NCBI RefSeq assembly: GCF_044324785.1
Contig: NZ_CP172127.1
Source of the DNA: Escherichia coli
GTDB lineage: Bacteria; Pseudomonadota; Gammaproteobacteria; Enterobacterales; Enterobacteriaceae
Length of the DNA stretch: 64,000 nt
Strand: one strand, 5' to 3'
Shown: positions 1-64,000 of the stretch, piece by piece
Position numbering within the stretch: position 1 is the stretch's first letter
Layout of the letters: every line of letters starts with the position of its first letter
The notes under the pieces: model-generated
Seen by the model: only the letters and a program-made list of their open reading frames with translations
Databases searched by the model: none
Told to the model about the DNA's origin: nothing
Translations under genes and position numbers: made by a program

Positions 1-813
1 TGATCGATAAGCCAACCTGCTGCCAGTTTTACTGAACCATCCACCTGGGGGTAATTTGGTGCTGTTGGAAATTGAGCCAGTAATGCTTTAGCCGTTTCGG
101 CAGATACAACAGGGTTTTTGAAGAAACTACCGGCATTGCCATTCACTTTTGGATCAGGGAGTTTGGTGGTACGCATATGACACACCGCATTAAATACTTG
201 CTGTGGCGTTACTGTTGTAGGATCCAGTCGAGTTAAGTCACCATACGTTAGTACAGGTTGCCACTCTTTTGGCAGACGCAGACCTACGGCTACAATGGCG
301 AAGCGGTCCTGGTATTCATGTTTAAAAATACTGTCGCGATAGCCAAAACGGCACTCTTTGGCAGTTAAGCGCACCTGCTTGCCTGTCGCCAGTTCAACAC
401 AGTCAACATAAGCGCAAACTCGCTGTAATTCTACGCCATAAGCACCAATATTCTGGATAGGTGATGAGCCGACACAACCAGGAATTAATGCCAGATTTTC
501 CAGACCAGGCATACCTTCCTGCAAAGTGTATTTTACCAGGCGATGCCAGTTTTCTCCGGCTCCTACATGTAAATACCACGCATCAGGTTCATCATGAATT
601 TCGATACCTTTGATCCGGTTGATGATCACCGTGCCGCGATAGTCTTCCAGAAAAAGTACATTACTTCCTTCACCCAGAATAAGAACGGGTTGCCCTTCTG
701 CGGTTGCATGCTGCCAGGCATTGAGTAATTGTTGTTCGTCTTCGGCACATACAATGTGCTGAGCATTATGATCAATGCCAAATGTGTTCCAGGGTTTTAA
801 GGAGTGGTTCATA
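1..813 (-). CDS. murB: UDP-N-acetylenolpyruvoylglucosamine reductase MurB, partial (N-terminal ~271 codons; 3' end lies beyond window start)
   Basis: Reverse-strand translation from ATG at 811-813 reads [28 protein letters not shown]..., matching MurB; not listed in ORF track because it runs off the window edge. Confidence 0.9.
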
Positions 814-896
814 GCTGCTTTCCTGATGCAAAAACGAGGCTAGTTTACCGTATCTGTGGGGGGATGGCTTGTAGTTATGACGACAGGGAAAGTTTG

Positions 897-945
897 TAGA
901 AACGCAAAAAGGCCCAGTCTTCCGACCGGGCCTTCTGCTTAATTT
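897..945 (-). terminator. rrnB T2-like rho-independent terminator
   Basis: GC-rich hairpin (aaaaaggcccagtcttccgaccgggccttct on + strand) in the position of the classical rrnB T2 downstream of 5S rRNA. Confidence 0.7.
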
Positions 946-1062
946 GATGCCTGGCAGTTTATGGCGGGCGTCCTGCCCGCCACCCTCCGGGCCGTTGCTT
1001 CGCAACGTTCAAATCCGCTCCCGGCGGATTTGTCCTGGTTGGGAGAGCGTTCACCGACAAAC

Positions 1063-1113
1063 AACAGATAAAACGAAAGGCCCAGTCTTTCGACTGAGCC
1101 TTTCGTTTTATTT
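1063..1113 (-). terminator. rrnB T1 rho-independent terminator
   Basis: Reverse complement reads caaataaaacgaaaggctcagtcgaaagactgggcctttcgttttatctgttg, the classical rrnB T1 hairpin, immediately 3' of 5S rRNA. Confidence 0.85.
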
Positions 1114-1114
1114 G

Positions 1115-1234
1115 ATGCCTGGCAGTTCCCTACTCTCGCATGGGGAGACCCCACACTACCATCGGCGCTACGGCGTTTCACTTCTGAGTTCGGCATGGGG
1201 TCAGGTGGGACCACCGCGCTACGGCCGCCAGGCA
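1115..1234 (-). rRNA. rrfB: 5S ribosomal RNA
   Basis: 120 nt; reverse complement begins TGCCTGGCGGCCGTAGCGCGGTGG and ends ...GGGAACTGCCAGGCAT. Confidence 0.97.
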
Positions 1235-1328
1235 AATTCTGTTTCATCAGACCGCTTCTGCGTTCTGATTTAATCTGTATCAGGCTGAAAATCTTCTCTC
1301 AATCCGCCAAAACAGCTTCGGCGTTGTA

Positions 1329-4232
<2,904 letters not shown>

Positions 4233-4425
4233 TCACAACCCGAAGATGTTTCTTTCGATTCATCATCGTGTTGCAAAAATTTGAGAGACTCACGAACAAC
4301 TTTCGTTGTTCAGTGTTTCAATTTTCAGCTTGATCCAGATTTTTAAAGAGCAAATATCTCAAACATCACCCGAAGATGAGTTTTGAGATATCAAGGCAGG
4401 TGACTTTCACTCACAAACCAGCAAG

Positions 4426-4501
4426 TGGCGTCCCCTAGGGGATTCGAACCCCTGTTACCGCCGTGAAAGGGCGGTGTCCTGGGCCTCTAGACGAAGGGGA
4501 C
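4426..4501 (-). tRNA. gltT: tRNA-Glu (16S-23S spacer tRNA)
   Basis: Reverse complement GTCCCCTTCGTCTAGAGGCCCAGGACACCGCCCTTTCACGGCGGTAACAGGGGTTCGAATCCCCTAGGGGACGCCA, 76 nt with CCA end. Confidence 0.95.
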
Positions 4502-4586
4502 GTATCAGTCTGCTTCGCAAGACGCCTTGCTTTTCACTTTCTATCAGACAATCTGTGTGAGCACTACAAAGAACGCTTCTTTAAGG

Positions 4587-6128
<1,542 letters not shown>

Positions 6129-6291
6129 AAAAGTTTGATGCTCAAAGAATTAAACTTCGTAATGAATTACGTGTTCACTCTTGAGACTTGGTATTCATTT
6201 TTCGTCTTGCGACGTTAAGAATCCGTATCTTCGAGTGCCCACACAGATTGTCTGATAAATTGTTAAAGAGCAGTGCCGCTTCGCTTTTTCT

Positions 6292-6500
6292 CAGCGGCGC
6301 GGGGTGTGCATAATACGCCTTCCCGCTACAGAGTCAAGCATTTTTTTGCTTTTCTCTGTTGAGATTCTCAGGAGAACCCCGCTGACCCGGCGGCGTGTTT
6401 GCCGTTGTTCCGTGTCAGTGGTGGCGCATTATAGGGAGTTATTCCGGCCTGACAAGAGGAAATTTAAAATAATTTTCCGACCGCGCAACATTCAACCAAA
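6292..6500 (-). promoter_or_regulatory. rrnB tandem promoters P2 (about 6292-6337) and P1 (about 6415-6454) with upstream A/T-rich UP/Fis region
   Basis: Reverse complement contains TTGTCAGGCCGGAATAACTCCCTATAATGCGCCACCACTG (P1) and TTGACTCTGTAGCGGGAAGGCGTATTATGCACACC (P2); A/T tract aaatttaaaataatttt upstream of P1. Confidence 0.85.
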
Positions 6501-7358
6501 TCAGTCTAAAACTGCCAGTTTTTCGAGCGTTTCGAAGCCGTAACGCTGTAAAACGGGCAATAATTGTTCAGCTTCTGGCGTCATTGCCATACAAAAGGCA
6601 ATATTCGCATCGGCAGATTTTGCATCCGGGGCTTCATGTTCTAACAGCCAGGCCGTTCGGCGAGCAATCGCTGCGCCAGAATCCACCAGCCGGGTTCCCT
6701 CTGGCAGCACCTGTAACAGTTCTTCTTGTAGTAGAGGGAAATGGGTACACCCCAGTACAACGGTATCTGGCGGCTCTTTCATTCTTAACCACGGGCGTAG
6801 GATACGTTTTAGCGCATCCAGAGAAACATCTTCGCCATGCAGCTTCGCTTCAGCCAACTCAACCATCTCTGCCGAGCCCAGCATTTCTATCTGGCATTCA
6901 TTAGCGAAACGCGCGATCAGCTCATGAGTATAAGAACGTTTAACTGTTCCGCGGGTTGCCAGTAATCCGACAATGCCATTTGCCGTCAGACGTGCAGCAG
7001 GTTTAATCGCCGGCACGACACCAACAACCGGGAAGTCGAACTTTTCGCGTAATGCAGGAAGTGAAACGGTACTGGCAGTGTTGCAAGCAACCACAGCCAG
7101 CGCAAGGGGATAACGTTTTTGCACTGCGGTGACAATTGCCACCACTCGCTCAACAATAAACGCTTCGCTTTTTTCGCCATACGGGAAAGCGACGTTATCG
7201 AAAGCATAAATGTAATGGAGATCCGGTAAGAGATGCCGGATCTCGTCATAGACCGACAACCCACCGACGCCGGAGTCAAACACCAGCACGGTGGGACGTG
7301 GTTCAGAAGGTGTAGCTGCCAGACAAGGTGTATTCCCGTCCTGCAGTTTGGTAGCCAT
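6501..7358 (-). CDS. murI: glutamate racemase MurI
   Basis: Translation [37 protein letters not shown]...; start taken at conserved MATKLQ rather than the upstream in-frame Met of the ORF track. Confidence 0.93.
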
Positions 7359-9147
7359 AGACTGTCTCATAATCTTTGTCGAACAGGTTGGCTATTTTAC
7401 CACGAACTGTCAGGTGAGAGGTGACCGGATACGCAACCGCAAGATCCCACAAGCTCACACCGCCCATTTTAACGGTTTGATAAGGATAAGATGAGTAATC
7501 CTTATCATAGCGAGTGCCTAAATACTGATAAGTAATACCCCAGTCGAAGTCATACAACTGCCAGTCGAGCTGGTATTTCACCTGCTGTTTAGCACGGCGT
7601 AACAACGGCGTGTCGGTAATTGCATTGCGCGCATCGACATAATCATAACTCACAGTATGCGTCAGTGGTCCGGTATCAAAATTGGCGGTCGCCTCGACGC
7701 CCTTAATCCGCGCTTTCCCTTCGTTGTAATATTTCAGGGTGTGATCATCATAATCGATCAAGTCACTGACATCGTTACGATATCCGGAAATACGCCAGTT
7801 CACCCCAGCGGTTAAACCTTCAAACGCGCCTTCCCACTGTTTGCTTTTCTCAGGGTCCAGATTCGGATTTCCGTAGAAACCATACAGTTGTCCAAGATTT
7901 GGTGCCTTATAAGATGTCCCGTAGGAAGCAATGAAGCGATAACCTTCGATTAATTCCCAACCGATGCTGGTTTGCCAGGTTCCATGACGACCAAACTGTG
8001 AGTTATCGTCGCTGCGTGCTGCGCCTTCAAAGGTAAAATCGCCGACTTGTTGCAGCCCGGTCAGATAGATGCCGGTATTACGTTGATCATATCCATCCTC
8101 AACATAACCTGTACCCGGCGTCGTAGTCTGTTTCTGCCAGTCGACACCCGCACCAATACTACCGTGACCAACGATGACATTGTTTGCCCACTGGACGGTG
8201 TACTGCTTCATCTCATCCAGCGTCGCGGACGAATCATAACGACCATAATGGGGATCGTAGTTGTAATCTTTGCTATGGCTATAGCTGGTAATGAGTTGTG
8301 ATTTAATCAGTTCGCCGTTATAGCGCAGCCCGGCGTCCCAACTTTGGCTATAGAGTTTACGGGTATCGAGCAACGGTGAGCCGGGAGAATAATACGCGTC
8401 ATAATTGGTACGGTTATCATAGCCATAGCCGCGCACAAAGCCGCTCCAGGCATCAGTAAAGTTATGCTCCAGCGCGCCATAAAGCGTTTTACTTAAAAAA
8501 CCATCGTTATCTGTCTGCGCTTGCGTTCCGGTATTACCATAGGCAACAACATCATAACCATGAGTATGGGCATAATCGCCCAACAACGTTACTCGTGTCT
8601 TATCCCCCAGTTGTTGCTGCGTAGAGACATCATAGTTCTGATAACTATTGCTTCCCCACCCTGCTGAAATTTCCGTTCCGGGTTCATCGCGCGTCGTGAT
8701 GATATTCACCACCCCGCCTATTGCATCGGAACCATAAACGGCGGAGCGCGGCCCACGGATATATTCAACACGCTGGACAAGCGCAATAGGGAACTGGCTA
8801 AGGTCGGCAGAACCACTCACCCCCGCCAGATTCAGGCGTACGCCATCAATTAACACCAACACATGACTGGCATTTGTACCGCGAATAAAAATAGATGATA
8901 GCTGACCTGAACCGCCGTTTTGGGTGATATCCACGCCCGGAAGACGGCGCAGCACATCATTGACCGAGGTCGACTGCCAGCGGTCGATATCCTGACGCGT
9001 CACAATGGTGGTTGGTGCAAGCACAGTGCTGCGCGGCTGTTCAAAACGGTTAGCAGTAACGACGAGAGTATCCGGGCTGGTATCCTGTGCCCAAGCAGAA
9101 AAGGCTGTGACAGAACACGCCGTCAGCAGCGAAGCTTTTTTAATCAT
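7303..9147 (-). CDS. btuB: TonB-dependent vitamin B12/cobalamin outer membrane transporter BtuB
   Basis: Translation [37 protein letters not shown]... ending ...SGSYTF (TonB-dependent receptor C-terminal Phe); 3' end overlaps murI start by 56 bp. Confidence 0.95.
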
Positions 9148-9199
9148 TGTAAAGCATCCACAATAGAAGAAGGATGCCGCAGGTTTCATCAATATTACG

Positions 9200-9395
9200 C
9201 GATGATGAGAACCAGATGCGACGTTGGCCGGCAGGTCTTCGGGCTTGGAGGGGTATCTAAGATACTAAGAGATGATGACTTCCCACCGGATGGCAGTGTC
9301 CGCATAACGCAATCATCGCACCTTTCCTTACCGCTGCGCGTCAGCTCCAGATTCGCACTGGATTCCCTATTAACTCACAGGACCGGCAAGTGGAT
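9200..9395 (-). promoter_or_regulatory. cobalamin (B12) riboswitch in btuB 5' leader
   Basis: Reverse complement reads GCCGGTCCTGTGAGTTAATAGGGAATCCAGTGCGAATCTGGAGCTGACGCGCAGCGGTAAGGAAAGGTGCGATGATTGCG..., the btuB leader carrying the B12 element; boundaries approximate. Confidence 0.75.
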
Positions 9396-9515
9396 GCTAC
9401 AGGTTGTAACAAGTTACTGTCCAGACGTAGCTCACAAATAGGAATTCATCAAGATCTGGACATCTGATGAGCAATCCCTACAATCGCCGCGTACTTTAAT
9501 TTTTCAGGATACATC

Positions 9516-10616
9516 ATGACCCCCGAACACCTTCCAACAGAACAGTATGAAGCGCAGTTAGCCGAAAAAGTGGTACGTTTGCAAAGTATGATGGCACCGT
9601 TTTCTGACCTGGTTCCGGAAGTGTTTCGCTCGCCGGTCAGTCATTACCGGATGCGTGCGGAGTTCCGCATCTGGCACGATGGCGATGACCTGTACCACAT
9701 CATTTTCGATCAACAAACCAAAAGCCGCATCCGCGTGGATAGCTTCCCCGCCGCCAGTGAACTTATCAACCAGTTGATGAGCGCGATGATTGCGGGTGTG
9801 CGTAATAATCCCGTTCTGCGCCACAAGCTGTTCCAGATTGATTACCTCACCACGCTGAGCAATCAGGCGGTCGTTTCTCTGCTGTACCATAAAAAGCTGG
9901 ATGATGAGTGGCGTCAGCAGGCGGAAGCCCTGCGCGATGCACTGCGCGCGCAGAATCTGAATGTGCATCTGATTGGTCGGGCAACGAAAACCAAAATCGA
10001 GCTGGATCAAGATTACATCGACGAACGTCTGCCGGTCGCAGGGAAAGAGATGATCTACCGTCAGGTAGAAAACAGCTTTACCCAGCCGAACGCGGCGATG
10101 AATATTCAGATGCTGGAATGGGCGCTGGACGTAACCAAAGGCTCAAAAGGCGATTTACTGGAGCTGTACTGCGGCAACGGTAACTTCTCATTAGCCCTGG
10201 CGCGCAATTTTGATCGGGTATTAGCCACCGAAATCGCCAAGCCTTCGGTCGCTGCCGCGCAATACAACATTGCCGCTAACCATATTGATAACGTCCAAAT
10301 TATTCGTATGGCGGCAGAAGAATTTACTCAGGCGATGAATGGTGTACGCGAGTTTAATCGCCTGCAAGGGATCGACTTGAAGAGTTATCAGTGCGAAACC
10401 ATTTTTGTCGACCCACCGCGCAGCGGTCTGGACAGTGAAACCGAGAAAATGGTGCAGGCGTATCCGCGTATTCTGTATATCTCCTGCAATCCGGAAACGT
10501 TATGCAAGAATCTGGAAACATTAAGCCAGACGCACAAGGTTGAACGTCTGGCTCTGTTTGATCAGTTCCCCTACACGCACCATATGGAGTGCGGCGTATT
10601 ACTGACCGCGAAGTAA
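9516..10616 (+). CDS. trmA: tRNA (uracil54-C5)-methyltransferase TrmA
   Basis: 366 aa; [19 protein letters not shown]..., SAM-dependent methyltransferase motifs, C-terminal ...[11 protein letters not shown]. Confidence 0.93.
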
Positions 10617-10620
10617 AATC

Positions 10621-10646
10621 TATGCCGGATGCGCCAGCATCCGGCA
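10621..10646. terminator. bidirectional hairpin terminator between convergent trmA and yijD
   Basis: Perfect palindrome gccggatgcGCCAGcatccggc between the two stop codons. Confidence 0.6.
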
Positions 10647-10655
10647 TGATACCGA

Positions 10656-11015
10656 TTACTCAGCAACTTCCTGCTTACGGTTACGCATCTTCGCGCCAAT
10701 CCAGAACACCATAATGACGGACAGTACTGCCGGGAAGAAGTTAGAGCCGATATCCGGATATTCCGCACGAACTACCGTGCTGTACAGCAGTACGCCGAGA
10801 ATAAAACAGGCAGCTGCCAGACCCGGCAAGCCTACCGGCATAGTGCGATTAAGATAACGTTGATGCAGGCAGTAAACCGTCAGCACCAGGGAAATAATCG
10901 GGAATACAGAAAATGGCACAATGGAGCTAAACAGCGCTGCGAAAGTACCATTAATCGATAAGCCAGCCACCAGCGCCAGCAGCAGCGTACCTCTATCTTG
11001 ATTTGCTTGTTTCAT
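10656..11015 (-). CDS. yijD: small inner membrane protein YijD
   Basis: 119 aa, hydrophobic, conserved position downstream of fabR. Confidence 0.85.
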
Positions 11016-11662
11016 TACTCGTCCTTCACATTTCCCGGAATAATTGCGGATTTCTCTTGTTCACGGCGATACCAGTAATAAGCCCCTTTCGAAATCATTC
11101 GCAGTTGCAGTACCAGTCGCTCTTCTAATTGCCGACGTTGTTCGACGCCGACGTCCAACGCCTCGGCACCCGCACTGAAGACAATCGTCACCATGGCTTC
11201 GGCTTGCGCTTCAGTAAACGCACGCGGCATATGGTTTTCGAGTTCCAGATAGTCCGCAAGTTCCGCAATGAAGTGCTGAATTTCACGCGCAACGGCGGCA
11301 CGAAACGCAGCGGAGGTGCCGGAGCGTTCCCGCAATAATAACCGGAAGGCGTTAGGATTATTACCGATGAACTCCATAAATGTGGAGACCGAGGTACGGA
11401 TCACACTCCCGCCTTTGGCGATACGCTGACGCGCCTGGCGCATGAGTTGGCGTAGCATTAAACCGCTCTCATCAACCATGGTCAGACCCAGTTCGTCTAC
11501 GTCGCGGAAATGCCGATAAAAAGAGGTGGGAGCAATGCCCGCTTCACGCGCCACTTCACGCAAACTCAGGCTGGCGAAGCTGCGTTCAGCACTTAATTGG
11601 CTAAATGCGGCTTCCACCAGCGAACGGCGGGTTTTTTCTTTTTGTTGCGCTCTTACGCCCAT
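11015..11662 (-). CDS. fabR: TetR-family repressor of unsaturated fatty acid biosynthesis FabR
   Basis: Translation from [29 protein letters not shown]... with TetR-type HTH; upstream in-frame extension in ORF track rejected. Confidence 0.88.
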
Positions 11663-11996
11663 CACGATGTCTGAATCCTTGCCAAAAGTACTGCTGGCAC
11701 TATACCAGAGAATGAACATACTGGATTGCTCCAGTGTTGTGAATGAACGGTAACGCAATAAAACATATTTACTGCAATTCTTTGGCCGGTTCTTTTACGT
11801 ACAACGGAAACCTGCCGCTTAAACGGAGAGTATCGTCGATAAAAATCCAATAAAACGTTCAGGTCAAAAGTAAGAAACAGACAAAGCAAAGGCCGCTCAC
11901 GCTATAGCCAGATAAATGACGGGGATCAATTGGCTTACCCGCGATAAAATGTTACCATTCTGTTGCTTTTATGTATAAGAACAGGTAAGCCCTACC

Positions 11997-13397
11997 ATGC
12001 CACATTCCTACGATTACGATGCCATAGTAATAGGTTCCGGCCCCGGCGGCGAAGGCGCTGCAATGGGCCTGGTTAAGCAAGGTGCGCGCGTCGCAGTTAT
12101 CGAGCGTTATCAAAATGTTGGCGGCGGTTGCACCCACTGGGGTACCATCCCGTCGAAAGCTCTCCGTCACGCCGTCAGCCGCATTATAGAATTTAATCAA
12201 AACCCACTTTACAGCGACCATTCGCGACTGCTCCGCTCTTCTTTTGCCGATATCCTTAACCATGCCGATAACGTGATTAATCAACAAACGCGCATGCGTC
12301 AGGGATTTTACGAACGTAATCACTGTGAAATATTGCAGGGAAACGCTCGCTTTGTTGACGAGCATACGCTGGCGCTGGATTGCCCGGACGGCAGCGTCGA
12401 AACACTAACCGCTGAAAAATTTGTTATTGCCTGTGGCTCTCGTCCATATCATCCAACAGATGTTGATTTCACCCATCCACGCATTTACGACAGCGACTCA
12501 ATTCTTAGCATGCACCACGAACCGCGCCATGTGCTGATTTACGGTGCTGGAGTGATCGGCTGTGAATATGCGTCGATCTTCCGCGGTATGGATGTAAAAG
12601 TGGATCTGATCAATACCCGCGATCGCCTGCTGGCATTTCTCGATCAAGAGATGTCAGATTCTCTCTCCTATCACTTCTGGAACAGTGGTGTAGTGATTCG
12701 TCACAACGAAGAGTACGAGAAGATCGAAGGCTGTGACGACGGTGTGATCATGCATCTGAAGTCGGGTAAAAAACTGAAAGCTGACTGCCTGCTCTATGCC
12801 AACGGTCGTACCGGTAATACCGATTCGCTGGCGTTACAGAACATTGGGCTGGAAACTGACAGTCGCGGACAGCTGAAGGTCAACAGCATGTATCAGACCG
12901 CACAGCCGCACGTTTACGCGGTGGGCGACGTGATTGGTTATCCGAGCCTGGCGTCGGCGGCCTATGACCAGGGGCGCATTGCCGCGCAGGCGCTGGTGAA
13001 AGGTGAAGCCACCGCTCATCTGATTGAAGATATCCCTACCGGCATTTACACCATCCCGGAAATCAGCTCTGTGGGCAAAACCGAACAGCAGCTGACCGCG
13101 ATGAAAGTGCCATATGAAGTGGGCCGCGCCCAGTTTAAACATCTGGCACGCGCACAAATCGTCGGCATGAACGTGGGCACGCTGAAAATTTTGTTCCATC
13201 GGGAAACGAAAGAGATTCTGGGTATTCACTGCTTTGGTGAGCGCGCTGCCGAAATTATTCATATCGGTCAGGCGATTATGGAACAGAAAGGTGGCGGCAA
13301 CACTATTGAGTACTTCGTCAACACCACCTTTAACTACCCGACGATGGCGGAAGCCTATCGGGTAGCTGCGTTAAACGGTTTAAACCGCCTTTTTTAA
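11997..13397 (+). CDS. sthA: soluble pyridine nucleotide transhydrogenase SthA (UdhA)
   Basis: 466 aa; [24 protein letters not shown] (FAD GxGxxG), pyridine nucleotide-disulfide oxidoreductase family. Confidence 0.93.
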
Positions 13398-14297
13398 CAC
13401 TTTATCGAAATGGCCATCCATTCTTGCGCGGATGGCCTCTGCCAGCTGCTCATAGCGGCTGCGCAGCGGTGAGCCAGGACGATAAACCAGCCCAATAGTG
13501 CGGCGTGGTTCCGGCTTAATGCACGGCAGATAAACAACCCCATCGCGTTTGCGCTCCGGCGGCACAGCCAGCGCTGGCAATAAAGTGATCCCGCTACCTG
13601 CCGCCACCATGTTGCGCAGCGTCTCCAGGCTGGTCGCGCGGAAGTGTGTATCTTCATCTGCCCCGGCTTCAAAGCAGAAACCCATTGCCTGATCGCGCAA
13701 ACAGTGACCGTCTTCCAGCATCAGCAGTTTTTCCCCTGCCAGATCGGCCATCGGTACGCATTCGCGGTTCGCCCACGGGTGATCTTCATAGATAGCCAGC
13801 AACATTGGCTCATCAAACAACGGCACTTCAATGAATGCTTCGCTCTCTTTCACCAGCGCGAGGATCACGCAATCGAGTTTGCCGCTGTCCAGTTGCGCCA
13901 GTAACTGGTGGGTCTGTGCTTCATGCAGATACATTTCCAGCTTTGGAAAGGTCTGGTGCAGCATCGGGATAATATGCGGTAGCAGGTACGGCCCGACCGT
14001 GGGAATCAAACCAATATGCAGCGGCCCGGACATGGTCTCACCCTGCTGGCTTGCCATCTCTTTAAGGACTTTCACCTCACGCAGCACGGTACGCGCCTGA
14101 TCCACCAGCAGCATTCCCGCCTGGGTGAACAACACTTTACGGCTGGTCCGCTCCAGCAACATCACGCCCAGCTCATCTTCCAGCTTACGAATTTGCCCGC
14201 TAAGCGTCGGCTGGCTAACGTGGCAGGAGTCTGCCGCACGCCGAAAATGGCGGTGTTCAGCCAATGCCACCAGGTACTCAAGATCACGAATATTCAT
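13380..14297 (-). CDS. oxyR: LysR-family hydrogen peroxide-responsive regulator OxyR
   Basis: Translation [44 protein letters not shown]...; start at conserved MNIRDL; 3' end overlaps convergent sthA by 18 bp. Confidence 0.95.
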
Positions 14298-14396
14298 TAT
14301 CCATCCTCCATCGCCACGATAGTTCATGGCGATAGGTAGCATAGCAATGAACGATTATCCCTATCAAGCATTCTGACTGATAATTGCTCACAGAAA

Positions 14397-14506
14397 CGGA
14401 GCGGCACCTCTTTTAACCCTTGAAGTCACTGCCCGTTTCGAGAGTTTCTCAACTCGAATAACTAAAGCCAACGTGAACTTTTGCGGATCTCCAGGATCCG
14501 CTTTTT
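14397..14506 (+). ncRNA. oxyS: OxyS small regulatory RNA, divergent from oxyR
   Basis: Sequence GAAACGGAGCGGCACCTCTTTTAACCCTTGAAGTCACTGCCCGTTTCGAGAGTTTCTCAACTCGAATAACTAAAGCCAACGTGAACTTTTGCGGATCTCCAGGATCCGCTTTTTTTT, including the terminator hairpin GCGGATC/GATCCGC and U tract. Confidence 0.93.
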
Positions 14507-14548
14507 TTTATTCTACAGGCCCACAGCAAGAGAGCCTGATAGTAACAG

Positions 14549-15832
14549 TTACTCAATCCGATCTTTGACAATAAAGAAGTAACACAGCGCCCCGGTGAAC
14601 GTCACACAGGCCGCGATAACCAGCGCCAGATTAAACGAGTGCGTGGTATCCACTACCCAACCGGTTACGATCGGAGCAAAGGAAGCAAAAACAAAACTGC
14701 CAAAGTTTTGAATCCCGGCGATGGAAGCCACTTTTGTTTCTGACACCATCACCTGCACCAGTCCCCATGCAGATGTTCCCGCGAAATGCACGCAGAACAG
14801 CGCCATTGAGATAAACGCTACCGCCTGGGCTGGCGAGGAGGATTGCACGACCAGCAACGTGCCTAATGCCGACATCATCAAACCGCAGACAATAGCCGTT
14901 TTACGCGTCTTCGCCAGGTCGTAGCCTTTTTTCGCCAGCCGATCGACAACAATACCGTTAACCCACATCCCAACCGCCGCCGCGAGGAAAGGAATCGCCG
15001 CCACCCAACCGGTTTTCGCCAGACTGAAACCTTGTTCGGCCTGCAAATAACCGGGCAACCACGCGATGTAGAGCCAGCCTGTATAGTTGACGCCAGAGAA
15101 ACCTAAAATCATCCCCCAGGTTGTCCGATGCTTAAACAGCGCCAGCCACTCGCTAAATTGTAATTGTGGACGCGGTTTAACCGGCGCGGAGAGATAGGTC
15201 CGTTCTTCGTCGGTCAGGACAAACTGCGCCCGGTTGCGATACCACGCGTACCAACAGATCCCAACCAGAATCCCCGCCACGCCGATGATGACGAACATTG
15301 CCCGCCAGCCCCATGCCAGCTGCATCAATACAAGAGCAGGAGGCGCAATAGCCTGACCGATAACGGTAGATGAGTTAAAAATCCCCAGCGCCGTGCCGCG
15401 TTCTTTTTGCGCATACCAGTCGGTGATCGACTTTACTCCCGCAGGCATAAATGGCGCTTCGCCAATACTCAAACCAATACGCATTAAAATAAAGTGGCTA
15501 AAAGAATTAACCATTCCTGTTAATGCCTGCATTAATGACCAGAATATTAAGCCTGCGCCTAAAACTATTCGTGGGCCAAAGCGGTCTAGCAAAATACCGG
15601 AAGGGAGTTGTGAAAAACCATAAGACAGAGAAAAGGCAGAAAGCAAAACGCCAAATTCTGTCGCCGATAATCCTAACTCGCCACGAATCGCTTCGCCTGC
15701 CACGCTCAATGACGAACGGTCGAGGAAATTAACGATCCCCGCCATAAATAATAAAACCAGGGTCACTGTCTGAATACGACGAATCCGTTGCGGTTTATTA
15801 CCCGCAACACTGGTTGACACATCAACGTCCAT
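14549..15832 (-). CDS. MFS transporter, anion:cation symporter type (aldonate/hexuronate transporter-like)
   Basis: 427 aa, 12 predicted TM segments, N-terminal motif GIVNFLDRSSLSVAG typical of DgoT/ExuT/GudP-like MFS sugar-acid permeases; immediately downstream of the dehydratase gene. Confidence 0.8.
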   Translation of the reverse strand: MDVDVSTSVAGNKPQRIRRIQTVTLVLLFMAGIVNFLDRSSLSVAGEAIRGELGLSATEFGVLLSAFSLSYGFSQLPSGILLDRFGPRIVLGAGLIFWSLMQALTGMVNSFSHFILMRIGLSIGEAPFMPAGVKSITDWYAQKERGTALGIFNSSTVIGQAIAPPALVLMQLAWGWRAMFVIIGVAGILVGICWYAWYRNRAQFVLTDEERTYLSAPVKPRPQLQFSEWLALFKHRTTWGMILGFSGVNYTGWLYIAWLPGYLQAEQGFSLAKTGWVAAIPFLAAAVGMWVNGIVVDRLAKKGYDLAKTRKTAIVCGLMMSALGTLLVVQSSSPAQAVAFISMALFCVHFAGTSAWGLVQVMVSETKVASIAGIQNFGSFVFASFAPIVTGWVVDTTHSFNLALVIAACVTFTGALCYFFIVKDRIE

Positions 15833-16952
15833 TTTTAGCTCCTTGAGCGGAATTAATCGATTTGATGACTATTCAGAAAATAATTAAGCGAACCGTTATT
15901 ACCAGTTCCACAATGTGCCATCTTCCAGTCGTGCGACGGGGAGATACGCCGGGTCATACGGATATTTCGCCGCCAGTTTCTCATCGAAAGAAATACCCAG
16001 CCCCGGTTCATCGCCTGGGTGCATATAACCTTCATCGAAGCGCCAGCTATGCGGGAAGACTTCAAGCATTTGTTCGGAATAGCCCATGTACTCCTGAACG
16101 CCAAAGTTTGGCACCCAGAGGTCAAAATGCAGCGCCGCCGCATGACAAACAGGCGATAAATCTGAAGGGCCATGCGAACCGGTACGTACCTGATAAAGCG
16201 ATGCAAAATCGGCAATCCGTCGCATCCCGGTAATGCCGCCTGCATGGGTAATCGTCGTGCGAATATAGTCAATCAGCTGCTCTTCGATTAACTGCTTGCA
16301 GTCCCAGATACTGTTAAACACTTCACCGACCGCAATCGGCGTCACAGTATGCTGGCGAATCAGACGAAAACATTCCTGGTTCTCGGCAGGCGTCGGATCT
16401 TCCATCCAGAACAGGCGGTAATCCTCAATGCTCTTCCCAAAGCGCGCCGCTTCGATAGGAGTCAGGCGATGGTGCATGTCATGCAACAGATGTTCGTTAA
16501 AACCGAACTTATTACGCACCGCTTCGAATAACTTCGGCGTAAAATCGAGATACTTTTCTGAAGACCACAACTGCTCTTCTGGCCACAGGCCTTTGGTTGC
16601 CGGTTCATACGCCAGTCCTTTGCCCTTCGCCAGGCCATAAGTGGTTTGCATACCCGGTACACCACACTGCACACGAATCGCCTTAAAGCCCATCTGCTGG
16701 TGCTTTGCATAGTCTTCAAGGACTTCATCAATCGTACGCCCGGTGGTGTGGCAATAAACCATCACGCCTTCACGAGAAGCACCACCAAGCAGTTGATACA
16801 ATGGCATATTTGCCGCTTTTGCTTTGATATCCCACAACGCCATATCAATGGCAGAAATGGCTGACATCGTGACGGGGCCACGTCGCCAGTAAGCACCGGT
16901 GATGCTGCCAACTTACTGATTTAGTGTATGATGGTGTTTTTGAGGTGCTCCA

Positions 16953-17228
16953 GTGGCTTCTGTTTCTATCAGCTGTCCCTCCTGTTCAGCTACTGACGGG
17001 GTGGTGCGTAACGGCAAAAGCACCGCCGGACATCAGCGCTATCTCTGCTCTCACTGCCGTAAAACATGGCAACTGCAGTTCACTTACACCGCTTCTCAAC
17101 CCGGTACGCACCAGAAAATCATTGATATGGCCATGAATGGCGTTGGATGCCGGGCAACTGCCCGCATTATGGGCGTTGGCCTCAACACGATTTTACGTCA
17201 CTTAAAAAACTCAGGCCGCAGTCGGTAA
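16953..17228 (+). CDS. insA: IS1 protein InsA (zinc-finger DNA-binding)
   Basis: 91 aa [43 protein letters not shown]... Confidence 0.95.
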
Positions 17229-17650
17229 CCTCGCGCATACAGCCGGGCAGTGACGTCATCGTCTGCGCGGAAATGGACGAACAGTGGGGCTATGTCGGGG
17301 CTAAATCGCGCCAGCGCTGGCTGTTTTACGCGTATGACAGTCTCCGGAAGACGGTTGTTGCGCACGTATTCGGTGAACGCACTATGGCGACGCTGGGGCG
17401 TCTTATGAGCCTGCTGTCACCCTTTGACGTGGTGATATGGATGACGGATGGCTGGCCGCTGTATGAATCCCGCCTGAAGGGAAAGCTGCACGTAATCAGC
17501 AAGCGATATACGCAGCGAATTGAGCGGCATAACCTGAATCTGAGGCAGCACCTGGCACGGCTGGGACGGAAGTCGCTGTCGTTTTCAAAATCGGTGGAGC
17601 TGCATGACAAAGTCATCGGGCATTATCTGAACATAAAACACTATCAATAA
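17147..17650 (+). CDS. insB: IS1 transposase InsB (expressed as InsAB' by -1 frameshift)
   Basis: 167 aa ...[41 protein letters not shown]... Confidence 0.93.
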
Positions 17651-18261
17651 GTTGGAGTCATTACCGTAAGCACCTTTATAAAAGAATTGCCAGATATCTT
17701 CGATACGGCTGGCATCGCGGCCAATTAATTGTGGACAAAGATGATCTTTCAGATAAGAAGCGACCGACAATTCGCGCCCATTTAACGTGGCATCTCCTAA
17801 TCCACAAAGTCCGCTTTCAGTGGTTATTTTAAGCGTAACGAAATTACGTCCTGGGCAAGTAACAAAAACATCTGCAGCAATAATTTTCATTATTGCAATC
17901 TCCTGTGTTGTAAATAGACGCTTCAAACTTAATTTTACGCCTACTACCATACAAGAGAGAAAGAGCGATTATTCAACCGTGATCACATTAAAAACAAAAA
18001 TTCCCACCGAGGAACAAGAATATCCTCAAATTTCATCCACACTATTAATTACTATTGTTAAAACAACACGTTAAATAATCACATAACAAATTCCTCTAAG
18101 GAAGAGAGTCATAACAATAACAAATGATAATCATATTTTACTTAATTCAATACGTATCGATATGTTTATTTTAAAAAGATTTTTCGGAATGAGAGATGAA
18201 AAGAAGATACACAAACAGGAAGAAATACGATTAATATTGGTCGCGGTAAGGGTAGCCGTTC

Positions 18262-18378
18262 CTCCCTTCCGCAACCCATTAACCCTTGAAGTCACAGTCT
18301 ATTTCAGGCATTTCTCAACTCAAAATAACGAAGGCCAATGTGAACTTTGTGGCTCTCCAGGATCCGCTTTGTTTTCCA
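18262..18378 (+). repeat. diverged partial copy of the oxyS 3' half including a terminator-like hairpin
   Basis: ttaacccttgaagtcac identical to oxyS; the following ~80 nt are about 80 percent identical (tttctcaactcaaaataacgaaggccaatgtgaactttgtggctctccaggatccgctttgtttt versus oxyS tttctcaactcgaataactaaagccaacgtgaacttttgcggatctccaggatccgctttttttt). Confidence 0.8.
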
Positions 18379-19857
18379 TCAAACAACGGAACTCAGCGCA
18401 CTGGCAACCTGTTTAAAGCGAGCAAACCGTCGCCTGAGCATGTGTGCTTTTTCTACATTCGGTTCAAGACGAATCACGTTGAGATGCGTGGCCTTCATGG
18501 CCTGTTTGAATCCAGAATAAGCCCCTCCTCCTACTGCCGCACACATTGCAGCCGCTCTACAACCTGACTGTTCAATATCGACAATTTCAAGAGGCATGTT
18601 GCTGGCATCACAAAACATCTGCATCCAGATTCTGGAATGCGTTGGCCCGCCAGAGAAACGAATCGTTTGCAATGACTTATCAATCTCAATAAGACGGTCC
18701 TGATGCAACAAATGAGAAAAGACAATGCCCTGATAAATCGCGTACACCAAATCTTCTCTTTTATGATGCCCACACAGCCCCAAAAATCCCCCGCTTAATG
18801 CCTCATGGTAATTCGAGCCAAACAACCACGGGAAAAAGAGAATATCATTCTGCTTCTCATACCCTCGTTCCACCCACTCATTAATCACCCGATAGCTGTC
18901 AGGAAGATCCGGTAAAAATTGCTGCAAGAACCATGTCAAATTACTGGCTGATGTAGGGCTTCCCTCATGGGCGAAAAATGTACCTGGAATGCTAAATTTC
19001 CCCCATACATAGGGATAATCAGAAGGAATAATGCGATCAAAGATACGCGTTGCAATTGACCAGGTGCCAGCAACCGCACTTAACGTTGTACTGTCATAGA
19101 TGCCAGAAGTGAGCGCCGCACCAACGACATCAAAAACACCACCAAAAACAGGCGTTCCGGCGAGAAGCCCACATTGGCTGGCTGCTTCAGATGTCACAAC
19201 CCCTGCTAAATCAGCGGAGCCAATAATATCGGGAACCTTACCCGCAACTTCCTTAATCTCAAATAGGCGAAAAAGTTCAGCATCATAAGCACTGGTATAT
19301 TGATTATAAAAATTACTGCCTGAAATATTGGTTTCTTCACAAGCCAGTTTGCCAGTAAGCCGTGAACGTATGTAATCATGAACCATCAAAATGGTTCCGA
19401 TGCGGCCATAATTGTCAGTCTCATGTTTTTTCAACCAATGCAATAGTGCTACAGGGTGCGATGGCCAGAGCTGTTGCAGACTACGGTGATAGCTTTCGCG
19501 GTCAATTCCTTGTTCTTTCCAGCTTGCAACCAGTTGTTGTGCGCGAGAATCAGAGGAAACAATGCCGTATCGTAAGGGCTTACCTTGCCGGTCGAGCAGG
19601 TACAAACCTTTACCATGAGCAGAAAAACTGATGCCATCAATCTGACTCGCAGTAATATTGTTCTCTGACATCGACAGTGAAATGACCTGGCACGTTACCT
19701 TCCATAACGCCTCCATGTCGCGTTCGCAAAAACCAGGACATGGGCTTAACAGAGGTAACACTTGCGAAGAGACACCTATTTCACGTCCTTCTGCCGTATA
19801 AATTCCCGCTTTGGTTTCTGTACCACCTAAATCGACACCAATAAAATACCGCTCCAT
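18379..19857 (-). CDS. FGGY-family carbohydrate kinase (xylulokinase/L-xylulokinase-like)
   Basis: 492 aa; MERYFIGVDLGGTETKAGIYTAEG N-terminal actin-fold kinase motif; last gene of the minus-strand operon. Confidence 0.82.
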   Translation of the reverse strand: MERYFIGVDLGGTETKAGIYTAEGREIGVSSQVLPLLSPCPGFCERDMEALWKVTCQVISLSMSENNITASQIDGISFSAHGKGLYLLDRQGKPLRYGIVSSDSRAQQLVASWKEQGIDRESYHRSLQQLWPSHPVALLHWLKKHETDNYGRIGTILMVHDYIRSRLTGKLACEETNISGSNFYNQYTSAYDAELFRLFEIKEVAGKVPDIIGSADLAGVVTSEAASQCGLLAGTPVFGGVFDVVGAALTSGIYDSTTLSAVAGTWSIATRIFDRIIPSDYPYVWGKFSIPGTFFAHEGSPTSASNLTWFLQQFLPDLPDSYRVINEWVERGYEKQNDILFFPWLFGSNYHEALSGGFLGLCGHHKREDLVYAIYQGIVFSHLLHQDRLIEIDKSLQTIRFSGGPTHSRIWMQMFCDASNMPLEIVDIEQSGCRAAAMCAAVGGGAYSGFKQAMKATHLNVIRLEPNVEKAHMLRRRFARFKQVASALSSVV

Positions 19858-19873
19858 GATCCCTCCTTAGTTT

Positions 19874-20737
19874 CTAAATATTATCCCAGCCGGCAAGGCG
19901 CATTTTCTCTTCAATCCATTGACGTGCATGAATAATTTCTAATAGAGGTTCCGTCGCTTTTTCTGTCCACATTTCTATCAGAAACGTTCCGCGATAATTA
20001 AGATTACGCAGAATCTTAAATAATTTAATAAAATCTACACACCCTTCACCAAAAGGAACGTCACGAAATTGCCCTGGAGAATCAGGCGTTACTGGGTACG
20101 TATCTTTAAGATGGATTGCGGCAATTCGATCAATCCCCTTTACCAGCTCACTTTCCAGTTCATTACCCCATGCGGTCAGATTGCCAACATCCGGATAAAC
20201 GGTAAACCAAGGGGAATTAATTTTTGTATCCAGGACTTTCCATTTACTAATAGAATTAATAAATGGCGTATCCATGATTTCTACAGCACACATAACTTGT
20301 GCCGCTGCGGCCTGTTCAGCTGTCCAGGCCATCGCATCTTCAAACCAGGCGATAGTTTCTTCATTCTGCGGCTCATAATAAACGTCATAGCCTGCCAGTT
20401 GGATTGTTCGAATCCCCAAATCCTGCGCCAGGCGTAACGCCTTCAACATAATCGTACGCGCCTGCTGACGAGTATCTCTATCATGGCTACCAAATGGAAA
20501 ACGCCGGTGAGCAGACAGGCACATTGTCGGAATACGGATCCCCGTTTGCTGAATGGCGCTAATAAGCTCCATACGCTCGGTGAGCGACCAGTCCAGGCGG
20601 GCGAGTCGTTCATCATTCTCATCTACCGACATCTCAACAAAATCAAAACCGCAAGATTTAGCCAGGGCTAGTTTCTCTACCCAACTGGTATTCCTGGGTA
20701 GCGCTTTTTCATAAATACCTAACGGGTGGCGTCGCAT
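19874..20737 (-). CDS. sugar-phosphate 3-epimerase, TIM-barrel (L-xylulose/L-ribulose-5-phosphate 3-epimerase UlaE/SgbU-like)
   Basis: 287 aa; LGIYEKALP...GFDFVEMSVDE.DERLARLDWS...CLSAHRRFPFGS...IQLAGYDVYYE...PDVGNL...FGEG.VDF motifs shared with UlaE/SgbU. Confidence 0.85.
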   Translation of the reverse strand: MRRHPLGIYEKALPRNTSWVEKLALAKSCGFDFVEMSVDENDERLARLDWSLTERMELISAIQQTGIRIPTMCLSAHRRFPFGSHDRDTRQQARTIMLKALRLAQDLGIRTIQLAGYDVYYEPQNEETIAWFEDAMAWTAEQAAAAQVMCAVEIMDTPFINSISKWKVLDTKINSPWFTVYPDVGNLTAWGNELESELVKGIDRIAAIHLKDTYPVTPDSPGQFRDVPFGEGCVDFIKLFKILRNLNYRGTFLIEMWTEKATEPLLEIIHARQWIEEKMRLAGWDNI

Positions 20738-21813
20738 TATTTTCCCTCACGAGTGATCAATTGTTGTTGAAAGATTTTCCGGCTCTTATTCATGTCACGC
20801 TGCAACTGCCATTTTTGTTTGATGAATTTAAATGCCAATGCGGCGATCAATGTGATCCCCCATACCGCCAGATTGAAATGCAAACTAATTCCCAACAGAC
20901 TAAGGCCGGTAGCAATAACCTGAAGCACAAGTAAGGCACAAAAAACATGACTGACTTTACCCGCCCCACCGAATGGATCTGTGCCTCCCAATACAATTGC
21001 AAGAACCGTCAAGAGCAAATAGGAATCGCCATAGCCCATACGCGCCGAATTAAATCGCGCGAGCATAATAAGACCTGCTAATACACACAACATGCTGGAT
21101 ATAGCATATATAGCAATTAATACGCGGTCGGTGCGAATACCGCTAAACCATGTGGCGTTAATATTACTGCCACACATATAAATCGTTTTTCCCGTACGGG
21201 TTTTGCCGAGGAACAGAGCTAAAGCAACGGTGGTGACGATAAAAATCATCATCGGTACTGGGATCCCCATGATAACTTCAGACCCAATACTGCGGACTAC
21301 TGGTGGCATACCACTTAAAGCTGCCCCCTTAGTCAGGTAAATACCGATACCACTAATAATGGTCATGCTACCCAATGTGACCAAAATAGGGTGAGCGCCT
21401 ATATGAGAAATAATTAACCCAGTAATAGCTCCAATGATGATGGCAATAAGCATCGCCCCGACAATAGCCAGGAAGAGCCAAAACAACTGGCTACCTGTAG
21501 ATGCATCTGCGGGTACATATTGAATCAACACCCAGGCCATAAACAGGCTGGTCAGATTCGCAGTACCGATGATTGCCAGATTAAGCCCCCCGCTCAACAT
21601 CGGTATAAACATCGCAAACGTGAGCAACCCAAGCTCTGGCAATTGAAATGCAATGCTCAGAAAAGTATTGTCGGTGAAAAAACGCCCCGGCATTGCCAGA
21701 CTAAATAACACCACCGCAATAAAACATATTGATAATAAGCCTGAACTGGTACCATCTAGTGGAAAAAATATCCGCTTGTTCATTTCGATCCTCCCGTTAG
21801 ACGAAACCAACAT
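20737..21813 (-). CDS. sugar ABC transporter permease (CUT2/RbsC-like)
   Basis: 358 aa, multi-pass membrane protein, in operon with the ATPase and binding protein. Confidence 0.8.
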   Translation of the reverse strand: MLVSSNGRIEMNKRIFFPLDGTSSGLLSICFIAVVLFSLAMPGRFFTDNTFLSIAFQLPELGLLTFAMFIPMLSGGLNLAIIGTANLTSLFMAWVLIQYVPADASTGSQLFWLFLAIVGAMLIAIIIGAITGLIISHIGAHPILVTLGSMTIISGIGIYLTKGAALSGMPPVVRSIGSEVIMGIPVPMMIFIVTTVALALFLGKTRTGKTIYMCGSNINATWFSGIRTDRVLIAIYAISSMLCVLAGLIMLARFNSARMGYGDSYLLLTVLAIVLGGTDPFGGAGKVSHVFCALLVLQVIATGLSLLGISLHFNLAVWGITLIAALAFKFIKQKWQLQRDMNKSRKIFQQQLITREGK

Positions 21814-22789
21814 CAGTTTCTTTACGCTTTTTGTAATGGGTCACACAAATCGCCGAGACAATAACCACCCCAATAACGATATTGACGAAATAACTCGAGA
21901 CACCAATCAAATTAAGGCCGTTTTTAAGAATACCGATAAGAAATACGCCCATAAGCGTACCAATGACCGTACCACGTCCGCCTGATAAACTGGCACCGCC
22001 CAATACCGCTGCAGCCAGCACATCCAACTCTCCGCCAACCAATGCATTCGGCACAACTTCACTCATACGGTAAGCTTGCAGCATTCCACCAATTGCTGCA
22101 GCGGCACCAAGATAACCGTAAGCAAACAGATAAATTAGCGACACCCGAATCCCAATACGTCTTGCTGATTCGGTATTCCCTCCCACGGCATAAAGCTGAC
22201 GCCCAATATGGGTTTTGTTCATTATCACCCACGTCAGAAATGCCATTCCCAGCATAACCACTAACGGTAATCCGATCTGGTAATCTTCTCCGCCAAATTC
22301 AAAACTCAGGAAAGAACGCTGCGTAATCCACCAATCCGGTAAATCGTAAATACTGTGACCATTAGTCAACCACATCAACATACCGAACAGTAACGACTGC
22401 ATACTAATCGTAATGATGATAGAAACGACATTAAGGTAATAAATAAGAATAGCGTTTATCAAACCAAAAATGATGCCAAAAAAAACAGCAAACACCAGGC
22501 AGAAAAATGGATTTGATAGCGTTTCATTAAGCAGTAACGACGCCACAACATATTGCACAACCGAAGCTACTGCTGCAAAAGAGATATCAATTCCGCCAGT
22601 AACCAATACGACAAATAATCCGAGGGCGAAAATACCCGTTACGGCATAACTCTCCGAGAGATCGAGCAAGTTCTGTATTGATAAAAACTCATCGCTCATG
22701 ATGGAAAAAAATACCAGCATGAGAACAATGACCCATCCTAACCAAGCTTCGACTGAACGAGGAAACCGCAGCCGCATAAAGCTAACCAT
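21797..22789 (-). CDS. sugar ABC transporter permease (CUT2/RbsC-like)
   Basis: 330 aa hydrophobic multi-pass protein; overlaps neighbouring genes by a few codons (translational coupling). Confidence 0.8.
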   Translation of the reverse strand: MVSFMRLRFPRSVEAWLGWVIVLMLVFFSIMSDEFLSIQNLLDLSESYAVTGIFALGLFVVLVTGGIDISFAAVASVVQYVVASLLLNETLSNPFFCLVFAVFFGIIFGLINAILIYYLNVVSIIITISMQSLLFGMLMWLTNGHSIYDLPDWWITQRSFLSFEFGGEDYQIGLPLVVMLGMAFLTWVIMNKTHIGRQLYAVGGNTESARRIGIRVSLIYLFAYGYLGAAAAIGGMLQAYRMSEVVPNALVGGELDVLAAAVLGGASLSGGRGTVIGTLMGVFLIGILKNGLNLIGVSSYFVNIVIGVVIVSAICVTHYKKRKETDVGFV

Positions 22790-24299
22790 TAATCACCTCC
22801 GCCAACTGCTGCTCGGTATAATTCGAAGGCAACAGCTCATGAATAATCTTTCCGCGCTTCATATGAAAAATACGATCGCAGTTATAATAAGCTTCTGGTG
22901 CTTCATCAGTAATTAATATCACTGAAATACCCACACCTGAAAGCCGATGAATAAGCTGGTAAATACTATCTTTTGCGCCAATATCTACACCTACCGTTGG
23001 CGCATCCAGAATTAAAACCTTAGGTCGTGTTAAAATCCATTTAGCCAGGACAACCTTTTGTTGATTGCCACCAGATAGCGTTGAAAGTGGATTATTTGGA
23101 TCGGTGACCTTAATATCCAAATCCTGGATCCACTCCTTGACTAAGGTTTCTTTTCGATTTTCATCAATAAACCCCGATGGCGTCTTTAAACGATCCAGAA
23201 TCGAGAGCACCATATTATCGCTGATAGATTGGGGTAATACGGCCCCCAGTGTCAGGCGATCTTCTGAAACATATGCTATTCCCAGTTTTACCGCATGCGT
23301 GTTGTCTTTAATTGTAACGGGCTTACCTTCAAGATAAATATCACCACTATCTGCTCGAGTAATACCGAAAAGACTCAATGCTAATTCGGTTCTCCCCGCA
23401 CCAAGTAAACCACACAATCCCAGAACCTCGCCTTGGTGTAGTTTTAGAGATACATCTTCAAATTGCCCTTTTCTGCATAATTTTTTTAGTTCAAGAACTA
23501 CTTTACCTTCAACGCTATTTGGTAGTTTTTTCTGGTGGACTATAGTTTTTCCGGTCATTAACTCAGTAATATCGCCTGGAGAAAGTTGATTGGCAGCCCA
23601 CGTTCCAATTATCTCTCCATCACGGATGACCGTAATTCGGTCTGAGATTTCCTTAACTTCATCAAGGCGGTGGCTAACAAAAACTACGGTAATATTTTTA
23701 TCGCGTAAGTAATTCACTGTGCGTAGTAATTGATTAACTTCAGTGCGCGTCAATGACGCCGTTGGCTCGTCCATGATGACTAACCGGGCATCGGCAATCA
23801 GAGCCCGGCAAATAGCGACCTGTTGGCGTTGTGCAATCGGCAAATGTTGTACTAACGCATCAGGATCGAGATTGAATTCCAGTTCCTGAATTATTTTCTG
23901 TGATACATCTCGAAGTTGTTTTTTTCTGTGCAGCCCTAAATATCCCTTCAGGTTGTATTCAAAAGCGATATTTTCAGCCACAGAAAGATTTGGGAATAAA
24001 GAAAGATCCTGATATATCACCTGAATACCCAGTTCCCGAGCTTTATCAGGAGAAAGACGAGTCCAGGACTTACCATCTATAATAATTTCACTTCCCGAAT
24101 CAGGAACATAAACACCACACAGCGTTTTGATCAGAGTACTTTTACCACACCCATTCGCACCAGCAAGACAATGAACCTCACCTTTATTTAAGGTAAGATT
24201 GATATTTTTTAGAGCCCTATGGCCACCGAAACTTTTCGTTAGTGACCTTAGCGTCACTAATGGTTGCTCCGCATTCTTCTCTATAATATGAGGCATCAT
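22782..24299 (-). CDS. sugar ABC transporter ATP-binding protein with two fused ABC domains (RbsA/MglA/AraG type)
   Basis: 505 aa; Walker A GANGCGKST in domain 1, second P-loop GLLGAGRTE, ABC signature LSGGNQQK. Confidence 0.88.
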   Translation of the reverse strand: MMPHIIEKNAEQPLVTLRSLTKSFGGHRALKNINLTLNKGEVHCLAGANGCGKSTLIKTLCGVYVPDSGSEIIIDGKSWTRLSPDKARELGIQVIYQDLSLFPNLSVAENIAFEYNLKGYLGLHRKKQLRDVSQKIIQELEFNLDPDALVQHLPIAQRQQVAICRALIADARLVIMDEPTASLTRTEVNQLLRTVNYLRDKNITVVFVSHRLDEVKEISDRITVIRDGEIIGTWAANQLSPGDITELMTGKTIVHQKKLPNSVEGKVVLELKKLCRKGQFEDVSLKLHQGEVLGLCGLLGAGRTELALSLFGITRADSGDIYLEGKPVTIKDNTHAVKLGIAYVSEDRLTLGAVLPQSISDNMVLSILDRLKTPSGFIDENRKETLVKEWIQDLDIKVTDPNNPLSTLSGGNQQKVVLAKWILTRPKVLILDAPTVGVDIGAKDSIYQLIHRLSGVGISVILITDEAPEAYYNCDRIFHMKRGKIIHELLPSNYTEQQLAEVING

Positions 24300-24362
24300 A
24301 ATATTCCTGAATACGACTAAAGGAATTCCGGGTCAAATTTGACCCGGTGATTTACGGTAAAA

Positions 24363-25367
24363 TTACAAGCCTAACTTCACTAAATGTCGTGTATTTTCAA
24401 GATCGAGCTTTTCTGGATTATCACTATAAATAGTGTTGTTATTAACCTTGATCTCGCCCATATCACCGATTTTTACACCGTCTTTAATAGGTTCACCGTT
24501 CATCATTGCCGTCGCAACCTGGACAAAAACCTTACCCGCAATCATAGGGTTTGAAATATATCCCCCATCAATGGCGCCTTTTTCGAGTAGCTTAATTCCC
24601 TGACCTGGAGTGAAGGTTCCAAAAACGCAAATTGCGTCATTTTTCTTCCGCTTATCAATAGCACGCCCCGCACCAATTGGTCCTTGTGAACCAAATGACA
24701 TAATGCCTTTAAGATCTTTATATTTAGACATTAAATCGTTCGTCGTGCGCATTGAATCATCCACCGATTCAGCAACACCAAAACGATCTTCAACCAACGT
24801 CATATTTGGATAATGTTCTTTTTGATAAGCAATCGCGGCATTGGCCCAGTCATTTACCAAAGGCACGGTCAGACTGCCGACAAACATGGCGTATTTACCT
24901 TCTTCGCCCATGCACTTCGCCATATCTTTCATATGATTGGCACCCATTGTCTGGGTATTTAACAACTCAAAATCCCAATCTGCATTTTTTTGATCTGGTG
25001 ATTCGTGGGTAATAACTTTAATACCGGCTTCTTGTGCACGCTTAAGTACAGGTTCAAGAACCTTTGCATCGTTAGGAACAACCCCAATAACATCCACTTT
25101 TCGTGCAATTAAATCTTCAATCGCCCGAACCTGTTCAGCTGGATCTGCCGTTGTAGGGCCGACCTGCCATGCATCAACCCCCAATAGTTTTCCTTCATCT
25201 TTAATGCCTTGTTCCATCACATTAAACCAGGGAATGCCACCGACTTTTACTACTACCCCCATCGTAAAAGGTTTATTCGCTTTTTGTGATGTTACAGTCT
25301 GATCAGCCCATGCAGCAGTGGAAGATAATACGGTAGCAATAAGGCAGGGTAAGATTAATTTTTTCAT
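24363..25367 (-). CDS. periplasmic sugar-binding protein of ABC transporter (RbsB/LsrB-like)
   Basis: 334 aa with N-terminal signal peptide MKKLILPCLIATVLSSTAAWA; first gene of operon. Confidence 0.82.
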   Translation of the reverse strand: MKKLILPCLIATVLSSTAAWADQTVTSQKANKPFTMGVVVKVGGIPWFNVMEQGIKDEGKLLGVDAWQVGPTTADPAEQVRAIEDLIARKVDVIGVVPNDAKVLEPVLKRAQEAGIKVITHESPDQKNADWDFELLNTQTMGANHMKDMAKCMGEEGKYAMFVGSLTVPLVNDWANAAIAYQKEHYPNMTLVEDRFGVAESVDDSMRTTNDLMSKYKDLKGIMSFGSQGPIGAGRAIDKRKKNDAICVFGTFTPGQGIKLLEKGAIDGGYISNPMIAGKVFVQVATAMMNGEPIKDGVKIGDMGEIKVNNNTIYSDNPEKLDLENTRHLVKLGL

Positions 25368-25489
25368 CGTAATTTCCTTAAGAAATAGTTCAGGTGTCAG
25401 GAAAACTCGATATAATATCGACCTGACTATTTATATAATTTATAATCCCTTAGGCATTGATTAATAATTTAGACAATAAATAATGCCTA

Positions 25490-26299
25490 TTATTTATCAA
25501 CCTCCACAATGTTTAATTGTGGAAATTGTGTTCGATACCGAGTATCTGTACAAACATTAGTCACCAGAATATCGATTTCATCCAGCGTGCATATTTTACT
25601 AAATGCATACTGTTCAAACTTACTGGAGTCGACCAGCAATATTTTTTGTCCTGACACCTGAAGCATCACCTGTTTAAGTCTGGCATTAATTTCACTGCCA
25701 TCGCGGACACCATTCCCCAGATTCAACCCCTGGCATGAAAAGAAAAAACTGTTGATTTGAAAATTTCGGATCGCCCCCTCTGCAACCGGGCCATGAAAAT
25801 CATCATGTCGCTCAGAATACTCACCACCGATACCAATAATTCGAACTCGATCACGGCAAGCCAACGCCTGAATTATCCGTAATGAATTTGTAACTACAGT
25901 AACATCTATATCGGGAATTTGACGAGCTAAAAACCAACAAGTACTACTGTTATCCATTAAAATACAATCACCAGGGTGAATAAATTGCAATGCGGCCTTC
26001 GCAATTCTGGCTTTTATATCAGGATTTTCTTCAGTCCGTTTACGGAATGATTCCGCACGATCGATACTATTATCTTGCCACGCATTATCGGCGAGCATAA
26101 CCGGAGCGCTATCAGATGAATCCAGAGCGACCGCGCCACCAAAGCTACGGATTAACTTTTTGTTGCGCTCCAGTACCGTTAAATCCCGACGAATTGTCTC
26201 AGGAGACGCTTTAAATAATCGTGATAATTCTGTTACCTGTACAGCACCTTGTTTTTGTACATGTGCGCATATCATTTTATGGCGCTCTGCCTGCAACAT
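25490..26299 (-). CDS. DeoR-family transcriptional regulator
   Basis: 269 aa; N-terminal HTH (VTELSRLFKASPETIRRDL) and C-terminal DeoR sugar-phosphate-binding domain; upstream of the ABC operon on the same strand. Confidence 0.85.
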   Translation of the reverse strand: MLQAERHKMICAHVQKQGAVQVTELSRLFKASPETIRRDLTVLERNKKLIRSFGGAVALDSSDSAPVMLADNAWQDNSIDRAESFRKRTEENPDIKARIAKAALQFIHPGDCILMDNSSTCWFLARQIPDIDVTVVTNSLRIIQALACRDRVRIIGIGGEYSERHDDFHGPVAEGAIRNFQINSFFFSCQGLNLGNGVRDGSEINARLKQVMLQVSGQKILLVDSSKFEQYAFSKICTLDEIDILVTNVCTDTRYRTQFPQLNIVEVDK

Positions 26300-26752
26300 A
26301 GTATCGGTCCGTTATTATCAAATTAGCATGCTTATATAATTAACTGTTCCCTCATAAAATAAAGTGATAGGAATCAAGATTCATTTTATAAATATAATCG
26401 CAAACAGAAATGGTGATCTTTACCACAAATTAAATTGAGAATATTCTACTATTGGACATTTTTTTGAGATATACGTCACTAAATAAGCTTTATTCTGTCA
26501 CCTGACGAAAAATTTAAATGCAAAAACAAAAATAATCGGGCATAGCAATCTCTTCCATTCATGACCGAATACGCCCGAATAAAACCGTTTACGCCCACTT
26601 ACCCTCTTTCATTGCCTTCTTACATGCCTTGAATATTTTACATTTCTTATATTCAGCGTAATTTAGGCAACATAATTTACGAGCAAAAATAGCCAAAACC
26701 CAAAAGTTAAAGTTTATTTATATAATACATACAGATTATCGTGGAGTTAAAA

Positions 26753-27435
26753 ATGGATACGCTAAAGGAAAAAGTTCTTGCTGCGAATTTATCACTACCC
26801 CTTCATCAGTTAGTGACGTTTACCTGGGGAAATGTTAGCGGTATTGATCGCGAAAAAGGTGTCATGGTTATTAAACCTTCTGGGGTCGAATACAGCCAAA
26901 TGGGCAGGTGGTAGTGGATTTACAAAGTGGTGAAGTTATTGATGGACACAGGAAACCCTCTTCAGACACAGATACTCATCTGGCGCTATACCGTGCTTTC
27001 CCGGATATTGGAGGTATCGTTCATACCCATTCCCGACACGCCACAATATGGGCTCAGGCCGGAAAAGATCTCACGGCCTTTGGGACAACCCATGCAGATT
27101 ATTTCTACGGCACTATCCCCTGTACACGCCCCATGAAGGATGACGAAATTAATGGACAATATGAATATGAAACGGGGCGAGTGATTATTGAAACGTTCAG
27201 GCAACGAGAAATATCTCCCGCTGACATTCCGGCTGTTTTAGTAAACAGTCATGGCCCCTTTGCCTGGGGAACTGATCCCGCGAACGCCGTGCATAACGCC
27301 GTTGTACTTGAAGAAATCGCCTATATGAATCTCTTTACACAACAGCTACACCCCCATCTTACGGCTATTCAACAGCCTCTACTGGATAAGCATTTTTTAC
27401 GCAAGCATGGTGCCAATGCTTATTACGGGCAGTAA
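26753..27435 (+). pseudogene. L-ribulose-5-phosphate 4-epimerase (AraD/SgbE/UlaF-like), frameshifted near codon 50
   Basis: ATG at 26753 with GGAG RBS gives [53 protein letters not shown] then stop at 26912; +1 frame continues [52 protein letters not shown]...HGANAYYGQ, strongly AraD-like. Confidence 0.8.
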
Positions 27436-27484
27436 CCCTCTAAGCATGGCCTGGCGTTTTGCCAGGCCACGAATCGCCCAGGAC

Positions 27485-28858
27485 TTACCCCAACCGCGCC
27501 CTTGCAAAAGCAATCGCCTGCGCCACCTGCTGCGGTGAGACGCCGCCTTTTGCAGCACGCTTGTCGAGGCACGATTGCAGCGACAGAATCGGATAGACAT
27601 CTTCGCCAATCACCTGGCTGAATTTCTGCAACTCACTGAGCGGCAGATCTTCCAGCGGTTTGCCCTGACGAATGGCTTCCACCACCGCTTCACCAACAAT
27701 ATGGTGCGCCTCGCGGAACGGTACGCCTTTCGCCACCAGGTAATCCGCCAGTTCAGTGGCGTTCGCATACCCCTGCTGCGCCGCTTCCTGGCAACGTGGA
27801 CATTTCACCTGAATGCCGTCCAGCACCAGCGCCGCCATATGCAAGCAGTCCAGCCAGGTATCGAGCGCGTCGAACAGACCTTCTTTGTCTTCCTGCATAT
27901 CTTTGTTGTAAGCCAGCGGCAAACCTTTCAGCGTCATCATCATGCCGGTTAACGCCCCCTGCACCCGACCGCATTTACCGCGAATCAGCTCCAGCGCATC
28001 CGGGTTTTTCTTCTGCGGCATTAATGATGAACCTGAAGTCACGCGGTCAGAAAGCTCCACAAATCCCGCTTCGCCGGTGTTAAAGAAAATCAGATCTTCA
28101 GCAAAACGCGACAGATGCACCATGCCGATAGCGGCAGCAGAAAGCAGTTCCAGCACATGATCACGGTCAGAAACGCTGTCGAGACTGTTACGGGTCGCCG
28201 AAGCAAAGCCCAGCCAGCCTGCTAACTGTTCACGGTCGATTTCATAGGCCGTTCCCGCCAGTGCGCCACAGCCTAACGGGCTGACATCCAGACGCTTAAG
28301 CGCGTCCTGCAAACGGCTTTCATCACGCGCCAGCATCTCAACGTAGGCCAGGCACCAGTGCGCGAAAGTCACCGGTTGAGCGCGTTGCAGGTGGGTGTAA
28401 CCTGGCATTACCGCGTCCTGATTGTTTTGTGCGGTTTCCACCAGCGCCGATTGCAGCTGCCGGTTAGCCGTCAGTAACTCGCTAACGGTATCTTTGCACC
28501 ACAGTTTCAGGTCAGTCGCGACCTGGTCATTACGGCTACGCCCGGTGTGCAGTTTTTTGCCTAACTGACCCACTTTGTCGATCAATTTGCCTTCCACCCA
28601 GCTATGGATATCTTCGGCGTCGCTTTCAAGGATTTGTTGTGGCCTGGCGCGAACATCTTCCAGCAGCACGTTCAGCGCCTCTTCCAGTTGCGCCTGTTCT
28701 TCTGCGGTCAACACACCGACCGTTACCAGGGCTTTGGACCAGGCCACAGAGCCAACAATATCCTGCTCCGCCAGACGGTAATCAAAGCGCAGTGAGTCGT
28801 TGAATTGTTTGAACCGTTGATCTGCTGCCTGGGTAAAACGCCCGCCCCAAAGTGCCAT
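27485..28858 (-). CDS. argH: argininosuccinate lyase ArgH
   Basis: 457 aa; [37 protein letters not shown]..., fumarate lyase signature [10 protein letters not shown]. Confidence 0.95.
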
Positions 28859-28918
28859 AACTCTGTTTCCTTATTTTGAAATTCAATGCCGGAAAGCTGC
28901 GCCTCCGGCCAACAAAAC

Positions 28919-29695
28919 TTAAGCTAAAATCCGCGTACCCATCGGCATACCGTTAAACAGTGCCGGAAGCTGTTCCGCATGACGCCAGGAGGCGATATCC
29001 ACCGGGCGGCCCAGCGTGCGTGCAGCATCCAGCGCCGCGTTCACTTTCACTATCATGCCGTCAGTAATAATGCCCTGCTCAATCAGTTGTTCTGCTTTCG
29101 CGGCGGTCATTTCGGCAATGCGTTGCCCTTTGCCGTCGAGAATGCCACTGACGTCGGAGAGCAAAATCAGATCCGCGCCCAGCGTTGCCGCCAGCGCCGT
29201 TGCCGCCTGATCGGCATTGACGTTCATCAGTTGCCCTTCGTCTGTTACGCCAATGGAGCTGACCACCGGTAGATAACCGTTCTCCAGCAAGGAGTTGATA
29301 AGCTTAGGCGAACCTGGCTGCGCCAGTCCAACATGGCCTAACTCTTCATCAAGCTGGGTCACTTTGACGCTGTCGCCGTCACCGAGAAACAAACCTACGG
29401 CCGCAATCTGATGTTTCTTCGCCCATGCCAGCAGGGTTTTATTTGCCGTTCCCGCCAGTGCTCCGGTGATAATGTCAATCTGATCAGCAGGCGTCACCCG
29501 CAGGCCGTTTTTCTTTTTCACCGGCAGATTCAGCCCTTTCATCAGCTCATCCACCACGCAACCGCCGCCGTGCACAATCACCAGCGGACGCTGATGTGAC
29601 ACACGATAATTCACCAGTGCACTAAACAGACGTTCCAGCGCCTCTTCACTATCCAGCAGTACGCCGCCCAGTTTGATAATTAATGGATTCATCAT
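28919..29695 (-). CDS. argB: acetylglutamate kinase ArgB
   Basis: Translation from [24 protein letters not shown]...; start chosen at the conserved N-terminus, not the upstream Met in the ORF track. Confidence 0.93.
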
Positions 29696-29702
29696 TGCAC
29701 CC

Positions 29703-30707
29703 TTAAATAAGAGACTGCGTTTCCGCATAGCCGAAACGAATATTGGCGCACTGTACCGCTTGTGCCGCCGCGCCTTTCAGTAAGTTGTCTTCGGTCGCCA
29801 CAATAATCAGATGCTCGCCCTGAACGGCAAACCCGATATCGCAAAATGGCAGCCCAACGACATTTTTCAGCGCCGGAACGCCTTTGTCATACAGTCGCAC
29901 CAGCGGTTTATGGGCATACGCCTGCTGTAACACTTGCGCGACTTGCGCCTGGGTCACACCCGGTTTCAGGCGGCAGGTAATGGTTTCGAGAATGCCGCGC
30001 GGGAAATTGCCCAGATGCGGGGTGAAGATAACGTCAGCACCGAGGTGTGTGGCGATCTCTGGTTGATGGCGATGGGTAAAGACGCCATACGGTTGCAGGC
30101 TAACTTCACAAAAACTATTTGAAATCGCTGCCTTACGTCCTGCACCGCTCACGCCGCTGGTGGCGTTGATTACCGGCCACTGATTGAGGTCAAGAAGATC
30201 GGCATCAATCAACGGTTTCAGCGCCAGCTGTGCCGCCGTCGGATAACAGCCTGGCACGGCAATCAAGTTCGCTTCTTTTAATTTATTACCGCACCACTCC
30301 GCCAGACCGTAGGCTGCCTGTTCCAGCAGTTCCGGATACTGATGGGTAAAGCCGTAATATTTTTCATAGAAGGTGGCGTCGTTAACACGAAACGCGCCGG
30401 AAAGGTCGAACACCACGCAGCCCGCTTCAAGAAATTGCGGCGCTAAATCGTGGCTAACTTCATGGGCGGTGGCGAGAAACACCACGTCCACCCCTGGGCT
30501 AAACTCGCTGATATCCGACATCGGCTGCAACGGCAGATCAACGATGCCTTTGAGCTGCGGATGCAAATCGGAGATTAACTTTCCCGCATCATTGCTTTGC
30601 GCTGAAACAGTCAAAGCGGTTATGTTCATATGCGGATGGCGATTTACATAGGTCACTAGCTCTGCGCCAGCGTAGCCGCTGGCACCCACAATCAGCGTAT
30701 TCAACAT
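29703..30707 (-). CDS. argC: N-acetyl-gamma-glutamyl-phosphate reductase ArgC
   Basis: 334 aa; [35 protein letters not shown]... Confidence 0.95.
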
Positions 30708-30794
30708 CGGGGCTATTCACCTTCTTATGTCTGGTTGCCAGGTTAAACGTAAAACATTCACCTTACGGCTGGTGGGTTTTATTACGCTCAACGT

Positions 30795-30840
30795 TAGTGT
30801 ATTTTTATTCATAAATACTGCATGAATATTGATACTATCA
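30795..30840. promoter_or_regulatory. ArgR operator (ARG boxes) in the divergent argE / argCBH control region
   Basis: A/T-rich imperfect palindromes tgtatttttattcataaatactgcatgaatattgatact resembling the ARG box TNTGAATWWWWATTCANW, between divergent argC and argE. Confidence 0.6.
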
Positions 30841-30860
30841 TGACCAGAGGTGTGTCAACA

Positions 30861-32012
30861 ATGAAAAACAAATTACCGCCATTTATCGAGATTTACCGTG
30901 CTCTGATTGCCACACCTTCAATAAGCGCCACGGAAGAGGCACTCGATCAAAGCAATGCAGATTTAATCACTCTGCTGGCGGACTGGTTTAAAGATTTAGG
31001 CTTCAATGTGGAAGTGCAGCCTGTGCCAGGAACTCGCAACAAATTTAATATGCTGGCAAGTATCGGACAGGGGGCTGGCGGTTTGTTGCTGGCGGGGCAT
31101 ACCGATACGGTGCCATTTGATGACGGACGCTGGACGCGCGATCCGTTTACACTGACGGAGCATGACGGCAAGCTTTACGGCTTAGGCACCGCCGACATGA
31201 AAGGCTTTTTTGCGTTTATCCTTGATGCGCTACGCGATGTCGACGTCACGAAACTGAAAAAACCGCTCTACATTCTGGCGACTGCCGATGAAGAAACCAG
31301 TATGGCCGGAGCGCGTTATTTTGCCGAAACTACCGCCCTGCGCCCGGATTGCGCCATCATTGGCGAACCGACGTCACTACAACCGGTACGTGCACATAAA
31401 GGTCATATCTCTAACGCCATCCGTATTCAGGGCCAGTCGGGCCACTCCAGCGATCCAGCACGCGGAGTTAACGCTATCGAACTGATGCACGACGCCATCG
31501 GGCATATTTTGCAATTGCGCGATAACCTGAAAGAACGCTATCACTACGACGCGTTTACCGTGCCATACCCTACGCTCAACCTCGGGCATATCCACGGTGG
31601 CGATGCATCTAACCGTATTTGCGCTTGTTGTGAGTTGCATATGGATATTCGTCCGCTGCCAGGCATGACACTCAATGAACTTAATGGCCTACTCAACGAT
31701 GCGCTGGCTCCGGTGAGCGAACGCTGGCCGGGTCGTCTGACGGTCGACGAGCTGCATCCGCCGATCCCTGGCTATGAATGCCCGCCAAATCATCAACTGG
31801 TTGAAGTAGTTGAGAAATTGCTCGGAGCAAAGACCGAAGTGGTGAATTACTGTACCGAAGCGCCGTTTATTCAAACGTTATGCCCGACGCTGGTTCTGGG
31901 CCCTGGCTCAATTAATCAGGCTCATCAGCCTGATGAATATCTGGAGACGCGGTTTATCAAGCCCACCCGCGAACTGATAACCCAGGTAATTCACCATTTT
32001 TGCTGGCATTAA
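30861..32012 (+). CDS. argE: acetylornithine deacetylase ArgE
   Basis: Translation from [35 protein letters not shown]...; M20 peptidase family; start 13 codons inside the ORF-track start. Confidence 0.93.
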
Positions 32013-32039
32013 AAAAGCAAATCAGGCTGATGACAAAGC

Positions 32040-32105
32040 CATGCAAGCGCACGGACAGTCCCCTCGCCCCTTCGGGGAGAGGGTTAGGGTGAGGGGAAAA
32101 CCGTG
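32040..32105. repeat. intergenic palindromic repeat containing motif ggggagagggttagggtgagggg
   Basis: gtcccctcgccccttcggggagagggttagggtgagggg; the same motif occurs in inverse orientation at 47672-47694. Confidence 0.6.
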
Positions 32106-32423
32106 CCCATACTGACCCGTAAGCGAGTTTGTCAGCAATCTCAAATGATGCCCAAATGGTAACTACAACTCATAACTCTTTGGTGTTAATTGAGGCGATT
32201 TTTTAACATTCCCATAAGTTACGCTTATTTAAAGCGTCGTGAATTTAATGGCGTAAATTCCTGCTATTTATTCGTTTGCTGAAGCGATTTCGCAGCATTT
32301 GACGTCATCGCTTTTACGTGGCTTTATAAAAGACGACGAAAAGCAAAGCCCGAGCATATTCGCGCCAATGCGACGTGAAGGATACAGGGCTATCAAACGA
32401 TAAGATGGGGTGTCTGGGGTAAT

Positions 32424-35075
32424 ATGAACGAACAATATTCCGCATTGCGTAGTAATGTCAGTATGCTCGGCAAAGTGCTGGGAGAAACCATCAAGGATGC
32501 GTTGGGAGAACACATTCTTGAACGCGTAGAAACTATCCGTAAGTTGTCGAAATCTTCACGCGCTGGCAATGATGCTAACCGCCAGGAGTTGCTCACCACC
32601 TTACAAAATTTGTCGAACGACGAGCTGCTGCCCGTTGCGCGTGCGTTTAGTCAGTTCCTGAACCTGGCCAACACCGCTGAGCAATACCACAGCATTTCGC
32701 CGAAAGGCGAAGCTGCCAGCAACCCGGAAGTGATCGCCCGCACCCTGCGTAAACTGAAAAACCAGCCGGAACTGAGCGAAGACACCATCAAAAAAGCAGT
32801 GGAATCGCTGTCGCTGGAACTGGTCCTCACGGCTCACCCAACCGAAATTACCCGTCGTACACTGATCCACAAAATGGTGGAAGTGAACGCCTGTTTAAAA
32901 CAGCTCGATAACAAAGATATCGCCGACTACGAACACAACCAGCTGATGCGCCGCCTGCGCCAGTTGATCGCCCAGTCATGGCATACCGATGAAATCCGTA
33001 AACTGCGTCCAAGCCCGGTAGATGAAGCCAAATGGGGCTTTGCCGTAGTAGAAAACAGCCTGTGGCAAGGCGTACCGAATTACCTGCGCGAACTGAACGA
33101 ACAACTGGAAGAGAATCTCGGCTACAAACTGCCCGTCGAATTTGTTCCAGTCCGTTTTACCTCGTGGATGGGCGGTGACCGCGACGGCAACCCGAACGTC
33201 ACTGCCGATATCACCCGCCACGTCCTGCTGCTCAGTCGCTGGAAAGCCACCGATCTGTTCCTGAAAGATATTCAGGTGCTGGTTTCTGAACTGTCGATGG
33301 TTGAAGCGACCCCTGAACTGCTGGCGCTGGTTGGCGAAGAAGGTGCCGCAGAACCGTATCGCTATCTGATGAAAAACCTGCGTTCTCGCCTGATGGCGAC
33401 ACAGGCATGGCTGGAAGCGCGCCTGAAAGGCGAAGAACTGCCAAAACCAGAAGGCCTGCTGACACAAAACGAAGAACTGTGGGAACCGCTCTACGCTTGC
33501 TACCAGTCACTTCAGGCGTGTGGCATGGGTATTATCGCCAACGGCGATCTGCTCGACACCCTGCGCCGCGTGAAATGTTTCGGCGTACCGCTGGTCCGTA
33601 TTGATATCCGTCAGGAGAGCACCCGCCATACCGAAGCGCTGGGCGAGCTGACCCGCTACCTCGGTATCGGCGACTACGAAAGCTGGTCAGAGGCCGACAA
33701 ACAGGCGTTCCTGATCCGCGAACTGAACTCCAAACGTCCGCTGCTACCGCGCAACTGGCAACCAAGCGCCGAAACGCGCGAAGTGCTCGATACCTGCCAG
33801 GTGATTGCCGAAGCACCGCAAGGCTCCATTGCCGCCTACGTGATCTCGATGGCGAAAACGCCGTCCGACGTGCTTGCTGTCCACCTGCTGCTGAAAGAAG
33901 CGGGTATCGGCTTTGCGATGCCGGTTGCTCCGCTGTTTGAAACTCTCGATGACCTGAACAACGCCAACGATGTCATGACTCAGTTGCTGAATATCGACTG
34001 GTATCGCGGCCTGATTCAGGGCAAACAGATGGTGATGATTGGCTATTCCGACTCAGCAAAAGATGCGGGCGTGATGGCAGCGTCCTGGGCGCAATATCAG
34101 GCACAGGATGCATTAATCAAAACCTGCGAAAAAGCGGGTATTGAGCTGACGTTGTTCCACGGTCGCGGCGGTTCCATTGGTCGCGGCGGCGCACCTGCTC
34201 ATGCGGCGCTGCTGTCACAACCGCCAGGAAGCCTGAAAGGTGGCCTGCGCGTGACTGAACAGGGCGAGATGATCCGCTTTAAATATGGTCTGCCAGAAAT
34301 CACCGTCAGCAGCCTGTCGCTTTACACCGGGGCGATTCTGGAAGCCAACCTGCTGCCACCACCTGAGCCGAAAGAGAGCTGGCGTCGCATTATGGATGAA
34401 CTATCAGTCATCTCCTGCGATCTCTACCGTGGCTACGTACGTGAAAACAAAGATTTTGTGCCTTACTTCCGCTCCGCTACGCCGGAACAGGAACTGGGCA
34501 AACTGCCGTTGGGTTCACGTCCGGCGAAACGTCGCCCAACCGGCGGCGTCGAGTCACTACGCGCCATTCCGTGGATCTTCGCCTGGACGCAAAACCGTCT
34601 GATGCTCCCCGCCTGGCTGGGTGCAGGTACGGCGCTGCAAAAAGTGGTCGAAGATGGCAAACAGAGCGAGCTGGAGGCTATGTGCCGCGATTGGCCATTC
34701 TTCTCGACGCGTCTCGGCATGCTGGAGATGGTCTTCGCCAAAGCAGACCTGTGGCTGGCGGAATACTATGATCAACGTCTGGTAGACAAAGCACTGTGGC
34801 CGTTAGGTAAAGAGTTACGCAATCTGCAAGAAGAAGACATCAAAGTGGTGCTGGCGATTGCCAACGATTCCCATCTGATGGCCGATCTGCCGTGGATTGC
34901 AGAGTCTATTCAGCTACGGAATATTTACACCGACCCGCTGAACGTATTGCAGGCCGAGTTGCTGCACCGCTCCCGCCAGGCAGAAAAAGAAGGCCATGAG
35001 CCGGATCCTCGCGTCGAGCAGGCGTTAATGGTCACTATTGCCGGGATTGCGGCAGGTATGCGTAATACCGGCTAA
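32424..35075 (+). CDS. ppc: phosphoenolpyruvate carboxylase
   Basis: 883 aa; [30 protein letters not shown]..., C-terminal ...MRNTG. Confidence 0.96.
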
Positions 35076-35257
35076 TCTTCCTCTCCTGCAAACCCTCGCG
35101 CTTTTGCGCGAGGGTTTTCTGAAATACTTCTGTTCTAACACCCTCGTTTTCAATATATTTCTGTCTGCATTTTATTCAAATTCTGGATATCCCTTCAGAT
35201 ATCCTTAAGGAATTGTCGGTACATTCGGCGATATTTTTTTCAAGACAGGTTCTTACT

Positions 35258-36991
35258 ATGCATTCCACAGAAGTCCAGGCTAAACCTCTTTTTAGCTGGA
35301 AAGCCCTGGGTTGGGCACTGCTCTACTTTTGGTTTTTCTCTACTCTGCTACAGGCCATTATTTACATCAGTGGTTATAGTGGTACTAACGGCATTCGCGA
35401 CTCGCTGTTATTCAGTTCGCTGTGGTTGATCCCGGTATTCCTCTTTCCGAAGCGGATTAAAATTATTGCCGCAGTGATCGGCGTGGTGCTATGGGCGGCC
35501 TCTCTGGCGGCGCTGTGCTATTACGTCATCTACGGTCAGGAGTTCTCGCAGAGCGTTCTGTTTGTGATGTTCGAAACCAACACCAACGAAGCCAGCGAGT
35601 ATTTAAGCCAGTATTTCAGCCTGAAAATTGTGCTTATCGCGCTGGCCTATACGGCGGTGGCAGTTCTGCTGTGGACACGCCTGCGCCCGGTCTATATTCC
35701 AAAGCCGTGGCGTTATGTTGTCTCTTTTGCCCTGCTTTATGGCTTGATTCTGCATCCGATCGCCATGAATACGTTTATCAAGAACAAGCCGTTTGAGAAA
35801 ACGTTGGATAACCTGGCATCGCGTATGGAGCCTGCCGCACCGTGGCAATTCCTGACCGGCTATTATCAGTATCGTCAGCAACTAAACTCGCTAACAAAGC
35901 TACTGAATGAAAATAATGCCTTGCCGCCGCTGGCTAATTTCAAAGATGAATCGGGTAACGAACCGCGCACCTTAGTGCTGGTAATTGGCGAGTCGACCCA
36001 GCGTGGACGCATGAGTCTGTACGGTTATCCGCGTGAAACCACGCCGGAGCTGGATGCGCTGCATAAAACCGATCCTAATCTGACCGTGTTTAATAACGTA
36101 GTTACGTCTCGTCCGTACACCATTGAAATCCTGCAACAGGCGCTGACCTTTGCCAATGAAAAGAACCCGGACCTGTACCTGACACAGCCGTCGCTGATGA
36201 ACATGATGAAACAGGCGGGTTATAAAACCTTCTGGATCACCAACCAGCAGACAATGACCGCCCGCAATACCATGCTGACGGTATTTTCGCGCCAGACCGA
36301 CAAGCAGTACTACATGAACCAGCAACGTACGCAGAGTGCGCGTGAATACGACACCAACGTGCTGAAGCCGTTCCAGGAAGTGTTGAAGGACCCTGCACCG
36401 AAGAAACTGATCATCGTTCATCTGCTGGGTACGCATATCAAATACAAATACCGCTACCCGGAAAATCAGGGCAAGTTTGATGACAATACCGATCATGTTC
36501 CACCGGGATTAAGCGCAGAAGAGCTGGAGTCATATAACGATTATGACAACGCTAACCTGTATAACGATCATGTGGTTGCCAGCCTGATTAAAGACTTTAA
36601 AGCAGCAGACCCGAACGGTTTCCTGGTTTACTTCTCTGACCACGGTGAAGAGGTTTACGACACGCCGCCGCACAAAACTCAGGGGCGTAATGAAGACAAC
36701 CCGACGCGTCATATGTACACCATTCCGTTCCTGCTGTGGACGTCAGAAAAATGGCAAGCGACTCATCCGCGTGATTTCTCACAGGATGTTGATCGTAAAT
36801 ACAGCCTGGCGGAATTGATCCACACCTGGTCAGATTTAGCGGGCTTATCTTACGACGGTTACGACCCAACCCGTTCAGTGGTGAATCCGCAGTTCAAAGA
36901 AACTACCCGCTGGATTGGTAACCCGTACAAGAAAAACGCGCTGATCGATTACGACACGCTGCCGTATGGCGACCAGGTAGGTAATCAGTAA
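35258..36991 (+). CDS. eptC: phosphoethanolamine transferase EptC (YijP), inner-membrane sulfatase-family protein
   Basis: Translation from MHSTEVQAKPLFSWKALGWALLYFWFF...; N-terminal TM segments plus C-terminal sulfatase-like domain. Confidence 0.9.
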   Translation: MHSTEVQAKPLFSWKALGWALLYFWFFSTLLQAIIYISGYSGTNGIRDSLLFSSLWLIPVFLFPKRIKIIAAVIGVVLWAASLAALCYYVIYGQEFSQSVLFVMFETNTNEASEYLSQYFSLKIVLIALAYTAVAVLLWTRLRPVYIPKPWRYVVSFALLYGLILHPIAMNTFIKNKPFEKTLDNLASRMEPAAPWQFLTGYYQYRQQLNSLTKLLNENNALPPLANFKDESGNEPRTLVLVIGESTQRGRMSLYGYPRETTPELDALHKTDPNLTVFNNVVTSRPYTIEILQQALTFANEKNPDLYLTQPSLMNMMKQAGYKTFWITNQQTMTARNTMLTVFSRQTDKQYYMNQQRTQSAREYDTNVLKPFQEVLKDPAPKKLIIVHLLGTHIKYKYRYPENQGKFDDNTDHVPPGLSAEELESYNDYDNANLYNDHVVASLIKDFKAADPNGFLVYFSDHGEEVYDTPPHKTQGRNEDNPTRHMYTIPFLLWTSEKWQATHPRDFSQDVDRKYSLAELIHTWSDLAGLSYDGYDPTRSVVNPQFKETTRWIGNPYKKNALIDYDTLPYGDQVGNQ

Positions 36992-37061
36992 ATGACCTTT
37001 GTATCGCGTCTGGCGCTATTTGCCGGATGCGATACTGTCACAATGTTTACATCGAACTCCC

Positions 37062-37092
37062 CTCAGGCCACACTTTTCAGGTGGCCTTTTTT
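37062..37092 (+). terminator. rho-independent terminator downstream of eptC
   Basis: Hairpin ggccacacttttcaggtggcc followed by ttttttaat. Confidence 0.6.
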
Positions 37093-37139
37093 AATAATGC
37101 CAGTTACTGTTTTCCCGTCTACATACCTAAGGGAATAAC

Positions 37140-37991
37140 ATGTATCACGACGTCAGCTATCTGCTCTCCCGCCTGATCAACGGCCCGCTGTCCCTGCGCC
37201 AGATTTACTTTGCCAGCAGTAACGGCCCGGTGCCCGATCTTGCGTATCAGGTCGATTTTCCACGACTGGAAATTGTGCTGGAAGGTGAGTTTGTTGATAC
37301 CGGCGCTGGAGCAACGTTAGTTCCCGGCGATGTGCTGTACGTTCCCGCTGGTGGCTGGAATTTTCCACAATGGCAAGCCCCCGCCACTACCTTTAGCGTG
37401 CTGTTTGGCAAACAGCAACTCGGCTTCAGCGTCGTGCAATGGGATGGCAAACAATATCAAAATCTGGCGAAGCAACACGTCGCCCGACGCGGCCCACGCA
37501 TAGGCTCTTTTCTGCTACAAACGCTCAATGAAATGCAAATGCAGTCGCAGGAGCAGCAAACGGCAAGGCTTATCGTCGCCAGCCTGCTTAGCCACTGCCG
37601 CGATTTGCTTGGCAGCCAAATCCAGACCGCCTCACGCAGCCAGGCACTGTTCGAAGCTATTCGTGATTATATCGACGAACGCTATGCCTCCGCGCTTACC
37701 CGCGAATCTGTCGCACAGGCATTCTATATTTCGCCAAATTACCTCTCGCACCTGTTTCAAAAAACGGGGGCCATTGGTTTTAACGAATACCTGAATCACA
37801 CGCGACTGGAGCACGCTAAGACGTTGTTGAAAGGCTATGACCTGAAGGTAAAAGAAGTGGCGCACGCCTGCGGCTTTGTCGACAGCAACTACTTCTGCCG
37901 TCTGTTTCGTAAAAATACCGAACGCTCACCGTCGGAATATCGTCGGCAGTACCACAGCCAACTGACAGAAAAACCGACTACTCCAGAATGA
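37140..37991 (+). CDS. yijO: AraC-family transcriptional regulator YijO
   Basis: 283 aa; C-terminal AraC-type HTH (...FNEYLNHTRLEHAKTLL...SPSEYRRQY). Confidence 0.88.
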   Translation: MYHDVSYLLSRLINGPLSLRQIYFASSNGPVPDLAYQVDFPRLEIVLEGEFVDTGAGATLVPGDVLYVPAGGWNFPQWQAPATTFSVLFGKQQLGFSVVQWDGKQYQNLAKQHVARRGPRIGSFLLQTLNEMQMQSQEQQTARLIVASLLSHCRDLLGSQIQTASRSQALFEAIRDYIDERYASALTRESVAQAFYISPNYLSHLFQKTGAIGFNEYLNHTRLEHAKTLLKGYDLKVKEVAHACGFVDSNYFCRLFRKNTERSPSEYRRQYHSQLTEKPTTPE

Positions 37992-38319
37992 GATGGGTTT
38001 GCTGCGGCGCAGAAAGCACTTTGCGTACCGCGCTCATCACCCGCTGCGGCTCACGCAGGAAAGCGTAGATGCTGCATTGCACATAGCGGCAATGTTCAAA
38101 TCGCTCGGCACCGGCAAGCTCGATATCCGTAATCAACAGAGCAACATCCGCGCGACGGATATCCTCGTCCGCTAAACGATTCTCCGTTCCCAACGCGCCC
38201 TGAGTTTCAATGCTGACGCCCCACTTCTCTAACAGGCACAACTTTTCCAGCCGTTCCGCCGCCATATAAGTATGCGCCACGCCGCTTACGCAGGCGGTTA
38301 CTGCCACCAGGTATGCCAT
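37978..38319 (-). CDS. frwD: PTS fructose-like EIIB component FrwD
   Basis: 113 aa; MAYLVAVTACVSGVAHTYMAAERLEKL... PTS EIIB active-site Cys context. Confidence 0.88.
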   Translation of the reverse strand: MAYLVAVTACVSGVAHTYMAAERLEKLCLLEKWGVSIETQGALGTENRLADEDIRRADVALLITDIELAGAERFEHCRYVQCSIYAFLREPQRVMSAVRKVLSAPQQTHLILE

Positions 38320-38320
38320 T

Positions 38321-39199
38321 TTAACCTCCCACGGTAACCTGAAATCCGGCCCGTTCTGCCATTTCGCGCATCGTTGCTACATCAGCTGACGACGGCGCAG
38401 GCACCTCTTTCATCGACCATGTTTTCCCCAGCAGGCGGTATTTTGGTTCGCCGTACTGATGAAACGGTAAAAGATGGATCTGCCTGATATTCAGCGGGAT
38501 CAGCACGTCCAGCGCCTGCTGCATATTCTCCCGGCTGAGCGTAAAACCAGGGATCAGCGGTAAACGCGGGATCACGTTGACGCCCTCACTCACCAGCAAA
38601 CGCAGATTCTCCAGCACGCGTGGCAGGTTCATCTTCACCACATCCCGCGCCTGAGTCACGTCCATAATTTTTAAATCGAACAACACTTCATCGCACAATT
38701 TCGCCAGCGGTAACAGCTTGCTGGCTGGCGCGTCTCCGGCAGTTTCAATGGCACATGACACACCCCACAGCCGCAGTCGCTGTAAAAAACGGGTAGCAAA
38801 TTCCGCCTGCATTAACACTTCGCCGCCAGAAAGCGTGACGCCGCCGCCGGACGTGCGAAAGAAAATGTCATCTTTCATCACTTCCCGTTCCAGCGCGTCA
38901 AGGCTGATATCGCGACCAATCCGTTCAAACGCCCCGGAGGGGCATTCATCCGCATCACGCAAACATTTCGCACAGTGCAGACATTTCGCCTCTCTGCGTA
39001 CCGTCTGGATTTTGCCTGAGATCGACTCCGGATTAGCACACCACGGGCAAAGATGCGGACAGCCTTTAAAAAAGACCACCGTACGAATGCCCTCGCCGTC
39101 ATTCAGTGAATAACGCTGAATGTTGAAAATGCGCGCCACATCATCGCGGCGCGTTTCCACAACGTTACAGCTGATGCGCTGTCCGGCGGATGATGTCAT
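38321..39199 (-). CDS. pflC: pyruvate formate-lyase 2 activating enzyme PflC (radical SAM)
   Basis: Translation from MTSSAGQRISCNVVETRRD... with radical-SAM cluster CPHLCPWC and an additional Cys-rich ferredoxin-like insert. Confidence 0.88.
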   Translation of the reverse strand: MTSSAGQRISCNVVETRRDDVARIFNIQRYSLNDGEGIRTVVFFKGCPHLCPWCANPESISGKIQTVRREAKCLHCAKCLRDADECPSGAFERIGRDISLDALEREVMKDDIFFRTSGGGVTLSGGEVLMQAEFATRFLQRLRLWGVSCAIETAGDAPASKLLPLAKLCDEVLFDLKIMDVTQARDVVKMNLPRVLENLRLLVSEGVNVIPRLPLIPGFTLSRENMQQALDVLIPLNIRQIHLLPFHQYGEPKYRLLGKTWSMKEVPAPSSADVATMREMAERAGFQVTVGG

Positions 39200-41462
39200 C
39201 CTGGATCTCCTTCGACAGTTCGACAAAGAAGGCGCTGTATCCGGCAACGCGCACCACCAGCCCGGCATAATCTTGTGGGCGCTGTTGCGCTTCCCGCAAC
39301 GTGTCGGCGTTCACCACGTTAAACTGAATGTGTTGTAACTTAAGCTGGGTAAATGCCCGTAAGAAGTCGGCCAGTTTGCGTAATCCCGCTTCACCTTCCA
39401 GGGTCGCCGGAGTGAATTTCACGTTCAGCAACGTACCGTTAGACAGCAGCGTATTATCGAGCTTACTGACTGACTTCAGTACCGCCGTTGGCCCTTGTGC
39501 GTCCTGACCCAGCATAGGTGACAAGCCGCCGTCTGCCAGTTGTTCCCCGGCAAAACGACCGTCTGGCGTCGCGCCAACCACCGATCCCAACGGGACGTGA
39601 GCAGAAACGGTATACGATCCCGGCGTGAAGTAGCCGCCGCGCGGGTTTTGGTATTTTTCCACTTCTTTGCAGTAGTGGCGTAACAGTTCGGCGCTAATGT
39701 TATCCACCTCGTCGATATCGTTACCGTATTTCTCGAAGCGGTTAATTAAGCGAGCGCGGACTTTTTCGCCTTCTGGCGTTGCGAAGTTGGCTTTTAATAC
39801 CGACAGCAATTCGTCAAAACTTAAACGCTGTTGATCAAAAACCATCCCTTTCAACGCATGGAGAGAATCGCTCAGGTTGGCGATACCAATTCCCTGTACG
39901 CCGGAGAAGTTATAACGCGCGCCGCCATCGGTAATATCGCGACCTTTTTCCAGACAATCGCTGATAAAAGACGAGAGCAGCGGTACAGGTGCCCAGTCGC
40001 GATGGCCGATATCACAAATATTGCTGCCCTCTACCATCAGGGTGATGTAGTGGCTGATCTTGGCGCGGATCTGCTCCAGTAAACCTTCATAAGTCAGCGC
40101 AGCATTGCCTTCATTTTCATGCAGGCAGATTTCCATCACTTTCAGCAGATTAAACATCGCGATGTCATGCAAGCCGTAGGTTCTGCCGGGAATAGATAAT
40201 TCCACACAGCCCACTACGGAATAGTCGCGCGCATCTTCCAGCGAAACGCCACGGTTGAGGAACGCTGGTACCACCACTTCATCGTTAAAGATTTGCGGAA
40301 TGCCGGTGCCGAGGCGAATGGTTTCTGCGGTTTTCATCAGGAACGGCGTGTCGATCAAGGCGTTAGTTCGCACACCGAGGTTCGGTTGCGGTAATTGCAC
40401 GCTTTGATAAGCGTCAAGGCAGAGGAACGAAAGCACGTTCACCGCGCTACGTCCGTTTTCGGTTAACCCGCCGAGCAGTGCGGTATAGCCGGTCGGGAAA
40501 CCTGCGAAATAACGCGCACTGCTGGTGGAGCGCAACAGCACGATGTCGTTGCATTTCACCCATAAAGATTCGAGCAGTTCTTTCAGGAACGCCGGATCTT
40601 CGCCCTGGGTTAATGATGCCTGATAGAACGGCAACATATACTGGTCGAAGCGCCCCAACGATAGCGAACTGGCGTTGGATTCGTATTGCAGAATGATGTT
40701 CATGTACCAGAATAACTGGCACGCCTGCCAGAACGTCTGCGGCTTATGTTCGGCGTTATGGCGAGAGATCTCCGCAATAGTCAGCAGTTCTTCGCGACGC
40801 TGGGCATCTGTGCAGTTTGCCGCCATCGTTTCCGCCAGTTCGGCGTAACGCAAAATGTGTTTCTGCGAGGCTTCGAGCAGTAACAGCGCTGCCTGATAAA
40901 AGTGATTCTCCGGCTGTTGCTGACAATGTTGCTGCATTTGCGCTACCAGCTCACCCAGCCCGTGATTCAGCAGGCGCGGGTAATCAATAATAATGTGCCC
41001 CTGGCCTTTATCCGTCTGGTTGATGCTGAAAATCTGCGTGCTGGTCGCGGCTTTTACTTCATCCGTCATCTGCCCGTTAATGAAATCTTTCATCGAACGT
41101 TTTTCCCAGTACGGGAACAACTCTTCGCGGTAGATACGTTTATCTTCTTCGCTGATAGCAAAGCGGTCCTGCGGACGCGTCGGGAATTGATCCAGCTCTT
41201 TCAGCAGCCAGTAAGGGTCCATTTCCGGCGACATAATCCCGGCGCGTGGTTTTACGGTGCGGTTACCGGCAATCAGTTCTTCATCACGAATCGAAATTTC
41301 AACATGTTCAAGGATATACGCTGTTGCTTTCGCCCGGCGCAATATCACCGGTTCGCCTTCGGTTTGCCGATGGCTGGCGGTATAAAGCAGCGCCCGCTCC
41401 AGCGAGATTTCACGGGTATTGGCAAACAGTGCAGTTTTGAGGCGAGAGATACGATTCGTCAT
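39165..41462 (-). CDS. pflD: glycyl-radical enzyme PflD (pyruvate formate-lyase 2 homologue)
   Basis: 765 aa; C-terminal glycyl radical motif ...VRVAGYSAFFVELS... Confidence 0.93.
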   Translation of the reverse strand: MTNRISRLKTALFANTREISLERALLYTASHRQTEGEPVILRRAKATAYILEHVEISIRDEELIAGNRTVKPRAGIMSPEMDPYWLLKELDQFPTRPQDRFAISEEDKRIYREELFPYWEKRSMKDFINGQMTDEVKAATSTQIFSINQTDKGQGHIIIDYPRLLNHGLGELVAQMQQHCQQQPENHFYQAALLLLEASQKHILRYAELAETMAANCTDAQRREELLTIAEISRHNAEHKPQTFWQACQLFWYMNIILQYESNASSLSLGRFDQYMLPFYQASLTQGEDPAFLKELLESLWVKCNDIVLLRSTSSARYFAGFPTGYTALLGGLTENGRSAVNVLSFLCLDAYQSVQLPQPNLGVRTNALIDTPFLMKTAETIRLGTGIPQIFNDEVVVPAFLNRGVSLEDARDYSVVGCVELSIPGRTYGLHDIAMFNLLKVMEICLHENEGNAALTYEGLLEQIRAKISHYITLMVEGSNICDIGHRDWAPVPLLSSFISDCLEKGRDITDGGARYNFSGVQGIGIANLSDSLHALKGMVFDQQRLSFDELLSVLKANFATPEGEKVRARLINRFEKYGNDIDEVDNISAELLRHYCKEVEKYQNPRGGYFTPGSYTVSAHVPLGSVVGATPDGRFAGEQLADGGLSPMLGQDAQGPTAVLKSVSKLDNTLLSNGTLLNVKFTPATLEGEAGLRKLADFLRAFTQLKLQHIQFNVVNADTLREAQQRPQDYAGLVVRVAGYSAFFVELSKEIQDDIIRRTAHQL

Positions 41463-41512
41463 GAGGAACTCCTGTGGGAAAGCGAACCCGCCCTTGCGAG
41501 CGGGAGAAGAAC

Positions 41513-41833
41513 TTAAGCGGTTTGTGCCAGGTGAGCTTCAATTTTGCTCATAATGGCATCAGCGCGTTTTACCGCGTCGCTGATGTTGACGCGCACGATG
41601 GTCTTGCCAGCAAAACGCTCTTCAAACTTGATGCCGATATCTTTGGTCAGAATCACCATATCGGCGCTCGCCACGTCTTCCGCAGTCAGTTCATTTTCCA
41701 GACCAATTGAGCCCTGGGTTTCTACTTTCACTTCCCAGCCTTTCGCTTTCGCGGCACTTTCCAGCGCCTCTGCCGCCATATAGGTATGGGCAACACCAGA
41801 TGGACACGCGGTTACTGCAATAATTTTCGTCAT
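41513..41833 (-). CDS. frwB: PTS fructose-like EIIB component FrwB
   Basis: 106 aa; MTKIIAVTACPSGVAHTYMAAEALESAAKAKGW... Confidence 0.9.
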   Translation of the reverse strand: MTKIIAVTACPSGVAHTYMAAEALESAAKAKGWEVKVETQGSIGLENELTAEDVASADMVILTKDIGIKFEERFAGKTIVRVNISDAVKRADAIMSKIEAHLAQTA

Positions 41834-41847
41834 GGCTCGTTCCTCAA

Positions 41848-42927
41848 TTAATTAATTTCAAAATCCAAATCCAGGTCGTCTTCCTTCTCATCAGTCGAAG
41901 ACCCATTTTTACGCGCCAGACTTTTCAGCACGTTCACGCAGACTGCTGTCACAACCGCCCCGACAGCCACTGCTGCGATATAACCCAGCTTGCCTTCAAC
42001 CACCGGCAGCACAATCAGACCACCCCAGCCTGCATAGCACTGCGCACCGACCAGCGCCGCAGTTACCGCACCACAAACTGAACCGACCATGATGGAAGGA
42101 ATGACACGCAGCGGATCGGCAGCGGCGAAAGGAATCGCCCCTTCAGTAACGCCAACACAGCCCATCACCAGTGCCGCCTTGCCGGTTTCGCGCTCTTCTG
42201 CGGAGAAATTTTTACGACCAATCAGCGTCGCCAGCCCCATCCCCAGCGGCGGGATACAAATACCCACGGCAGCAATGGCCACCACGGTATAAACACCCTG
42301 AGCAACGCAAATCAGCATGAAGGCATAGGCCACTTTGTTAACCGGGCCGCCCATATCGAACGCCAGCATCAGACCCATGATCACCGCCAGCATAACAATG
42401 CTGCCCTGCTGCATCCCCTGAAGCCACTGAGTCAGGCTGTTGGTCAATGCCCCCACAGGCTCGCCCAGCCCCCACATCATGACGCCAGCGGTAATCAGTG
42501 TGCCGACGATAGGAATAATGAAGATTGGCATCACCGAGCGCAGAACTTTATGCACCGGAATTTTCTTCAGGTAATGCACCACGATGCCGCCGATAATCCC
42601 GGCGATCAGCGCACCAAAAAAACCCGCACCAAAGCTGTTACCGACCCAGGCACCGATAGCGCACGGGGCCAGCGCAGAGCGTTCTGCAATGGAATAACCG
42701 ATGTAAGCGGCGAGGAAAGGCACCATCAGCGTCAACCCCGCAACGCCGATATCAAACAGTTTTTTCAGATTCGGATCGGCTACGGCATCCGGCACTGCGC
42801 CTTTGCCATACAACATGACGGAAACCGCCAGCAAAATACCGCCCGATACCACGAAGGGAATCATGTGTGAAACGCCCGTCATTAAATGCTGACGGGTATT
42901 TTTCAGGATCTGCACCAACTCATTCAT
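41848..42927 (-). CDS. frwC: PTS fructose-like EIIC permease FrwC
   Basis: 359 aa polytopic membrane protein. Confidence 0.9.
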   Translation of the reverse strand: MNELVQILKNTRQHLMTGVSHMIPFVVSGGILLAVSVMLYGKGAVPDAVADPNLKKLFDIGVAGLTLMVPFLAAYIGYSIAERSALAPCAIGAWVGNSFGAGFFGALIAGIIGGIVVHYLKKIPVHKVLRSVMPIFIIPIVGTLITAGVMMWGLGEPVGALTNSLTQWLQGMQQGSIVMLAVIMGLMLAFDMGGPVNKVAYAFMLICVAQGVYTVVAIAAVGICIPPLGMGLATLIGRKNFSAEERETGKAALVMGCVGVTEGAIPFAAADPLRVIPSIMVGSVCGAVTAALVGAQCYAGWGGLIVLPVVEGKLGYIAAVAVGAVVTAVCVNVLKSLARKNGSSTDEKEDDLDLDFEIN

Positions 42928-43235
42928 AAGCTGCTCCCGGGCTTGCGAAAGCCCATGTCCATATTTTTGATGGAAGAAACAATAGGCAATCGCAGGCGGA
43001 GCAAACAGTGGATAAAAAGGCCATTTACTGGACTTTTGTAATATCAGTACAAAAATGCGATCCGCCTCATAACTTGCGATAATCCGGAAGTACGCCGCAA
43101 AACGGCGTCTTGTGAGACGCGTCGCAAATTGACGGTTACATTACATTTGTCCAGCTTTTGGCAGATTTGTCACATGGCAGGCCGTTGTCGTGCGCTCTTA
43201 TCCTGTAAACAGAAAACCGTACCGGGAGAAAGGCA

Positions 43236-45737
43236 ATGGCCCTGATTGTGGAATTTATTTGTGAGCTACCTAACGGCGTCCATGCGCGTCCGGCAAGCCA
43301 CGTTGAAACGCTGTGTAATACTTTTTCATCACAAATTGAGTGGCATAACCTGCGCACTGACCGCAAGGGCAACGCCAAAAGCGCCCTTGCGCTGATTGGC
43401 ACCGATACGCTGGTGGGCGATAACTGCCAGTTGCTGATTTCCGGGGCCGACGAACAGGAAGCGTACCAGCGTTTAAGCCAATGGCTGCGCGATGAATTCC
43501 CCCACTGCGACGCACCGCTGGCGGAAGTTAAATCTGACGAGCTGGAGCCGCTGCCGGTTTCACTGACCAACCTGAATCCGCGAATTATCCGCGCCCGCAC
43601 CGTGTGCAGCGGTAGCGCAGGCGGCATTCTGACGCCGATCTCTTCTTTAGATCTCAATGCGCTGGGTAATCTTCCCGCTGCCAAAGGCGTTGACGCCGAG
43701 CAATCCGCGCTGGAAAACGGCCTGACGCTGGTACTGAAAAACATTGAGTTTCGTCTGCTGGATAGTGACGGTGCCACCAGCGCGATTCTGGAAGCGCACC
43801 GCTCCCTGGCTGGCGATACTTCCCTGCGCGAACATTTACTGGCAGGCGTCAGCGCCGGATTAAGCTGCGCCGAAGCAATTGTTGCCAGCGCGAATCACTT
43901 TTGTGAAGAGTTCACCCGTTCCAGCAGCAGCTACCTGCAAGAACGTGCCCTGGACGTACGCGACGTCTGCTTCCAGTTACTCCAGCAAATCTACGGTGAG
44001 CAACGCTTCCCGGCACCGGGCAAACTGACGCAGCCCGCCATTTGTATGGCTGATGAACTGACCCCCAGCCAGTTCCTCGAACTGGATAAAAATCACCTCA
44101 AAGGATTGTTGCTCAAAAGCGGCGGCACCACCTCACATACGGTGATCCTTGCCCGTTCGTTCAACATTCCGACGCTGGTTGGTGTGGATATTGATGCCCT
44201 TACCCCGTGGCAACATCAAACGATTTATATCGACGGCAACGCCGGAGCGATTGTGGTTGAGCCAGGGGAAGCCGTAGCCCGTTATTATCAGCAAGAAGCC
44301 CGCGTACAGGATGCCCTGCGTGAGCAACAGCGTGTCTGGCTGACCCAACAAGCCCGTACCGCTGACGGTATCCGCATTGAAATTGCTGCTAACATCGCTC
44401 ACTCCGTGGAAGCGCAGGCCGCATTCGGCAATGGTGCGGAAGGCGTTGGTTTGTTCCGCACTGAAATGCTCTATATGGATCGCACCAGCGCACCGGGCGA
44501 AAGCGAGTTGTATAACATTTTTTGTCAGGCGCTGGAGTCCGCCAACGGGCGCAGCATTATTGTGCGCACTATGGACATTGGCGGTGACAAACCCGTTGAT
44601 TATCTGAACATTCCCGCAGAGGCAAACCCGTTCCTCGGTTATCGCGCCGTGCGTATTTATGAAGAGTACGCGTCGTTATTTACCACACAACTACGGTCGA
44701 TTCTCCGTGCCTCCGCTCACGGCAGCCTGAAAATCATGATCCCGATGATCTCTTCAATGGAAGAGATCTTATGGGTGAAAGAAAAACTGGCGGAAGCCAA
44801 ACAGCAACTGCGTAACGAACACATTCCGTTTGATGAGAAGATCCAGCTCGGCATCATGCTGGAAGTGCCGTCGGTGATGTTCATCATCGATCAATGCTGT
44901 GAAGAGATTGATTTCTTTAGTATTGGTAGTAATGACCTGACGCAATATCTGCTGGCAGTGGATCGCGATAACGCTAAGGTTACTCGTCACTATAACAGCC
45001 TGAATCCAGCATTCTTGCGGGCGCTCGATTACGCCGTGCAGGCGGTGCATCGCCAGGGCAAATGGATTGGTCTGTGCGGTGAACTGGGAGCGAAAGGTTC
45101 CGTGCTGCCATTGCTGGTCGGTTTAGGGCTGGATGAACTCAGCATGAGCGCACCATCAATTCCGGCGGCGAAAGCGCGAATGGCGCAACTTGATAGCCGT
45201 GAGTGCCGCCAGTTGCTCAACCAGGCAATGGCCTGCCGTACTTCGCTGGAAGTGGAACACCTGCTGGCACAATTCCGCATGACCCAACAGGACGCACCAC
45301 TGGTCACCGCCGAGTGCATCACGCTGGAAAGCGACTGGCGCAGCAAAGAAGAAGTGCTCAAAGGCATGACCGATAACCTGCTGCTGGCAGGGCGCTGCCG
45401 CTATCCGCGTAAACTGGAAGCCGACTTGTGGGCGCGCGAGGCCGTTTTCTCTACCGGTCTGGGCTTTAGTTTTGCCATTCCACACAGCAAATCAGAACAC
45501 ATTGAGCAATCCACCATCAGCGTAGCGCGTCTGCAAGCGCCGGTGCGCTGGGGCGATGATGAAGCGCAATTCATCATTATGTTAACCCTGAACAAACACG
45601 CTGCGGGCGATCAGCATATGCGCATTTTCTCGCGCCTCGCTCGCCGCATCATGCACGAAGAATTCCGTAACGCGCTGGTTAACGCCGCCTCTGCCGACGC
45701 TATCGCCAGCCTGCTGCAACATGAACTGGAACTGTAA
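43236..45737 (+). CDS. ptsA: multidomain PTS protein PtsA/FrwA (HPr-like - Enzyme I - EIIA)
   Basis: 833 aa; N-terminal HPr-like domain (NGVHARPAS), central Enzyme I PEP-utilising domain, C-terminal EIIA-Fru-like domain. Confidence 0.93.
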
Positions 45738-45748
45738 AAGGAAACATC

Positions 45749-46411
45749 ATGGAACTGTATCTGGACACCGCTAACGTCGCAGAAGTCGAACGTCTGGCAC
45801 GCATATTCCCGATTGCCGGGGTGACAACTAACCCGAGCATTATCGCTGCCAGCAAGGAGTCCATCTGGGAAGTGCTGCCGCGTCTGCAAAAAGCGATTGG
45901 TGATGAAGGCATTCTGTTTGCACAGACCATGAGTCGTGATGCGCAGGGAATGGTGGAAGAAGCGAAGCGCCTGCGCGACACCATTCCGGGCATTGTGGTG
46001 AAAATCCCGGTGACTTCCGAAGGTCTGGCCGCCATTAAGATGCTGAAAAAAGAGGGTATTACTACACTTGGCACCGCAGTGTACAGTGCTGCACAAGGGT
46101 TACTGGCCGCGCTGGCAGGGGCAAAATACGTTGCTCCGTATGTTAATCGCGTAGATGCCCAGGGCGGAGACGGCATTCGTACGGTTCAGGAGCTGCAAGC
46201 ACTGTTAGAAATGCACGCGCCAGAAAGCATGGTGCTGGCAGCCAGCTTTAAAACGCCGCGTCAGGCGCTGGACTGTTTACTAGCAGGATGTGAATCCATC
46301 ACCCTGCCCTTAGATGTAGCGCAACAAATGCTCAACACCCCTGCGGTAGAGTCAGCTATAGAGAAGTTCGAACACGACTGGAATGCCGCATTTGGCACTA
46401 CTCATCTCTAA
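45749..46411 (+). CDS. fsaB: fructose-6-phosphate aldolase 2 FsaB (TalC)
   Basis: 220 aa; [33 protein letters not shown]... transaldolase-fold. Confidence 0.93.
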
Positions 46412-46421
46412 AGGAGCAATT

Positions 46422-47525
46422 ATGGACCGCATTATTCAATCACCGGGTAAATACATCCAGGGCGCTGATGTGATTAATCGTCTGGGAGAATACCTGAAGC
46501 CACTGGCAGAACGCTGGTTAGTGGTGGGTGACAAATTTGTTTTAGGTTTTGCTCAATCCACTGTCGAGAAAAGCTTTAAAGATGCTGGACTGGTAGTAGA
46601 AATTGCGCCGTTTGGCGGTGAATGTTCGCAAAATGAGATCGACCGTCTGCGTGGCATCGCGGAGACTGCGCAGTGTGGCGCAATTCTCGGTATCGGTGGC
46701 GGAAAAACCCTCGATACTGCCAAAGCACTGGCACATTTCATGGGTGTTCCGGTAGCGATCGCACCGACTATCGCCTCTACCGATGCACCGTGCAGCGCAT
46801 TGTCTGTTATCTACACCGATGATGGTGAATTTGACCGCTATCTGATGTTGCCAAATAACCCGAATATGGTCATTGTCGACACCAAAATCGTCGCTGGCGC
46901 ACCTGCACGTCTGTTAGCGGCGGGTATCGGCGATGCGCTGGCAACCTGGTTTGAAGCGCGTGCTTGCTCTCGTAGCGGCGCGACCACCATGGCGGGCGGC
47001 AAGTGCACCCAGGCGGCGCTGGCACTGGCTGAACTGTGCTACAACACCCTGCTGGAAGAAGGCGAAAAAGCGATGCTTGCCGCCGAACAGCATGTAGTGA
47101 CTCCGGCGCTGGAGCGCGTGATTGAAGCGAACACCTATTTGAGCGGCGTGGGTTTTGAAAGCGGAGGTCTGGCTGCGGCGCACGCAGTACATAACGGCCT
47201 GACCGCTATTCCAGATGCGCATCACTATTATCACGGTGAAAAAGTGGCATTCGGTACGCTGACGCAGCTGGTTCTGGAAAACGCGCCGGTGGAGGAAATC
47301 GAAACCGTAGCTGCACTTAGCCATGCGGTAGGTTTGCCAATAACTCTCGCTCAACTGGATATTAAAGAAGATGTCCCGGCGAAAATGCGAATTGTGGCAG
47401 AAGCGGCATGTGCAGAAGGTGAAACCATTCACAACATGCCTGGCGGCGCGACGCCAGATCAGGTTTACGCCGCACTGCTGGTAGCTGACCAGTATGGACA
47501 ACGTTTCCTGCAAGAGTGGGAATAA
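46422..47525 (+). CDS. gldA: glycerol dehydrogenase GldA
   Basis: Translation from [32 protein letters not shown]...; iron-containing alcohol dehydrogenase family; start 13 codons inside ORF-track start. Confidence 0.93.
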
Positions 47526-47529
47526 CCTA

Positions 47530-47710
47530 CTCCAAACTCCCGGCTTGTCCGGGAGTTTGAGAGTGCAGGCAAAGTGGCTCACTCGTCACTGCGGGCATGT
47601 TTTTCCCCCTCGCCCTTTCAGGGAGAGGTGCGGGGTGAGGGTAAATATTCGCCCCGGAGCTGGCCTGTTCCCCTCACCCTAACCCTCTCCCCAAAGGGGA
47701 GAGGGGACTG
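47530..47710. repeat. cluster of intergenic palindromic repeat units (REP-like)
   Basis: Nested palindromes ctccaaactcccggcttgtccgggagtttgag and cccctcaccctaaccctctccccaaaggggagagggg; the latter is the inverse of the motif at 32072-32094. Confidence 0.65.
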
Positions 47711-47855
47711 TTCGAGCACTTTTTATACGTTATCACCCGTCTGAAACTCCCACGTTGTTCAGGAATTTTTTATCCGCTTCTGGACATTTTCTCTACAGAA
47801 CAATCGTTAGCCCGGTAGGTCGAATCTGTGACTCTTATTTTCACGGACGAACCAG

Positions 47856-48473
47856 ATGAAAGCTTCACTGGCGCTGGTCAGCCTGCTAACGGCATTTACC
47901 AGCCACTCCTTAAAATCTCCCGCCATTCCACCAACCGTGGTACAAATTCAGGCCAACACCAACCTTGCCATCGCAGACGGTGCCAGACAGCAAATTGGCA
48001 GCACTCTATTTTACGATCCGGCGTATGTGCAGCTTACCTATCCTGGCGGTGATGTCCCACAAGAACGCGGTGTATGTTCCGATGTGGTGATCCGTGCATT
48101 GCGCAGCCAGAAGGTTGATTTGCAGAAACTGGTTCACGAAGATATGGCGAAGAATTTTGCCGATTATCCGCAAAAGTGGAAGTTAAAGCGCCCGGACAGC
48201 AACATCGATCACCGTCGGGTGCCTAATCTGGAAACCTGGTTTACCCGCCACGATAAAACACGCCCCACCAGCAAGAACCCCAGTGACTATCAAGCGGGCG
48301 ATATTGTCTCCTGGCGACTGGATAACGGGCTGGCGCATATTGGGGTGGTGTCAGATGGCTGTGCCCGCGACGGTACGCCGCTGGTGATACATAACATTGG
48401 CGCAGGCGCGCAGGAAGAAGACGTGCTGTTTAGCTGGCGGATGGTGGGGCACTATCGGTATTTTGTTCAATAA
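47856..48473 (+). CDS. yijF: conserved secreted protein YijF (DUF1287)
   Basis: 205 aa with N-terminal signal peptide MKASLALVSLLTAFTSHS. Confidence 0.85.
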   Translation: MKASLALVSLLTAFTSHSLKSPAIPPTVVQIQANTNLAIADGARQQIGSTLFYDPAYVQLTYPGGDVPQERGVCSDVVIRALRSQKVDLQKLVHEDMAKNFADYPQKWKLKRPDSNIDHRRVPNLETWFTRHDKTRPTSKNPSDYQAGDIVSWRLDNGLAHIGVVSDGCARDGTPLVIHNIGAGAQEEDVLFSWRMVGHYRYFVQ

Positions 48474-48499
48474 GCGATCGCCCCACATGAAGAAAAAAT

Positions 48500-49405
48500 T
48501 CAGATGCTTTTTACACTGACAGCTTCTTTTTTCTTACGGCTCACCAGCGCCAGTGCCAGCACAATCAGCACAATACCGCTACCTTCAACGGCCCCCGGAT
48601 TCTCACCGAGCAGCCACCAGGAAAAGAGTACGCCGCAAACGGGAACGGCCAGTGTGCTTAAACTGGCAATACTGGCAGGCAAGTTTTTCAATACAAACAA
48701 CCATAAGCTCCACGCCAGCGCCGTCGCCAGAATCGCACTGTAGGCCAGCGCCCAGAACACGGTAGGCTGCCAGTCAATTTCACGTTGCGGCACCAGTAAA
48801 GCGACCACACTCATCACCAGCGCCGCATACAGCATCTGCCAGGATGTTAACGACAATAAATCCACGCGCGGATGACGGGCATACAGACGTTTAGCAACAA
48901 TCGCGCTCGCCCCCCAACTAACACCGGAGAGGATTGCCAGCATGGCACTTTTCATCGAAGAGAAATCGAGTTGCCACGGCTGCAACACCAAAAATAAGCC
49001 GAAAGCGGCAATCAGTATCGCGAAATATTGCCCACGTCGCAGGCGTTCACCGAGAAACAACGCGGCGAAAATCACCACCCAGAACGGCATGGTATAGCTC
49101 AGGATCGCCACCTTCCCCGCTCCTCCGCTGACCAGCGCCCACTGCGCCAGGCCAACCATCCCACAGGTTTGTAACAGGGCAATGGCTAAGGTGTATTTAA
49201 ACGGTGTCGGGCGCATTCCGCGACCACGTAATAAAAGGACAATGAATAAAACGAGAGCGCCGAAAATGCAGCGTAAGGCGGTAAAGTCGAAGGCACCGAT
49301 GTAGCTGGTGACTTGCTTCATGAAAATCCAGCTATAACTCCAGATAAGTGTGAGCACAACCAGGCCACTGATTGCCAGTGGGTTGCTCTTTCCTGCGGCA
49401 GACAT
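48500..49405 (-). CDS. yijE: EamA/DMT-family inner membrane transporter YijE
   Basis: Translation from [28 protein letters not shown]...; 10-TM DMT permease. Confidence 0.85.
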
Positions 49406-49497
49406 GAGAGATCCAGTGTGTAGTTTTCCTGTGGACACTATACGCCGGTAAAGAAACTTCAGCGACTGCCATCAGGCAGTCGCTGAAGAAGGTCAGA

Positions 49498-51732
<2,235 letters not shown>

Positions 51733-52006
51733 TTATAATTGAATTAATCCACGGATGCGATAGTTGAGATCTTACATATTGTTGGTTAAAGAGATGTAGA
51801 TCAAATTGATCGTAATTAAGACTTTTTGATTATGTCCGATTTAGGACAAATGCTTTATAAAAAAGGGTTTTAGATTTGTATCCTTCAAGTAATGAGGGAG
51901 AAAACAAGGCTGATAACCTTATTTTCCCGCCCTCATTTCGAGGCAGCATTTTGTGCTCTGTTTAAAATTTGTGATCACTGTGTGATTTTCACAAAAGGCA
52001 CAATAC

Positions 52007-52900
<894 letters not shown>

Positions 52901-52949
52901 TTACCTCATCAATCGCTTGTCGTTATATGTTGTGTTGTGCACATCTATC

Positions 52950-52980
52950 CGTTTAGACGTCCAGATGTAAAGATGAAGGA
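52950..52980. promoter_or_regulatory. MetJ operator (tandem met boxes) upstream of metF
   Basis: tagacgtc cagatgta aagatgaa: tandem 8-bp repeats resembling the met box AGACGTCT, about 55 bp upstream of the metF start. Confidence 0.65.
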
Positions 52981-53279
52981 AAAGCTAAAGGGCGTCAACC
53001 GAAAAATGACCAATGATAGTGAGGAAAAATCAGGGAAGATGAAAAAAACTCATCTTAATTAGAGGCGATAAGAGATTTCTCTATAGCGCAATCCATCTCG
53101 CACGTTTTGACTAATATTCTGACAACACAGCGACACCTGGGCTAATTCGAAAAACAACCTCCTGCCACCGGATGGTGATGCTAAGGCATCTGATTCGGCC
53201 TGCGCTCTCACGTAGGCCGAATAATGGATCTGCAAAATCAACTGGTAGCAAACAGATGAATCAACTTAATACATACTTT

Positions 53280-54833
53280 TTACTTGATATCCTTCACACG
53301 CATACCGTTGATCTGTTCATCCGTGATGGTATTGCCCGCTTTGAAGTAATCAACCACGGCGTGATAAACGTAATAACCGCCCGTTGTGTTACGCGCTCTC
53401 CCTTCGGTGAAGGCGCTAAAACCATCGCCACCATCAGCAAGGAAACTCTGAGTAGCAATGTGGTAAACCGTCGCATCTTCAATGGGTTTGCCATTCAGAG
53501 TCAGCGAGATAACCCGCTGACCAACCGGCTTACTGCTGTCGTACTTCATTTCCAGGCCTTTCGATACCTGTAAAACGCCATTACTTAAACTTGCGCCGTG
53601 TTCCATCAAACTGCGTAATTGTTTACCCGTGAGATCCATCGTCACCAGTTCGTTGGGGAACGGGAAGGTACTGATGACGCCGCCCATCGTAATCGCCCCT
53701 GCGGGGATCTCATTGCGAATACCGCCAGAGTTGGTTAAAGCCAATTGAGTGTTTTTACCCGCCGCTACCAGTAAAGCGTCCGCCGCCAGGTTCCCCAGGG
53801 ATGCCGATTCACCATAGGCACGTTTTAATTCAACCGGCGATTTCGCGACCGTTTGTTGCACCACTTCATCAAGCTTTTTATTCCAGCCGTCGATCACCTG
53901 TTTCGTTTGCGGATCGGGCTTCCACTCGTCGGCGTAAATGGTTTTAAGCTCGAAGTTTTTCACCGTAAAATCATGCGGCTTCTCTTTGTAGTCGAGAACC
54001 AGTTTGCCCACATCAATCCCGCCACTGTCAGTGGAAAGGATGAGCGTATTGCCGACTTTAATCGGTTCCGGCGTACCCACATGTGCATGTCCGGTGATCA
54101 AAATATCCAGCCCTTTCACCTGACTTGCCGTCTGAATATCTTTATCCAGTGCGCGACGCACATCAGTCCCTCCCATACTGGACTGGCGGGCCGGAACACC
54201 TTCGTGGATCAGGGCGACGGTCAAATCAACCTTGCCTTTGAGTTCATCGATATAACGTTGTAGCCATTTAATTTCATCACGCGCTTCAATACCCACTCGC
54301 GTGGCAGCAGATACTGTGTCATTAAAGGCAAATACACCGTGCAAACCTATAACGCCTATTTTCACACCGTCTTTTTCGATGATGGTATAGGGCTTATCCC
54401 AGAATGATTTACTGCTGTTCTGATAAAAAACATTGCCCTGCACAATCGGGAATTTTGCCTGACTCAACTGTAATAATGTGTTGTCCCAGCCGTGGTCAAA
54501 TTCATGGTTACCCATCGTGACAGCATCGAATGGCATGGTATTCATAATATCGATAATAGCCTTGCCTTTGGTCAGGCTGCTGATATATGGCCCGGTAAAA
54601 TAGTCGCCCGCATCAAAAAACCATGTCGCCTTATTTTTTGCTTTTTCTTGCTTAACCAGCGTAGTGATATTTGCCCAGCCGCCAATATCCCGTTTACCGT
54701 CCGCAATCCACGGCACTTTATAAGGCTCTACATGTGCATGGAGGTCGTTGGTATAAATAATGGTGACATCTTTAGCGCAAGCCCAGAATGGCAGTGTTAA
54801 TGCGATACCCGCAGCAAGTATTTTAATTTTCAT
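53280..54833 (-). CDS. secreted bifunctional metallophosphatase / 5'-nucleotidase family protein (UshA/CpdB-like)
   Basis: 517 aa; signal peptide [20 protein letters not shown]; calcineurin-like phosphoesterase motifs (TNDLHAH, GDYFTG, MGNHEFD, GHAH) plus a C-terminal 5'-nucleotidase substrate-binding domain. Confidence 0.85.
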
Positions 54834-54892
54834 AAACAGTCCCTTTCAGTGAGATAAAGGATTGCTACATTACGTTCTGAAAGAGTTATTTA

Positions 54893-54908
54893 TGTGAGAG
54901 TAATCACA
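54893..54908. promoter_or_regulatory. perfect consensus CRP (cAMP receptor protein) binding site in divergent promoter region
   Basis: TGTGAgagtaaTCACA: both consensus half-sites with 6-bp spacer, roughly 60 bp from each of the two divergent start codons. Confidence 0.7.
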
Positions 54909-54965
54909 TCCACAGGGGAGCGTTGCCGGACAAAATCAACGACCATGTGAAATCGTTGGTGATAT

Positions 54966-56096
54966 ATGTCGACTCTGTTTACGATTAATGCCTGCAAGTC
55001 GTTTGGTTGCCGTAATTTAGGGCAGCCAACATCGACAGATTATAGCTGGCCCGACTATCGACTGGGTTATCCGGCACTGCACTGTCGGGCATGTGGCAGT
55101 TACCCGCCGTTGTTTGACGAGCAACAATTTCGTGACTGGTTGACAGTTCACTTATCTACTTTTGCAACAGAGAAAGGCCATTTTTGCCCGGTATGTTATG
55201 GTACAGATACGATTTGTTATGGTCACAATCCACAGGGTTCGCAACGCATTCAATGCCGTAACTGCAAAAAAGTATGGACACCCAAACAATATCAGAAAGA
55301 AATAACGACTCCCGAAATAATCGAAACGGTTGCTTTTCTCGTGCCATTTCAGGGAGTCAGCAGCGGGCAGAAACTGTATGTTTTAATCAGTTTTGATGCT
55401 CTTCGCGGTAATATTCTTCATCTTTCTACTAATTACACGCAGCATCAGGCTGGAGAAAGTCTGCATTATCGATACAGAGGGAATGCAGAACCAGAGTTAC
55501 ACGAGAGTAATATTGTACAACGCGTTGATATGCGGGAAGCACAATTTCTACGCCGCAGTCAGTTTGATGAAATTCAGTATGGCAGCGCAGCGCTCAAACG
55601 CAATGCTAAAGGTGTTATTCTGCGTCCGGTTATCACTGCACACGGGCATTTCAGAGTACTGAATATTTTATTCCCTACAGTAAAAACACATGTAATTTCA
55701 CACGAGTGTTTTTTAAGAGGTGCCATTATTACGGCATGGGCTGATCTGTTTCGCCAACAGCAAGGTGAGATTTGGTTTATTGAAGAGGAAATAGCTGACG
55801 ATACCGATAATATGCCCTGGAGTTTTCAGGGAACAACTTATCACGGCTGGTGGAAAAATCAGTGGCAACTTTGGGGTCAGGGCAAAAATCGTAAAATGGT
55901 ATGTGCATTAACGGGCGGAAAGAGTAGCAAAGCAGAAATGCTCTCTTTAGCAACCAGCAGACATTTTATCGACTGGCTACATAAACAAGCAGTATTTACT
56001 CACAGCACCCCGCTTTCCGCAGGGCGCGTTACGCAAATACTGCTTTCTCTGGCTCAGGATTACAACAACTGCGCCAGGCGGTTAATATCCGACTGA
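54966..56096 (+). CDS. hypothetical Cys-rich protein (N-terminal paired C-x4-C / C-x2-C zinc-ribbon-like motifs)
   Basis: 376 aa ORF; N-terminus contains C..x4..C, C..x2..C, C..x2..C, C..x2..C pairs (ACKSFGC, CRAC, CPVC, CRNC); no signal peptide; 3' end overlaps convergent metL stop by 37 bp; function not recognisable. Confidence 0.6.
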   Translation: MSTLFTINACKSFGCRNLGQPTSTDYSWPDYRLGYPALHCRACGSYPPLFDEQQFRDWLTVHLSTFATEKGHFCPVCYGTDTICYGHNPQGSQRIQCRNCKKVWTPKQYQKEITTPEIIETVAFLVPFQGVSSGQKLYVLISFDALRGNILHLSTNYTQHQAGESLHYRYRGNAEPELHESNIVQRVDMREAQFLRRSQFDEIQYGSAALKRNAKGVILRPVITAHGHFRVLNILFPTVKTHVISHECFLRGAIITAWADLFRQQQGEIWFIEEEIADDTDNMPWSFQGTTYHGWWKNQWQLWGQGKNRKMVCALTGGKSSKAEMLSLATSRHFIDWLHKQAVFTHSTPLSAGRVTQILLSLAQDYNNCARRLISD

Positions 56097-58492
56097 ATCG
56101 CCCCTGCGGTGACGTCGCGCCCCGCGCCAGGCCCACGGATCACCAGAGGGTTATCGCGATACCAGCGGCTTTCGATGGCAAAGACGTTATCGCACGGCAG
56201 CAGTGATGCCAGCGGATGGTCTTCACGCACCGCTTCCACGCCCACACGCGCTTTGCCATTGGCATCGAAACGCGCCACGTAGCGCAGCACCAGCCCCATT
56301 TCGCGGGCCGCTTCCAGCCGTTGCAACATCTGCTCGTTGAGTTCATCGCCGTTTTCAAAGAAATGGTCGATGCTACCGCCTTCGCAATGGGCAGGCACCA
56401 GCGATTCCACGCGCACCTGATCTGGTTCGATGTCGTAACCCGCTTCACGCGCCAGAATCACCAGCTTGCGCATCACGTCTTTGCCGGAAAGGTCATCACG
56501 CGGGTCAGGCTCGGTTAAGCCCTGCTGCCACGCCTGATCCACCAGTTCGGTAAACGGCACGCTACCGTCGAATTGCAGGAACAGCCAGGAGAGCGTGCCG
56601 GAGAAGATCCCGCTGATCGACAAAATAGTATCGCCGCTGTCGATCAGATCGCGCACGGTATGGTTGATCGGCAATCCCGCACCGACGGTGGCGTTGTACA
56701 GCCAGTGACGCCCGGTTTTTTCGAAGGCGTCGTGGATCTGGCGATATTTATTGCTGTCGCTCGCTCCTGCCAGTTTGTTGGCACTGATGACGTGGAAACC
56801 GTGGCTGGCGAAATCAAGATACTGGTCAGCGAGCTGCTGGCTGGCGGTAACGTCCAGCACCACTAAATCATCATACGGATGGGCGCGCATCCACAGGAAC
56901 AGCGACTCTTCATCCTGCTCGACCGCTTCATCGTTGAAGAAGGCTAGCGCGCGGCTGGCATCCAGCCCGCCATAACTCAACAGGCTGCGGCGGCTGTCCA
57001 CCACGCCTGCCAGCACAAATTCAAAGCCGGTACGTGCCGAAAGCGTGCTCTGCTCACGGGCGAACAGTTCCAGCCAGCGGGAACCGATATTGCCCTTGCC
57101 GAACAATACCAGGCCGATGCGTTTTTCTGCGCGGAAGACGGACTGATGCAGCCCCTGAATCAGGCTTTCGGTTGGTCCGGTGCGCAGTACTGCCACCAGG
57201 CTGATGCCGTCATCGGACTGCCAGGTAAATTCGACCGGCTGGCCTTTCAGTTGCTGCCAGAAGCGGTGGCAATGCAGCGGGTTACGGGTGACGCCTGCAC
57301 CGACCATCGCCACCAGCGCCAGCCCCTGACGCAGGCGCAGTTCGCCAGGTAATCCCGCTTCGTCGAGGATTTTCAGCGCACTGTCAGCGACTTCTGAGGT
57401 GTAGCAAAATTGCAGCAACTGGCGATCGTTATGCACGCCAACCGCCAGTGGACGCACCTGGGCACGTTTCAGGATCTGGTCGATCTCTTTATGTGCCAGT
57501 TTGAAATCCTGACTGGCGGGCACCTGAAACTCAATCAAACAGACATCATCGTGGCTGGTGACAATACGCGCACCAGTACCAGAGGCCAGCACGCGTTCAA
57601 TGCGCGTGGAGCCTTGATCCGGCGTGTAGCTACAGCGCAGTTGCAGGTCGATTTCGCTACCGGATACCGGCTGTAAAGTACGGGCGTGAAGAACGGGAGC
57701 CGCCAGACGCGCCAGTTCGCTGGCCTCATCCAGACGCAGCAACGGCAGCAGGCAGGCATCTTTCACTTTACGCGGGTCGGCACTGTATACCCCGGCGACG
57801 TCGCTCCAGATGGTTACACGAGAAACACCCGCCAGCGCACCGATTTGTGTCGCGGAATAGTCGGAACCGTTACGCCCCAGCAGCACCGTTTCACCGGCGT
57901 TGTTACGGCTGATAAACCCGGTCACCACCAGACGTTTGCCCGGATGTTGTACCAGTAGCTGTTGCAGCAACGGGTAAGAAAGTCCTTCATCAACCTGCGG
58001 TTGCGCAGCGCGTTCAGCGCGTAAAAACTCGCGGGCATCAAGCCAGGCCGCTGGCAGCCCTTGTTGATTAAGTACCGCAGACATCAGGCGTGCCGACCAT
58101 ACTTCCCCGTGGCCCACCACTTCCGCATACACCGCATCGTTAATACCACTGTCGAGCAACGCCGCCAGGCGCTCAAGATCGCTGACAAAAGCGCTAATGA
58201 GGCTATCGGCTTCTTCGGCGGGTAACAGGCCGCTAATCAGATCGCACTGATAGCGACGCAGCGTTTGTTGAACCTGATGCGCAGAGAGACGATCGGTCTG
58301 GCTTAGTTTCAACCAGTTAATCAACTGGTTAGTGGTGCTACCGGCGGCGGAAACCACCATCATATCGTCAGGCAGAGAGTACTCCGCCATAATGCCCGCG
58401 ACACGCAAATAACACTTCACATCAGCCAGACTACTGCCACCAAATTTATGCAGTTGACGACCTTTCGCCCCTGCCTGCGCAATCACACTCAT
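56060..58492 (-). CDS. metL: bifunctional aspartokinase II / homoserine dehydrogenase II MetL
   Basis: 810 aa; MSVIAQAGAKGRQLHKFGGSSLADVKCYLRVAGIMAEYS... Confidence 0.95.
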   Translation of the reverse strand: MSVIAQAGAKGRQLHKFGGSSLADVKCYLRVAGIMAEYSLPDDMMVVSAAGSTTNQLINWLKLSQTDRLSAHQVQQTLRRYQCDLISGLLPAEEADSLISAFVSDLERLAALLDSGINDAVYAEVVGHGEVWSARLMSAVLNQQGLPAAWLDAREFLRAERAAQPQVDEGLSYPLLQQLLVQHPGKRLVVTGFISRNNAGETVLLGRNGSDYSATQIGALAGVSRVTIWSDVAGVYSADPRKVKDACLLPLLRLDEASELARLAAPVLHARTLQPVSGSEIDLQLRCSYTPDQGSTRIERVLASGTGARIVTSHDDVCLIEFQVPASQDFKLAHKEIDQILKRAQVRPLAVGVHNDRQLLQFCYTSEVADSALKILDEAGLPGELRLRQGLALVAMVGAGVTRNPLHCHRFWQQLKGQPVEFTWQSDDGISLVAVLRTGPTESLIQGLHQSVFRAEKRIGLVLFGKGNIGSRWLELFAREQSTLSARTGFEFVLAGVVDSRRSLLSYGGLDASRALAFFNDEAVEQDEESLFLWMRAHPYDDLVVLDVTASQQLADQYLDFASHGFHVISANKLAGASDSNKYRQIHDAFEKTGRHWLYNATVGAGLPINHTVRDLIDSGDTILSISGIFSGTLSWLFLQFDGSVPFTELVDQAWQQGLTEPDPRDDLSGKDVMRKLVILAREAGYDIEPDQVRVESLVPAHCEGGSIDHFFENGDELNEQMLQRLEAAREMGLVLRYVARFDANGKARVGVEAVREDHPLASLLPCDNVFAIESRWYRDNPLVIRGPGAGRDVTAGAIQSDINRLAQLL

Positions 58493-58494
58493 TT

Positions 58495-59655
58495 TTACCC
58501 CTTGTTTGCAGCCCGGAAGCCATTTTCCAGGTCGGCAATTAAATCTTCGCCATCTTCAATACCGGTGGAGATACGCAGCAGCGTCTCGGAGATCCCGGCG
58601 GCAGCACGCGCTTCTGGTGCCATGCCTGCATGTGTCATGGTTGCGGCGTGAGAGATTAAACTTTCCACTCCCCCTAATGATTCCGCCAGCGTAAACAACG
58701 ACAGCCCGCCCAAGAAACGACGCAGCGTCTGCTCATCGCCATCCAGTTCAAAACTCAACATTGCGCCAAAGCCTTTTTGCTGGCGCGCGGCAATTTCATG
58801 CCCCTGATTTTCCGGCAGCGACGGGTGATACAGTTTTTTCACCAACGGCTGGGTTTGCAGATATTTCACAATCGCCTGCGCGTTGCGCTGGGCCAGCTCC
58901 ATACGCGGCACCAGAGTTCGCAACCCGCGTAGCAGCAGATAGCTGTCAAACGCGCCGCCCGTCACGCCAATATTGTTTGCCCACCAGGCAAGTTCAGTGA
59001 CAACGTCCGGATCTTTAGCAATCACCACGCCGGCCACCACGTCTGAGTGACCGTTCAGATATTTCGTGCATGAATGCAACACCAGATCGGCACCTAATGC
59101 CAGCGGATTTTGTAATGCCGGGCTTAAGAAGGTGTTATCCACCACGCTCACCGCCCCGACTTCCCTTGCCAGATGGCAGATTTTCGCAATATCCACGACG
59201 CGTAACAATGGATTACTTGGGCTTTCTACCAGTACCAGTTTGGGGTTTTCTGCCAGCGCTGCCCGTAATGCCTGTTCATCGCCTTGATCAACAAACAACA
59301 CGCGATAGCAACCGCGTTTCGCCAGGCTGTCGAACAGGCGATAGCTGCCTCCGTAGCAGTCGTGCGGCGCAACCAGCAGATCGCCTGGTTTCAAAAAGAC
59401 GGTCGTTACCAGGTGAATCGCGGACATGCCGGTATTAGTAAGTACGGCACCAGCACCGCCTTCCAGTTCTGCCAGCGCACGCTGAACCACATCGCGCGTT
59501 GGGTTGCCGCGCCGCGAGTAATCATGCGCGCGCGGTTCATTAAATCCGGTAAAGTTATAGGTGCTGGAAAGATGGATGGGAGGGACAACGCAACCATACT
59601 GTTCGTCGTCATTTAACCCGCTACGCACTGCGATGGTGGCCTGTTTACGCGTCAT
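58495..59655 (-). CDS. metB: cystathionine gamma-synthase MetB
   Basis: Translation from MTRKQATIAVRSGLNDDEQYGCVVPPIHLSSTYNF...; PLP-dependent; the ORF-track 445-aa version is an upstream in-frame extension without stop. Confidence 0.94.
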   Translation of the reverse strand: MTRKQATIAVRSGLNDDEQYGCVVPPIHLSSTYNFTGFNEPRAHDYSRRGNPTRDVVQRALAELEGGAGAVLTNTGMSAIHLVTTVFLKPGDLLVAPHDCYGGSYRLFDSLAKRGCYRVLFVDQGDEQALRAALAENPKLVLVESPSNPLLRVVDIAKICHLAREVGAVSVVDNTFLSPALQNPLALGADLVLHSCTKYLNGHSDVVAGVVIAKDPDVVTELAWWANNIGVTGGAFDSYLLLRGLRTLVPRMELAQRNAQAIVKYLQTQPLVKKLYHPSLPENQGHEIAARQQKGFGAMLSFELDGDEQTLRRFLGGLSLFTLAESLGGVESLISHAATMTHAGMAPEARAAAGISETLLRISTGIEDGEDLIADLENGFRAANKG

Positions 59656-59714
59656 GTGATGAAGTTCCCTGGGCTTTGTCGGTGAAATGTCAGGCACCAG
59701 AGTAAACATTGTGT

Positions 59715-59750
59715 TAATGGACGTCAATACATCTGGACATCTAAACTTCT
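59715..59750. promoter_or_regulatory. MetJ operator (tandem met boxes) in metB / metJ divergent control region
   Basis: Reverse complement reads tagatgtc cagatgta ttgacgtc, three tandem 8-bp met-box-like repeats upstream of metB. Confidence 0.65.
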
Positions 59751-59931
59751 TTGCGTATAGATTGAGCAAATCCCAAATAGCCGTTAAAATTATATGCATT
59801 ATCACGCCGACAGGTGCATTACACGATGTCACGGTAGCGCCTGTACGGTAAACTATGCGGGTTTACGGTCAGTACCCACATAAATTGTGTGGTCTGGTCT
59901 CAATTTATTGACGAAGAGGATTAAGTATCTC

Positions 59932-60249
59932 ATGGCTGAATGGAGCGGCGAATATATCAGCCCATACGCTGAGCACGGCAAGAAGAGTGAACAAGTCAAA
60001 AAGATTACGGTTTCCATTCCTCTTAAGGTGTTAAAAATCCTCACCGATGAACGCACGCGTCGTCAGGTGAACAACCTGCGTCACGCTACCAACAGCGAGC
60101 TGCTGTGCGAAGCGTTTCTGCATGCCTTTACCGGGCAACCTTTGCCGGATGATGCCGATCTGCGTAAAGAGCGCAGCGACGAAATCCCGGAAGCGGCAAA
60201 AGAGATCATGCGTGAGATGGGGATTAACCCGGAGACGTGGGAATACTAA
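59932..60249 (+). CDS. metJ: methionine repressor MetJ
   Basis: Translation [66 protein letters not shown]...; 105 aa. Confidence 0.95.
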
Positions 60250-60257
60250 AGCGGAAA

Positions 60258-60290
60258 AGAGCGGCGCGGAGTTAACCAGCCGCTTTTTTC
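60258..60290 (+). terminator. rho-independent terminator downstream of metJ
   Basis: Hairpin agcggcgcggagttaaccagccgct followed by tttttc. Confidence 0.55.
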
Positions 60291-60308
60291 ATACATGGAC
60301 GTTTAACG

Positions 60309-60917
60309 ATGAAAATCAGGCTACTGATCCTCAGCCTGCTGGTTTCTGTGCCTGCATTTGCCTGGCAACCACAAACCGGCGACATCATCTTTCAGATCTC
60401 TCGCTCATCGCAAAGTAAAGCGATCCAACTGGCGACCCATTCCGATTACAGCCACACCGGTATGCTGGTGATACGCAACAAAAAGCCCTACGTTTTTGAA
60501 GCGGTCGGCCCGGTGAAATACACCCCGCTCAAGCAGTGGATTGCCCATGGTGAAAAGGGCAAATACGTTGTTCGCCGCGTTGAAGGCGGACTGAGTGTTA
60601 AACAACAGCAAAAACTGGCGCAAACGGCAAAACGTTATCTCGGCAAACCGTATGATTTCAGCTTCTCATGGAGCGACGATCGCCAGTACTGTTCGGAAGT
60701 GGTGTGGAAGGTTTACCAGAATGCGCTGGGAATGCGCGTGGGCGAACAGCAAAAGTTGAAAGAGTTCGATCTGAGTAACCCGCTGGTTCAGGCAAAGCTC
60801 AAAGAACGTTACGGCAAGAATATTCCGCTTGAGGAAACGGTGGTCTCGCCACAAGCCGTTTTCGACGCGCCACAACTCACCACGGTTGCCAAAGAGTGGC
60901 CGCTGTTTTCGTGGTAA
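60309..60917 (+). CDS. yiiX: conserved secreted protein YiiX (permuted papain-like/DUF830 family)
   Basis: 202 aa with signal peptide MKIRLLILSLLVSVPAFA; conserved position next to metJ. Confidence 0.88.
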   Translation: MKIRLLILSLLVSVPAFAWQPQTGDIIFQISRSSQSKAIQLATHSDYSHTGMLVIRNKKPYVFEAVGPVKYTPLKQWIAHGEKGKYVVRRVEGGLSVKQQQKLAQTAKRYLGKPYDFSFSWSDDRQYCSEVVWKVYQNALGMRVGEQQKLKEFDLSNPLVQAKLKERYGKNIPLEETVVSPQAVFDAPQLTTVAKEWPLFSW

Positions 60918-61003
60918 TGGATGATAAAAAAATAATTCCCGCCGTAGTCTGTTTGTTGCTTTGTAGTTGCACGACCTTTCCGCAAGCTGTCGCTCCGGTA
61001 AAC

Positions 61004-61766
61004 GGTGATGCCTCCAATTAGTTGAATTAAGGATATAATACTCGCTTCTAAGGTTGTTTCATGGTCACAGTTAACCTTCATTGTCCCCGTTGCCAGTCCG
61101 TTTAGGTTTACCGTCACGGGCAGAACCCCAAAAGACATGATCGATTCCGCGGCCGTGACTGTCACCGGGTATTTCAGCTCAGTTACTGTTACGAGCCCCG
61201 TAAACCGGGAGTTAAAGACCAAATCGCTGAAATGGCTTTCAACGGTGCCGGGGTTCGCTATACTGCCCGTACGCTGAAAATCGGCATTAATACAGTCATC
61301 CGAACTTTAAAAAACTCTCGCCACGAAGAATAACGTCATCCCCGGTCGCTCATGCTGATGTGGCACTCAACTGCGAACTTAGTCAGCAATGGAGCTTTGT
61401 CGGCAGTAAAGCGCGACAGCACTGGCTCTGGTACGTGTACAACACGAAAACTGGTGGTGTTCTGGCCTACACTTTTGGCCCCCGGACTGATGAAACCTGT
61501 CGTGAATTGCTGGCGCTGCTTACCCTTTTACCATCGGCATGTTGACCACTGACGAATGGGGTAGTTACACCAGAGAGTTACCAAAGGAGAAGCATCTGAC
61601 TGGTAAGATTTTTACTCAGCACATTGAGCGTAACAATCTGACCCTGAGAACCCGAATCAAACGTCTGGCCCGCAGAACCATCTATTTCTCGCGTTCTGTA
61701 GAACTTCATGAAAAAGTCATCGGTGCTTTTATCGAAAATATATGTTCTACTGATTGGAGTCATCAC
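61004..61766 (+). mobile_element. degenerate IS1-family element (frameshifted insA and insB, no target duplication)
   Basis: IS1-like terminal repeats ggtgatgcctccaattagttgaatt (left) and ...ctactgattggagtcatcac (right); InsA-like reading MVTVNLHCPRCQSV*, then in another frame ...AEMAFNGAGVRYTARTLKIGINTVIRTLKNS; InsB-like segments ...QQWSFVGSKARQHWLWYVYNTKTGGVLAYTFGPRTDETC... and ...TDEWGSYTRELPKEKHLTGKIFTQHIERNNLTLRTRIKRLARRTIYFSRSVELHEKVIG in different frames. Confidence 0.8.
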
Positions 61767-61866
61767 TCTTCTGATGAGCTTTCCTTGGATGATTACCAGA
61801 CTGAATACACAGCCAAAGATTTTTACCTCATTCTGCTCTTTTTTCTCAAATGACATATATTATATT

Positions 61867-62145
61867 TTACATCATATTCATAGGCATATGACATTCCCCC
61901 GCCCCCATTATGTCATTGTGGGTTGATGTTGGGCTTTCATAAAAAAATACATCTTTTTTTGAACTAGCATTAATTATATTTACTTTATACATTAAAATAT
62001 TTTCTCCATCTGGAAATATTTTAGCCACACAATATAAAGCAGCTAAATCCGAATTACTTAAAAATATATTGTCATCACTCATAACTCCAGCCATTAAATG
62101 ACTGGAGACTAAAGCAAGGAAATAACAACATTGTATTGCCTTCAT
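61867..62145 (-). CDS. small secreted protein, candidate immunity protein for the adjacent Rhs C-terminal toxin
   Basis: ATG for MKAIQCCYFLALVSSHLMAG... preceded by a GGGAG RBS; hydrophobic N-terminus; AT-rich; starts 60 bp downstream of the Rhs fragment stop on the same strand. Confidence 0.6.
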   Translation of the reverse strand: MKAIQCCYFLALVSSHLMAGVMSDDNIFLSNSDLAALYCVAKIFPDGENILMYKVNIINASSKKDVFFYESPTSTHNDIMGAGECHMPMNMM

Positions 62146-62205
62146 TTTAATTACTCCCTTGCCTGATAATTGTAACTCCATTCCCTTTAGCTTTGGGATT
62201 ATATT

Positions 62206-63564
62206 TTAGATAGGTGTTATTTGGTGTTCCCAAGTAACTACTGTATTCTTTTTTTCCATTCCATTCATATAAGAATTCGTTAAATCTTTGCTTGAAAAAT
62301 TTAGACTATCATAAACATCATTTTCTTTTGTTACTTTATTTCCTTTATCGTCAGAGTAAAAACCGTGAGTGTGATAATCGCCTACTCTCTCTGAACCTTC
62401 AGGGCGTTTTATATTTCGCAAGTCTACACTATCATTATCATTTGAACTTATCGGATTCATGGGGGAATATTCACCTTGCTTCTTACATATTAGTCCACCA
62501 TATTCTTTATTCTCGTTAATTGATTCTCCATTACACATTGCCAATGCAAATATTCCAATATCATCTATATTTTTTGATTTAAATTCATATAATCCTAATG
62601 GATCCATGCCATTCACCGGGCTCAGCGGATATGTATACAGGTTCCATCCCCCCTTCAGCCCAATCGGATCCTGAGTGATATACCGCCCCTGCAGCGGGTC
62701 ATAATAGCGGTGGCGGTTGTAATACAGGCCGGACTCCTCATCATACTGCTGCCCCGGCAGGCGGATGAGCTGCTGCAGTTGATGCGGGTTCTCTTCATTC
62801 AGCAGATTGCCCCACTCATCGTATTCTGCGCACCATTCTGTTGCCCCTTCCGTGCTGACAAGCGCCAGCGGCAGGCCGCGATGGTCGCAGTGGTACAGGT
62901 GGATTTTTCGCGCCGGCGTGTACACCGGGTCCATCTGGTTTTGCATCTGCTCCACCGTCAGGCCGCACGATGCCAGCCAGCGGCGGCTTTCCTCACTCAC
63001 CCGGTCAGCCAGGATTTCACTTTCCAGCCGGTCGAGCATCTGCACCAGCACCGGCGGGAACACCACACTGCCACCGTCTTCACCGCCGGACTGCTGAAGC
63101 GCATCCGCCAGGCTGCGGCGCTGCGTTTTCGCCAGCTCACCGGTGGCGGTTTCGACCCTGATGAGTGGCGTGAAGCTCCCCGGCTGATAAACCGTCTGGA
63201 TGCGGGTTCTGTCGTTCTGTATCGTGGTCAGCCGGTCGCCGTCCCAGCCGTACCAGGTCACTTCCGGTTTCCGTGACAGCGACATCCAGCCCGTCAGGTC
63301 CCGTTCACGCCGCCACACCCGTTTTGCCACCCTGCGGCCCAGCGGGTCGTAAAGATAGCGACTTTCGACCAGCGGCTCTGCATATTGTGTCCGCGTGTAG
63401 TGCACCAGCCGGTGCTGACTGTCGTAATGGTACCGGTGAGTCCGCTCATCATCCGTGCGGATAACCCCTTCCGGGATGAGGTCGGTTTTCTCTGTCAGCC
63501 TGCCGTGACGGTCATACCGGTAAAGATAGTGCGCGTCACGGGCGATACGGTTATCCGGCCACAT
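62206..63564 (-). CDS. orphan Rhs-family C-terminal fragment: conserved Rhs core end (to DPLGL) fused to a 127-aa variable C-terminal toxin domain
   Basis: Translation ...[14 protein letters not shown]...[15 protein letters not shown]...[17 protein letters not shown]...[45 protein letters not shown] then the AT-rich divergent tail [14 protein letters not shown]...[12 protein letters not shown]...; Rhs-like reading frame extends upstream to about 63650 without an obvious start, and the long N-terminal Rhs body is absent. Confidence 0.82.
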
Positions 63565-63678
63565 GCTGAGGGTGCTGTCCGGGTGCAGCTCCGGGTCGGG
63601 CAGGCGGTTGCCTGCCGGGTCCGTGGCATACGGGATATCAATGCCCAGGTTACATATAATAAGAGCAATTAACTTAAT

Positions 63679-63936
63679 TTATTTGTTTATAATGCGCTTA
63701 CTTAATACAAACCATTGAATATACCCTCCTGACAGAAAATAAAGCCATGTTATTATCGCCATAATATACTTACTATCAATCCTTACGCCAATAATGTCTG
63801 AAACAGTCCCTATAAATATTAGAGCAATAAAGAATACTATGCCTGTTGGAAAACATATTACCATCATTCCATAAGACATGAGACTAATTAACTCGCTCAC
63901 ATCACGAGTGGAGTCTAATAGTGAAAGTCTATGCAT
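63679..63936 (-). CDS. small hydrophobic protein (two predicted TM helices), possible immunity protein of an upstream toxin module
   Basis: 85-aa ORF MHRLSLLDSTRDVSELISLMSYGMMVICFPTGIVFFIALIFIGTVSDIIGV...; AT-rich; directly upstream of the Rhs fragment on the same strand; close to window edge. Confidence 0.4.
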   Translation of the reverse strand: MHRLSLLDSTRDVSELISLMSYGMMVICFPTGIVFFIALIFIGTVSDIIGVRIDSKYIMAIITWLYFLSGGYIQWFVLSKRIINK

Positions 63937-64000
63937 GGAAAAGAATAGTATTAAAAGCGATAAAGCCAGCCATGTAGCTCTGAATAAAAAAATAATACAT

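Follow-up and report, generated by a model that had tools for sequence, protein, structure and literature searches.

The boundary between btuB and murI in Escherichia coli raises the question of where an essential gene starts, and how it is expressed, when its first codons lie inside a neighbor that is repressed by vitamin B12. We addressed it in a window of 64,000 nucleotides from contig NZ_CP172127.1 (RefSeq assembly GCF_044324785.1), which also holds a second coding overlap, between the convergent genes sthA and oxyR. Both overlaps are real, ancient, and fixed features of the Enterobacterales chromosome; they are also the standard arrangement of Escherichia-type genes, already annotated and already known. 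To these known overlaps we make two modest additions, a block of frozen synonymous sites with a promoter-like motif upstream of murI and a covarying hairpin at the end of sthA. Taken as a whole, the account given here is in our view the best explanation of the two overlaps, with a probability of about three in four.

Identity and conservation of the btuB/murI overlap

All four proteins concerned (BtuB, MurI, SthA, and OxyR) were identified by NCBIfam equivalog models, well above the respective cut-offs. On the minus strand, btuB (7303..9147) encodes a TonB-dependent vitamin B12 receptor of 614 amino acids (NF007926, 1107 bits for a cut-off of 836), and murI (6501..7358) encodes a glutamate racemase of 285 amino acids (NF002034, 515 bits for a cut-off of 408). 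The open reading frame listing and translation place the btuB stop codon TGA at 7305..7303 and the murI ATG at 7358..7356, giving a coding overlap of 56 nt (7303..7358, minus strand). This segment encodes the last 18 residues of BtuB and its stop codon together with residues 1 to 19 of MurI, in different frames, the second position of a btuB codon being the first position of a murI codon; the murI ATG itself is formed by the btuB codons TAT-GGC, 53 nt ahead of the btuB stop codon. A cobalamin riboswitch (9213-9402) lies upstream of btuB, and the order in the window is trmA, btuB behind its B12 riboswitch, murI, and an rRNA operon. PDB entry 2JFN contains the same 285-amino-acid MurI sequence except for two substitutions; compared with this E. 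coli structure, the window carries E85K and G262E.

Open frames often run back into the preceding gene by chance alone, and it is because the overlaps are conserved that we regard them as real. The best-matching E. coli genome in RefSeq is annotated with an identical 56-nt overlap (murI at 6102-6959 and btuB at 6904-8748 of locus L001), and positions 6400-9500 of the window find a match in 5425 of 5426 complete E. coli genomes, the closest being 98.9% identical. Given this identity and the two MurI substitutions, the window may stem from an uncommon Escherichia or Shigella lineage. With each species represented by a single genome, a scan yielded 80 further loci (L002-L081), nearly all from Enterobacteriaceae, with 52 to 99% identity to the window for BtuB and 86 to 98% for MurI; in every one of these 80 loci the BtuB match ends 53 nt past the murI start, which corresponds to the 56-nt overlap. 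While the first protein search returned close Enterobacteriaceae only, wider sampling through a 50%-cluster library and contig look-ups recovered the trmA-btuB-murI order with the same overlap in Proteus, Xenorhabdus, Providencia, Photorhabdus, Serratia odorifera, and S. fonticola. In total, each of the 87 further Enterobacterales loci sampled, ranging from Escherichia to Proteus and Serratia, has an overlap of this length. The first-pass annotation of the window was therefore right about the coordinates, the gene identities, and the length of this overlap, as judged by reading frames, NCBIfam models, and the RefSeq annotation of L001. Its description of both overlaps as conserved backbone rather than novelty is also borne out, with 56 nt in all 87 loci and, for sthA/oxyR, 18 nt in 74/74, both annotated in RefSeq.

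Compared with the annotated btuB-murI pair of E. coli, the window has the same genes on the same strand, the same 56-nt out-of-frame overlap, and the same trmA-btuB-murI-rrn neighborhood; nothing essential differs, and the window only adds a sporadic upstream ATG at 7370, discussed below. The overlap is already present in the literature as the reason why the Keio collection contains no btuB knockout.

The body of btuB is exchanged as a cassette. In two Escherichia loci (L002 and L003), the region 7410-9100 shows 50 to 70% DNA identity to the window and BtuB 56 to 57% amino acid identity, while identity to the window is 95 to 99% in murI, in the terminal ~100 nt of btuB, and on the riboswitch and trmA side. 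The BtuB proteins of the 80 species group at identities of about 54, 65, 78, and 85%, a grouping at odds with the MurI tree, and about 375 of the 5426 E. coli genomes cover less than 80% of the query at the megablast level.

The murI start codon and the N-terminal tail of MurI

The size of the overlap depends on where MurI begins. The first-pass annotation had proposed to confirm the start codon by N-terminal conservation and had pointed out that initiation at a downstream Met would shrink or abolish the overlap. The ATG at 7358 is invariant in 88/88 sequences, and the downstream-Met objection fails. The Tyr codon that creates this ATG in the btuB frame is TAT in 81/81 sequences, while four nearby Tyr codons are TAC in 77 to 80 of the 81. 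Furthermore, the next in-frame murI ATG lies far downstream, within the enzyme core.

Upstream of this codon, the first ATG of the murI open reading frame, which the first-pass annotation left out, lies four codons before 7358 (7368..7370, minus strand; MRQS-MATK). If MurI started there, at least in part, it would have 289 amino acids, and the overlap would measure 68 nt. This ATG is in frame, with no stop codon before 7358, and it is common in Morganellaceae and Yersiniaceae, a counterpart being found in 5/6 loci of these families. However, it is not conserved in Enterobacteriaceae, where it occurs in 2/81 sequences (the window and one other), the remainder carrying TAC, and it is polymorphic within Escherichia. 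Moreover, the GAG(A) element that could serve as a Shine-Dalgarno sequence is located downstream of ATG 7370, no better one is found upstream of it, and RefSeq uses 7358. We consider a start at 7370 in this strain improbable, although, given its presence in five of the six distant loci, a MurI isoform longer by four residues is conceivable where the ATG occurs. Some pipelines annotate a MurI of 293 amino acids, 10 residues over the usual 283, as in one species locus (L037) and several database entries.

It is hardly credible, by contrast, that the overlap is an annotation artifact and that MurI begins further in, the only candidate codons there being GTG 25 and GTG 27, which would leave the two genes without overlap: most glutamate racemases do begin 2 to 6 residues before the FDSGVGG motif, the MurI tail is predicted to be disordered, and Tn5 insertions in the overlap are tolerated according to the literature, but the ATG is invariant in all 88 sequences, TAT is used only where it creates that ATG, GTG25 and GTG27 are unconserved, with third positions varying to GTC, GTA, and GTT, the synonymous sites of the murI frame are frozen in the overlap, and endosymbiont relatives lacking btuB keep an N-terminal extension.

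What the overlap encodes on the MurI side is a lineage-specific tail of about 20 residues, predicted to be disordered. In an alignment with distant homologs, it is the racemases from outside the Enterobacterales that begin 2 to 6 residues before FDSGVGG, while those of the Enterobacterales carry about 20 extra residues; in line with this, the NCBIfam MurI profile begins at residue 24. The AlphaFold model of MurI has a mean pLDDT of 90.9, with values below 50 for residues 1 to 15 and a folded core from about residue 21. Between the window and Proteus, 13/18 of the last BtuB residues are identical, compared with 8/18 of the first MurI residues. As judged from these sequences, the BtuB reading of the overlap is the better conserved of the two, and the MurI tail mostly follows the BtuB frame, which here encodes the terminal β-strand of the barrel, ending in the usual aromatic residue. 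The arrangement resembles overprinting by N-terminal extension into an upstream gene, in which a lineage-specific disordered tail follows an older, better conserved frame; it differs from such cases in being unusually old and of fixed length across Enterobacterales.

The locus of a distant gammaproteobacterium (GCA_007923045.4, L091 1562-3619) offers a view of the junction without btuB. There, trmA and murI are divergent and adjacent, 141 nt apart, and are adjoined by a TetR (fabR-like) gene and a fatty-acid desaturase gene; the MurI protein is 50% identical to that of the window and begins with MSQPILVFDSG. This junction suggests that btuB was inserted into an older trmA/murI junction. A likely sequence of events would include the placement of btuB between trmA and murI in the Enterobacterales ancestor, after which the murI start would have become fixed inside btuB. 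A reduced-genome relative has no btuB upstream of murI and keeps a shorter N-terminal extension.

A frozen block at the end of btuB and the expression of murI

The conservation at the end of btuB extends beyond the overlap. We computed synonymous-codon entropy over 81 sequences, considering codons whose amino acid is at least 90% conserved. The murI body (204 codons) has an entropy of 1.29 bits, and the overlap has 0.12 bits in the btuB frame and 0.09 bits in the murI frame. Since each btuB third position is a murI second position, the freeze within the overlap is expected. The btuB codons at -52 to -2 relative to the murI ATG, which are not dual-coding, have an entropy of 0.28 bits (7359..7410, minus strand). 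This upstream block differs from the murI body with a Mann-Whitney p of ~1e-9, and the lowest 16-codon sliding window in murI reaches 0.74. Linkage cannot explain the freeze, because the adjacent murI body is near-saturated synonymously in the same genomes.

Two elements stand out within the block. The invariant btuB codons GTT CGT GGT AAA spell TGGTAAAAT, an extended -10-like motif (7394..7402, minus strand) whose hexamer lies 41..36 nt before the murI ATG, and the codons CGT GGT AAA are invariant in 80 to 81 of the 81 sequences. The motif presents TG at -15/-14 and, in its hexamer, T-12, A-11, and T-7; these positions are invariant across the 81 species, while the position directly after the hexamer varies freely. 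At the same distance from murI, the motif is found as TGGTAGAAT, TGCTAAAAT, or TGGTAAAAT (TGnTArAAT) in six distant loci, from Proteus, Xenorhabdus, Providencia, Photorhabdus, and two Serratia, and it survives the BtuB changes K->R and G->A. Taken alone, a match to the motif is unremarkable: the 64 kb contain 3, and 4.9 would be expected by chance. The second element is GAGA (7365..7368, minus strand), a weak Shine-Dalgarno-like sequence 7 to 10 nt before the murI ATG, in which the Glu codon is GAG in 81/81 sequences.

We recognized no -35 element ahead of TGGTAAAAT, and a simple promoter scan of the window did not list the motif, because that scan requires a -35 element. Extended -10 sigma-70 promoters (TGnTATAAT) are active without a -35 element. 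The murI candidate is like them in having TG together with T-12, A-11, and T-7 at a fixed distance, and unlike them in lying wholly inside coding sequence. That the frozen block is murI's own extended -10 promoter with its ribosome-binding region is, judging from these sequence patterns, somewhat better than an even bet. Such an internal promoter would provide basal expression of the essential murI independently of the B12-repressed btuB, to which read-through from the btuB promoter would add. It would suit the position of an essential gene downstream of one that B12 represses, and it would be in keeping with the roughly 10-fold orientation bias reported in the literature for the Tn5 insertions tolerated within the overlap. 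On the other hand, the frozen block might work through the mRNA, by promoting translation initiation, and the TraDIS orientation bias is reported only for the overlap itself.

The RNA-level role is the most serious alternative, although we regard it as rather unlikely. It holds that murI has no promoter of its own and is expressed from btuB-promoter transcripts only, the block being an unstructured, A/U-rich stretch where ribosomes can initiate within a frame that is itself being translated. One study (PMC10802341) handles the pair as a single operon, and no terminator fits between the genes; the block is indeed A/U-rich and contains the Shine-Dalgarno-like GAG, the 5' region of murI shows no unusual folding (z = -0.1), and we found no transcription start site for the proposed murI promoter in the published start-site datasets consulted or in text searches. 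However, an essential cell wall gene would then follow the vitamin B12 repression of btuB. In addition, the invariant sites are those of TGn, T-12, A-11, and T-7, whereas adjacent positions vary. The literature also reports that a strain in which the first ~1000 bp of btuB are deleted, start included, is viable, although the cassette may read out. Indeed, viable btuB mutants are no proof of an internal promoter, since cassettes and transposons can supply outward transcription.

That the block has no role for murI and reflects instead recombination or gene conversion, constraint on the BtuB protein or its codons, or a hidden antisense gene, we judge very improbable: the 3' breakpoint of divergent E. 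coli btuB alleles does coincide with the block edge, and the BtuB residues within it are highly conserved, but amino acid conservation leaves four-fold degenerate sites unfixed. As for a hidden antisense gene, the two antisense open reading frames in the block are intact in only 38/81 and 4/81 species.

How far, then, does murI depend on btuB? The first-pass annotation had proposed that murI expression depends partly on both the transcription and the translation of btuB. The first half stands, since co-transcription from the btuB promoter is unavoidable, there being no room for a terminator between the genes. The second half does not follow from the overlap by itself: ordinary stop-start coupling is unlikely, because the murI start lies 53 nt before the btuB stop, which is too far. 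Short stop-start overlaps (ATGA or TAATG) also join same-strand neighbors with touching frames in one transcription unit, but there the start is 1 to 4 nt from the upstream stop. An example absent from the first-pass annotation is fabR/yijD in the same window, where the two genes share one base in TAATG (11013-11017, minus strand), preceded by AGGACGAG; this is a classic translational-coupling junction. For murI, the sequence evidence points to partly autonomous expression, and the frozen block with its -10-like motif, along with the viability of btuB-disrupted strains, may point further, to an expression that would be largely independent.

At the other end of btuB, K-12 Term-seq data for the leader and first codons (about 9100-9230 of the window) place 3' ends 75 nt ahead of the btuB start, with a riboswitch flag, and 40 nt into the gene (PMC7815308). 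These ends are consistent with premature termination at the B12 riboswitch.

A broader version of the internal promoter reading stands, to our mind, at even odds. According to it, the last ~105 nt of btuB would functionally belong to murI, the btuB codons harboring a dedicated extended -10 promoter with a ribosome-binding region, both held constant from the time of the Enterobacterales ancestor; this region would shield the racemase from B12 riboswitch control and serve as the fixed 3' anchor for the wholesale btuB allele swaps between strains.

The sthA/oxyR junction and the meaning of the two overlaps

The second overlap raises the question of how two convergent genes end their mRNAs when their coding sequences interpenetrate. 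The soluble pyridine nucleotide transhydrogenase gene sthA (466 amino acids; 11997..13397, plus strand; NF003585, 806 bits) faces oxyR (305 amino acids; 13380..14297, minus strand; NF008361, 632 bits), from which OxyS (14393-14502) is divergent. The sthA stop TAA is at 13395-13397 and the oxyR stop TAA at 13382..13380, and the resulting 18-nt overlap (ttaaaccgccttttttaa, 13380..13397) is present in 74/74 Enterobacteriaceae loci in which both genes are complete. The L001 annotation is identical, so that here too the first-pass annotation agrees with reading frames, NCBIfam models, and RefSeq in coordinates and identities. Because the two stop codons interlock, each mRNA must end within the partner gene.

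A perfect 12-nt palindrome, CGGTTTAAACCG (13376-13387), spans the oxyR stop and shares 8 nt with the overlap. Most other species have it in imperfect form, one outer base being different, and since it would form an RNA stem of only 4 bp, it probably results from the interlocked coding of the two C termini. We considered it as a terminator, in combination with the T-run found at the sthA stop, and rejected it: besides the short stem of 4 bp, the run reads CTGTTTT in most species, and termination there would cut the mRNA before its stop codon.

A better candidate for the end of the sthA message is found further downstream, within the last ~20 codons of oxyR, where a hairpin of the form GGCCATCC-N10-GGATGGCC occurs in the sthA sense (13412..13437, plus strand). 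Its 8-bp stem is G+C-rich, and the folded 75-nt stretch has a minimum free energy of -18 kcal/mol. Across 68 distinct sequences, 99.8% of the cells pair, a level that 0/500 shuffles match; three pairs change on both sides, one of them coupling an OxyR Ile->Val substitution with a synonymous Asp codon, and the loop varies freely. The stem has no U-tract, the next sequence being CUCUGCCAG, and for this reason the hairpin is not a canonical intrinsic terminator; it was not reported by a terminator scan of the window.

Published Term-seq data bear on the same site. A strong 3' end at K-12 position 4159345(-), which Adams et al. (2021, eLife, PMC7815308, supplementary file 1) class as the primary end of sthA and as antisense with respect to oxyR, has a high score in two listings of the curated table. 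Placed on the window through its printed sequence, it corresponds to position 13442; the sthA message runs 45 nt beyond its stop codon and 63 nt into oxyR, and ends 5 nt downstream of the stem. Therefore, the two transcripts overlap at least through the 3' end of sthA. Supplementary file 2 of the same study lists Rho-termination regions at K-12 4159015(-), antisense to oxyR (about window position 13772), and at K-12 4159509(+), antisense to sthA (about 13278). On the oxyR side, only the latter is listed, ~100 nt into sthA, with no curated 3' end. A candidate hairpin in the oxyR sense is present within the sthA 3' coding region (13332..13367, minus strand); the evidence for it is weak: the 103-nt stretch holding it folds well (z = -4.0), but no compensatory changes were seen in the covariation test. 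The Rho-termination region at 4159509(+) is ~50 nt beyond it.

These observations fit a 3'-end-defining or protective stem combined with Rho clearing of read-through better than an intrinsic terminator. The hairpin at 13412-13437 probably defines or protects the sthA 3' end, and Rho would terminate the remaining read-through in both directions. We give little credence to the proposal that the hairpin results from coding constraints on OxyR, with a degradation intermediate of no role as the sthA 3' end. The stem arms do encode conserved OxyR residues, a U-tract is missing, and a Rho-termination region lies further downstream, but against this stand the two-sided pair changes beside a free loop, the pairing that no shuffle reaches, and the high Term-seq score of the 3' end. 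Like other convergent pairs with terminators in the partner gene, sthA and oxyR have interlocked stops, with the 3' end of one mRNA inside the other open reading frame; they differ in that the hairpin lacks a U-tract and is not one shared bidirectional terminator, and in having Rho-dependent regions to either side of it, on the two strands. The antisense overlap could have a regulatory effect, put forward by the first-pass annotation as transcriptional interference.

Neither the btuB/murI nor the sthA/oxyR point alters the current understanding of these genes. The btuB product is a receptor for phages and colicins. When btuB is to be deleted, about the last 110 nt should be left intact, beyond the 56-nt overlap, if the block carries murI signals as we propose. 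The sthA/oxyR junction represents a convergent pair with an mRNA-end hairpin inside the coding sequence of the partner, and btuB/murI offers a clean example of the start region and disordered tail of an essential gene overwriting the most constrained strand of an outer membrane barrel.

Follow-up and report, generated by a model that had tools for sequence, protein, structure and literature searches.

The 12,975 bp found between oxyS and argH in the window (the whole stretch of 64,000 nucleotides of Escherichia coli DNA that was analysed) are a real but ordinary strain-variable part of the chromosome, which is old and not a freshly integrated mobile island. The segment is probably a chromosomal, non-mobile composite, in which two nested sugar-catabolism islets and one recent IS1 occupy the convergent oxyS-argH terminator region. 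Its accessory and composite nature is supported by the differences between the two modules in GC content, prevalence and diversity.

Results

Borders and gene content of the segment

The extra DNA (14510-27484) was delimited by alignment against empty-site E. coli (strain RM11911, L003), which breaks exactly at 14509/14510 and 27484/27485; the empty-site genome has 53 bp between oxyS and the argH stop codon. A first-pass annotation had proposed that 13 kb are interposed here and that oxyS abuts argH in the K-12 arrangement. Both statements hold, the measured borders lying no more than 3 bp from the coordinates it gave and 3553 of the 5426 complete E. coli genomes having the K-12-type empty junction. 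The oxyS gene at the left border is genuine and matches Rfam RF00035 at 14393-14502 on the + strand with 139.5 bits, compared to a gathering score of 75. The features are summarized in Table 1. Every ORF of at least 90 aa in the segment encodes a transporter, an enzyme, a regulator or InsA/InsB of IS1, and the two unrelated sugar-metabolism modules recognised earlier were recovered from ORFs, annotation and family matches.

Table 1. Features of the oxyS-argH junction in the window
Feature	Position	Strand	Basis or remark
oxyS sRNA gene with terminator T-run	14393..14509	+	Left border; Rfam RF00035 and alignment end at 14509
MFS transporter, D-galactonate/aldonate transporter type, intact, 427 aa	14549..15832	-	Module 1; TIGR00893
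manD 3' part (D-mannonate dehydratase, enolase superfamily), cut by IS1	15899..16897	-	Module 1; NF043051 orthologue
IS1 (insA/insB), 768 bp, in manD	16898..17665	+	Inverted repeats, 9-bp duplication
manD 5' part, start MKIIAADV at 17890	17666..17890	-	Module 1; ORF and IS1 removal
AT-rich region upstream of manD	17891..18245		GC 29.5-31.5%
Degenerate oxyS copy (pseudo-oxyS)	18246..18368	+	Rfam OxyS; same orientation as oxyS
FGGY-family sugar kinase, 492 aa	18379..19857	-	Module 2; XylB best NCBIfam match
L-ribulose-5-phosphate 3-epimerase, UlaE/SgbU type	19874..20737	-	Module 2; NF009689, TIGR00542
Two ABC permease genes (20737-21813 ORF; 21797-22789)	20737..22789	-	Module 2; ORFs, family matches, RefSeq
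Double-domain sugar ABC ATPase, 505 aa	22782..24299	-	Module 2; monosaccharide-importer family matches
Periplasmic sugar-binding protein, related to D-ribulose binder AauA	24363..25367	-	Module 2; PDB 9I1M match
DeoR/GlpR-family regulator	25490..26299	-	Module 2; ORF, family matches, RefSeq
AT-rich divergent intergenic region, DeoR gene/araD-like gene	26300..26752		GC 30.5%
araD-like L-ribulose-5-phosphate 4-epimerase gene, pseudogene here	26753..27435	+	Module 2; alignment with closest genome (N3)
GC-rich hairpin GGCCTGGCGTTTTGCCAGGCC	27448..27468		Between araD-like stop and argH stop; sequence comparison
argH	27485..28858	-	Right border; ORF

Module 1 (14549-17890, GC 51%) consists of an MFS transporter gene and the D-mannonate dehydratase gene manD. 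The best NCBIfam match of the transporter is TIGR00893 with 269 bits, which is under the subfamily cut-off, and RefSeq names it 'MFS transporter'. The manD gene is a disrupted member of ManD (NF043051), since its frame becomes whole (404 aa) once IS1 is taken out in silico; the intact orthologue (L001) scores 732.9 bits for this family at a cut-off of 550. The single IS1 of the first-pass annotation was confirmed as a canonical copy with terminal inverted repeats, insA and insB frames and a 9-bp target duplication, GTAAGCACC, at 16889-16897 and 17666-17674. It is 99.7% identical to IS1A copies and missing from manD of the closest genome (N3), and not one of the 5426 complete genomes has its exact junction with manD. 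The IS1 was inserted separately and recently. As regards function, the module would import a hexonate such as D-mannonate, or its precursor, and ManD would dehydrate the hexonate to 2-keto-3-deoxygluconate, which would enter the core KdgK/Eda route.

Module 2 (18379-27435, GC 43%) has eight genes, which encode a DeoR regulator, an ABC sugar importer, an FGGY kinase and L-ribulose-5-phosphate 3- and 4-epimerases. The best NCBIfam match of the kinase is XylB (201.5 bits, cut-off 380); no curated model gives its specificity, and its closest relatives from other genera share about 66-70% identity with it. The ABC ATPase matches monosaccharide-importer families, none of them up to the equivalog cut-off, and for the permease ORF at 20737-21813 a later start is taken in RefSeq (348 aa). 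The 3-epimerase passes both NF009689 (476 bits, cut-off 200) and TIGR00542 (458.5 bits, cut-off 272), and the intact orthologue of the 4-epimerase passes NF009002 (429.9 bits, cut-off 386) and TIGR00760 (410.6 bits, cut-off 389). The alignment with N3 revealed a 10-bp deletion at about 26907 in the 4-epimerase gene of the window, which causes a frameshift and an early stop, though the deletion could be an assembly error. With IS1 in manD and this frameshift, both modules appear to be partly disabled in this strain.

Two AT-rich stretches had been put forward as putative promoter regions. They are AT-rich (GC 31.5% and 30.5%), but a consensus promoter scan of the region gave 17 promoter-like sites, fewer than the 26.1 in shuffled sequence, and the stretches are promoter regions only by position, one lying 5' of manD and the other between the divergent DeoR and araD-like genes. 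Past about 18090, the region upstream of manD is only 55-72% identical to its counterpart in the genomes having module 1 alone, according to the identity profile of the alignment. The hairpin at the right end of the segment and the native terminator hairpin of oxyS/argH are of one type.

The oxyS-like repeat reported earlier was verified by two results. A direct repeat of 97 nt with 82.7% identity (14413-14509 and 18279-18375) brackets module 1, and the copy matches Rfam OxyS with 41.1 bits (E 6e-7), which is under the gathering threshold of 75, with many broken or non-canonical pairs. The sequence features of the copy are of the Escherichia type and not of the Citrobacter type. It occurs in 145 of the 5426 genomes, all of them genomes with module 2.

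Distribution within E. coli

Besides the empty junctions, the census of complete E. coli genomes (5426) found module 1 in 1859 (34%), among them the unrelated strains ABU 83972, SE11 and O104:H4, and module 2 in 146 (2.7%), always together with module 1 or its remnant. All the copies are chromosomal and at one place per genome, and apart from sporadic IS insertions no more than three haplotypes are seen at the junction (3553 + 1859 = 5412 of 5426). The GC content of the flanks is 52-54%. The window and strain Nord58 differ by 0.29% in module 2, compared to 1.7-2.9% in the flanks and module 1, and argH is a mosaic of patches in this comparison. Among E. coli lineages the divergence of module 1 is about that of the flanks, while module 2 is 6-10 times less diverged than the flanks. 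The first-pass annotation had reasoned that general presence in reference genomes with backbone-like composition would indicate ancestral core lost in K-12; this fits module 1, which is much like old backbone absent from many lineages including the K-12 type, but not module 2, which is rare and low in GC.

The junction in related species

As the close outgroup, one E. albertii assembly (L097) was examined, plus one sequencing-run contig with the same match coordinates and identities. The order in E. albertii is oxyR, oxyS, a decayed module 1, the oxyS copy, module 2 and argH. Its identity to the window is 91-93% for module 1, 94% for the oxyS copy, 94.2-97.3% for the module 2 genes and 91.2% for the intergenic region 26300-26752; for the core genes it is mostly 89.6-91.8%, with argB at 95.0%. 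Since the whole composite is found in E. albertii at 91-97% identity, against about 90-92% for most flanking core genes, the arrangement is judged to be old and would date to about the E. coli/E. albertii split. Module 2 may have been transferred later between the two species, its divergence being about 4-5% compared to about 8-10% for most flanking core genes.

In C. amalonaticus and a second Citrobacter, module 2 alone occupies the same junction in the order argH, module 2, oxyS, oxyR. The Citrobacter module 2 proteins are 68-92% identical to those of E. coli, compared to 95-97% for the flanking proteins. In C. amalonaticus a 37-nt direct repeat with 84% identity places a copy of the terminator hairpin at each end of module 2; such terminator-like hairpins at module ends could also be convergent and not duplicated. 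In the more distant relatives sampled, Enterobacter sp. Bisph1 and Photorhabdus, argH is followed directly by oxyR, which makes the empty junction the deeper ancestral state, and other genera have a spacer that matches the empty one of E. coli. The same module 2 is found at other loci, beside mobile-type genes, in Salmonella Newport and Hafnia.

Discussion

Origin of the segment

Direct repeats of native intergenic sequence bracket each module, and a nested order of events can be proposed. Module 2 would first have adjoined an Escherichia-type oxyS. Module 1 together with a working oxyS would later have come to the left of module 2, the inner oxyS copy being left to decay. These nested insertions would be about as old as the E. 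coli/E. albertii split, or older, and would have been followed by loss and homologous exchange, so that only the IS hits would be recent. Loss, together with homologous recombination within the core genes on either side, would account for the present-day variation in E. coli, rather than repeated site-specific integration.

The main alternative is that the segment is a genomic island which was acquired recently at a true hotspot, the oxyS/argH terminator being a preferred entry point where foreign cassettes have inserted several times, also in this lineage. The low GC, the rarity and the reduced diversity of module 2 are in favour of this explanation, as are the diverged module 2 flanked by the hairpin duplication at the Citrobacter junction, the mobile-type neighbours of module 2 in Salmonella Newport and Hafnia, and the ISApl1 and IS1 hits on the junction or island in several strains. 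It is nevertheless unlikely, because no integrase or recombinase gene was found among the segment ORFs of at least 90 aa or in the RefSeq annotation of five orthologous loci, the Rfam search gave no tRNA in or beside the segment, and there is no att core. Short exact flanking repeats were not found either; the oxyS/copy repeat is long and diverged and lies around module 1 only, not around the whole insert. The segment has no match in plasmids, and phages match IS1 only. On the integrase/recombinase and tRNA/att features an integrase-type genomic island was rejected, while composition and patchiness gave a GC of 43% and a prevalence of 2.7% for module 2, and 51% and 34% for module 1. Just two cargo types were present in the 5426 genomes, and the full composite with its decayed oxyS copy is common to E. 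albertii at 3-9% divergence, thus it was not assembled in the recent history of this strain. The integration hotspot hit more than once, as supposed in the first-pass annotation, is therefore retained in so far as the segment is composite and the junction holds other cargo elsewhere (ISApl1 in strain M21170, module 2 alone in Citrobacter), but not in the recent or site-specific sense.

It is less probable still that the whole segment is ancestral Enterobacteriaceae backbone deleted in K-12 and most E. coli. Module 1 would suit such a history by its backbone-like GC, its presence in a third of the genomes across unrelated strains (34%) and in E. albertii, and its flank-like divergence among E. 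coli lineages, and the direct repeats (oxyS/copy and hairpin copies) would permit deletion to the empty form. However, argH directly adjoins oxyR in Enterobacter sp. Bisph1 and Photorhabdus, spacers in other genera match the empty one of E. coli, the Citrobacter junction is without module 1, and Raoultella, Kluyvera and Cedecea have their module 1 homologues in the rspAB locus; moreover, module 2 is low in GC and its Citrobacter-Escherichia divergence is far above that of core genes. It is very improbable that the second oxyS, instead of being a relic, works as a paralogous sRNA, for although the Rfam alignment covers the full OxyS model (positions 1-110) and the copy is kept in both E. coli and E. 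albertii, its 41 bits are below the 75-bit threshold with many pairs broken, its terminator stem is mismatched and varies between lineages, its rate of change is about that of neighbouring non-coding DNA (94% identity vs 90.8% and 91.2%), and its upstream sequence is by inspection unlike the oxyR/oxyS control region.

Predicted substrate and comparison with known systems

Module 2 would import a ketopentose through its ABC importer under DeoR control; the kinase would phosphorylate the sugar, and the epimerases would carry the product via L-ribulose-5-phosphate to D-xylulose-5-phosphate. None of the eight genes of the module encodes a UlaD/SgbH-type decarboxylase, an isomerase or a dehydrogenase, so that the probable assignment to a ketopentose is based on the genes present and on a single homologous structure. 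The most economical candidate substrate would be L-xylulose, the C4 epimer of D-ribulose, because it is the sole substrate requiring the kinase and both epimerases.

Cottam et al. 2025 (PMC12307932) described Aau of EHEC and Rbl of Citrobacter rodentium as ketopentose ABC uptake systems, and the crystal structure of AauA holds D-ribulose. The module 2 binding protein matches AauA (PDB 9I1M) with 286.5 bits and 49% identity, and five of the six residues contacting D-ribulose are conserved. The remaining one, His167, which bonds the C2/C4 hydroxyls of the ligand, is replaced by Val171, and this valine is invariant in 7 orthologues. Aau and Rbl have the same monosaccharide ABC importer type as module 2, the Rbl transporter is likewise coupled to an FGGY kinase, and the three loci are all accessory and patchily distributed. 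Unlike Aau and Rbl, module 2 has L-ribulose-5-phosphate 3- and 4-epimerases and a DeoR regulator and lies at a different genomic site. Its kinase scores 96 bits for the pentulose/D-ribulokinase model TIGR01315, far below the 408.7 required.

The lower pathways for L-xylulose and L-ascorbate in E. coli K-12 are encoded by yiaK-S (LyxK, SgbH, SgbU, SgbE) and ula (UlaD, UlaE, UlaF). The module 2 epimerases pass the same UlaE/SgbU and AraD/SgbE/UlaF models, and the predicted chemistry also ends in D-xylulose-5-phosphate. Identity with a ula or yiaK-S (sgb) operon was ruled out by the missing gene for the 3-keto-L-gulonate-6-phosphate decarboxylase (UlaD/SgbH); in addition, uptake is by an ABC importer and not by TRAP or PTS, the kinase is the equivalog of no curated kinase, and the regulator is of DeoR type. 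The lsr autoinducer-2 system was rejected as well, with scores of 103.9 bits for LsrB (cut-off 384), 140.2 for LsrK (528) and 402.7 for LsrA (586) and no LsrF or LsrG gene in module 2.

Module 1 resembles the rspA/ManD subgroup, its ManD matching PDB 4IL2 'RspA' and 4E4F with 902 and 896 bits at an identity, judged by eye, of about 91-92%. A homologous MFS gene (85-89% identity) likewise adjoins rspA in Raoultella, Kluyvera and Cedecea, where it belongs to the rspA/rspB locus. Unlike that locus, the Escherichia pair lacks rspB and lies between oxyS and argH as a second copy, and at the DNA level manD and the rspA type of the strain itself share only about 81% identity.

As a whole, the segment is comparable to the integrase-free 'islets', strain-variable regions of E. 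coli that undergo homologous exchange via flanking core genes. These are likewise without mobility genes and fixed in chromosomal position, with few discrete haplotypes, mosaic flanks and cargo less diverse than the flanks. The difference is that a duplicated native intergenic piece flanks each of the modules here, one of these pieces being a full-length decayed sRNA gene.

Results

Genes in the window run in reversed K-12 order, and the features of the oxyS/argH region are summarized in the table. The alignment of the window with E. coli RM11911 (L003), which has a K-12-type junction, breaks at 14509 and picks up at 27484/27485; that strain has a spacer of only 53 bp from the oxyS terminator to the argH stop codon. 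The extra DNA was thus delimited to 14510-27484 (12,975 bp), which bears out the about 13 kb of accessory DNA proposed here by the first-pass annotation. It is a composite of module 1 (MFS transporter gene and manD), a degenerate second copy of oxyS, and module 2 (sugar importer, kinase, epimerases and regulator). The GC content was 51% for module 1 and 43% for module 2 as compared to 52-54% for the flanks, and about 31% for the two AT-rich stretches earlier read as putative promoter regions. A consensus promoter scan returned fewer matches than in shuffled sequence and is therefore uninformative on these stretches.

Features of the oxyS/argH region (window positions)
Feature	Position	Strand	Remarks
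Left flank			rrn operon, btuB riboswitch, trmA, yijD, fabR, sthA, oxyR, oxyS, in this order
sthA	11997-13397
oxyR	ends near 14297	minus
oxyS	14393-14502		Rfam 139.5 bits
MFS transporter gene	14549-15832	minus	intact
IS1	16898-17665		splits manD; canonical inverted repeats, 9-bp duplication GTAAGCACC
manD upstream region			AT-rich; 5' of manD, between manD and the oxyS copy
Degenerate oxyS copy	18246-18368	as oxyS	Rfam 41.1 bits against a 75-bit threshold; many pairs broken
Module 2, main gene set		minus	FGGY kinase, L-ribulose-5-P 3-epimerase, two permeases, ABC ATPase, binding protein, DeoR regulator
Second AT-rich stretch			separates the DeoR gene from the divergent araD-like gene
Module 2, divergent gene		plus	araD-like 4-epimerase; eight module 2 genes in all
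argH	27485-28858 (ORF)	minus	followed by argB, argC, argE

The distribution of the segment was determined in 5426 complete E. coli genomes. The empty junction was found in 3553 of them and module 1 in 1859; these sum to 5412, so nearly all genomes carry one of three haplotypes. Module 2 was present in 146 genomes, chromosomal in every case and at a single location, and 145 of these held the whole composite with the oxyS copy. The one remaining genome had undergone an IS1-mediated deletion from the MFS gene into the kinase gene. An exception to the three haplotypes is E. coli M21170 (L100, 1518-2492), with ISApl1 between oxyS and argH at an otherwise empty junction; ISApl1 is an IS30-family element associated with mcr-1. 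The closest genome to the window is E. coli N3 (99.9% identity left of the IS1 site and 99.3% right of it). Neither module gave a plasmid match, and phage records matched the IS1 only.

The same arrangement was found in Escherichia albertii (L097), in the order oxyR, oxyS, a decayed module 1 with no genes called, oxyS copy, module 2 and argH. A contig from a sequencing run (L098) showed match coordinates and identities equal to those of L097, module 1 genes being called only as fragments. The identities of L097 to the window were 89.6-91.8% for oxyR, argH, argC, argE and ppc, 95.0% for argB, 91-93% for module 1, 90.8% for the manD upstream region, 94% for the oxyS copy and 94.2-97.3% for the module 2 genes. 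These values indicate that the composite with its relic dates from about the time when E. coli and E. albertii split, module 2 being perhaps somewhat younger.

Module 2 alone is placed exactly between argH and oxyS in Citrobacter amalonaticus and a second Citrobacter, where its proteins are 68-92% identical to those of E. coli as compared to 93-97% for ArgH, ArgB, OxyR and SthA. The eight-gene module is also found in Yersinia enterocolitica, Salmonella Newport and Hafnia, where its loci are unrelated to this junction. In a Hafnia-type contig (L099, 17590-21005) the homologue lies beside a Psu-domain gene and two reverse-transcriptase-domain genes, while the neighbour in Salmonella Newport is a type I restriction-modification gene in L090 and an rve-family transposase in L091. 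No recent donor of module 2 could be named, the nearest kinases outside Escherichia being only 66-70% identical. Genome contigs were also scanned with ArgH; among the matches listed were distant, mostly Firmicutes homologues, and the junction was informative only in Enterobacter sp. Bisph1 and Photorhabdus, where argH is directly followed by oxyR. Close homologues of the module 1 transporter lie away from oxyS, at the rspA/rspB-ynfA locus of Raoultella, Kluyvera and Cedecea. In the Raoultella contig L094 (10846-12126) the MFS-rspA-rspB cluster is directly followed by an integrase of phage type and prophage genes (RecT, DinI), making the rsp locus a prophage attachment neighbourhood in that genome.

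The oxyS copy is 82.7% identical to 14413-14509 and shows Escherichia-type sequence features; this decayed copy and oxyS form direct repeats on either side of module 1. What follows the copy is left over from the native post-oxyS spacer (CCATCAAACAACGG vs GCCATAAAAAAGCCCGG) and is not the module 1 border sequence. Module 2 of C. amalonaticus is flanked by a direct repeat of the native terminator hairpin (37 nt, 84% identical), and a hairpin of the same type adjoins argH in Escherichia. An oxyS remnant was looked for in the module-1-only genomes and none was detectable. These genomes, for example ATCC 43896 (L002, 6168-6248), carry a REP-like element between the manD upstream region and argH, in the place taken by the oxyS copy and module 2 in the composite haplotype; the element scored 27.9 bits with the Rfam naRNA4 model, below the 59.5-bit threshold. 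Beyond about 18090, the identity of the manD upstream region between module-1-only and composite genomes drops to 55-72%, marking an old boundary between haplotypes.

Among E. coli lineages, far less divergence was seen in module 2 and the relic than around them. The window differs from Nord58 by 0.29% in module 2 vs 1.7-2.9% in the flanks and module 1, and from a third lineage (L005) by 1.5% vs 1.6-4.8% in the other segments. Even against N3, which is 99.5-100% identical to the window over the left flank and module 1, argH shows a mosaic of divergent patches. Three consecutive 200-bp windows at 27885-28485 show 95.5-97.0% identity, with smaller dips on into argB-argC, and this argH dip looks like a short recombination patch. 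The overall divergence pattern is consistent with lineages having exchanged the module through homologous recombination whose end points lie near its borders. The argE-ppc intergenic region (32014-32178) is 163 bp in the window vs 53 bp in N3; the extra stretch holds CCCCTCGCCCCTTCGGGGAGAGGGTTAGGGTGAGGGG, which we take to resemble a small intergenic repeat element of box C type. A 79-codon ORF is called in the corresponding spacer of E. albertii.

The manD gene restored in silico by removal of IS1 is a complete frame of 404 codons. The encoded dehydratase passes the curated ManD model and scored 902 and 896 bits against solved RspA/ManD structures, with an identity of about 91-92% as judged by eye. 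Module 1 can be read from its gene content as a putative aldonate-type MFS importer paired with a ManD-family dehydratase; 2-keto-3-deoxygluconate, the predicted ManD product here, would feed into core metabolism. The IS1 is the only one in the 64-kb window, its junction with manD is absent from all 5426 complete E. coli genomes, and IS1 has inserted independently into the island in several strains. A Shigella origin of the window, considered in view of its pseudogenes, was set aside as unsupported given this single IS1. N3 lacks the IS1, and its manD (L004, 6377-7591) is disrupted by a nonsense codon of its own, at residue 64; RefSeq flags the gene as a pseudogene. That manD was inactivated separately in the window and N3 points to module 1 being under relaxed selection in this lineage. 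In E. coli PM7 (NZ_CP073996.1, 727724-727881; H172) an IS1 lies within the paralogous rspA, and this junction aligns unbroken (90.5%) with the manD/IS1 junction of the window, so IS1 may have picked a homologous target site in the paralogue.

Both module 2 epimerases exceed the curated cut-offs, and no curated equivalog was matched for the kinase, transporter or regulator. AauA, a ketopentose-binding protein of EHEC, was crystallised with D-ribulose (PDB 9I1M; PMC12307932). The module 2 binding protein is 49% identical to AauA and keeps its pocket residues Lys, Trp, two Glu and Ser. The histidine bonding the C2 and C4 hydroxyls in AauA is replaced by Val171, invariant in 7 orthologues from 5 genera, and the protein is 89-99% identical across Escherichia, Citrobacter, Salmonella, Yersinia and Hafnia. 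The kinase, 3-epimerase and 4-epimerase are what conversion of L-xylulose to D-xylulose-5-phosphate needs, and L-xylulose is the C4 epimer of D-ribulose; L-xylulose is hence the preferred candidate substrate, with moderate confidence only. The 4-epimerase gene of the window has a 10-bp deletion relative to N3 that shifts the frame and, together with the interrupted manD, leaves both modules partly disabled here unless paralogues compensate.

Discussion

Most E. coli lack the 13 kb, which is an old haplotype of Escherichia. The junction had been described as an integration hotspot hit more than once; the segment is indeed accessory and composite, with junction cargo differing among lineages and genera, while a reading as a recent or recombinase-driven island did not hold. 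The apparent island, seen against K-12, reflects an old polymorphism with three states (empty, module 1, modules 1 and 2) that is shared with E. albertii. Module 2 would first have stood directly beside an Escherichia-type oxyS, as in present-day Citrobacter; module 1 with a working oxyS would later have been placed to its left, and the inner oxyS copy would then have been left to decay. The decayed copy serves as an internal marker recording the order of insertion. About 3% of E. coli genomes have this additional oxyS-like sequence, which is not functional, and sRNA surveys or annotation pipelines may come across it.

RefSeq already has annotations for the individual genes of the segment. A search of the accessible literature found no paper describing it, and nothing relevant on the island, ManD in CFT073, an L-xylulose ABC system or an oxyR/argH hotspot. 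The main value of the analysis is a tidier account of one junction, and current understanding is not overturned. The pseudo-oxyS relic and the link of module 2 to AauA are two details that go modestly beyond the ordinary. With a binding protein that is AauA-related and kept across five genera, module 2 can reasonably be put forward as a candidate gut-niche pentulose pathway. A bolder and rather improbable proposal is that module 2 is a high-affinity L-xylulose scavenging pathway which might be spreading in Enterobacteriaceae without a recombinase, bracketed by native oxyS/argH terminator copies, with host RecA looping it out and re-inserting it at the same junction of a naive genome; it would then be the third kind of ketopentose ABC uptake system after Aau of EHEC and Rbl of Citrobacter rodentium.

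Follow-up and report, generated by a model that had tools for sequence, protein, structure and literature searches.

A complete IS1 element apparently recently inserted into an accessory manD gene of one Escherichia coli clone

Results

Organization of the manD locus

The window analysed in this study is a 64,000-nucleotide stretch of the E. coli chromosome. It contains, in this order, rrn, btuB with a cobalamin riboswitch, trmA, fabR, sthA, oxyR, OxyS, an MFS transporter gene together with manD, an island of FGGY-kinase, ABC-transporter and DeoR genes, and argH. In K-12, argH, oxyS, and oxyR are directly adjacent; hence, the manD-MFS module is accessory. Approximately one third of the complete E. 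coli genomes (about 1,860 of 5,426) carried manD, and the FGGY island was found in about 146 genomes. The MFS gene (14549..15832, minus strand) is an intact open reading frame of 427 amino acids that resembles D-galactonate transporters (TIGR00893-like, PF07690) and has a G122S allele. It is separated from the manD stop codon by 66 bp and lies on the same strand, and the two genes may be co-transcribed. The AT-rich intergenic region 5′ of manD (17891..18378, minus strand) was presumed to be the promoter region of the pair; no consensus promoter was found between 17891 and 18378 by a simple scan. The outer coordinates 15899-17890, which the original prediction had given for its finding, correspond exactly to the manD stop and the manD start.

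A complete, 768-bp IS1 element (IS1A-like; 16898..17665, plus strand) was found within manD, with its transposase genes antisense to the host gene. This was the single IS1 copy in the window. The left inverted repeat (IRL, GGTGATGCTGCCAACTTACTGAT; 16898..16920, plus strand) and the right inverted repeat (IRR, GGTAATGACTCCAACTTATTGAT; 17643..17665, plus strand) agree at 18 of 23 positions. A promoter-like site detected by the promoter scan at 16905-16932 on the plus strand is presumably the insA promoter. The insA gene (16953..17228, plus strand) encodes 91 amino acids that match positions 1-81 of NF033558 and the zinc-binding domain of IS1, and the insB′ reading frame, a 167-aa ORF (17147..17650, plus strand), matched NF033558 with 143.7 bits (cut-off 100). 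A −1 shift at the A6C slippery site of the programmed frameshift (17204..17210, plus strand) leads to a 232-aa InsAB′ with no stop. When compared with IS1A of K-12, the element was identical at 766 of 768 nucleotides and shared with it the length of 768 bp, the imperfect 23-bp repeats, insA, insB′, the A6C site leading to the 232-aa InsAB′, and the 9-bp target duplication. It differs from IS1A in two substitutions at IS1 nt 262 and 687, both of which proved silent in a codon check of the InsA and InsAB′ frames. This variant is common in E. coli: among complete genomes, many IS1 copies on chromosomes and plasmids were 100% identical to the element in the window. Because insA, the insB′ frame, the A6C site, and both ends are intact and the element is identical to widespread copies, it looks fully functional and is apparently active.

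Target duplication and the restored reading frame

Both ends of the IS1 were in direct contact with the 9-bp sequence GTAAGCACC: the left copy (16889..16897) abuts the IRL and the right copy (17666..17674) abuts the right end of the element. This sequence occurred exactly twice in the window, each time touching one IS1 end; the probability of a chance match for a given 9-mer is approximately 4e-6. A duplication of 9 bp falls within the 8-9 bp range of the family and is its majority length (PMC10359306). The duplicated nucleotides correspond to codons Gly73-Ala74-Tyr75 of manD, and the insertion point lies between codons 75 and 76.

In-silico excision of positions 16898-17674 (777 bp; IS1 and one repeat) gave a 1215-nt ORF of 404 codons and a stop codon, with no internal stops, in which the sequence at the join reads ...FYKGAY followed by WRRGPV.... 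The original prediction had described an IS1 insertion with a perfect 9-bp duplication in an RspA/ManD-like dehydratase whose two fragments join in frame, and it agrees with the intact element, the repeat on both sides, and the uninterrupted reading frame observed here. It had also proposed to excise 16899-17674 and to read a single ORF of about 400 codons. The expected ORF was obtained with 16898-17674, whereas the range 16899-17674 (776 bp) is one base short and results in a frameshift with many stops. Additional stops or frameshifts, which had been named as signs of a gene decaying before the arrival of IS1, were absent from the restored ORF.

Furthermore, the Logan assembly of the read set SRR31073010 contained a contig 100% identical to window positions 17637-32087 (14,451 bp). 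This contig stops 29 nt into the right end of IS1, directly past manD nt 225, and covers the right junction. The manD::IS1 allele is present in at least one public data set and is recorded in two samples.

Remnants of manD and identity of the restored protein

The insertion leaves two fragments of manD on the minus strand, namely a 5′ fragment with codons 1-75 (17666..17890) and a 3′ fragment with codons 73/76-404 and the stop codon, which includes the left copy of the duplication (15899..16897). Translation from the manD start is predicted to give a chimeric truncated product consisting of ManD residues 1-75 and 26 IS1-encoded residues before a stop (17585..17890, minus strand, inside an ORF at 17585..17950). 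None of the chimeric N-terminal products looked up by exact sequence (101, 121, and 100 aa) was found in the public protein index. The 3′ fragment holds a residual ORF of 322 aa starting at Met83 (15899-16867, minus strand), which includes R147, Y159, D212, H214, E238, and E264. Translation of this ORF is conceivable in principle; a Shine-Dalgarno-like sequence was not evident before its ATG. The 322-aa product was also noted at three other loci (L016, L019, and L025), where it was caused by runs of N in the scaffolds and not by lesions. Since the gene is split into a 75-residue stub and a presumably promoterless 3′ fragment without the first 82 residues and most of the capping domain, the ManD enzyme is, judging from the sequence, inactivated.

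Subsequently, the restored protein was compared with known families. It matched the NCBIfam ManD equivalog NF043051 with 732.8 bits (cut-off 550; residues 1-404 on model positions 1-403). The closest solved structure was E. coli RspA (PDB 4IL2), which aligned end-to-end with 901 bits and about 90% identity, and ManD of Novosphingobium (PDB 2QJJ) also aligned end-to-end with 612 bits. PF02746 (MR_MLE_N) and PF13378 (MR_MLE_C) were detected on the identical intact 404-aa protein of four close relatives described below. The restored protein retains R147, Y159, D212, H214, E238, and E264, which we take to be the Arg-Tyr base dyad, the His acid, and the three carboxylate Mg2+ ligands; these roles reportedly come from the work of Rakus et al. 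in 2007 on the Novosphingobium ManD. The uninterrupted gene is named manD in RefSeq, and the assignment of the host gene to the ManD/RspA-type dehydratases was thus upheld. The protein shares with RspA and the ManD subgroup (4IL2 and 2QJJ) the length of 404 aa, both MR_MLE domains, the base dyad, the acid, and the metal ligands. However, manD is a paralogue separate from rspA (about 80% nucleotide identity), is located at the oxyS-argH locus, and has an MFS transporter gene as its partner instead of rspB. WP_000690934.1, from strain 2015C-3121, is an intact allele common in E. coli, from which the restored protein differed by one conservative residue, D360E.

Distribution of the insertion

Four close relatives (L011-L014) were found by an exact-sequence look-up of the MFS allele in the window. 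All of them had an uninterrupted manD with a single GGTGCTTAC at the insertion site, and their gene did not differ from the in-silico excised gene of the window (0/1215 nt). One of them, L011, has the empty site and is separated from the window by a single nucleotide over 13,284 bp; accordingly, manD was not decaying before IS1 arrived. The manD::IS1 junction was absent from the 5,426 complete E. coli genomes. In a census that covered 240 nt centred on the insertion site, 1,863 of the 1,864 complete genomes carrying manD were uninterrupted. Searches with a degenerate junction pattern gave no match in JGI metagenome contigs or GTDB species representatives. A set of matches reaching 40 bp into the manD flank (H58-H65) was rejected, as these were IS1 copies beside ugd with chance similarity in the flank.

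The original prediction had regarded the insertion as simple, with no later rearrangement, and as relatively recent. The first point was borne out by the uninterrupted, identical manD with a single GGTGCTTAC in the relatives, and the second by the absence of the allele from the complete genomes and the empty site in so close a relative. From these comparisons, the insertion is judged to be recent and specific to one narrow clone.

Other lesions in manD and insertions near the same site

Several other inactivating or nearby lesions were observed. Strain N3 carried the nonsense allele E64* (G190T) of manD, as did four independent metagenome contigs. Because a number of genes in N3 are frameshifted, a sequencing error was considered as the origin of its stop codon; this was ruled out by the occurrence of the same allele in the four contigs. 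A 13-nt deletion in manD was found in L022 and L023. In isolate 23, IS903B is inserted in manD with the duplication GGCCCCGTC at nt 235-243, 10 bp downstream of the site in the window. Strain 1916D18 has an IS1 at approximately nt 36-44 of manD, and in strain 2015C-3121 an IS1 separates manD from the MFS gene.

Two further IS1 insertions were located almost at the site in the window. In GCA_000778895.1 (L024), manD is interrupted by an IS1 in the same orientation with a flank beginning AAAGGTGCTTAC, 3 bp upstream of the site in the window. In strain PM7 (NZ_CP073996.1), rspA is interrupted at the homologous position, 3 bp off and in the same orientation, with the duplication AAAGGTGCT. Both insertions thus share the orientation, the 3-bp distance, and the conserved core TATAAAGGTGCTTACTGGCG with that in the window. 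In contrast, the duplication of the PM7 insertion is AAAGGTGCT and not GGTGCTTAC, the IS1 variants of PM7 and L024 are 3 and 8 nt off, respectively, and the host alleles or genes are different (the manD allele of L024 is 12 nt apart from ours). These differences in IS1 variant, duplication, and host allele or gene indicate independent events.

The core TATAAAGGTGCTTACTGGCG corresponds to nt 209-228 of both manD and rspA. The two genes are 80% identical overall and have this identical 20-nt core here, beside an AT-rich run. Under a uniform-target null, the chance of the coincidence was roughly estimated at 1e-4 to 1e-3, and would be less extreme when a preference for AT-rich sequences is taken into account. 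Indeed, IS1 prefers AT-rich targets (PMC10359306). Independent hits in the same 12-bp spot point to a local IS1 insertion hot spot at the manD/rspA site.

Discussion

We consider it very probable that a complete IS1 was recently inserted into manD of one clone, that the enzyme was lost, that the adjacent MFS gene was probably silenced, and that the site is a preferred one. The target would be the enolase-superfamily D-mannonate dehydratase gene, a paralogue of rspA, in an accessory two-gene module between oxyS and argH. A complete and apparently active IS1 would have transposed into codons 73-75 of manD by an ordinary cut-and-duplicate insertion. The gene was thereby split into the 75-residue stub extended by 26 IS1 residues and a promoterless 3′ fragment. 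The event appears to be recent and confined to one narrow clone, with manD otherwise unchanged since and the near-identical relatives keeping the empty site. The MFS gene, located 66 bp downstream on the same strand with no recognisable promoter of its own, would probably be silenced by the transcriptional polarity of IS1, and the insertion site appears to be a preferred IS1 target.

The loss of manD, or of both manD and the MFS gene, might instead have been positively selected in this clone, which would make the IS1 allele an adaptive knockout and not a neutral event at a mutational hot spot. The several independent inactivating alleles of manD fit such selection, as do three private lesions clustered in the sugar-utilisation island of the clone: manD::IS1, a 10-bp deletion in an araD-like gene, and R21Q in DeoR. 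However, with all but one of the carrier genomes uninterrupted at the site, loss is rare overall, and repeated IS1 hits within 3 bp in a single orientation are the signature of a target preference. We therefore regard selection as unlikely and prefer an insertion governed by the target.

The effect on the MFS gene was considered from the sequence downstream of the element. On the minus strand from IS1 to the MFS start (16897 to 15833), a consensus scan found no sigma-70-like or other promoter-like site, and the hairpin present at the manD stop codon was a weak one. The polarity of IS1, whichever way it is inserted, is classical knowledge from the gal and lac work. Since the scan found no consensus promoter between a polar element and the MFS start, silencing is likely, in line with the original prediction; the 66-bp gap and the shared strand also make it plausible. 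The classical gal and lac insertions are alike in that IS1 lies in the promoter-proximal gene of a two-gene unit on one strand, for which loss of the distal function is expected; they differ in that both the polarity and the co-transcription of manD and the MFS gene are predictions from sequence here. A weak internal or read-through promoter, of a kind that a consensus scan can miss, may serve the MFS gene. Alternatively, the left end of IS1 could drive the MFS gene through an outward or hybrid promoter instead of silencing it. In the outward-reading IRL, TTGGCA lies 8 bp from the tip and comes close to the consensus of a −35 hexamer, and hybrid promoters can reportedly arise from IS1 insertions, as is said of work by Prentki et al. 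in 1986. However, at a spacing of 17 bp, the −10 hexamer would be TGGCGA, a poor match, the scan from the junction to the MFS start found no promoter-like site, and approximately 1 kb of untranslated manD 3′ RNA would be open to Rho. Activation by IS1 is hence very unlikely, and silencing remains the preferred reading.

The G122S substitution in the transporter was also examined as a possible sign of decay after polar silencing, given that 119 of 119 homologues keep Gly122. This was ruled out: the S122 protein was found in 344 blocks of the public index, beside intact manD. Because the S122 allele is widespread next to intact manD, it is an older lineage allele.

It is highly improbable that manD was already a decaying pseudogene and that the insertion was a consequence of lost function. 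ManD-family genes of E. coli have repeatedly been lost in other ways (E64*, the 13-nt deletion, and IS903B), a truncated RspA product was found in 262 blocks of the protein index, and the same clone has a frameshifted araD-like gene 9 kb away, all of which would be in line with prior decay. However, the restored ORF is free of stops and frameshifts, its score clearly exceeds the ManD equivalog cut-off, D360E is its one conservative change against WP_000690934.1 with all six catalytic residues kept, and the identity of all 1215 nt with the intact gene of the close relatives effectively excludes prior decay.

We also considered the IS1 in manD as an assembly artefact, that is, a misplaced repeat copy. 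Multicopy repeats are a classic source of misassembly, and the complete E. coli genomes carrying IS1 had a median of 11 matching places each. However, the perfect 9-bp duplication is what real transposition requires, and the independent SRR31073010 contig has the junction between manD nt 225 and the IRR and ends 29 nt into IS1, as it would at a repeat boundary. Since this right junction speaks against an artefact, we regard misplacement as extremely unlikely. IS1-rich genomes are also rearranged when two IS1 copies recombine, by inversion, deletion, or cointegrate resolution. Such an origin of the structure has a negligible probability, because the relatives, like about 1,863 other genomes, have contiguous flanks (non-adjacent flanks were tested for in the empty-site relatives and not observed), an identical 9-bp repeat is present at either flank, and the order oxyR-oxyS-MFS-manD-FGGY island-argH is the same in strain N3 and L011-L014. 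Taken together, these comparisons favour a simple insertion.

As for the preference for this site, it is possible but rather doubtful that the TATAAAGGTGCTTACTGGCG core of ManD-family genes is a genuine orientation-specific IS1 hot spot. As for a cause, the target GGTGCTTACTG might mimic the two conserved blocks of the IS1 end, namely GGTG at the tip and CTTACTG at nt 15-21, or the AT-rich, IHF-like TATAAAAGAATTG that adjoins the target might be involved.

The inactivation of a gene by an insertion that duplicates 9 bp is a textbook event, and IS1, ManD/RspA, and MFS transporters are all well-known families; the hot spot is the sole mildly novel element. The specific allele is absent from complete RefSeq E. 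coli genomes and already exists in public read data. For annotation, manD should be treated here as an IS1-disrupted pseudogene, with a flag for possible silencing on the adjacent MFS gene, and the junction can be used as a clone-specific PCR marker. Beyond the annotation of this strain, the importance is small. The choice of targets by IS1 could be studied on a compact natural example here, given three independent hits within 3 bp. manD is a non-essential sugar-acid dehydratase gene whose knockout may have no phenotypic consequence. On a small scale, the locus cleanly illustrates the repeated loss of accessory sugar-acid genes of E. coli through differing mutations. If the hot spot is true, IS1 would be expected to knock out the paralogues of the ManD family repeatedly, and in a predictable way, in different lineages of E. 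coli.

IS1 insertions in the conserved core of manD and rspA

Three independent IS1 insertions, all in one orientation and at most 3 bp apart, were found in the conserved core TATAAAGGTGCTTACTGGCG, which is common to the ManD-type dehydratase gene manD and its paralogue rspA. The first interrupts manD of the window (16898-17665) and is preceded by the target duplication GGTGCTTAC at 16889-16897. The second lies in manD of another lineage (L024; GCA_000778895.1, JSKR01000050.1; IS1 at nt 1-760), and the third in rspA of E. coli strain PM7 (L004), where IS1 occupies 4003-4770 with the duplication AAAGGTGCT. Only the IRL-side junction is visible in L024, and we therefore infer that its duplication is also AAAGGTGCT. 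The target GGTGCTTACTG was similar to GGTG and CTTACTG, the two conserved blocks of the IS1 end. The clustering of the three insertions suggests that the manD/rspA core is a hot spot for IS1.

Other insertion sequences were also observed at these loci. In isolate 23 (L010, NZ_OW848980.1), manD carries IS903B at about 3630-4700, and its 9-bp duplication GGCCCCGTC (manD nt 235-243) lies 10 nt downstream of the IS1 duplication of the window. Further IS1 copies were located near codon 13-15 of manD in strain 1916D18 (L001, 5172-5939), in the intergenic spacer between manD and the MFS transporter gene in strain 2015C-3121 (L002, 4005-4772; duplication AGCGAACCG), and in rspB, which adjoins rspA, in AF206 (L005, 3001-3768); the last copy belongs to a divergent variant of IS1 and shows 53 differences.

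Accessory region carrying the interrupted gene

Whereas argH, oxyS, and oxyR are adjacent in K-12, about 13 kb of accessory DNA lies between oxyS and argH in the window strain (from 14393-14502 to 27485). This DNA encodes the MFS-manD pair, an FGGY kinase, sugar-phosphate epimerases, an ABC transporter, and a DeoR regulator. Of the complete E. coli genomes, about 34% carry the manD-MFS pair and about 3% carry the FGGY island. When the window was compared with strain N3, the closest complete genome, a 15-kb segment from fabR to the DeoR regulator (about 11000-26000) showed 8 differences only, whereas divergence in its flanks was 1-3%; for part of btuB (7473-8696), there was no alignment to N3 at all. 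Such a mosaic pattern is typical of recombination, and btuB of the window looks like a divergent allele.

Three private changes, including manD::IS1, fall in this one sugar-utilisation region. Compared with N3, the araD-like L-ribulose-5-phosphate 4-epimerase gene (26753-27435), which belongs to the adjacent FGGY/ABC sugar island, lacks 10 bp at about 26907, and this deletion shifts the frame of the 231-aa ORF; the split gene was also found in the SRR31073010 contig (L026), a read-set assembly of the same clone. The DeoR-family regulator of the island (25490-26299, minus strand) has the substitution R21Q in the HTH region at its N-terminus, and the only other record of the identical protein is a contig from the same clone.

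The MFS transporter has Ser at codon 122 (15469), within the TM4 motif R-I-G-L-G-I-G-E-A, where Gly is invariant in 119/119 homologues. Since the S122 allele is widespread (344 blocks of the public protein index) and is found together with intact manD, it is older than the IS1 insertion.

Point and deletion alleles of manD and rspA

Compared with the restored window gene, manD of N3 (L003/L008) differs by one base, G190T, which creates E64*. This nonsense allele, also found in four metagenome contigs (L017, L018, L020, and L021), is a second, independent manD knockout on the same allele background. In two further contigs (L022, ERZ1744813; L023, ERZ505449), a 13-nt deletion just upstream of the IS1 site (about nt 1400-1420; GAAGAT[ATCTGGCAATTCT]TTTATAAAGG) causes a frameshift in manD.

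Regarding rspA, the public index lists, in 262 blocks, a truncated RspA starting at Met83, and the long rspA contigs (L027-L033) showed assorted nonsense or frameshift alleles that leave N-terminal stubs of 63-89 aa. Like manD, rspA is pseudogenised repeatedly in E. coli.

What the first reader, a model, noticed from the sequence alone, without database searches (positions are those of the whole stretch)
18262..18378. Diverged direct repeat of the oxyS 3' half sits 3.7 kb from the genuine oxyS, bracketing the transporter-dehydratase module
A 17-nt block (ttaacccttgaagtcac) is identical and the following ~80 nt including the terminator-like hairpin are about 80 percent identical to oxyS. The copy lies exactly at the boundary between the two accessory modules and directly abuts the kinase stop codon. 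It may be the scar of the original oxyS-proximal junction after insertion or duplication, or less likely an expressed oxyS paralogue.
Basis: seen in the sequence. Interest (0 to 1): 0.65.

Follow-up and report, generated by a model that had tools for sequence, protein, structure and literature searches.

The report
Dead leftover copy of oxyS
The second oxyS-like stretch is real, but it is a decaying, promoter-less leftover of the small RNA gene oxyS that marks an old gene-order junction also seen in Citrobacter; it is not a working second copy, so it is a tidy but ordinary piece of genome archaeology.

Summary
Window 18279-18375 matches the genuine oxyS (14413-14509) at 81 of 98 aligned positions. 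This includes two perfect 17-nt blocks, and no shuffle came close (z = 43).

The copy is a relic, not a gene.
- It scores 41 bits on the Rfam OxyS model, where the threshold is 75 and the genuine gene scores 139.5.
- It has no OxyR-binding motif and no promoter-like site.
- Its terminator hairpin has collapsed to -5.8 kcal/mol, against -12 to -15 in six working orthologues.
- It does not fold into the OxyS shape.
- Between two E. coli lineages it differs at 8 of 133 sites. That is at least the rate at four-fold degenerate sites of the neighbouring genes. The genuine oxyS of the same two genomes is identical.

Comparative data explain its position. In Citrobacter amalonaticus-group strains and in Atlantibacter, the same 8-gene sugar module fills the oxyS-argH gap, and the single working oxyS ends next to the kinase stop codon. 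The E. coli copy sits in that same place.

The copy occurs in 145 of 5,426 complete E. coli genomes. In every locus inspected it sits beside that module, and the match counts agree (145 and 146 genomes). It was not detected in the one inspected genome that carries only the transporter-dehydratase unit.

Interest is low to moderate.

The parts
13380..14297 (-). oxyR, divergent from the genuine oxyS
   Evidence: Annotated as oxyR in matching E. coli records. The ORF is listed and the start codon is seen.
14319..14355 (+). OxyR-binding motif upstream of the genuine oxyS. No counterpart lies upstream of the copy.
   Evidence: Consensus scan with up to 3 mismatches found this site and only one other, near the far end of the window (63918-63954).
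14393..14502 (+). Genuine oxyS sRNA gene; its T-run continues to 14510
   Evidence: Rfam RF00035, 139.5 bits. Folds into the canonical three stem-loops, -32.9 kcal/mol, z = -2.6. Present at 95% identity or better in 5,425 of 5,426 complete E. coli genomes.
14549..15832 (-). MFS transporter (D-galactonate-transporter subfamily)
   Evidence: NCBIfam TIGR00893, E = 7e-80. Annotated as MFS transporter in RefSeq records.
15899..17890 (-). manD (D-mannonate dehydratase), interrupted by IS1
   Evidence: NCBIfam ManD and PRK15072. With IS1 and one target-duplication copy removed it reads through as an intact 404-aa protein.
16898..17665 (+). IS1 insertion with a 9-bp target duplication GTAAGCACC (16889-16897 and 17666-17674). 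It is absent from the other B-type and C-type loci inspected at this position.
   Evidence: Sequence, NCBIfam IS1 transposase. Other genomes lack it at this position.
17891..18093 (.). Proximal manD upstream spacer, shared by genomes with and without the kinase module
   Evidence: Aligns with strain WAT, which lacks the kinase module: near-identical over the first ~100 nt, 184 of 207 columns overall.
18094..18245 (.). Distal spacer specific to the kinase-module haplotype; a diverged homologue of the spacer in genomes that lack the kinase module
   Evidence: 108 matches, 30 mismatches and 21 gap columns against WAT; z = 9.2. Not found in any genome lacking the kinase module.
18246..18378 (+). 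oxyS relic (pseudo-oxyS). Homology is certain for 18279-18375 (oxyS nt 21 to T-run). The 5' part, 18219-18278, is a probable continuation with a 13-nt insertion.
   Evidence: for homology. for loss of function.
18379..19857 (-). FGGY-family sugar kinase, last gene of the 8-gene module. Its stop codon is 3 nt from the relic's T-run.
   Evidence: NCBIfam, RefSeq annotation. Orthologues sit tail-to-tail with oxyS in Citrobacter and Atlantibacter.
19874..26299 (-). Rest of the module: L-ribulose-5-P 3-epimerase, two ABC permeases, ABC ATPase, substrate-binding protein, DeoR regulator
   Evidence: NCBIfam; synteny with 21 loci from other genera.
26743..27435 (+). araD-like L-ribulose-5-P 4-epimerase, the outer gene of the module
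   Evidence: Coordinates transferred from the RefSeq annotation of locus L001; tblastn synteny.
27485..28858 (-). argH, the core gene on the far side of the slot
   Evidence: Homology to genomes lacking the kinase module resumes exactly at the argH stop codon; annotation.

Best explanation
The element is a non-functional remnant of an oxyS gene. It marks the place where oxyS once ended next to the 8-gene sugar-utilisation module (ABC transporter, FGGY kinase, two L-ribulose-5-P epimerases, DeoR regulator). That order, argH-[module]-oxyS-oxyR, survives intact in Citrobacter amalonaticus-group strains and in Atlantibacter. In a minority E. coli haplotype, a working oxyS followed by the MFS-manD unit and its upstream spacer now lies between oxyR and the old junction. 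The old copy was therefore cut off from the OxyR-dependent promoter.

Since then the old copy has drifted. It shows about 17% substitutions, a 13-nt insertion in loop a, a terminator hairpin weakened from about -12 to -6 kcal/mol or less, and an interrupted U-tract. It is probably not made as an sRNA and does nothing as OxyS.

What is shown: the homology, the cross-genus position, the absence of promoter and OxyR motifs, the loss of terminator and fold, and the neutral substitution rate. What is inferred: the order of events, and the recombination that produced the partial duplication. The likeliest route is one homologous end plus one illegitimate end, or a single crossover of a circular intermediate within oxyS. 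The lack of transcription is also inferred. Whether the haplotype is an old resident of the E. coli lineage or came from an unsampled relative is unresolved; I lean towards an old resident.
For: Homology: 81 of 98 positions, z = 43; Rfam OxyS 41.1 bits, E = 1e-6.

Position: oxyS lies directly downstream of, and convergent with, the orthologous kinase in L007, L008, L021, L024 and L011. All five show full synteny argB-argH-[8 genes]-oxyS-oxyR-sthA. Three of those oxyS genes pass the Rfam threshold at 87-95 bits.

Linkage: the copy is in 145 of 5,426 complete E. coli genomes and the kinase region is in 146; the copy lies beside the kinase in all four intact loci inspected, and a fifth has lost that stretch to an IS1-associated deletion. 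About 1,860 genomes carry MFS-manD. The one MFS-manD-only spacer inspected (strain WAT) has no OxyS hit even at E <= 10.

Loss of function. The OxyR motif is found only upstream of the genuine gene. No promoter-like or terminator-like site lies in 17850-18450 on either strand. Terminator hairpin energies are -5.8, -3.2 and -2.3 kcal/mol in the three alleles, against -12.2 to -14.6 in six orthologues. The minimum-energy fold is not OxyS-like, with z = -0.3 and +1.1, against -2.6 and -2.8 for E. coli and Citrobacter oxyS.

No constraint. Window versus strain E400634: 8 of 133 differences in the copy, against 37 of 1,176 at four-fold degenerate sites (Fisher p = 0.12), 91 of 7,746 over all coding sites (p = 2.5e-4), and 0 of 118 in the genuine oxyS. 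The changes hit the conserved 17-nt block and the terminator stem.

Age. About 20 differences from oxyS are shared by both alleles, against 3 + 3 private ones. Many lie at positions invariant in E. coli and Citrobacter oxyS.
Against: There are no expression data, so transcription from either strand is not excluded. The copy still keeps 22 of 28 consensus base pairs and both 17-nt blocks that correspond to conserved OxyS loops; that is about what 17% neutral change would leave, but it does not prove inactivity. A TAATAT hexamer lies at the position homologous to the oxyS -10 element (my reading). The homology of the first 20 nt and the promoter-proximal part is only moderately supported: 5 of 2000 shuffles in the anchored test, and not significant in an unanchored local search. 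No E. coli genome shows the intermediate order oxyR-oxyS-kinase, and no donor lineage was found, so the history is a reconstruction.
Confidence: 0.85

Rival explanations
1. Same relic, different origin. The fragment arrived together with the kinase/ABC module from an unsampled enterobacterial donor that had the Citrobacter-like order. It was joined into a chromosome carrying only MFS-manD, using argH as the homologous anchor and an illegitimate joint in the manD upstream spacer. On this view the copy is the donor's oxyS, not a duplicate of the E. coli gene.
For: The copy always co-occurs with the module. Divergence from genomes lacking the module rises on both sides of it: the distal spacer has 22% mismatches plus gaps, and the first 400 nt of argH are 94-96% identical against 98-100% further away. 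The inspected MFS-manD-only spacer has no OxyS hit. At a few positions the copy matches the Citrobacter state rather than the E. coli state, for example CTCAAAATAAC.
Against: No donor exists in the databases searched. The kinase forms one E. coli-only cluster, and the next relative is 70% identical among 5.8 billion clusters and 100,044 species genomes. The haplotype-specific distal spacer is itself a diverged homologue of the spacer in genomes lacking the module (z = 9.2), so a donor would already have needed the manD spacer next to the relic. The copy is closer to E. coli oxyS (82.7%) than to any Citrobacter oxyS (about 75%). The terminator defects are shared by all alleles, so decay began before the alleles split.
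Confidence: 0.25
2. The copy matters on the opposite strand. The kinase operon has no recognisable terminator and runs into the relic. Its read-through RNA would carry sequence complementary to OxyS, including two perfect 17-nt blocks, and could act as a sponge for OxyS or as an OxyS target. That would link oxidative stress to this sugar pathway.
For: The kinase stop codon is 3 nt from the relic. The hairpin that follows oxyS in Citrobacter and in K-12-type E. coli is missing here. No terminator-like site lies on either strand in 17850-18450. manD and the MFS gene lie downstream on the same strand. The perfect blocks 18279-18295 and 18354-18370 are the parts most conserved among oxyS orthologues.
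Against: The E400634 allele breaks both blocks, and the Nord58 allele changes the loop-c region. The region evolves at or above the neutral rate. Nothing shows that this RNA exists.
Confidence: 0.05
3. The two oxyS copies are attachment-site repeats left by site-specific integration of the MFS-manD unit into oxyS. This is how islands integrate into tRNA or tmRNA genes, leaving a displaced 3' gene fragment at the far end.
For: The geometry fits: an intact gene at one end, a 5'-incomplete copy at the other, in direct orientation, with a 17-nt identical block at the inner edge of the repeat.
Against: No integrase or recombinase gene lies in or next to the bracketed segment. It holds only the MFS gene, manD and a spacer, and the IS1 is a later insertion with its own 9-bp duplication. 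The repeat is about 100-145 nt long and 83% identical, not a short exact core. Homology probably runs past the supposed core into nt 1-20 and the -10 region. The relic co-varies with the neighbouring module, not with the bracketed unit.
Confidence: 0.04
4. The copy is a working second oxyS-like sRNA with diverged targets.
For: Rfam aligns it end to end. The conserved loop-a block and the loop-c sequence are retained in the window allele. A TAATAT hexamer sits at the position homologous to the -10 element.
Against: The score is 34 bits below the family threshold. There is no OxyR site and no -35/-10 pair. The terminator is at -5.8 kcal/mol or weaker with a broken U-tract. The fold is no better than shuffled sequence. 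Substitution is neutral and not compensatory, while the genuine gene is invariant.
Confidence: 0.03

Closest known systems
OxyS RNA (Rfam RF00035), the OxyR-induced sRNA encoded divergently from oxyR in Enterobacteriaceae
   Same: Clear sequence homology over nt 21-110 and probably over the full length. Same orientation. Same position relative to the kinase module as the working oxyS of Citrobacter and Atlantibacter.
   Different: Below the family threshold (41 against 75 bits). Not next to oxyR. No OxyR site or promoter. Degraded terminator and fold. No purifying selection.
The oxyR-argH intergenic locus as described by Krieger et al. 2022 (PMC8825220), where oxyS itself arose from the 3' end of an ancestral peroxidase gene
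   Same: Same locus. This is another case where only a 3'-terminal fragment of a former gene survives a rearrangement there.
   Different: In that case the fragment kept the OxyR-dependent promoter and became a new regulator. Here the fragment lost the promoter and is decaying. The paper sections I read describe no second oxyS copy and no sugar module in the gap.
Displaced partial gene copies at the far end of islands integrated into tRNA or tmRNA genes
   Same: An intact RNA gene at one end and a 5'-incomplete direct repeat at the other, bracketing accessory genes.
   Different: No integrase and no short exact core. The repeat is old and diverged. The relic belongs with the neighbouring module rather than with the bracketed unit.
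Duplicated enterobacterial sRNA pairs that stay functional, such as OmrA/OmrB or RyhB paralogues (from general knowledge)
   Same: A second copy of an sRNA gene in the same chromosome.
   Different: Those pairs keep their own promoters, terminators and sequence conservation. This copy has none of the three.

Membership tests
OxyS RNA (Rfam RF00035) | Covariance-model score at or above the curated gathering threshold (75 bits) | tested here: not met
   41.1 bits, E = 1e-6. The genuine gene scores 139.5 and Citrobacter orthologues score 87-95.
OxyS RNA (Rfam RF00035) | Sequence homology to oxyS | tested here: met
   81 of 98 identical, z = 43, 0 of 500 shuffles; two perfect 17-nt blocks.
OxyS RNA (Rfam RF00035) | OxyR-dependent promoter, divergent from and adjacent to oxyR | tested here: not met
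   oxyR is 3.9 kb away. The OxyR motif is found only at 14319-14355. No sigma-70-like site lies in 17850-18450. Homology upstream of about -27 is not detectable.
OxyS RNA (Rfam RF00035) | Three stem-loop fold (a, b, c) more stable than shuffled sequence | tested here: not met
   The minimum-energy structure is non-canonical, with z = -0.27 (window allele) and +1.13 (E400634), against -2.61 and -2.82 for working genes. 22 of 28 consensus pairs remain, about what neutral decay would leave.
OxyS RNA (Rfam RF00035) | Strong Rho-independent terminator (stem-loop c plus an uninterrupted U-tract) | tested here: not met
   -5.8, -3.2 and -2.3 kcal/mol with UUUGUUUU, against -12.2 to -14.6 with U8-9 in six orthologues. 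No terminator-like site was found by the scan.
OxyS RNA (Rfam RF00035) | Purifying selection within the species | tested here: not met
   8 of 133 differences between two E. coli alleles, against 3.1% at four-fold degenerate sites and 0 of 118 in the genuine oxyS.
OxyS RNA (Rfam RF00035) | H2O2-induced, Hfq-bound transcript of about 110 nt | not testable with these tools
Integrase-mediated island with attachment-site repeats | Integrase or recombinase gene inside or beside the bracketed segment | tested here: not met
   Only the MFS gene, manD and a spacer lie between the repeats; IS1 is absent from the other B-type and C-type loci inspected at this position.
Integrase-mediated island with attachment-site repeats | Short exact core shared by both ends, with unrelated sequence beyond it on one side | tested here: inconclusive
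   A 17-nt exact block lies at the inner edge in the window allele. It is broken in the E400634 allele, and weak homology continues 5' of it.
Functional sRNA paralogue pair | Each copy has its own promoter and terminator, and is conserved | tested here: not met
   See the promoter, terminator and selection rows above.

The most novel reading that the evidence does not exclude
The relic is used in antisense. Read-through RNA of the terminator-less kinase/ABC operon crosses it and so carries anti-OxyS sequence. That RNA would pair with the genuine OxyS, as a sponge or as a target, coupling the oxidative-stress response to an accessory L-sugar pathway in the E. coli lineages that keep this haplotype.
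Probability: 0.05. Interest if true: 0.6.

Novelty: new member of a known kind. Interest (0 to 1): 0.25.

Why it matters
This is a clean, datable example of what happens to an sRNA gene once it is cut off from its promoter. The terminator and stems erode at the neutral rate while the working copy 3.9 kb away stays invariant.

It also shows that the oxyS-argH gap, already known as the birthplace of oxyS, held an 8-gene sugar module in several genera. It shows too that a deeply diverged haplotype of this slot persists in about 3% of complete E. coli genomes.

In practice, annotation pipelines and sRNA surveys should not count this locus as a second oxyS. None of this changes how OxyS is understood to work.

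Tried and rejected
1. Looked for the relic in genomes that carry only MFS-manD. By eye, TTAAATTTAAGCTCAC in strain WAT resembles the 17-nt block. However, local alignments against oxyS and against the copy score no better than shuffles (z = -1.0 and 0.0), and Rfam finds nothing at E <= 10. I do not claim a remnant there.

2. Tested whether homology extends into the oxyS promoter and OxyR site. It is not significant in an unanchored search (z = 0.1). It is moderately supported only when anchored at the block, and nothing is detectable upstream of about -27.

3. Tested whether sequence after the copy's T-run matches the K-12-type spacer after oxyS (CCATAAAAAAGCC against CCATCAAACAACGG). The stretch is too short to be significant (z = 0.9).

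4. Searched for a donor of the module. One scan of 100,044 species genomes and one search of 5.8 billion protein clusters found nothing closer than 70% to the kinase.

5. Tried to find the MFS-manD unit next to oxyS in other genera through ManD homologues. The nearest cluster turned out to be the rspA-rspB paralogue locus of Enterobacter, so this route led nowhere.

6. Checked the 84-aa ORF over the copy (18162-18416, + strand). It loses its start codon and takes only amino-acid-changing differences in E400634, so I treat it as spurious.

7. Literature. No mention of a second oxyS copy in the hits I examined. One of the three searches was wasted on word-start matches, and Skippington and Ragan 2012 list oxyS only as a core sRNA.

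Full report
**Observation**

The window is an E. coli chromosome segment running rrnB - murI - btuB - trmA - fabR - sthA - oxyR - oxyS ... argH. Rfam places the genuine oxyS at 14393-14502 on the + strand with 139.5 bits.

- The 17-nt block TTAACCCTTGAAGTCAC occurs exactly twice in 64 kb, at 14413 and 18279, with 0.01 matches expected.
- The repeat finder reports the two flanking pieces at 80% and 90% identity.
- A local alignment pairs 14413-14509 with 18279-18375 at 81 of 98 positions. The score is 107 against 18.0 +/- 2.1 in 500 dinucleotide shuffles, z = 43.
- A permissive Rfam search also recognises it: OxyS, 18246-18368, 41.1 bits, E = 1e-6, below the 75-bit gathering score.

The homology covers oxyS nt 21 to the end of the terminator T-run, not just the 3' half. 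I aligned the 50 nt upstream of the block in oxyS (positions -30 to +20) against the 63 nt upstream of the block in the copy. Only 5 of 2000 shuffles reach the observed score. The copy therefore probably spans about -27 to +118, with a 13-nt extra block in loop a. That extension is not significant in an unanchored search, so I treat it as probable only.

**What surrounds it**

Between the two copies lie an MFS transporter (14549-15832) and manD (15899-17890). In this strain manD is split by an IS1 with a 9-bp target duplication. An AT-rich spacer follows.

Immediately after the copy comes an FGGY kinase, whose stop codon is 3 nt from the copy's T-run. Then come an L-ribulose-5-P 3-epimerase, two ABC permeases, an ATPase, a binding protein, a DeoR regulator and a divergent araD-like 4-epimerase. 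argH follows.

**Layouts of this slot in E. coli**

Complete E. coli genomes show three layouts.
- **A (K-12 type):** oxyS-argH.
- **B:** oxyS-MFS-manD-argH, for example strain WAT.
- **C:** as in the window.

MFS-manD is present in about 1,860 of 5,426 genomes. The kinase region is present in 146 and the oxyS-like copy in 145. The one genome with only a partial kinase match has lost the copy through an IS1-associated deletion.

The B-type spacer has no OxyS match even at E <= 10. So the copy goes with the kinase module, not with the unit it appears to bracket.

**Other genera**

A scan of one genome per species found the same 8-gene module in 21 loci: Citrobacter, Atlantibacter, Erwinia, Pantoea, Serratia, Yersinia and Providencia.

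In four Citrobacter loci and one Atlantibacter locus, the module lies in the same chromosomal slot: argB-argH-[module]-oxyS-oxyR-sthA. The single oxyS is convergent with, and about 65 nt from, the kinase stop codon. Upstream of those oxyS genes the OxyR-binding region is conserved almost base for base with E. coli. Three of them pass the Rfam threshold at 87-95 bits.

The E. coli copy therefore sits exactly where a working oxyS sits in those genera. This is the strongest evidence that it is the remnant of an original oxyS/kinase junction.

**Is it still a gene?**

Every test says no.
- **Promoter.** The OxyR consensus is found upstream of the genuine oxyS (14319-14355) and nowhere near the copy. 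No sigma-70-like or terminator-like site lies in 17850-18450 on either strand.
- **Terminator.** The hairpin is -12.4 kcal/mol in E. coli oxyS and -12.2 to -14.6 in the five orthologues, kept by compensatory changes, each followed by U8-9. In the three alleles of the copy it is -5.8, -3.2 and -2.3 kcal/mol, followed by UUUGUUUU.
- **Fold.** The genuine RNA and the Citrobacter orthologue fold into the three-stem-loop shape, with z = -2.6 and -2.8 against shuffles. The copy does not: z = -0.3, and +1.1 for the E400634 allele. It still has 22 of 28 consensus pairs, which is about what 17% random change would leave.
- **Selection.** The copy exists as two alleles, in 135 and 10 genomes, 6% apart. 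Between the window and strain E400634 it has 8 differences in 133 nt. Four-fold degenerate sites of the seven adjacent genes show 37 in 1,176 (Fisher p = 0.12). All coding sites show 91 in 7,746 (p = 2.5e-4). The genuine oxyS of the same two genomes shows 0 in 118. The differences fall in the 17-nt block and in the terminator stem.

Relative to oxyS, about 20 changes are shared by both alleles and 3 + 3 are private. Many of the shared changes lie at positions invariant in E. coli and Citrobacter oxyS. The copy has therefore been drifting for much longer than the two alleles have been separate. The Jukes-Cantor distance to oxyS is about 0.19.

**History (inference)**

Layout A keeps the hairpin GCCATAAAAAAGCCCGGC...GCCAGGC immediately after oxyS, which also follows oxyS in Citrobacter. 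In Citrobacter a similar hairpin lies at the other end of the module, next to argH. Layout A therefore looks like the Citrobacter-type order with the module absent.

In layouts B and C the sequence after the genuine oxyS T-run switches at once to the MFS-manD unit.

B and C are about 98% identical from rrnB through oxyR and MFS to the IS1 site in manD. Identity then falls across the manD upstream spacer: near-identical at first, 184 of 207 columns over 17891-18093, and lower still beyond window 18094. Over 18110-18260 there are 108 matches, 30 mismatches and 21 gap columns, though the two are still clearly homologous (z = 9.2). The argH end next to the module is also more diverged (94-96%) than sequence further away.

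So the C haplotype, comprising the distal spacer, the relic and the module, is far older than ordinary E. coli diversity or came from a diverged relative. No donor is known. The kinase forms a single E. coli-only cluster, and the next relative is 70% identical.

The partial duplication itself is best explained in one of two ways.
- **Linear fragment.** One homologous end in sthA-oxyR-oxyS or in argH, plus one illegitimate joint.
- **Circular intermediate.** A single crossover within oxyS.

Site-specific integration is unlikely because the bracketed segment has no recombinase.

**Comparison with what is known**

Krieger et al. 2022 showed that oxyS itself arose in this oxyR-argH gap from the 3' end of an ancestral peroxidase gene that kept its OxyR-dependent promoter. 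The present element is the mirror case: an oxyS that lost that promoter and is eroding.

It fails the defining tests for membership of the OxyS family as a functional gene, and is best called a pseudo-oxyS. I found no description of it in the literature searches I ran.

**Verdict**

- The "expressed paralogue" reading is very unlikely.
- One speculative reading remains open. The kinase operon lacks a recognisable terminator and would read through the relic in antisense, producing RNA complementary to OxyS. The neutral evolution of the region argues against a selected role.

This is a new example of a familiar kind of feature, a gene remnant at an accessory-module boundary. It is of modest interest for sRNA evolution and for annotation.

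Noticed in passing
window 16889-17674: IS1 (16898-17665) sits inside manD with a 9-bp target duplication GTAAGCACC. With IS1 removed, manD is an intact 404-aa reading frame. The closest relative, strain N3, which has a 100% identical MFS-manD, instead has a stop at codon 64. manD has therefore been inactivated independently in near-identical haplotypes.
   Followed up: yes
L028 3985-4002 (E. coli strain 98200): The genuine oxyS of this strain carries a 16-nt insertion in loop a at the TTAA. The relic has its 13-nt extra block at the same spot. This may be an indel-prone site, or the strain's oxyS may be damaged.
   Followed up: partly
L007 11480-11530 and 2350-2385; L027 3310-3340; window 27445-27470: In Citrobacter the 8-gene module is flanked by two similar hairpins, AAAAAGCC(C/T)GGC...GCCAGGC. 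K-12-type E. coli has one such hairpin between oxyS and argH. The repeats could mediate clean loss or gain of the module.
   Followed up: partly
window 17850-18450: No terminator-like site follows the kinase gene on its own strand, and the hairpin present in Citrobacter is missing. The kinase/ABC operon may read through the relic in antisense into manD and the MFS gene, which lie on the same strand.
   Followed up: partly
window 18379-19857: The FGGY kinase is only 68-70% identical to the Citrobacter and Atlantibacter orthologues, while the other seven module proteins are 81-94% identical. In a 5.8-billion-cluster database nothing lies between 100% (E. coli) and 70%.
   Followed up: partly
window 18094 (L002 13115): Identity between genomes with and without the kinase module drops from near-identity just upstream of manD to about 78% at aligned sites (68% of columns once gaps are counted) beyond 18094 within the manD upstream spacer. 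This marks an old recombination boundary of the haplotype.
   Followed up: yes
L008 11538-11642; L011 11532-11640: The oxyS of Citrobacter sp. Cu233 (which lacks stem-loop b) gets no OxyS hit at the Rfam gathering threshold. The oxyS of Atlantibacter sp. RC6 matches only over its 3' part, at 30.9 bits. Yet both sit next to a conserved OxyR-binding region. oxyS is diverging fast or decaying in these lineages.
   Followed up: partly
E. coli genome collection: The genuine oxyS query also matched two places on plasmids, and one genome had two places. I did not examine these.
   Followed up: no
window 18162-18416 (+): An 84-aa ORF overlaps the relic. In strain E400634 its start codon is lost and all differences change amino acids, so it is not a gene.
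   Followed up: yes

What the first reader, a model, noticed from the sequence alone, without database searches (positions are those of the whole stretch)
18379..26299. DeoR-regulated operon combining a CUT2 sugar ABC transporter with an FGGY kinase and a UlaE/SgbU-like 3-epimerase
Gene order on the minus strand is regulator, binding protein, two-domain ATPase, two permeases, 3-epimerase, kinase, with small overlaps suggesting translational coupling. The enzymes parallel the kinase / 3-epimerase / 4-epimerase steps of the ula and yiaK-S pathways of E. coli, but coupled to an ABC importer rather than a PTS or TRAP system, and with no UlaD/SgbH-type decarboxylase present. The substrate is not deducible from sequence; a rare pentulose or ketose is a reasonable guess.
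Basis: partly seen in the sequence, partly recalled or inferred. Interest (0 to 1): 0.6.

Follow-up and report, generated by a model that had tools for sequence, protein, structure and literature searches.

The report
Likely L-xylulose uptake and breakdown module
This is a horizontally acquired nine-kilobase gene module, found in about 3% of complete E. coli genomes, that most likely imports the rare sugar L-xylulose and converts it in three steps to an ordinary pentose-phosphate intermediate; it is an uncharacterised relative of known systems, and its last enzyme gene is broken in this strain.

Summary
The seven genes exist as described, and every family assignment holds. The unit is larger than reported. 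An eighth gene, a divergent SgbE-like L-ribulose-5-P 4-epimerase (26753-27435), belongs to it. All eight genes travel together in seven enterobacterial genera, in different chromosomal contexts.

In E. coli the module is a 9.4-kb, 43%-GC insertion (about 18095-27484) between manD and argH. It occurs in 146 of 5,426 complete genomes.

The enzymes are paralogues of LyxK (42% identity), SgbU (70%) and SgbE (71%). There is no decarboxylase, dehydrogenase or isomerase, which implies L-xylulose to L-xylulose-5-P to L-ribulose-5-P to D-xylulose-5-P.

The binding protein is 49% identical to AauA, the EHEC D-ribulose binder (PDB 9I1M). It keeps five of AauA's six ligand contacts. The sixth, His167, which bonds the sugar's O2 and O4, is Val in all 10 orthologues and His in all 107 other relatives examined. 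L-xylulose is the C4 epimer of D-ribulose.

In this window the 4-epimerase gene has a private 10-bp frameshift deletion, and the neighbouring manD is split by IS1.

No paper in the searched library describes the locus. The verdict is a new variant of a known kind. The substrate is inferred, not shown.

The parts
18095..27484 (.). Whole inserted module. About 9.4 kb at 43% GC, against 52% in the flanks. It lies between manD and argH.
   Evidence: Strains that carry only MFS-manD between oxyR and argH (L013) match the window up to 18094 and again from 27485. About 294 bp in those strains is replaced by the module here.
18379..19857 (-). LyxK-like FGGY kinase (492 aa). Predicted L-xylulose 5-kinase.
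   Evidence: It is 42% identical over its full length to E. coli K-12 LyxK (E 4e-143). All other FGGY models score far lower and below their cut-offs: XylB 201 bits against 380, and the D-ribulokinase-type TIGR01315 96 against 408. The next-nearest kinase clade (52-56% identity) sits in operons with a Zn-ADH and the same two epimerases.
19874..20737 (-). SgbU-like L-xylulose-5-P / L-ribulose-5-P 3-epimerase (287 aa).
   Evidence: NF009689 scores 476 bits (cut-off 200) and TIGR00542 scores 458 (cut-off 272). Identity is 70% to SgbU and 54% to UlaE. The PDB hit is UlaE 3CQH at E 8e-100. The residues aligned to UlaE Glu155, Asp185, His211 and Glu251 are conserved. The module enzymes form a clade sister to SgbU.
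20737..21783 (-). ABC permease 2 (348 aa from the PGAP start; the raw ORF runs to 21813).
   Evidence: BPD_transp_2 is recorded on the orthologues. It matches the AlsC, RbsC and AraH models below their cut-offs. The PGAP start comes from L001/L002.
21797..22789 (-). ABC permease 1 (330 aa).
   Evidence: BPD_transp_2. The RbsC model scores 175 bits, below its cut-off of 398.
22782..24299 (-). Fused two-domain ABC ATPase (505 aa).
   Evidence: Two ABC_tran domains are recorded on the orthologues. XylG, AraG, YtfR and RbsA models score 424-452 bits, all below their equivalog cut-offs.
24328..24347 (-). GC-rich hairpin (CCGGGTCAAATTTGACCCGG) between the binding-protein and ATPase genes. It is a candidate mRNA stabiliser or partial terminator that would favour binding-protein expression.
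   Evidence: Found by the terminator-like scan and visible in the sequence. The function is inferred.
24363..25367 (-). Periplasmic substrate-binding protein (334 aa, with a signal peptide ending AWA|DQ). It is a Val171 clade within the AauA family.
   Evidence: It is 49% identical to AauA (PDB 9I1M, a D-ribulose complex) and 48% to 3D02. AauA contacts K37, W43, E118, E196 and S223 are conserved, and H167 is Val. Val is found in 10 of 10 orthologues and His in 107 of 107 other relatives.
25396..25427 (-). Hairpin in the regulator/binding-protein gap (GTCAGG TCGATA TTA TATCGA GTTTTC CTGAC). Its role is unknown.
   Evidence: Seen in the sequence. It is also present in C. amalonaticus, with one G-C pair changed to a G-U wobble. 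It was not tested further.
25490..26299 (-). DeoR-family regulator (269 aa), the first gene of the seven-gene transcription unit.
   Evidence: HTH_DeoR and DeoRC are recorded on the orthologues. Its best NCBIfam hits, FucR, SrlR and AgaR, are all below their cut-offs. It is 58% identical to the regulator of the Klebsiella ADH/kinase/epimerase operon.
26536..26580 (.). Candidate operator. Tandem ATTCGGGCGT and ATTCGGTCAT boxes (26561-26580, minus strand) face an inverted TCGGGCAT (26536-26543, plus strand).
   Evidence: This is the most conserved block of the divergent control region across seven genera. The two tandem boxes are the only matches to ATTCGGNCRT in the 64-kb window. Binding by the regulator is inferred.
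26412..26480 (.). Two CRP-like sites: 26412-26427 GGTGATCTTTACCACA and 26465-26480 TGAGATATACGTCACT.
   Evidence: Their positions are conserved in the seven-genus alignment, and several orthologues match the consensus better, for example Pantoea CGTGATAAAAATCACA. The number of pattern matches in the window is no higher than chance, so the support is weak.
26753..27435 (+). SgbE-like L-ribulose-5-P 4-epimerase gene, divergently transcribed. It is a PSEUDOGENE in this window: 10 bp (TTGCAGATAT) is deleted after 26906.
   Evidence: The deletion shows in the alignment with the intact alleles. The intact allele scores 430 bits on NF009002 (cut-off 386) and 411 on TIGR00760 (cut-off 389). It is 71% identical to SgbE. 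The residues aligned to AraD D76, H95, H97, D120, H171 and Y229 are conserved. None of the 146 module-positive complete E. coli genomes has the deletion.

Best explanation
This is a self-contained, horizontally mobile catabolic module for a free L-ketopentose, most probably L-xylulose.

Proposed mechanism:
1. The secreted binding protein captures the sugar in the periplasm.
2. It hands the sugar to a CUT2-type ABC importer made of two different permeases and one fused double ATPase.
3. In the cytoplasm the LyxK-like FGGY kinase makes L-xylulose-5-phosphate.
4. The SgbU-like 3-epimerase converts that to L-ribulose-5-phosphate.
5. The divergently encoded SgbE-like 4-epimerase converts that to D-xylulose-5-phosphate, which enters the pentose-phosphate pathway.
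6. The DeoR-family regulator, encoded as the first gene, probably binds the conserved TTCGGNCAT repeats in the shared control region. It probably responds to a phosphorylated intermediate.
7. CRP-like sites suggest catabolite control.

What is shown: gene content, homologies, conserved catalytic residues, eight-gene synteny in seven genera, and the clade-specific His-to-Val change at a ligand contact.

What is inferred: the identity of the sugar, the operator, the effector, and whether the regulator represses or activates.

In this particular strain the 4-epimerase gene is frameshifted. The last step must therefore be supplied by AraD, SgbE or UlaF, or the pathway is dead.
For: 1. Enzyme set.
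- The kinase is 42% identical to LyxK, the 3-epimerase 70% to SgbU and the 4-epimerase 71% to SgbE.
- Both epimerases exceed the NCBIfam cut-offs for L-ribulose-5-P 3- and 4-epimerase.
- Their catalytic and metal-binding residues are conserved.
- Only L-xylulose needs exactly kinase, 3-epimerase and 4-epimerase to reach D-xylulose-5-P. This follows from the known LyxK/SgbU/SgbE chemistry.

2. Module composition.
- The same eight genes, and no others, move together in E. coli, Citrobacter amalonaticus, Yersinia enterocolitica, Brenneria, Pantoea, Edwardsiella and Providencia, in unrelated flanking contexts.
- No dehydrogenase, isomerase or decarboxylase is ever included, so the imported molecule is itself the kinase substrate.

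3. The next kinase clade.
- The next-nearest kinase clade (52-56% identity) always sits in operons with a Zn-dependent polyol-type dehydrogenase and the same two epimerases.
- That arrangement is expected for a polyol oxidised to L-xylulose.
- The Klebsiella regulator is 58% identical to this one.

4. The binding protein.
- It belongs to the AauA family. AauA binds the ketopentose D-ribulose with a Kd of 2 uM, and its complex is solved as 9I1M (PMC12307932).
- Five of the six AauA contact residues are conserved.
- The sixth is His167, which according to the paper hydrogen-bonds the C2 and C4 hydroxyls. It is Val in all 10 orthologues and His in all 107 other relatives examined.
- L-xylulose (3R,4S) differs from D-ribulose (3R,4R) only at C4.

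5. The sister transporter group.
- This group (62-65% identical binding protein, His retained) is linked to AlsE, AlsK and a ribokinase.
- Those enzymes act on sugars with the D-erythro configuration, which fits the idea that His goes with 4R.
Against: - No experiment links any gene of this module to any sugar.
- The kinase is only 42% identical to LyxK, and LyxK itself also phosphorylates 3-keto-L-gulonate.
- The kinase is the least conserved gene of the module, at 60-73% identity between genera.
- Two further clade-specific changes in the binding protein (T253, and S272 where relatives have Trp) could enlarge the pocket. A larger ligand is therefore not excluded.
- The link between His167 and C4 stereochemistry rests on one published structure and on stereochemical reasoning, not on a model of this protein with its ligand.
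- A natural source of free L-xylulose for gut, urinary or plant-associated bacteria is not established.
- The promoter and CRP scans are not above chance.
Confidence: 0.6

Rival explanations
1. The transported sugar is L-ribulose, or a mixture of L-ketopentoses. The kinase is promiscuous, and the 3-epimerase only widens the range of usable sugars.
For: L-ribulose-5-P is an intermediate of the same pathway, and the 4-epimerase alone would complete it. The binding-protein family binds ketopentoses.
Against: The 3-epimerase is retained in all seven genera and is among the better conserved genes of the module, at 74-90% identity. That argues it is needed. L-ribulose is the enantiomer of the AauA ligand and differs at both stereocentres. 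E. coli already has AraB and AraD for L-ribulose.
Confidence: 0.12
2. An aldopentose such as L-lyxose or L-xylose is imported and then isomerised to L-xylulose by a host enzyme outside the module, such as rhamnose isomerase or fucose isomerase.
For: E. coli mutants use L-lyxose through RhaA and LyxK (my own knowledge of the published work, not checked here). In Yersinia enterocolitica the module lies next to the fucose operon, which includes fucI.
Against: The adjacency to the fucose operon is seen in one genus only; the other six contexts are unrelated. No isomerase ever travels with the module. The only ligand complex solved among the close relatives of the binding protein holds a ketose, and AauA binds the aldose L-arabinose 200-fold more weakly.
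Confidence: 0.08
3. The substrate is a ketohexose with the same 3R,4S configuration, such as D-sorbose. The kinase would make the 6-phosphate, the 3-epimerase D-tagatose-6-P, and the 4-epimerase D-fructose-6-P.
For: The chemistry is formally parallel. The closest transporter relatives are linked to hexose enzymes, AlsE and AlsK. The clade-specific Trp-to-Ser and His-to-Val changes could make room for a larger sugar.
Against: Identity of 70-71% to SgbU and SgbE, and scores above the curated L-ribulose-5-P epimerase cut-offs, argue for pentulose-phosphate substrates. D-sorbose is very rare in nature.
Confidence: 0.07
4. It is a third D-ribulose / L-arabinose scavenging transporter like Aau or Rbl, and the enzymes serve some other purpose.
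For: The binding protein is 49% identical to AauA, with five of six contact residues conserved.
Against: D-ribulose-5-P needs no epimerase from this module to enter the pentose-phosphate pathway. The kinase is not of the D-ribulokinase type: TIGR01315 scores 96 bits against a cut-off of 408. The contact residue His167 is replaced in the whole clade. Aau is AraC-controlled and Rbl has no regulator, whereas here a DeoR regulator is built in.
Confidence: 0.05
5. The module takes up 3-keto-L-gulonate or another ascorbate-breakdown acid and relies on the host's SgbH or UlaD decarboxylase.
For: LyxK also phosphorylates 3-keto-L-gulonate (my own knowledge of the yiaK-S literature). Some database names for relatives say '3-keto-L-gulonate kinase'.
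Against: No decarboxylase, reductase or lactonase accompanies the module in any of the seven genera. The solved ligand complex in this binding-protein family holds a neutral furanose, whereas the yiaK-S acid-sugar system uses a TRAP transporter.
Confidence: 0.05

Closest known systems
lyxK-sgbU-sgbE part of the E. coli K-12 yiaK-S operon (L-xylulose / 2,3-diketo-L-gulonate branch)
   Same: It has the same three enzyme types. The 3-epimerase and 4-epimerase are 70-71% identical to SgbU and SgbE, and the kinase is 42% identical to LyxK. The predicted end product, D-xylulose-5-P, is the same.
   Different: There is no SgbH decarboxylase, no YiaK reductase and no YiaL. Uptake is by a CUT2 ABC importer rather than the YiaMNO TRAP system. 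The regulator is DeoR-type rather than the IclR-type PlaR (YiaJ). The 4-epimerase is transcribed divergently.
AauABCD (EHEC OI-17) and RblABCD-K-I (Citrobacter rodentium) D-ribulose ABC systems, PMC12307932
   Same: It is the same binding-protein family (49% identical to AauA, five of six ligand contacts conserved) with the same CUT2 architecture. It is likewise an accessory ketopentose-scavenging locus of enteric bacteria.
   Different: His167 is replaced by Val in the whole clade. The kinase is LyxK-like, not a D-ribulokinase. Two L-pentulose-phosphate epimerases are present. It has its own DeoR regulator. The chromosomal site differs (oxyR-argH).
ula (L-ascorbate) regulon of E. coli
   Same: It has a UlaE-like 3-epimerase (54% identity), a UlaF-like 4-epimerase (59%) and a DeoR-family regulator (29% identical to UlaR).
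   Different: There is no PTS (UlaABC), no UlaG lactonase and no UlaD decarboxylase. A kinase replaces PTS phosphorylation.
Uncharacterised Klebsiella / Serratia operon: Zn-ADH, RbsB-like ABC, LyxK-like kinase, 3-epimerase, 4-epimerase (L012, L016, L017)
   Same: It has the nearest non-orthologous kinase (52-56% identity) and the same two epimerase types. The Klebsiella DeoR regulator is 58% identical to this one.
   Different: It carries a polyol-type dehydrogenase, an unrelated binding protein (25% identity) and a single permease. It presumably starts from a pentitol rather than from the free ketose.
Uncharacterised Serratia / Dickeya operon: DeoR, ABC, AlsE, AlsK, ribokinase (L014, L015)
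   Same: It has the nearest transporter chassis. The binding protein is 62-65% identical, the ATPase 63-64%, the permeases 60-72% and the DeoR regulator 47-48%, in the same gene order.
   Different: Its enzymes are a D-allulose-6-P 3-epimerase, an allose kinase and a ribokinase. Its binding protein keeps His at the AauA-167 position.

Membership tests
CUT2 (ribose-type) ABC sugar importers, TC 3.A.1.2 | Type I periplasmic binding protein (Peripla_BP_4), a single ATPase polypeptide with two ABC domains, and BPD_transp_2 permeases | tested here: met
   Pfam families are recorded on the orthologues. The proteins match the RbsA/XylG/AraG, RbsC/AlsC/AraH and RhaS/LsrB models.
L-ribulose-5-phosphate 3-epimerase (UlaE/SgbU) | Score above the curated family cut-off, and conserved metal-binding and catalytic residues | tested here: met
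   NF009689 scores 476 bits (cut-off 200), TIGR00542 458 (cut-off 272) and NF009688 381 (cut-off 317). The residues aligned to UlaE E155, D185, H211 and E251 are conserved (the residue list comes from my memory of the UlaE structure paper). It clusters with SgbU.
L-ribulose-5-phosphate 4-epimerase (AraD/SgbE/UlaF) | Score above the curated cut-off, conserved Zn ligands and catalytic Asp and Tyr, and an intact reading frame | tested here: not met
   The intact alleles (L001, L002) meet the test: NF009002 scores 430 bits (cut-off 386), TIGR00760 411 (cut-off 389), and D76, H95, H97, D120, H171 and Y229 are conserved. The copy in this window has a 10-bp frameshift deletion at about codon 52, so here it is a pseudogene.
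L-xylulose kinase (LyxK, EC 2.7.1.53) | Orthology to P37677, and kinase activity on L-xylulose | tested here: inconclusive
   It is 42% identical to LyxK over its full length, far closer than to any other characterised FGGY type. It forms a separate clade, and no curated LyxK model was among the hits. Activity cannot be tested with these tools.
Aau/Rbl D-ribulose ABC transporters | Binding protein carrying the full set of AauA D-ribulose contacts: K37, W43, E118, H167, E196, S223 | tested here: not met
   Five of the six are conserved. H167 is Val in this protein and in all 10 orthologues.
Aau/Rbl D-ribulose ABC transporters | Coupling to a D-ribulokinase (RblK, or AraB through AraC control) | tested here: not met
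   The kinase scores 96 bits on the pentulose/D-ribulokinase model TIGR01315 (cut-off 408) and 70 bits on the ribulokinase model. The module's regulator is DeoR-type, not AraC.
yiaK-S / ula 3-keto-L-gulonate pathways | A 3-keto-L-gulonate-6-P decarboxylase (SgbH/UlaD), plus YiaK reductase or UlaG lactonase | tested here: not met
   No such gene lies in or next to the module in the window or in any of the six other genera.
Lsr autoinducer-2 system | LsrB, LsrA, LsrC, LsrD and LsrK equivalogs, plus LsrF, LsrG and LsrR | tested here: not met
   All scores fall below the cut-offs: LsrB 104 bits (cut-off 384), LsrA 403 (586), LsrK 140 (528), LsrC 124 (388) and LsrD 113 (500). No LsrF, LsrG or LsrR is present.
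DeoR/GlpR family regulators | An N-terminal HTH_DeoR domain and a C-terminal DeoRC sugar-phosphate-binding domain | tested here: met
   Both Pfam domains are recorded on all orthologues. It hits the FucR, SrlR, AgaR, GlpR and UlaR models, all below their equivalog cut-offs. The effector and the sign of regulation cannot be tested here.

The most novel reading that the evidence does not exclude
The module is a dedicated high-affinity scavenging system for free L-xylulose. The source could be the host (the mammalian glucuronate-xylulose pathway, with L-xylulose excreted in urine) or fungi and other microbes. The system would give the minority of E. coli lineages that carry it, and Yersinia, Edwardsiella and Providencia, a private nutrient niche. 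A single His-to-Val switch in the binding pocket would be the stereochemical determinant that retunes an AauA-type ketose binder from 4R sugars (D-ribulose) to 4S sugars (L-xylulose).
Probability: 0.3. Interest if true: 0.6.

Novelty: new variant of a known kind. Interest (0 to 1): 0.42.

Why it matters
Accessory sugar importers have recently been shown to decide colonisation fitness of pathogenic E. coli. Aau and Rbl, which take up D-ribulose, are the examples (PMC11127945, PMC12307932).

This locus would be a third, differently tuned member of that transporter family. It is joined to a complete L-xylulose pathway and carried by only about 3% of complete E. coli genomes and by several other enteric pathogens.

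If the prediction holds, it would have three consequences.
- It would give a genetic basis for direct L-xylulose use.
- It would give a simple sequence marker (Val against His) for ligand stereochemistry in this binding-protein family.
- It would give a clear example of operon mosaicism: one DeoR-plus-ABC chassis combined with different enzyme cassettes.

If the prediction fails, the locus is still an ordinary accessory sugar operon.

Tried and rejected
- **Sigma-70 promoter scan of 18000-27500.** It found 14 sites against 23.9 expected, so no promoter can be called from it. The terminator-like scan found 12 against 9.2 expected. I kept only the hairpin after the binding-protein gene, and only as a candidate.
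- **CRP consensus search.** It gave 25 matches in the window against 26 expected. The two sites in the control region are supported only by conserved position.
- **Rfam.** No RNA family matches inside the module.
- **NCBIfam equivalog models for transport components.** None passes its cut-off, so no substrate can be read from them.
- **Literature.** Searches for the RefSeq protein accessions, for oxyR/argH islands, and for L-xylulose with ABC transporters or binding proteins found no paper on this locus. Only open-access papers and bioRxiv preprints were searched.
- **ManD and the MFS transporter next door.** I considered whether they belong to the unit and rejected it. They occur without the module in other E. 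coli strains, and they are absent from the module in every other genus, including C. amalonaticus at the same argH-oxyR site.
- **The E. coli kinase as a foreign replacement.** I considered this and found the picture only partly consistent with it. The kinase is the least conserved gene in every genus pair. However, nucleotide identity to C. amalonaticus does drop at 19175-20062.
- **Searches not run.** I did not run the expensive genome-wide or metagenome scans, nor a structure prediction. Neither would have identified the ligand.

Full report

Yes. ORF listing shows seven co-directional minus-strand genes at exactly the stated coordinates.

NCBIfam profile searches assign them as follows.
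- An FGGY kinase.
- An L-ribulose-5-phosphate 3-epimerase. It scores 476 bits on NF009689 (cut-off 200) and 458 bits on TIGR00542 (cut-off 272).
- Two ribose-type permeases.
- A fused two-domain sugar ABC ATPase.
- A type I periplasmic binding protein.
- A DeoR-family regulator.

PGAP annotates the same genes in other E. coli genomes.

Three corrections apply.
- The second permease most likely starts at 21783 (348 aa). The two permease genes are then 13 bp apart rather than overlapping.
- The true overlaps are ATPase/permease 1 (8 bp) and permease 2/3-epimerase (1 bp).
- The unit does not end at 26299, as explained next.

**2. What the unit really is.**

The window is an E. coli-type chromosome: rrn, btuB riboswitch, oxyR/OxyS, argHBC, argE, ppc.

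Upstream of the regulator lies a 453-bp control region. Beyond it is a divergently transcribed gene for an L-ribulose-5-phosphate 4-epimerase. The intact allele scores 430 bits on NF009002 (cut-off 386) and 411 bits on TIGR00760 (cut-off 389).

The eight genes are, in order: 4-epimerase, then divergently DeoR, binding protein, ATPase, permease, permease, 3-epimerase, kinase. They occur together, in the same order and with nothing added, in:
- Yersinia enterocolitica, Brenneria goodwinii and Pantoea coffeiphila;
- Citrobacter amalonaticus, Edwardsiella tarda and Providencia.

The flanking genes are unrelated in each case, except C. amalonaticus, which has the module at the same argH-oxyR site.

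The neighbouring manD and MFS-transporter genes are not part of the unit. Other E. coli strains have them between oxyR and argH without the module. Comparison with such a strain places the insertion at about 18095-27484, where it replaces about 294 bp.

The module is 43% GC against 52% in the flanks in E. coli. In Yersinia, Pantoea and Providencia it matches its host. This indicates recent acquisition by E. coli.

It is present in 146 of 5,426 complete E. coli genomes, always on the chromosome.

**3. State in this window.**

Alignment with two intact alleles shows that 10 bp (TTGCAGATAT) is missing after position 26906 of the 4-epimerase gene. The frame shifts at about codon 52, upstream of all catalytic residues.

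None of the 146 module-positive complete genomes has this deletion.

The adjacent manD is split by an IS1 element.

The other seven module genes are intact and 99-100% identical to those of strain CFSAN061763.

**4. The enzymes.**

| Module protein | Closest K-12 protein | Identity | Other comparison |
|---|---|---|---|
| Kinase | LyxK | 42% over full length (E 4e-143) | - |
| 3-epimerase | SgbU | 70% | UlaE 54% |
| 4-epimerase | SgbE | 71% | UlaF 59% |

(All.)

- Other FGGY models score much lower and below their cut-offs: XylB 201 bits (cut-off 380), LsrK 140 (cut-off 528), and the D-ribulokinase-type TIGR01315 96 (cut-off 408).
- The residues aligned to the UlaE metal and catalytic residues (E155, D185, H211, E251) are all conserved. 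So are those aligned to the AraD-type residues (D76, H95, H97, D120, H171, Y229). Both residue lists come from my knowledge of the published structures.
- In neighbour-joining trees the module 3-epimerases are sister to SgbU, excluding UlaE.
- No decarboxylase, reductase, lactonase, dehydrogenase or isomerase is in the module in any genus.

By the established LyxK/SgbU/SgbE chemistry, kinase plus 3-epimerase plus 4-epimerase is exactly what converts L-xylulose to D-xylulose-5-phosphate. D-ribulose would need no epimerase from this module, and L-ribulose would not need the 3-epimerase.

**5. The transporter.**

The binding protein's best matches among solved structures are 3D02 (Klebsiella) and 9I1M.

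9I1M is AauA, the binding protein of the EHEC Aau transporter. It binds D-ribulose with a Kd of about 2 uM and L-arabinose more than 200-fold more weakly. Citrobacter rodentium has the related Rbl system with its own D-ribulokinase (PMC12307932).

Identity to AauA is 49%.

The paper names six residues that contact D-ribulose: Lys37, Trp43, Glu118, His167, Glu196 and Ser223. Five align to identical residues here.

His167 stacks on the sugar and, according to the paper, hydrogen-bonds its C2 and C4 hydroxyls. It aligns to Val171.

In an alignment of the 117 full-length proteins (over 300 aa) among the 120 closest database relatives, all 10 orthologues (79-100% identity) have Val. All 107 others (53-68% identity) have His.

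A strict search for clade-specific positions returns only three: V171, T253, and S272 where relatives have Trp.

L-xylulose (3R,4S) is the C4 epimer of D-ribulose (3R,4R). A change at the residue that reads O4 is therefore what one would expect for this switch. This is an inference, not a demonstration.

**6. Mosaic origin.**

Per-gene comparison shows two different sets of closest relatives.

*Transport half.* It is closest to an uncharacterised Serratia/Dickeya operon with the same order of DeoR, binding protein, ATPase and two permeases.

| Component | Identity |
|---|---|
| DeoR | 47-48% |
| Binding protein | 62-65% |
| ATPase | 63-64% |
| Permeases | 60-72% |

The enzymes of that operon are a D-allulose-6-P 3-epimerase, an allose kinase and a ribokinase, all above their NCBIfam cut-offs. 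They act on D-erythro-configured sugars, and its binding protein keeps His.

*Enzyme half.* It is closest to Klebsiella and Serratia operons made of Zn-ADH, an RbsB-like ABC system, kinase, 3-epimerase and 4-epimerase.

| Component | Identity |
|---|---|
| Kinase | 52-56% |
| 3-epimerase | 53% |
| 4-epimerase | 67% |
| Klebsiella DeoR | 58% |

Such an operon is what a pentitol-to-L-xylulose pathway would look like. Both comparisons support L-xylulose-5-P as the shared intermediate. They also support the view that in this module, which has no dehydrogenase, the free ketose is what is imported.

**7. Regulation (weakly supported).**

Alignment of the divergent control region from seven genera shows one strongly conserved block. 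In the window it consists of tandem ATTCGGGCGT and ATTCGGTCAT boxes at 26561-26580 on the minus strand. They face an inverted TCGGGCAT at 26536-26543.

The two tandem boxes are the only matches to ATTCGGNCRT in 64 kb. I propose this block as the DeoR operator.

Two CRP-like sites (26412-26427 and 26465-26480) are conserved in position, but their number is not above chance.

A GC-rich hairpin follows the binding-protein gene at 24328-24347.

A second hairpin and a conserved motif (CAAYRCCAGNGRAA, at about 25446-25460) lie in the 122-bp gap between the regulator and binding-protein genes. Their roles are unknown.

DeoR-family proteins usually sense sugar phosphates, and most are repressors, but FucR, the best model hit, is an activator. 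The sign of regulation and the effector are therefore open.

**8. Comparison with what is known, and novelty.**

- The pathway chemistry is known, from LyxK/SgbU/SgbE in E. coli K-12. From my own knowledge, the L-xylulose route was described biochemically in Klebsiella (Aerobacter) aerogenes in the 1960s.
- The transporter family is known (Aau/Rbl).
- I found no description of their combination: a self-contained DeoR-controlled module that couples an AauA-family importer with a clade-specific pocket change to the three L-xylulose enzymes, without a decarboxylase. Five literature searches found nothing on this locus. Only open-access papers and preprints were searched.

I file it as a new variant of a known kind. 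It is not a member of the Aau/Rbl D-ribulose systems, because the contact-residue test and the kinase test both fail. It is not a member of the yiaK-S or ula systems, because there is no decarboxylase. It is not an Lsr system, because all models score below their cut-offs.

**9. Verdict.**

- My confidence that the module is a ketose import and catabolism unit running through L-xylulose-5-P, L-ribulose-5-P and D-xylulose-5-P is high, about 0.85.
- My confidence that the physiological substrate is L-xylulose itself is about 0.6.
- Interest is moderate. The locus is a concrete, testable candidate for a third ketopentose-scavenging system in enteric bacteria, but it is not a new kind of biology.

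Noticed in passing
window 15899-17950, with IS1 at about 16.9-17.67 kb: The manD gene (D-mannonate dehydratase family) next to the module is split by an IS1 element. Its partner MFS transporter (14549-15832) is intact. In the closest complete genome, strain N3, manD instead carries an internal stop. The manD-MFS pair occurs in many E. coli strains without the ABC module.
   Followed up: partly
window 26906/26907: The 10-bp deletion in the module's 4-epimerase gene is private to this strain. All 146 module-positive complete E. coli genomes have the intact sequence. Together with manD::IS1, this suggests local gene decay in this lineage.
   Followed up: yes
window 18379-20062, compared with L009 (C. 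amalonaticus): The kinase is the least conserved module gene in every genus pair, at 60-73% identity against 73-90% for the 3-epimerase. Between E. coli and C. amalonaticus, nucleotide identity drops from about 80% to about 60% at 19175-20062, the 5' half of the kinase gene. That could be a recombination patch or relaxed or diversifying selection.
   Followed up: partly
L014 8134-16072 (Serratia) and L015 8156-16193 (Dickeya): A sister operon has the same DeoR-plus-ABC chassis but different enzymes: AlsE (D-allulose-6-P 3-epimerase), AlsK (allose kinase) and a ribokinase. It appears to be an uncharacterised D-allose / D-allulose / D-ribose-type system distinct from E. coli alsRBACEK.
   Followed up: partly
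L012 4250-13060 (Klebsiella), L016 4102-12063, L017 4340-12030 (Serratia): A widespread operon (the Klebsiella kinase cluster has 829 member sequences) combines a Zn-dependent dehydrogenase, an RbsB-like ABC transporter with one permease, a LyxK-like kinase and both epimerases. It is a likely pentitol (L-arabitol or xylitol) to L-xylulose pathway. I found no characterisation of it.
   Followed up: partly
window 25396-25460 (minus strand): The gap between the regulator and binding-protein genes holds a motif conserved in six of the seven genera compared (CAAYRCCAGNGRAA; TCAATGCCTAAGGGA in the window) and a nested hairpin followed by GTTTTC. It could be an internal promoter or operator, an attenuator, or an RNA processing site.
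   Followed up: no
L005 561-7771 (Yersinia enterocolitica): In Yersinia the module sits directly next to the complete L-fucose operon (fucO, fucA, fucP, fucI, fucK, fucU, fucR). This is seen in one genus only and may be coincidence, but fucose isomerase is reported to act on L-xylose.
   Followed up: no
window 1117-6128, 9213-9402 and 14393-14502: Ordinary landmarks were confirmed by Rfam: an rRNA operon with a tRNA, the btuB cobalamin riboswitch, and OxyS next to oxyR.
   Followed up: yes

Follow-up and report, generated by a model that had tools for sequence, protein, structure and literature searches.

The oxyR-argH island

The window, the whole 64,000-nt stretch of Escherichia coli DNA analysed here, carries the core genes trmA, sthA, oxyR, argHBCE, ppc, pfl, frw, katG, metF and metLBJ, which flank the island described below and are those of the Escherichia chromosome near rrnB. 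The nearly ORF-free segment at 1-6500 looks like the rrnB ribosomal RNA operon. A tRNA-Glu(UUC) gene near murI, btuB and trmA (4426-4501, minus strand) is in line with an rRNA operon at the left end. The core genes at 38000-62000 are at most 98.1% identical to those of any of 5,426 complete RefSeq E. coli genomes, with strain N3 as the best match. In contrast, the island described below is 99.0-99.8% identical to islands in several of the same genomes. The lineage of the window is therefore a poorly represented one within Escherichia, and its island looks to have been shared more recently than the island's flanks.

The island occupies about 13 kb between oxyR and argH and has a G+C content of 44.7%, compared with 54.9% for argH-argC. 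Its gene content was derived from the annotation of N3 together with family scans (Table 1). An L-ribulose-5-phosphate 4-epimerase gene stands at the argH-proximal end and is interrupted, as is manD; the block from the kinase gene to the regulator gene is otherwise full length and matches that of an intact clone-mate (L008, GCA_044697405.1) except for one regulator substitution private to the window. A preliminary description of this DNA had the epimerase gene transcribed divergently from a DeoR regulator across an AT-rich region of 450 bp, which agrees with the spacer and the regulator strand found here. A consensus scan of the plus strand of this spacer gave no strong sigma-70 match.

The family scans recover a kinase, a 3-epimerase and a 4-epimerase, so that the earlier view of the split gene as the third enzyme of the island pathway holds. 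The kinase would phosphorylate a pentulose to L-xylulose-5-P, the 3-epimerase would convert this to L-ribulose-5-P, and the 4-epimerase would deliver D-xylulose-5-P. The island is predicted to use an L-xylulose-type pentulose. The same logic of FGGY kinase, 3-epimerase and 4-epimerase is found in LyxK, SgbU/UlaE and SgbE/UlaF of the yiaK-S and ula operons of E. coli K-12, and the island has a DeoR-family regulator, as the ula system has in UlaR. Unlike those operons, which stand at another chromosomal site, the island has neither a 3-keto-L-gulonate-6-P decarboxylase (SgbH/UlaD) nor a lactonase, its uptake system is a CUT2-type ABC transporter with a RhaS/LsrB-like binding protein in place of a PTS or TRAP system, and its kinase falls below every curated equivalog cut-off. 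The L-xylulose-5-P branch pathway was reportedly assigned to yiaK-S and ula by Yew and Gerlt in 2002. A literature search for descriptions of an oxyR-argH island gave nothing relevant.

Table 1. Features of the oxyR-argH island in the window.
Feature	Position	Strand	Remarks
MFS transporter gene	14549-15832	-	Intact; oxyR-proximal end of the island
manD (D-mannonate dehydratase, enolase superfamily)	15899-17890	-	Split by IS1
IS1 copy in manD	16898-17665	+	768 bp; 9-bp target duplication GTAAGCACC at 16889-16897 and 17666-17674
Island operon	18379-25367	-	All ORFs intact; identical to clone-mate L008
FGGY-family kinase	18379-19857	-	No curated equivalog cut-off reached; best XylB, 201 bits vs 380
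L-ribulose-5-P 3-epimerase	19874-20737	-	NF009689, 476 bits vs cut-off 200
Permease (CUT2-type)	20737-21783	-	
Permease (CUT2-type)	21797-22789	-	
ABC ATPase	22782-24299	-	
Substrate-binding protein (RhaS/LsrB-like)	24363-25367	-	
DeoR/GlpR-family regulator gene	25490-26299	-	Intact; window-private R21Q
Divergent control region, regulator/epimerase	26300-26752		453 bp; 30.5% G+C
5' fragment of epimerase pseudogene	26753-26914	+	53 codons and premature TAG at 26912-26914; Pfam Aldolase_II profile positions 1-44
Deletion junction	26906/26907	+	10 nt TTGCAGATAT missing in alignment with three intact E. coli orthologues
3' fragment of epimerase pseudogene	26908-27435	+	Frame +2/-1; native TAA at 27433-27435; Aldolase_II profile positions 52-182

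A 10-nt deletion splits the epimerase gene

The sequence and the ORF list place two overlapping ORFs where one gene was expected from the orthologues. The 5' ORF begins at the ATG at 26753, 8 nt downstream of a GGAG Shine-Dalgarno sequence, reads MDTLKEK...VEYSQMGRW and stops at the TAG. Its codons 1-51 are native, and codons 52 and 53 (R and W) are out of frame. The 3' ORF ends in ...HGANAYYGQ and comprises 175 codons if it starts at the GTG at 26908, or 173 if it starts at the GTG at 26914; the latter shares one base with the stop codon (TAGTG) and has AGGTGG just upstream. The two ORFs together cover a single Pfam domain, Aldolase_II, of 183 profile positions, which is cut between them. Since both fragments match this one domain, the ORFs do not lie together by chance but derive from a single gene. 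No single ORF of about 230 codons spans the whole domain in the window.

The missing 10 nt begin and end at second codon positions, in codons 52 and 55 respectively, and specify residues I-A-D-M, between G51 and V56. Elsewhere the gene has no more than one mismatch to E. coli N3. The preliminary description had recognized an AraD-like gene split into two ORFs by a frameshift near codon 50, with TAG at 26912, and had offered a pseudogene or a sequencing indel around 26900-26911 as alternatives; this interval contains the junction found here. It had also followed the gene correctly to its native C-terminus, but it called the second frame +1; the ORF starts are 155 nt apart (26908-26753), which is 2 modulo 3, and the frame is +2, equivalent to -1.

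The placement of the gap is unique in the alignment with the three intact orthologues, and its two ends share no bases, for which reason a microhomology-mediated deletion was rejected. Separate losses of GCATT and ATATG would also fit the sequence and are less parsimonious than one deletion.

The ancestral gene belongs to the L-ribulose-5-phosphate 4-epimerase family

Family assignment was carried out with the intact allele of N3, which differs from the reconstructed intact allele of the window by a single residue (A112T). The N3 protein exceeds the curated cut-offs of TIGR00760 (413.9 bits against 389.1), of NF009002, the best subfamily model (431.8 against 386), and of NF006047 (391.6 against 257). 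Conversely, it scores below the cut-off of NF009691, the model specific for E. coli AraD (398 against 489). The intact allele aligns with E. coli AraD (PDB 1JDI) from end to end without gaps (229 aligned residues, 2-230 against 3-231) at 68% identity with E = 5e-107, and so the "AraD-like" label given earlier is well founded.

All of the zinc, catalytic and phosphate-pocket residues of AraD lie in identical motifs of this alignment. In AraD, H95, H97 and H171 are the zinc ligands, D120 and Y229 are catalytic, and N28, K42, S44, G45, S74 and S75 form the phosphate pocket. D120 is marked by the D120N mutant entry 1K0W. Clearly, the ancestral gene belongs to the L-ribulose-5-phosphate 4-epimerase family (AraD/SgbE/UlaF), which has the class II aldolase fold. 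It is a paralogue separate from the araBAD gene, probably the fourth 4-epimerase paralogue, and differs from AraD further in that the window copy is split by the deletion and ends after residue 53.

The intact gene is ancestral

To survey other genomes, positions 26600-27500 were compared by megablast with the 5,426 complete RefSeq E. coli genomes. The region was found in 146 (about 2.7%), always on the chromosome between the DeoR-family regulator gene and argH. An intact araD of 693 nt (230 codons) is annotated at this site in 146/146 genomes. The 901 nt of the window always correspond to 908-911 nt in the matching genomes, and a 60-nt probe across the junction matched 60/70 in all 146. The deletion was thus seen in 0/146 island-bearing complete genomes with this junction probe, and the junction had 0 matches among the GTDB species-representative genomes. 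With the 10 nt put back, the gene encodes a 230-residue protein, which is an exact entry in a public protein collection (344 index blocks), and the E. albertii orthologue is likewise intact at 230 residues.

One intact allele is in the sister genome L008, which differs from the window by one SNP and the 10-nt gap over 19,780 nt; the intact allele is also carried by GCA_028598205.1. Because the gene is unbroken in the other carriers and in so close a relative, the unbroken state is ancestral and the deletion arose very recently within the clone. The youth of the event also accounts for the lack of decay in the gene beyond the deletion. As the deletion is the only mutation in the gene and the event is too young, sequence decay offers no confirmation of relaxed selection.

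The deletion is shared by independently sequenced isolates

A sequencing or assembly error in a genome that truly holds an intact 230-codon gene might be suspected, as the remainder of the gene is identical to intact alleles and an intact allele is present in the near-identical L008. A public protein collection contains both products exactly, the 53-residue and the 173-residue one, encoded side by side. The pair was found on 16 contigs; these come from samples of differing run series in ENA, Logan and NCBI, among them ENA ERZ21883334 and Logan SRR9971410, ERR11819501 and ERR4843519. At least four samples besides the window, each sequenced independently, share the junction. Four of these loci (L004-L007) were fetched. 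Each contains the 36-nt junction of the window unchanged, and over stretches of up to 19.8 kb their identity to the window is 99.98-99.99%. Private SNPs set them apart from the window and from one another; they also do not have the IS1 of the window's manD. L004-L007 are therefore distinct isolates and not copies of the window's assembly.

The recurrence of one junction in separate archives and run series, on contigs with private SNPs of their own, argues strongly against an error, as does the nature of the change. Loss of 10 nt from non-repetitive sequence that is not a homopolymer is atypical of platform error, and the noisy assembly L009 shows by contrast scattered indels of 1-2 nt. The 10-nt deletion is a genuine mutation inherited by several sequenced isolates of one clone, and an assembly error is very unlikely. 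The pseudogene alternative of the preliminary description is borne out in this respect, since no ORF of about 230 codons reappears in these independent assemblies of the clone.

Predicted consequences for the enzyme

The deletion in codons 52-55 shifts the frame so that translation would end after 53 residues. The 53-residue fragment holds the residues equivalent to AraD N28, K42, S44 and G45, and the C-terminal fragment holds those equivalent to S74, S75, D76, H95, H97, D120, H171 and Y229. The residues for phosphate binding are thus on one side of the break and those for zinc and catalysis on the other, and neither piece has the full active site or fold. From this division of the active site we infer that enzyme activity is probably lost. 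No polar effect follows from the frameshift, as the epimerase gene is monocistronic and convergent with argH.

The overlap of the TAG with the GTG at 26914, the AGGTGG just upstream and the prediction of both pieces by gene callers raise the question of whether the split gene could still function. The routes would be programmed -1 frameshifting, or translational coupling followed by non-covalent assembly of the 53- and 173-residue fragments. Coupling at TAGTG could yield the 173-residue C-terminal piece. An active enzyme reassembled from the two pieces in the absence of residues 52-55 is improbable. Even a frameshifted product would not contain these residues, and the break falls inside the only Aldolase_II domain, at profile positions 44/52. 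The zero frame before the stop (GTC GAA TAC AGC CAA ATG GGC AGG TGG TAG) holds no X XXY YYZ heptamer. Furthermore, the two-frame state occurs in one clone only; the gene is a single ORF in every other carrier, E. albertii included, so the split is not a conserved recoding arrangement. With no slippery site and no conservation of the arrangement among orthologues, assignment as a programmed ribosomal frameshift gene was rejected, and continued function of the split gene appears very improbable.

Taken as a frame-disrupting lesion in a gene that is intact in its orthologues and ancestrally, the locus is in all likelihood a recent loss-of-function pseudogene of the island-borne L-ribulose-5-phosphate 4-epimerase, and an ordinary one. 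In deletion carriers the island pathway would lack its own last step.

Other damage in the island

A second island gene, manD, is also inactivated in the window. The IS1 copy leaves its N-terminal part at 17666-17890 cut off from the C-terminal part at 15899-16897. This insertion is private to the window and is absent from the near-identical clone-mates L004-L006, L008 and L009. The regulator substitution R21Q, at codon 21 in the HTH_DeoR domain, results from a T at 26238 where all five near-identical relatives have C (CGG, R). Further changes were found in other carriers of the deletion. L006 (ERR11819501) has W47* in the ABC substrate-binding protein, at the equivalent of window position 25228, and L004 has E352V in the FGGY kinase, at the equivalent of 18803. 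L004 and L007 share G69R in argE (31065). All four of these SNPs among the clone-mates are non-synonymous.

Island genes are broken as well in unrelated strains where the epimerase gene is intact. The FGGY kinase gene of strain Nord58 is interrupted at its 3' end by an IS1 (locus L012, 7101-7798), and N3 has an internal stop in manD (locus L001, 2077-3291). These findings fit an accessory island that is under weak selection and decays independently in many lineages. In the full-coverage matches of three further genomes the FGGY kinase name is listed twice (x2), which may reflect an insertion like that of Nord58.

We considered whether the loss was not neutral, being either selected or followed by secondary inactivation of uptake, kinase or regulation because build-up of L-ribulose-5-P makes the island harmful. 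L-ribulose-5-P is reportedly toxic in araD mutants, as described by Englesberg and colleagues in 1962. The deletion carriers resemble the classical L-arabinose-sensitive araD loss-of-function mutants in that the 4-epimerase is lost and the upstream kinase is intact, and L-ribulose-5-P is predicted to accumulate on induction of the pathway, which for the island is a projection from the mutants. They differ in that the island copy is one of probably four paralogues, and AraD, SgbE and UlaF, encoded elsewhere in the genome and outside the window, could cover the step. The private changes in deletion carriers (W47* in the binding protein of L006, E352V in the kinase of L004, R21Q and the manD insertion in the window) would be in keeping with secondary inactivation, and the intact clone-mate L008 has no such change. 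However, three SNP events in about 45 kb of island against one in about 30 kb of flank is not a significant difference, and an excess of secondary mutations in the island was discarded as an argument because the events are too few to mean anything. In addition, 12/16 deletion contigs share the same neighbouring proteins without secondary hits, manD is probably outside the pentulose pathway, and the broken genes of Nord58 and N3, where the epimerase is intact, fit neutral decay. A non-neutral loss is therefore unlikely. If the clone were nonetheless caught amid a toxicity-driven dismantling of its sugar island, W47*, E352V and R21Q would be compensatory and not random, and loss of the epimerase would have turned an intact importer, kinase and 3-epimerase into a liability through L-ribulose-5-phosphate; we regard this as a doubtful reading.

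Significance and minor features of the window

The locus is best annotated as a frameshifted pseudogene of L-ribulose-5-phosphate 4-epimerase and not as two small class II aldolase proteins. The finding is an ordinary one in a paralogue of a well-known enzyme, and apart from annotation it has little importance. As a clonal marker, the 10-nt deletion cleanly identifies a sub-lineage of the Escherichia clone. The oxyR-argH island itself is an uncharacterised pentulose-type catabolic module that is visibly decaying in several lineages, and natural knock-outs such as the deletion carriers could help to assign its substrate.

The IS1 copy and a 167-aa ORF at 52559-53062 had raised the suspicion of a Shigella-like reductive genome, which was rejected. 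The ORF has the same length as IS1 InsB, but it runs antisense inside metF and is a chance ORF. The gene spacing around it equals that of E. coli N3, the window has only one IS1 inverted-repeat pair, and a clone-mate assembly includes a contig of 5.5 Mb.

Two spacers contain further elements. The epimerase and argH genes converge across a 49-bp spacer (27436-27484) with a perfect 9-bp inverted repeat, TGGCCTGGC GTTTT GCCAGGCCA, that could be a bidirectional terminator; the consensus scan made no terminator call here because there is no T-run. The argE-ppc spacer (32015-32177) is about 110 nt longer than in E. coli N3 and locus L010, and the clone-mates L004 and L008 share this addition. The extra nucleotides contain a G+C-rich palindromic element, CCCCTCGCCCCTTCGGGGAGAGGGTTAGGGTGAGGGG, that is probably a small intergenic repeat element.
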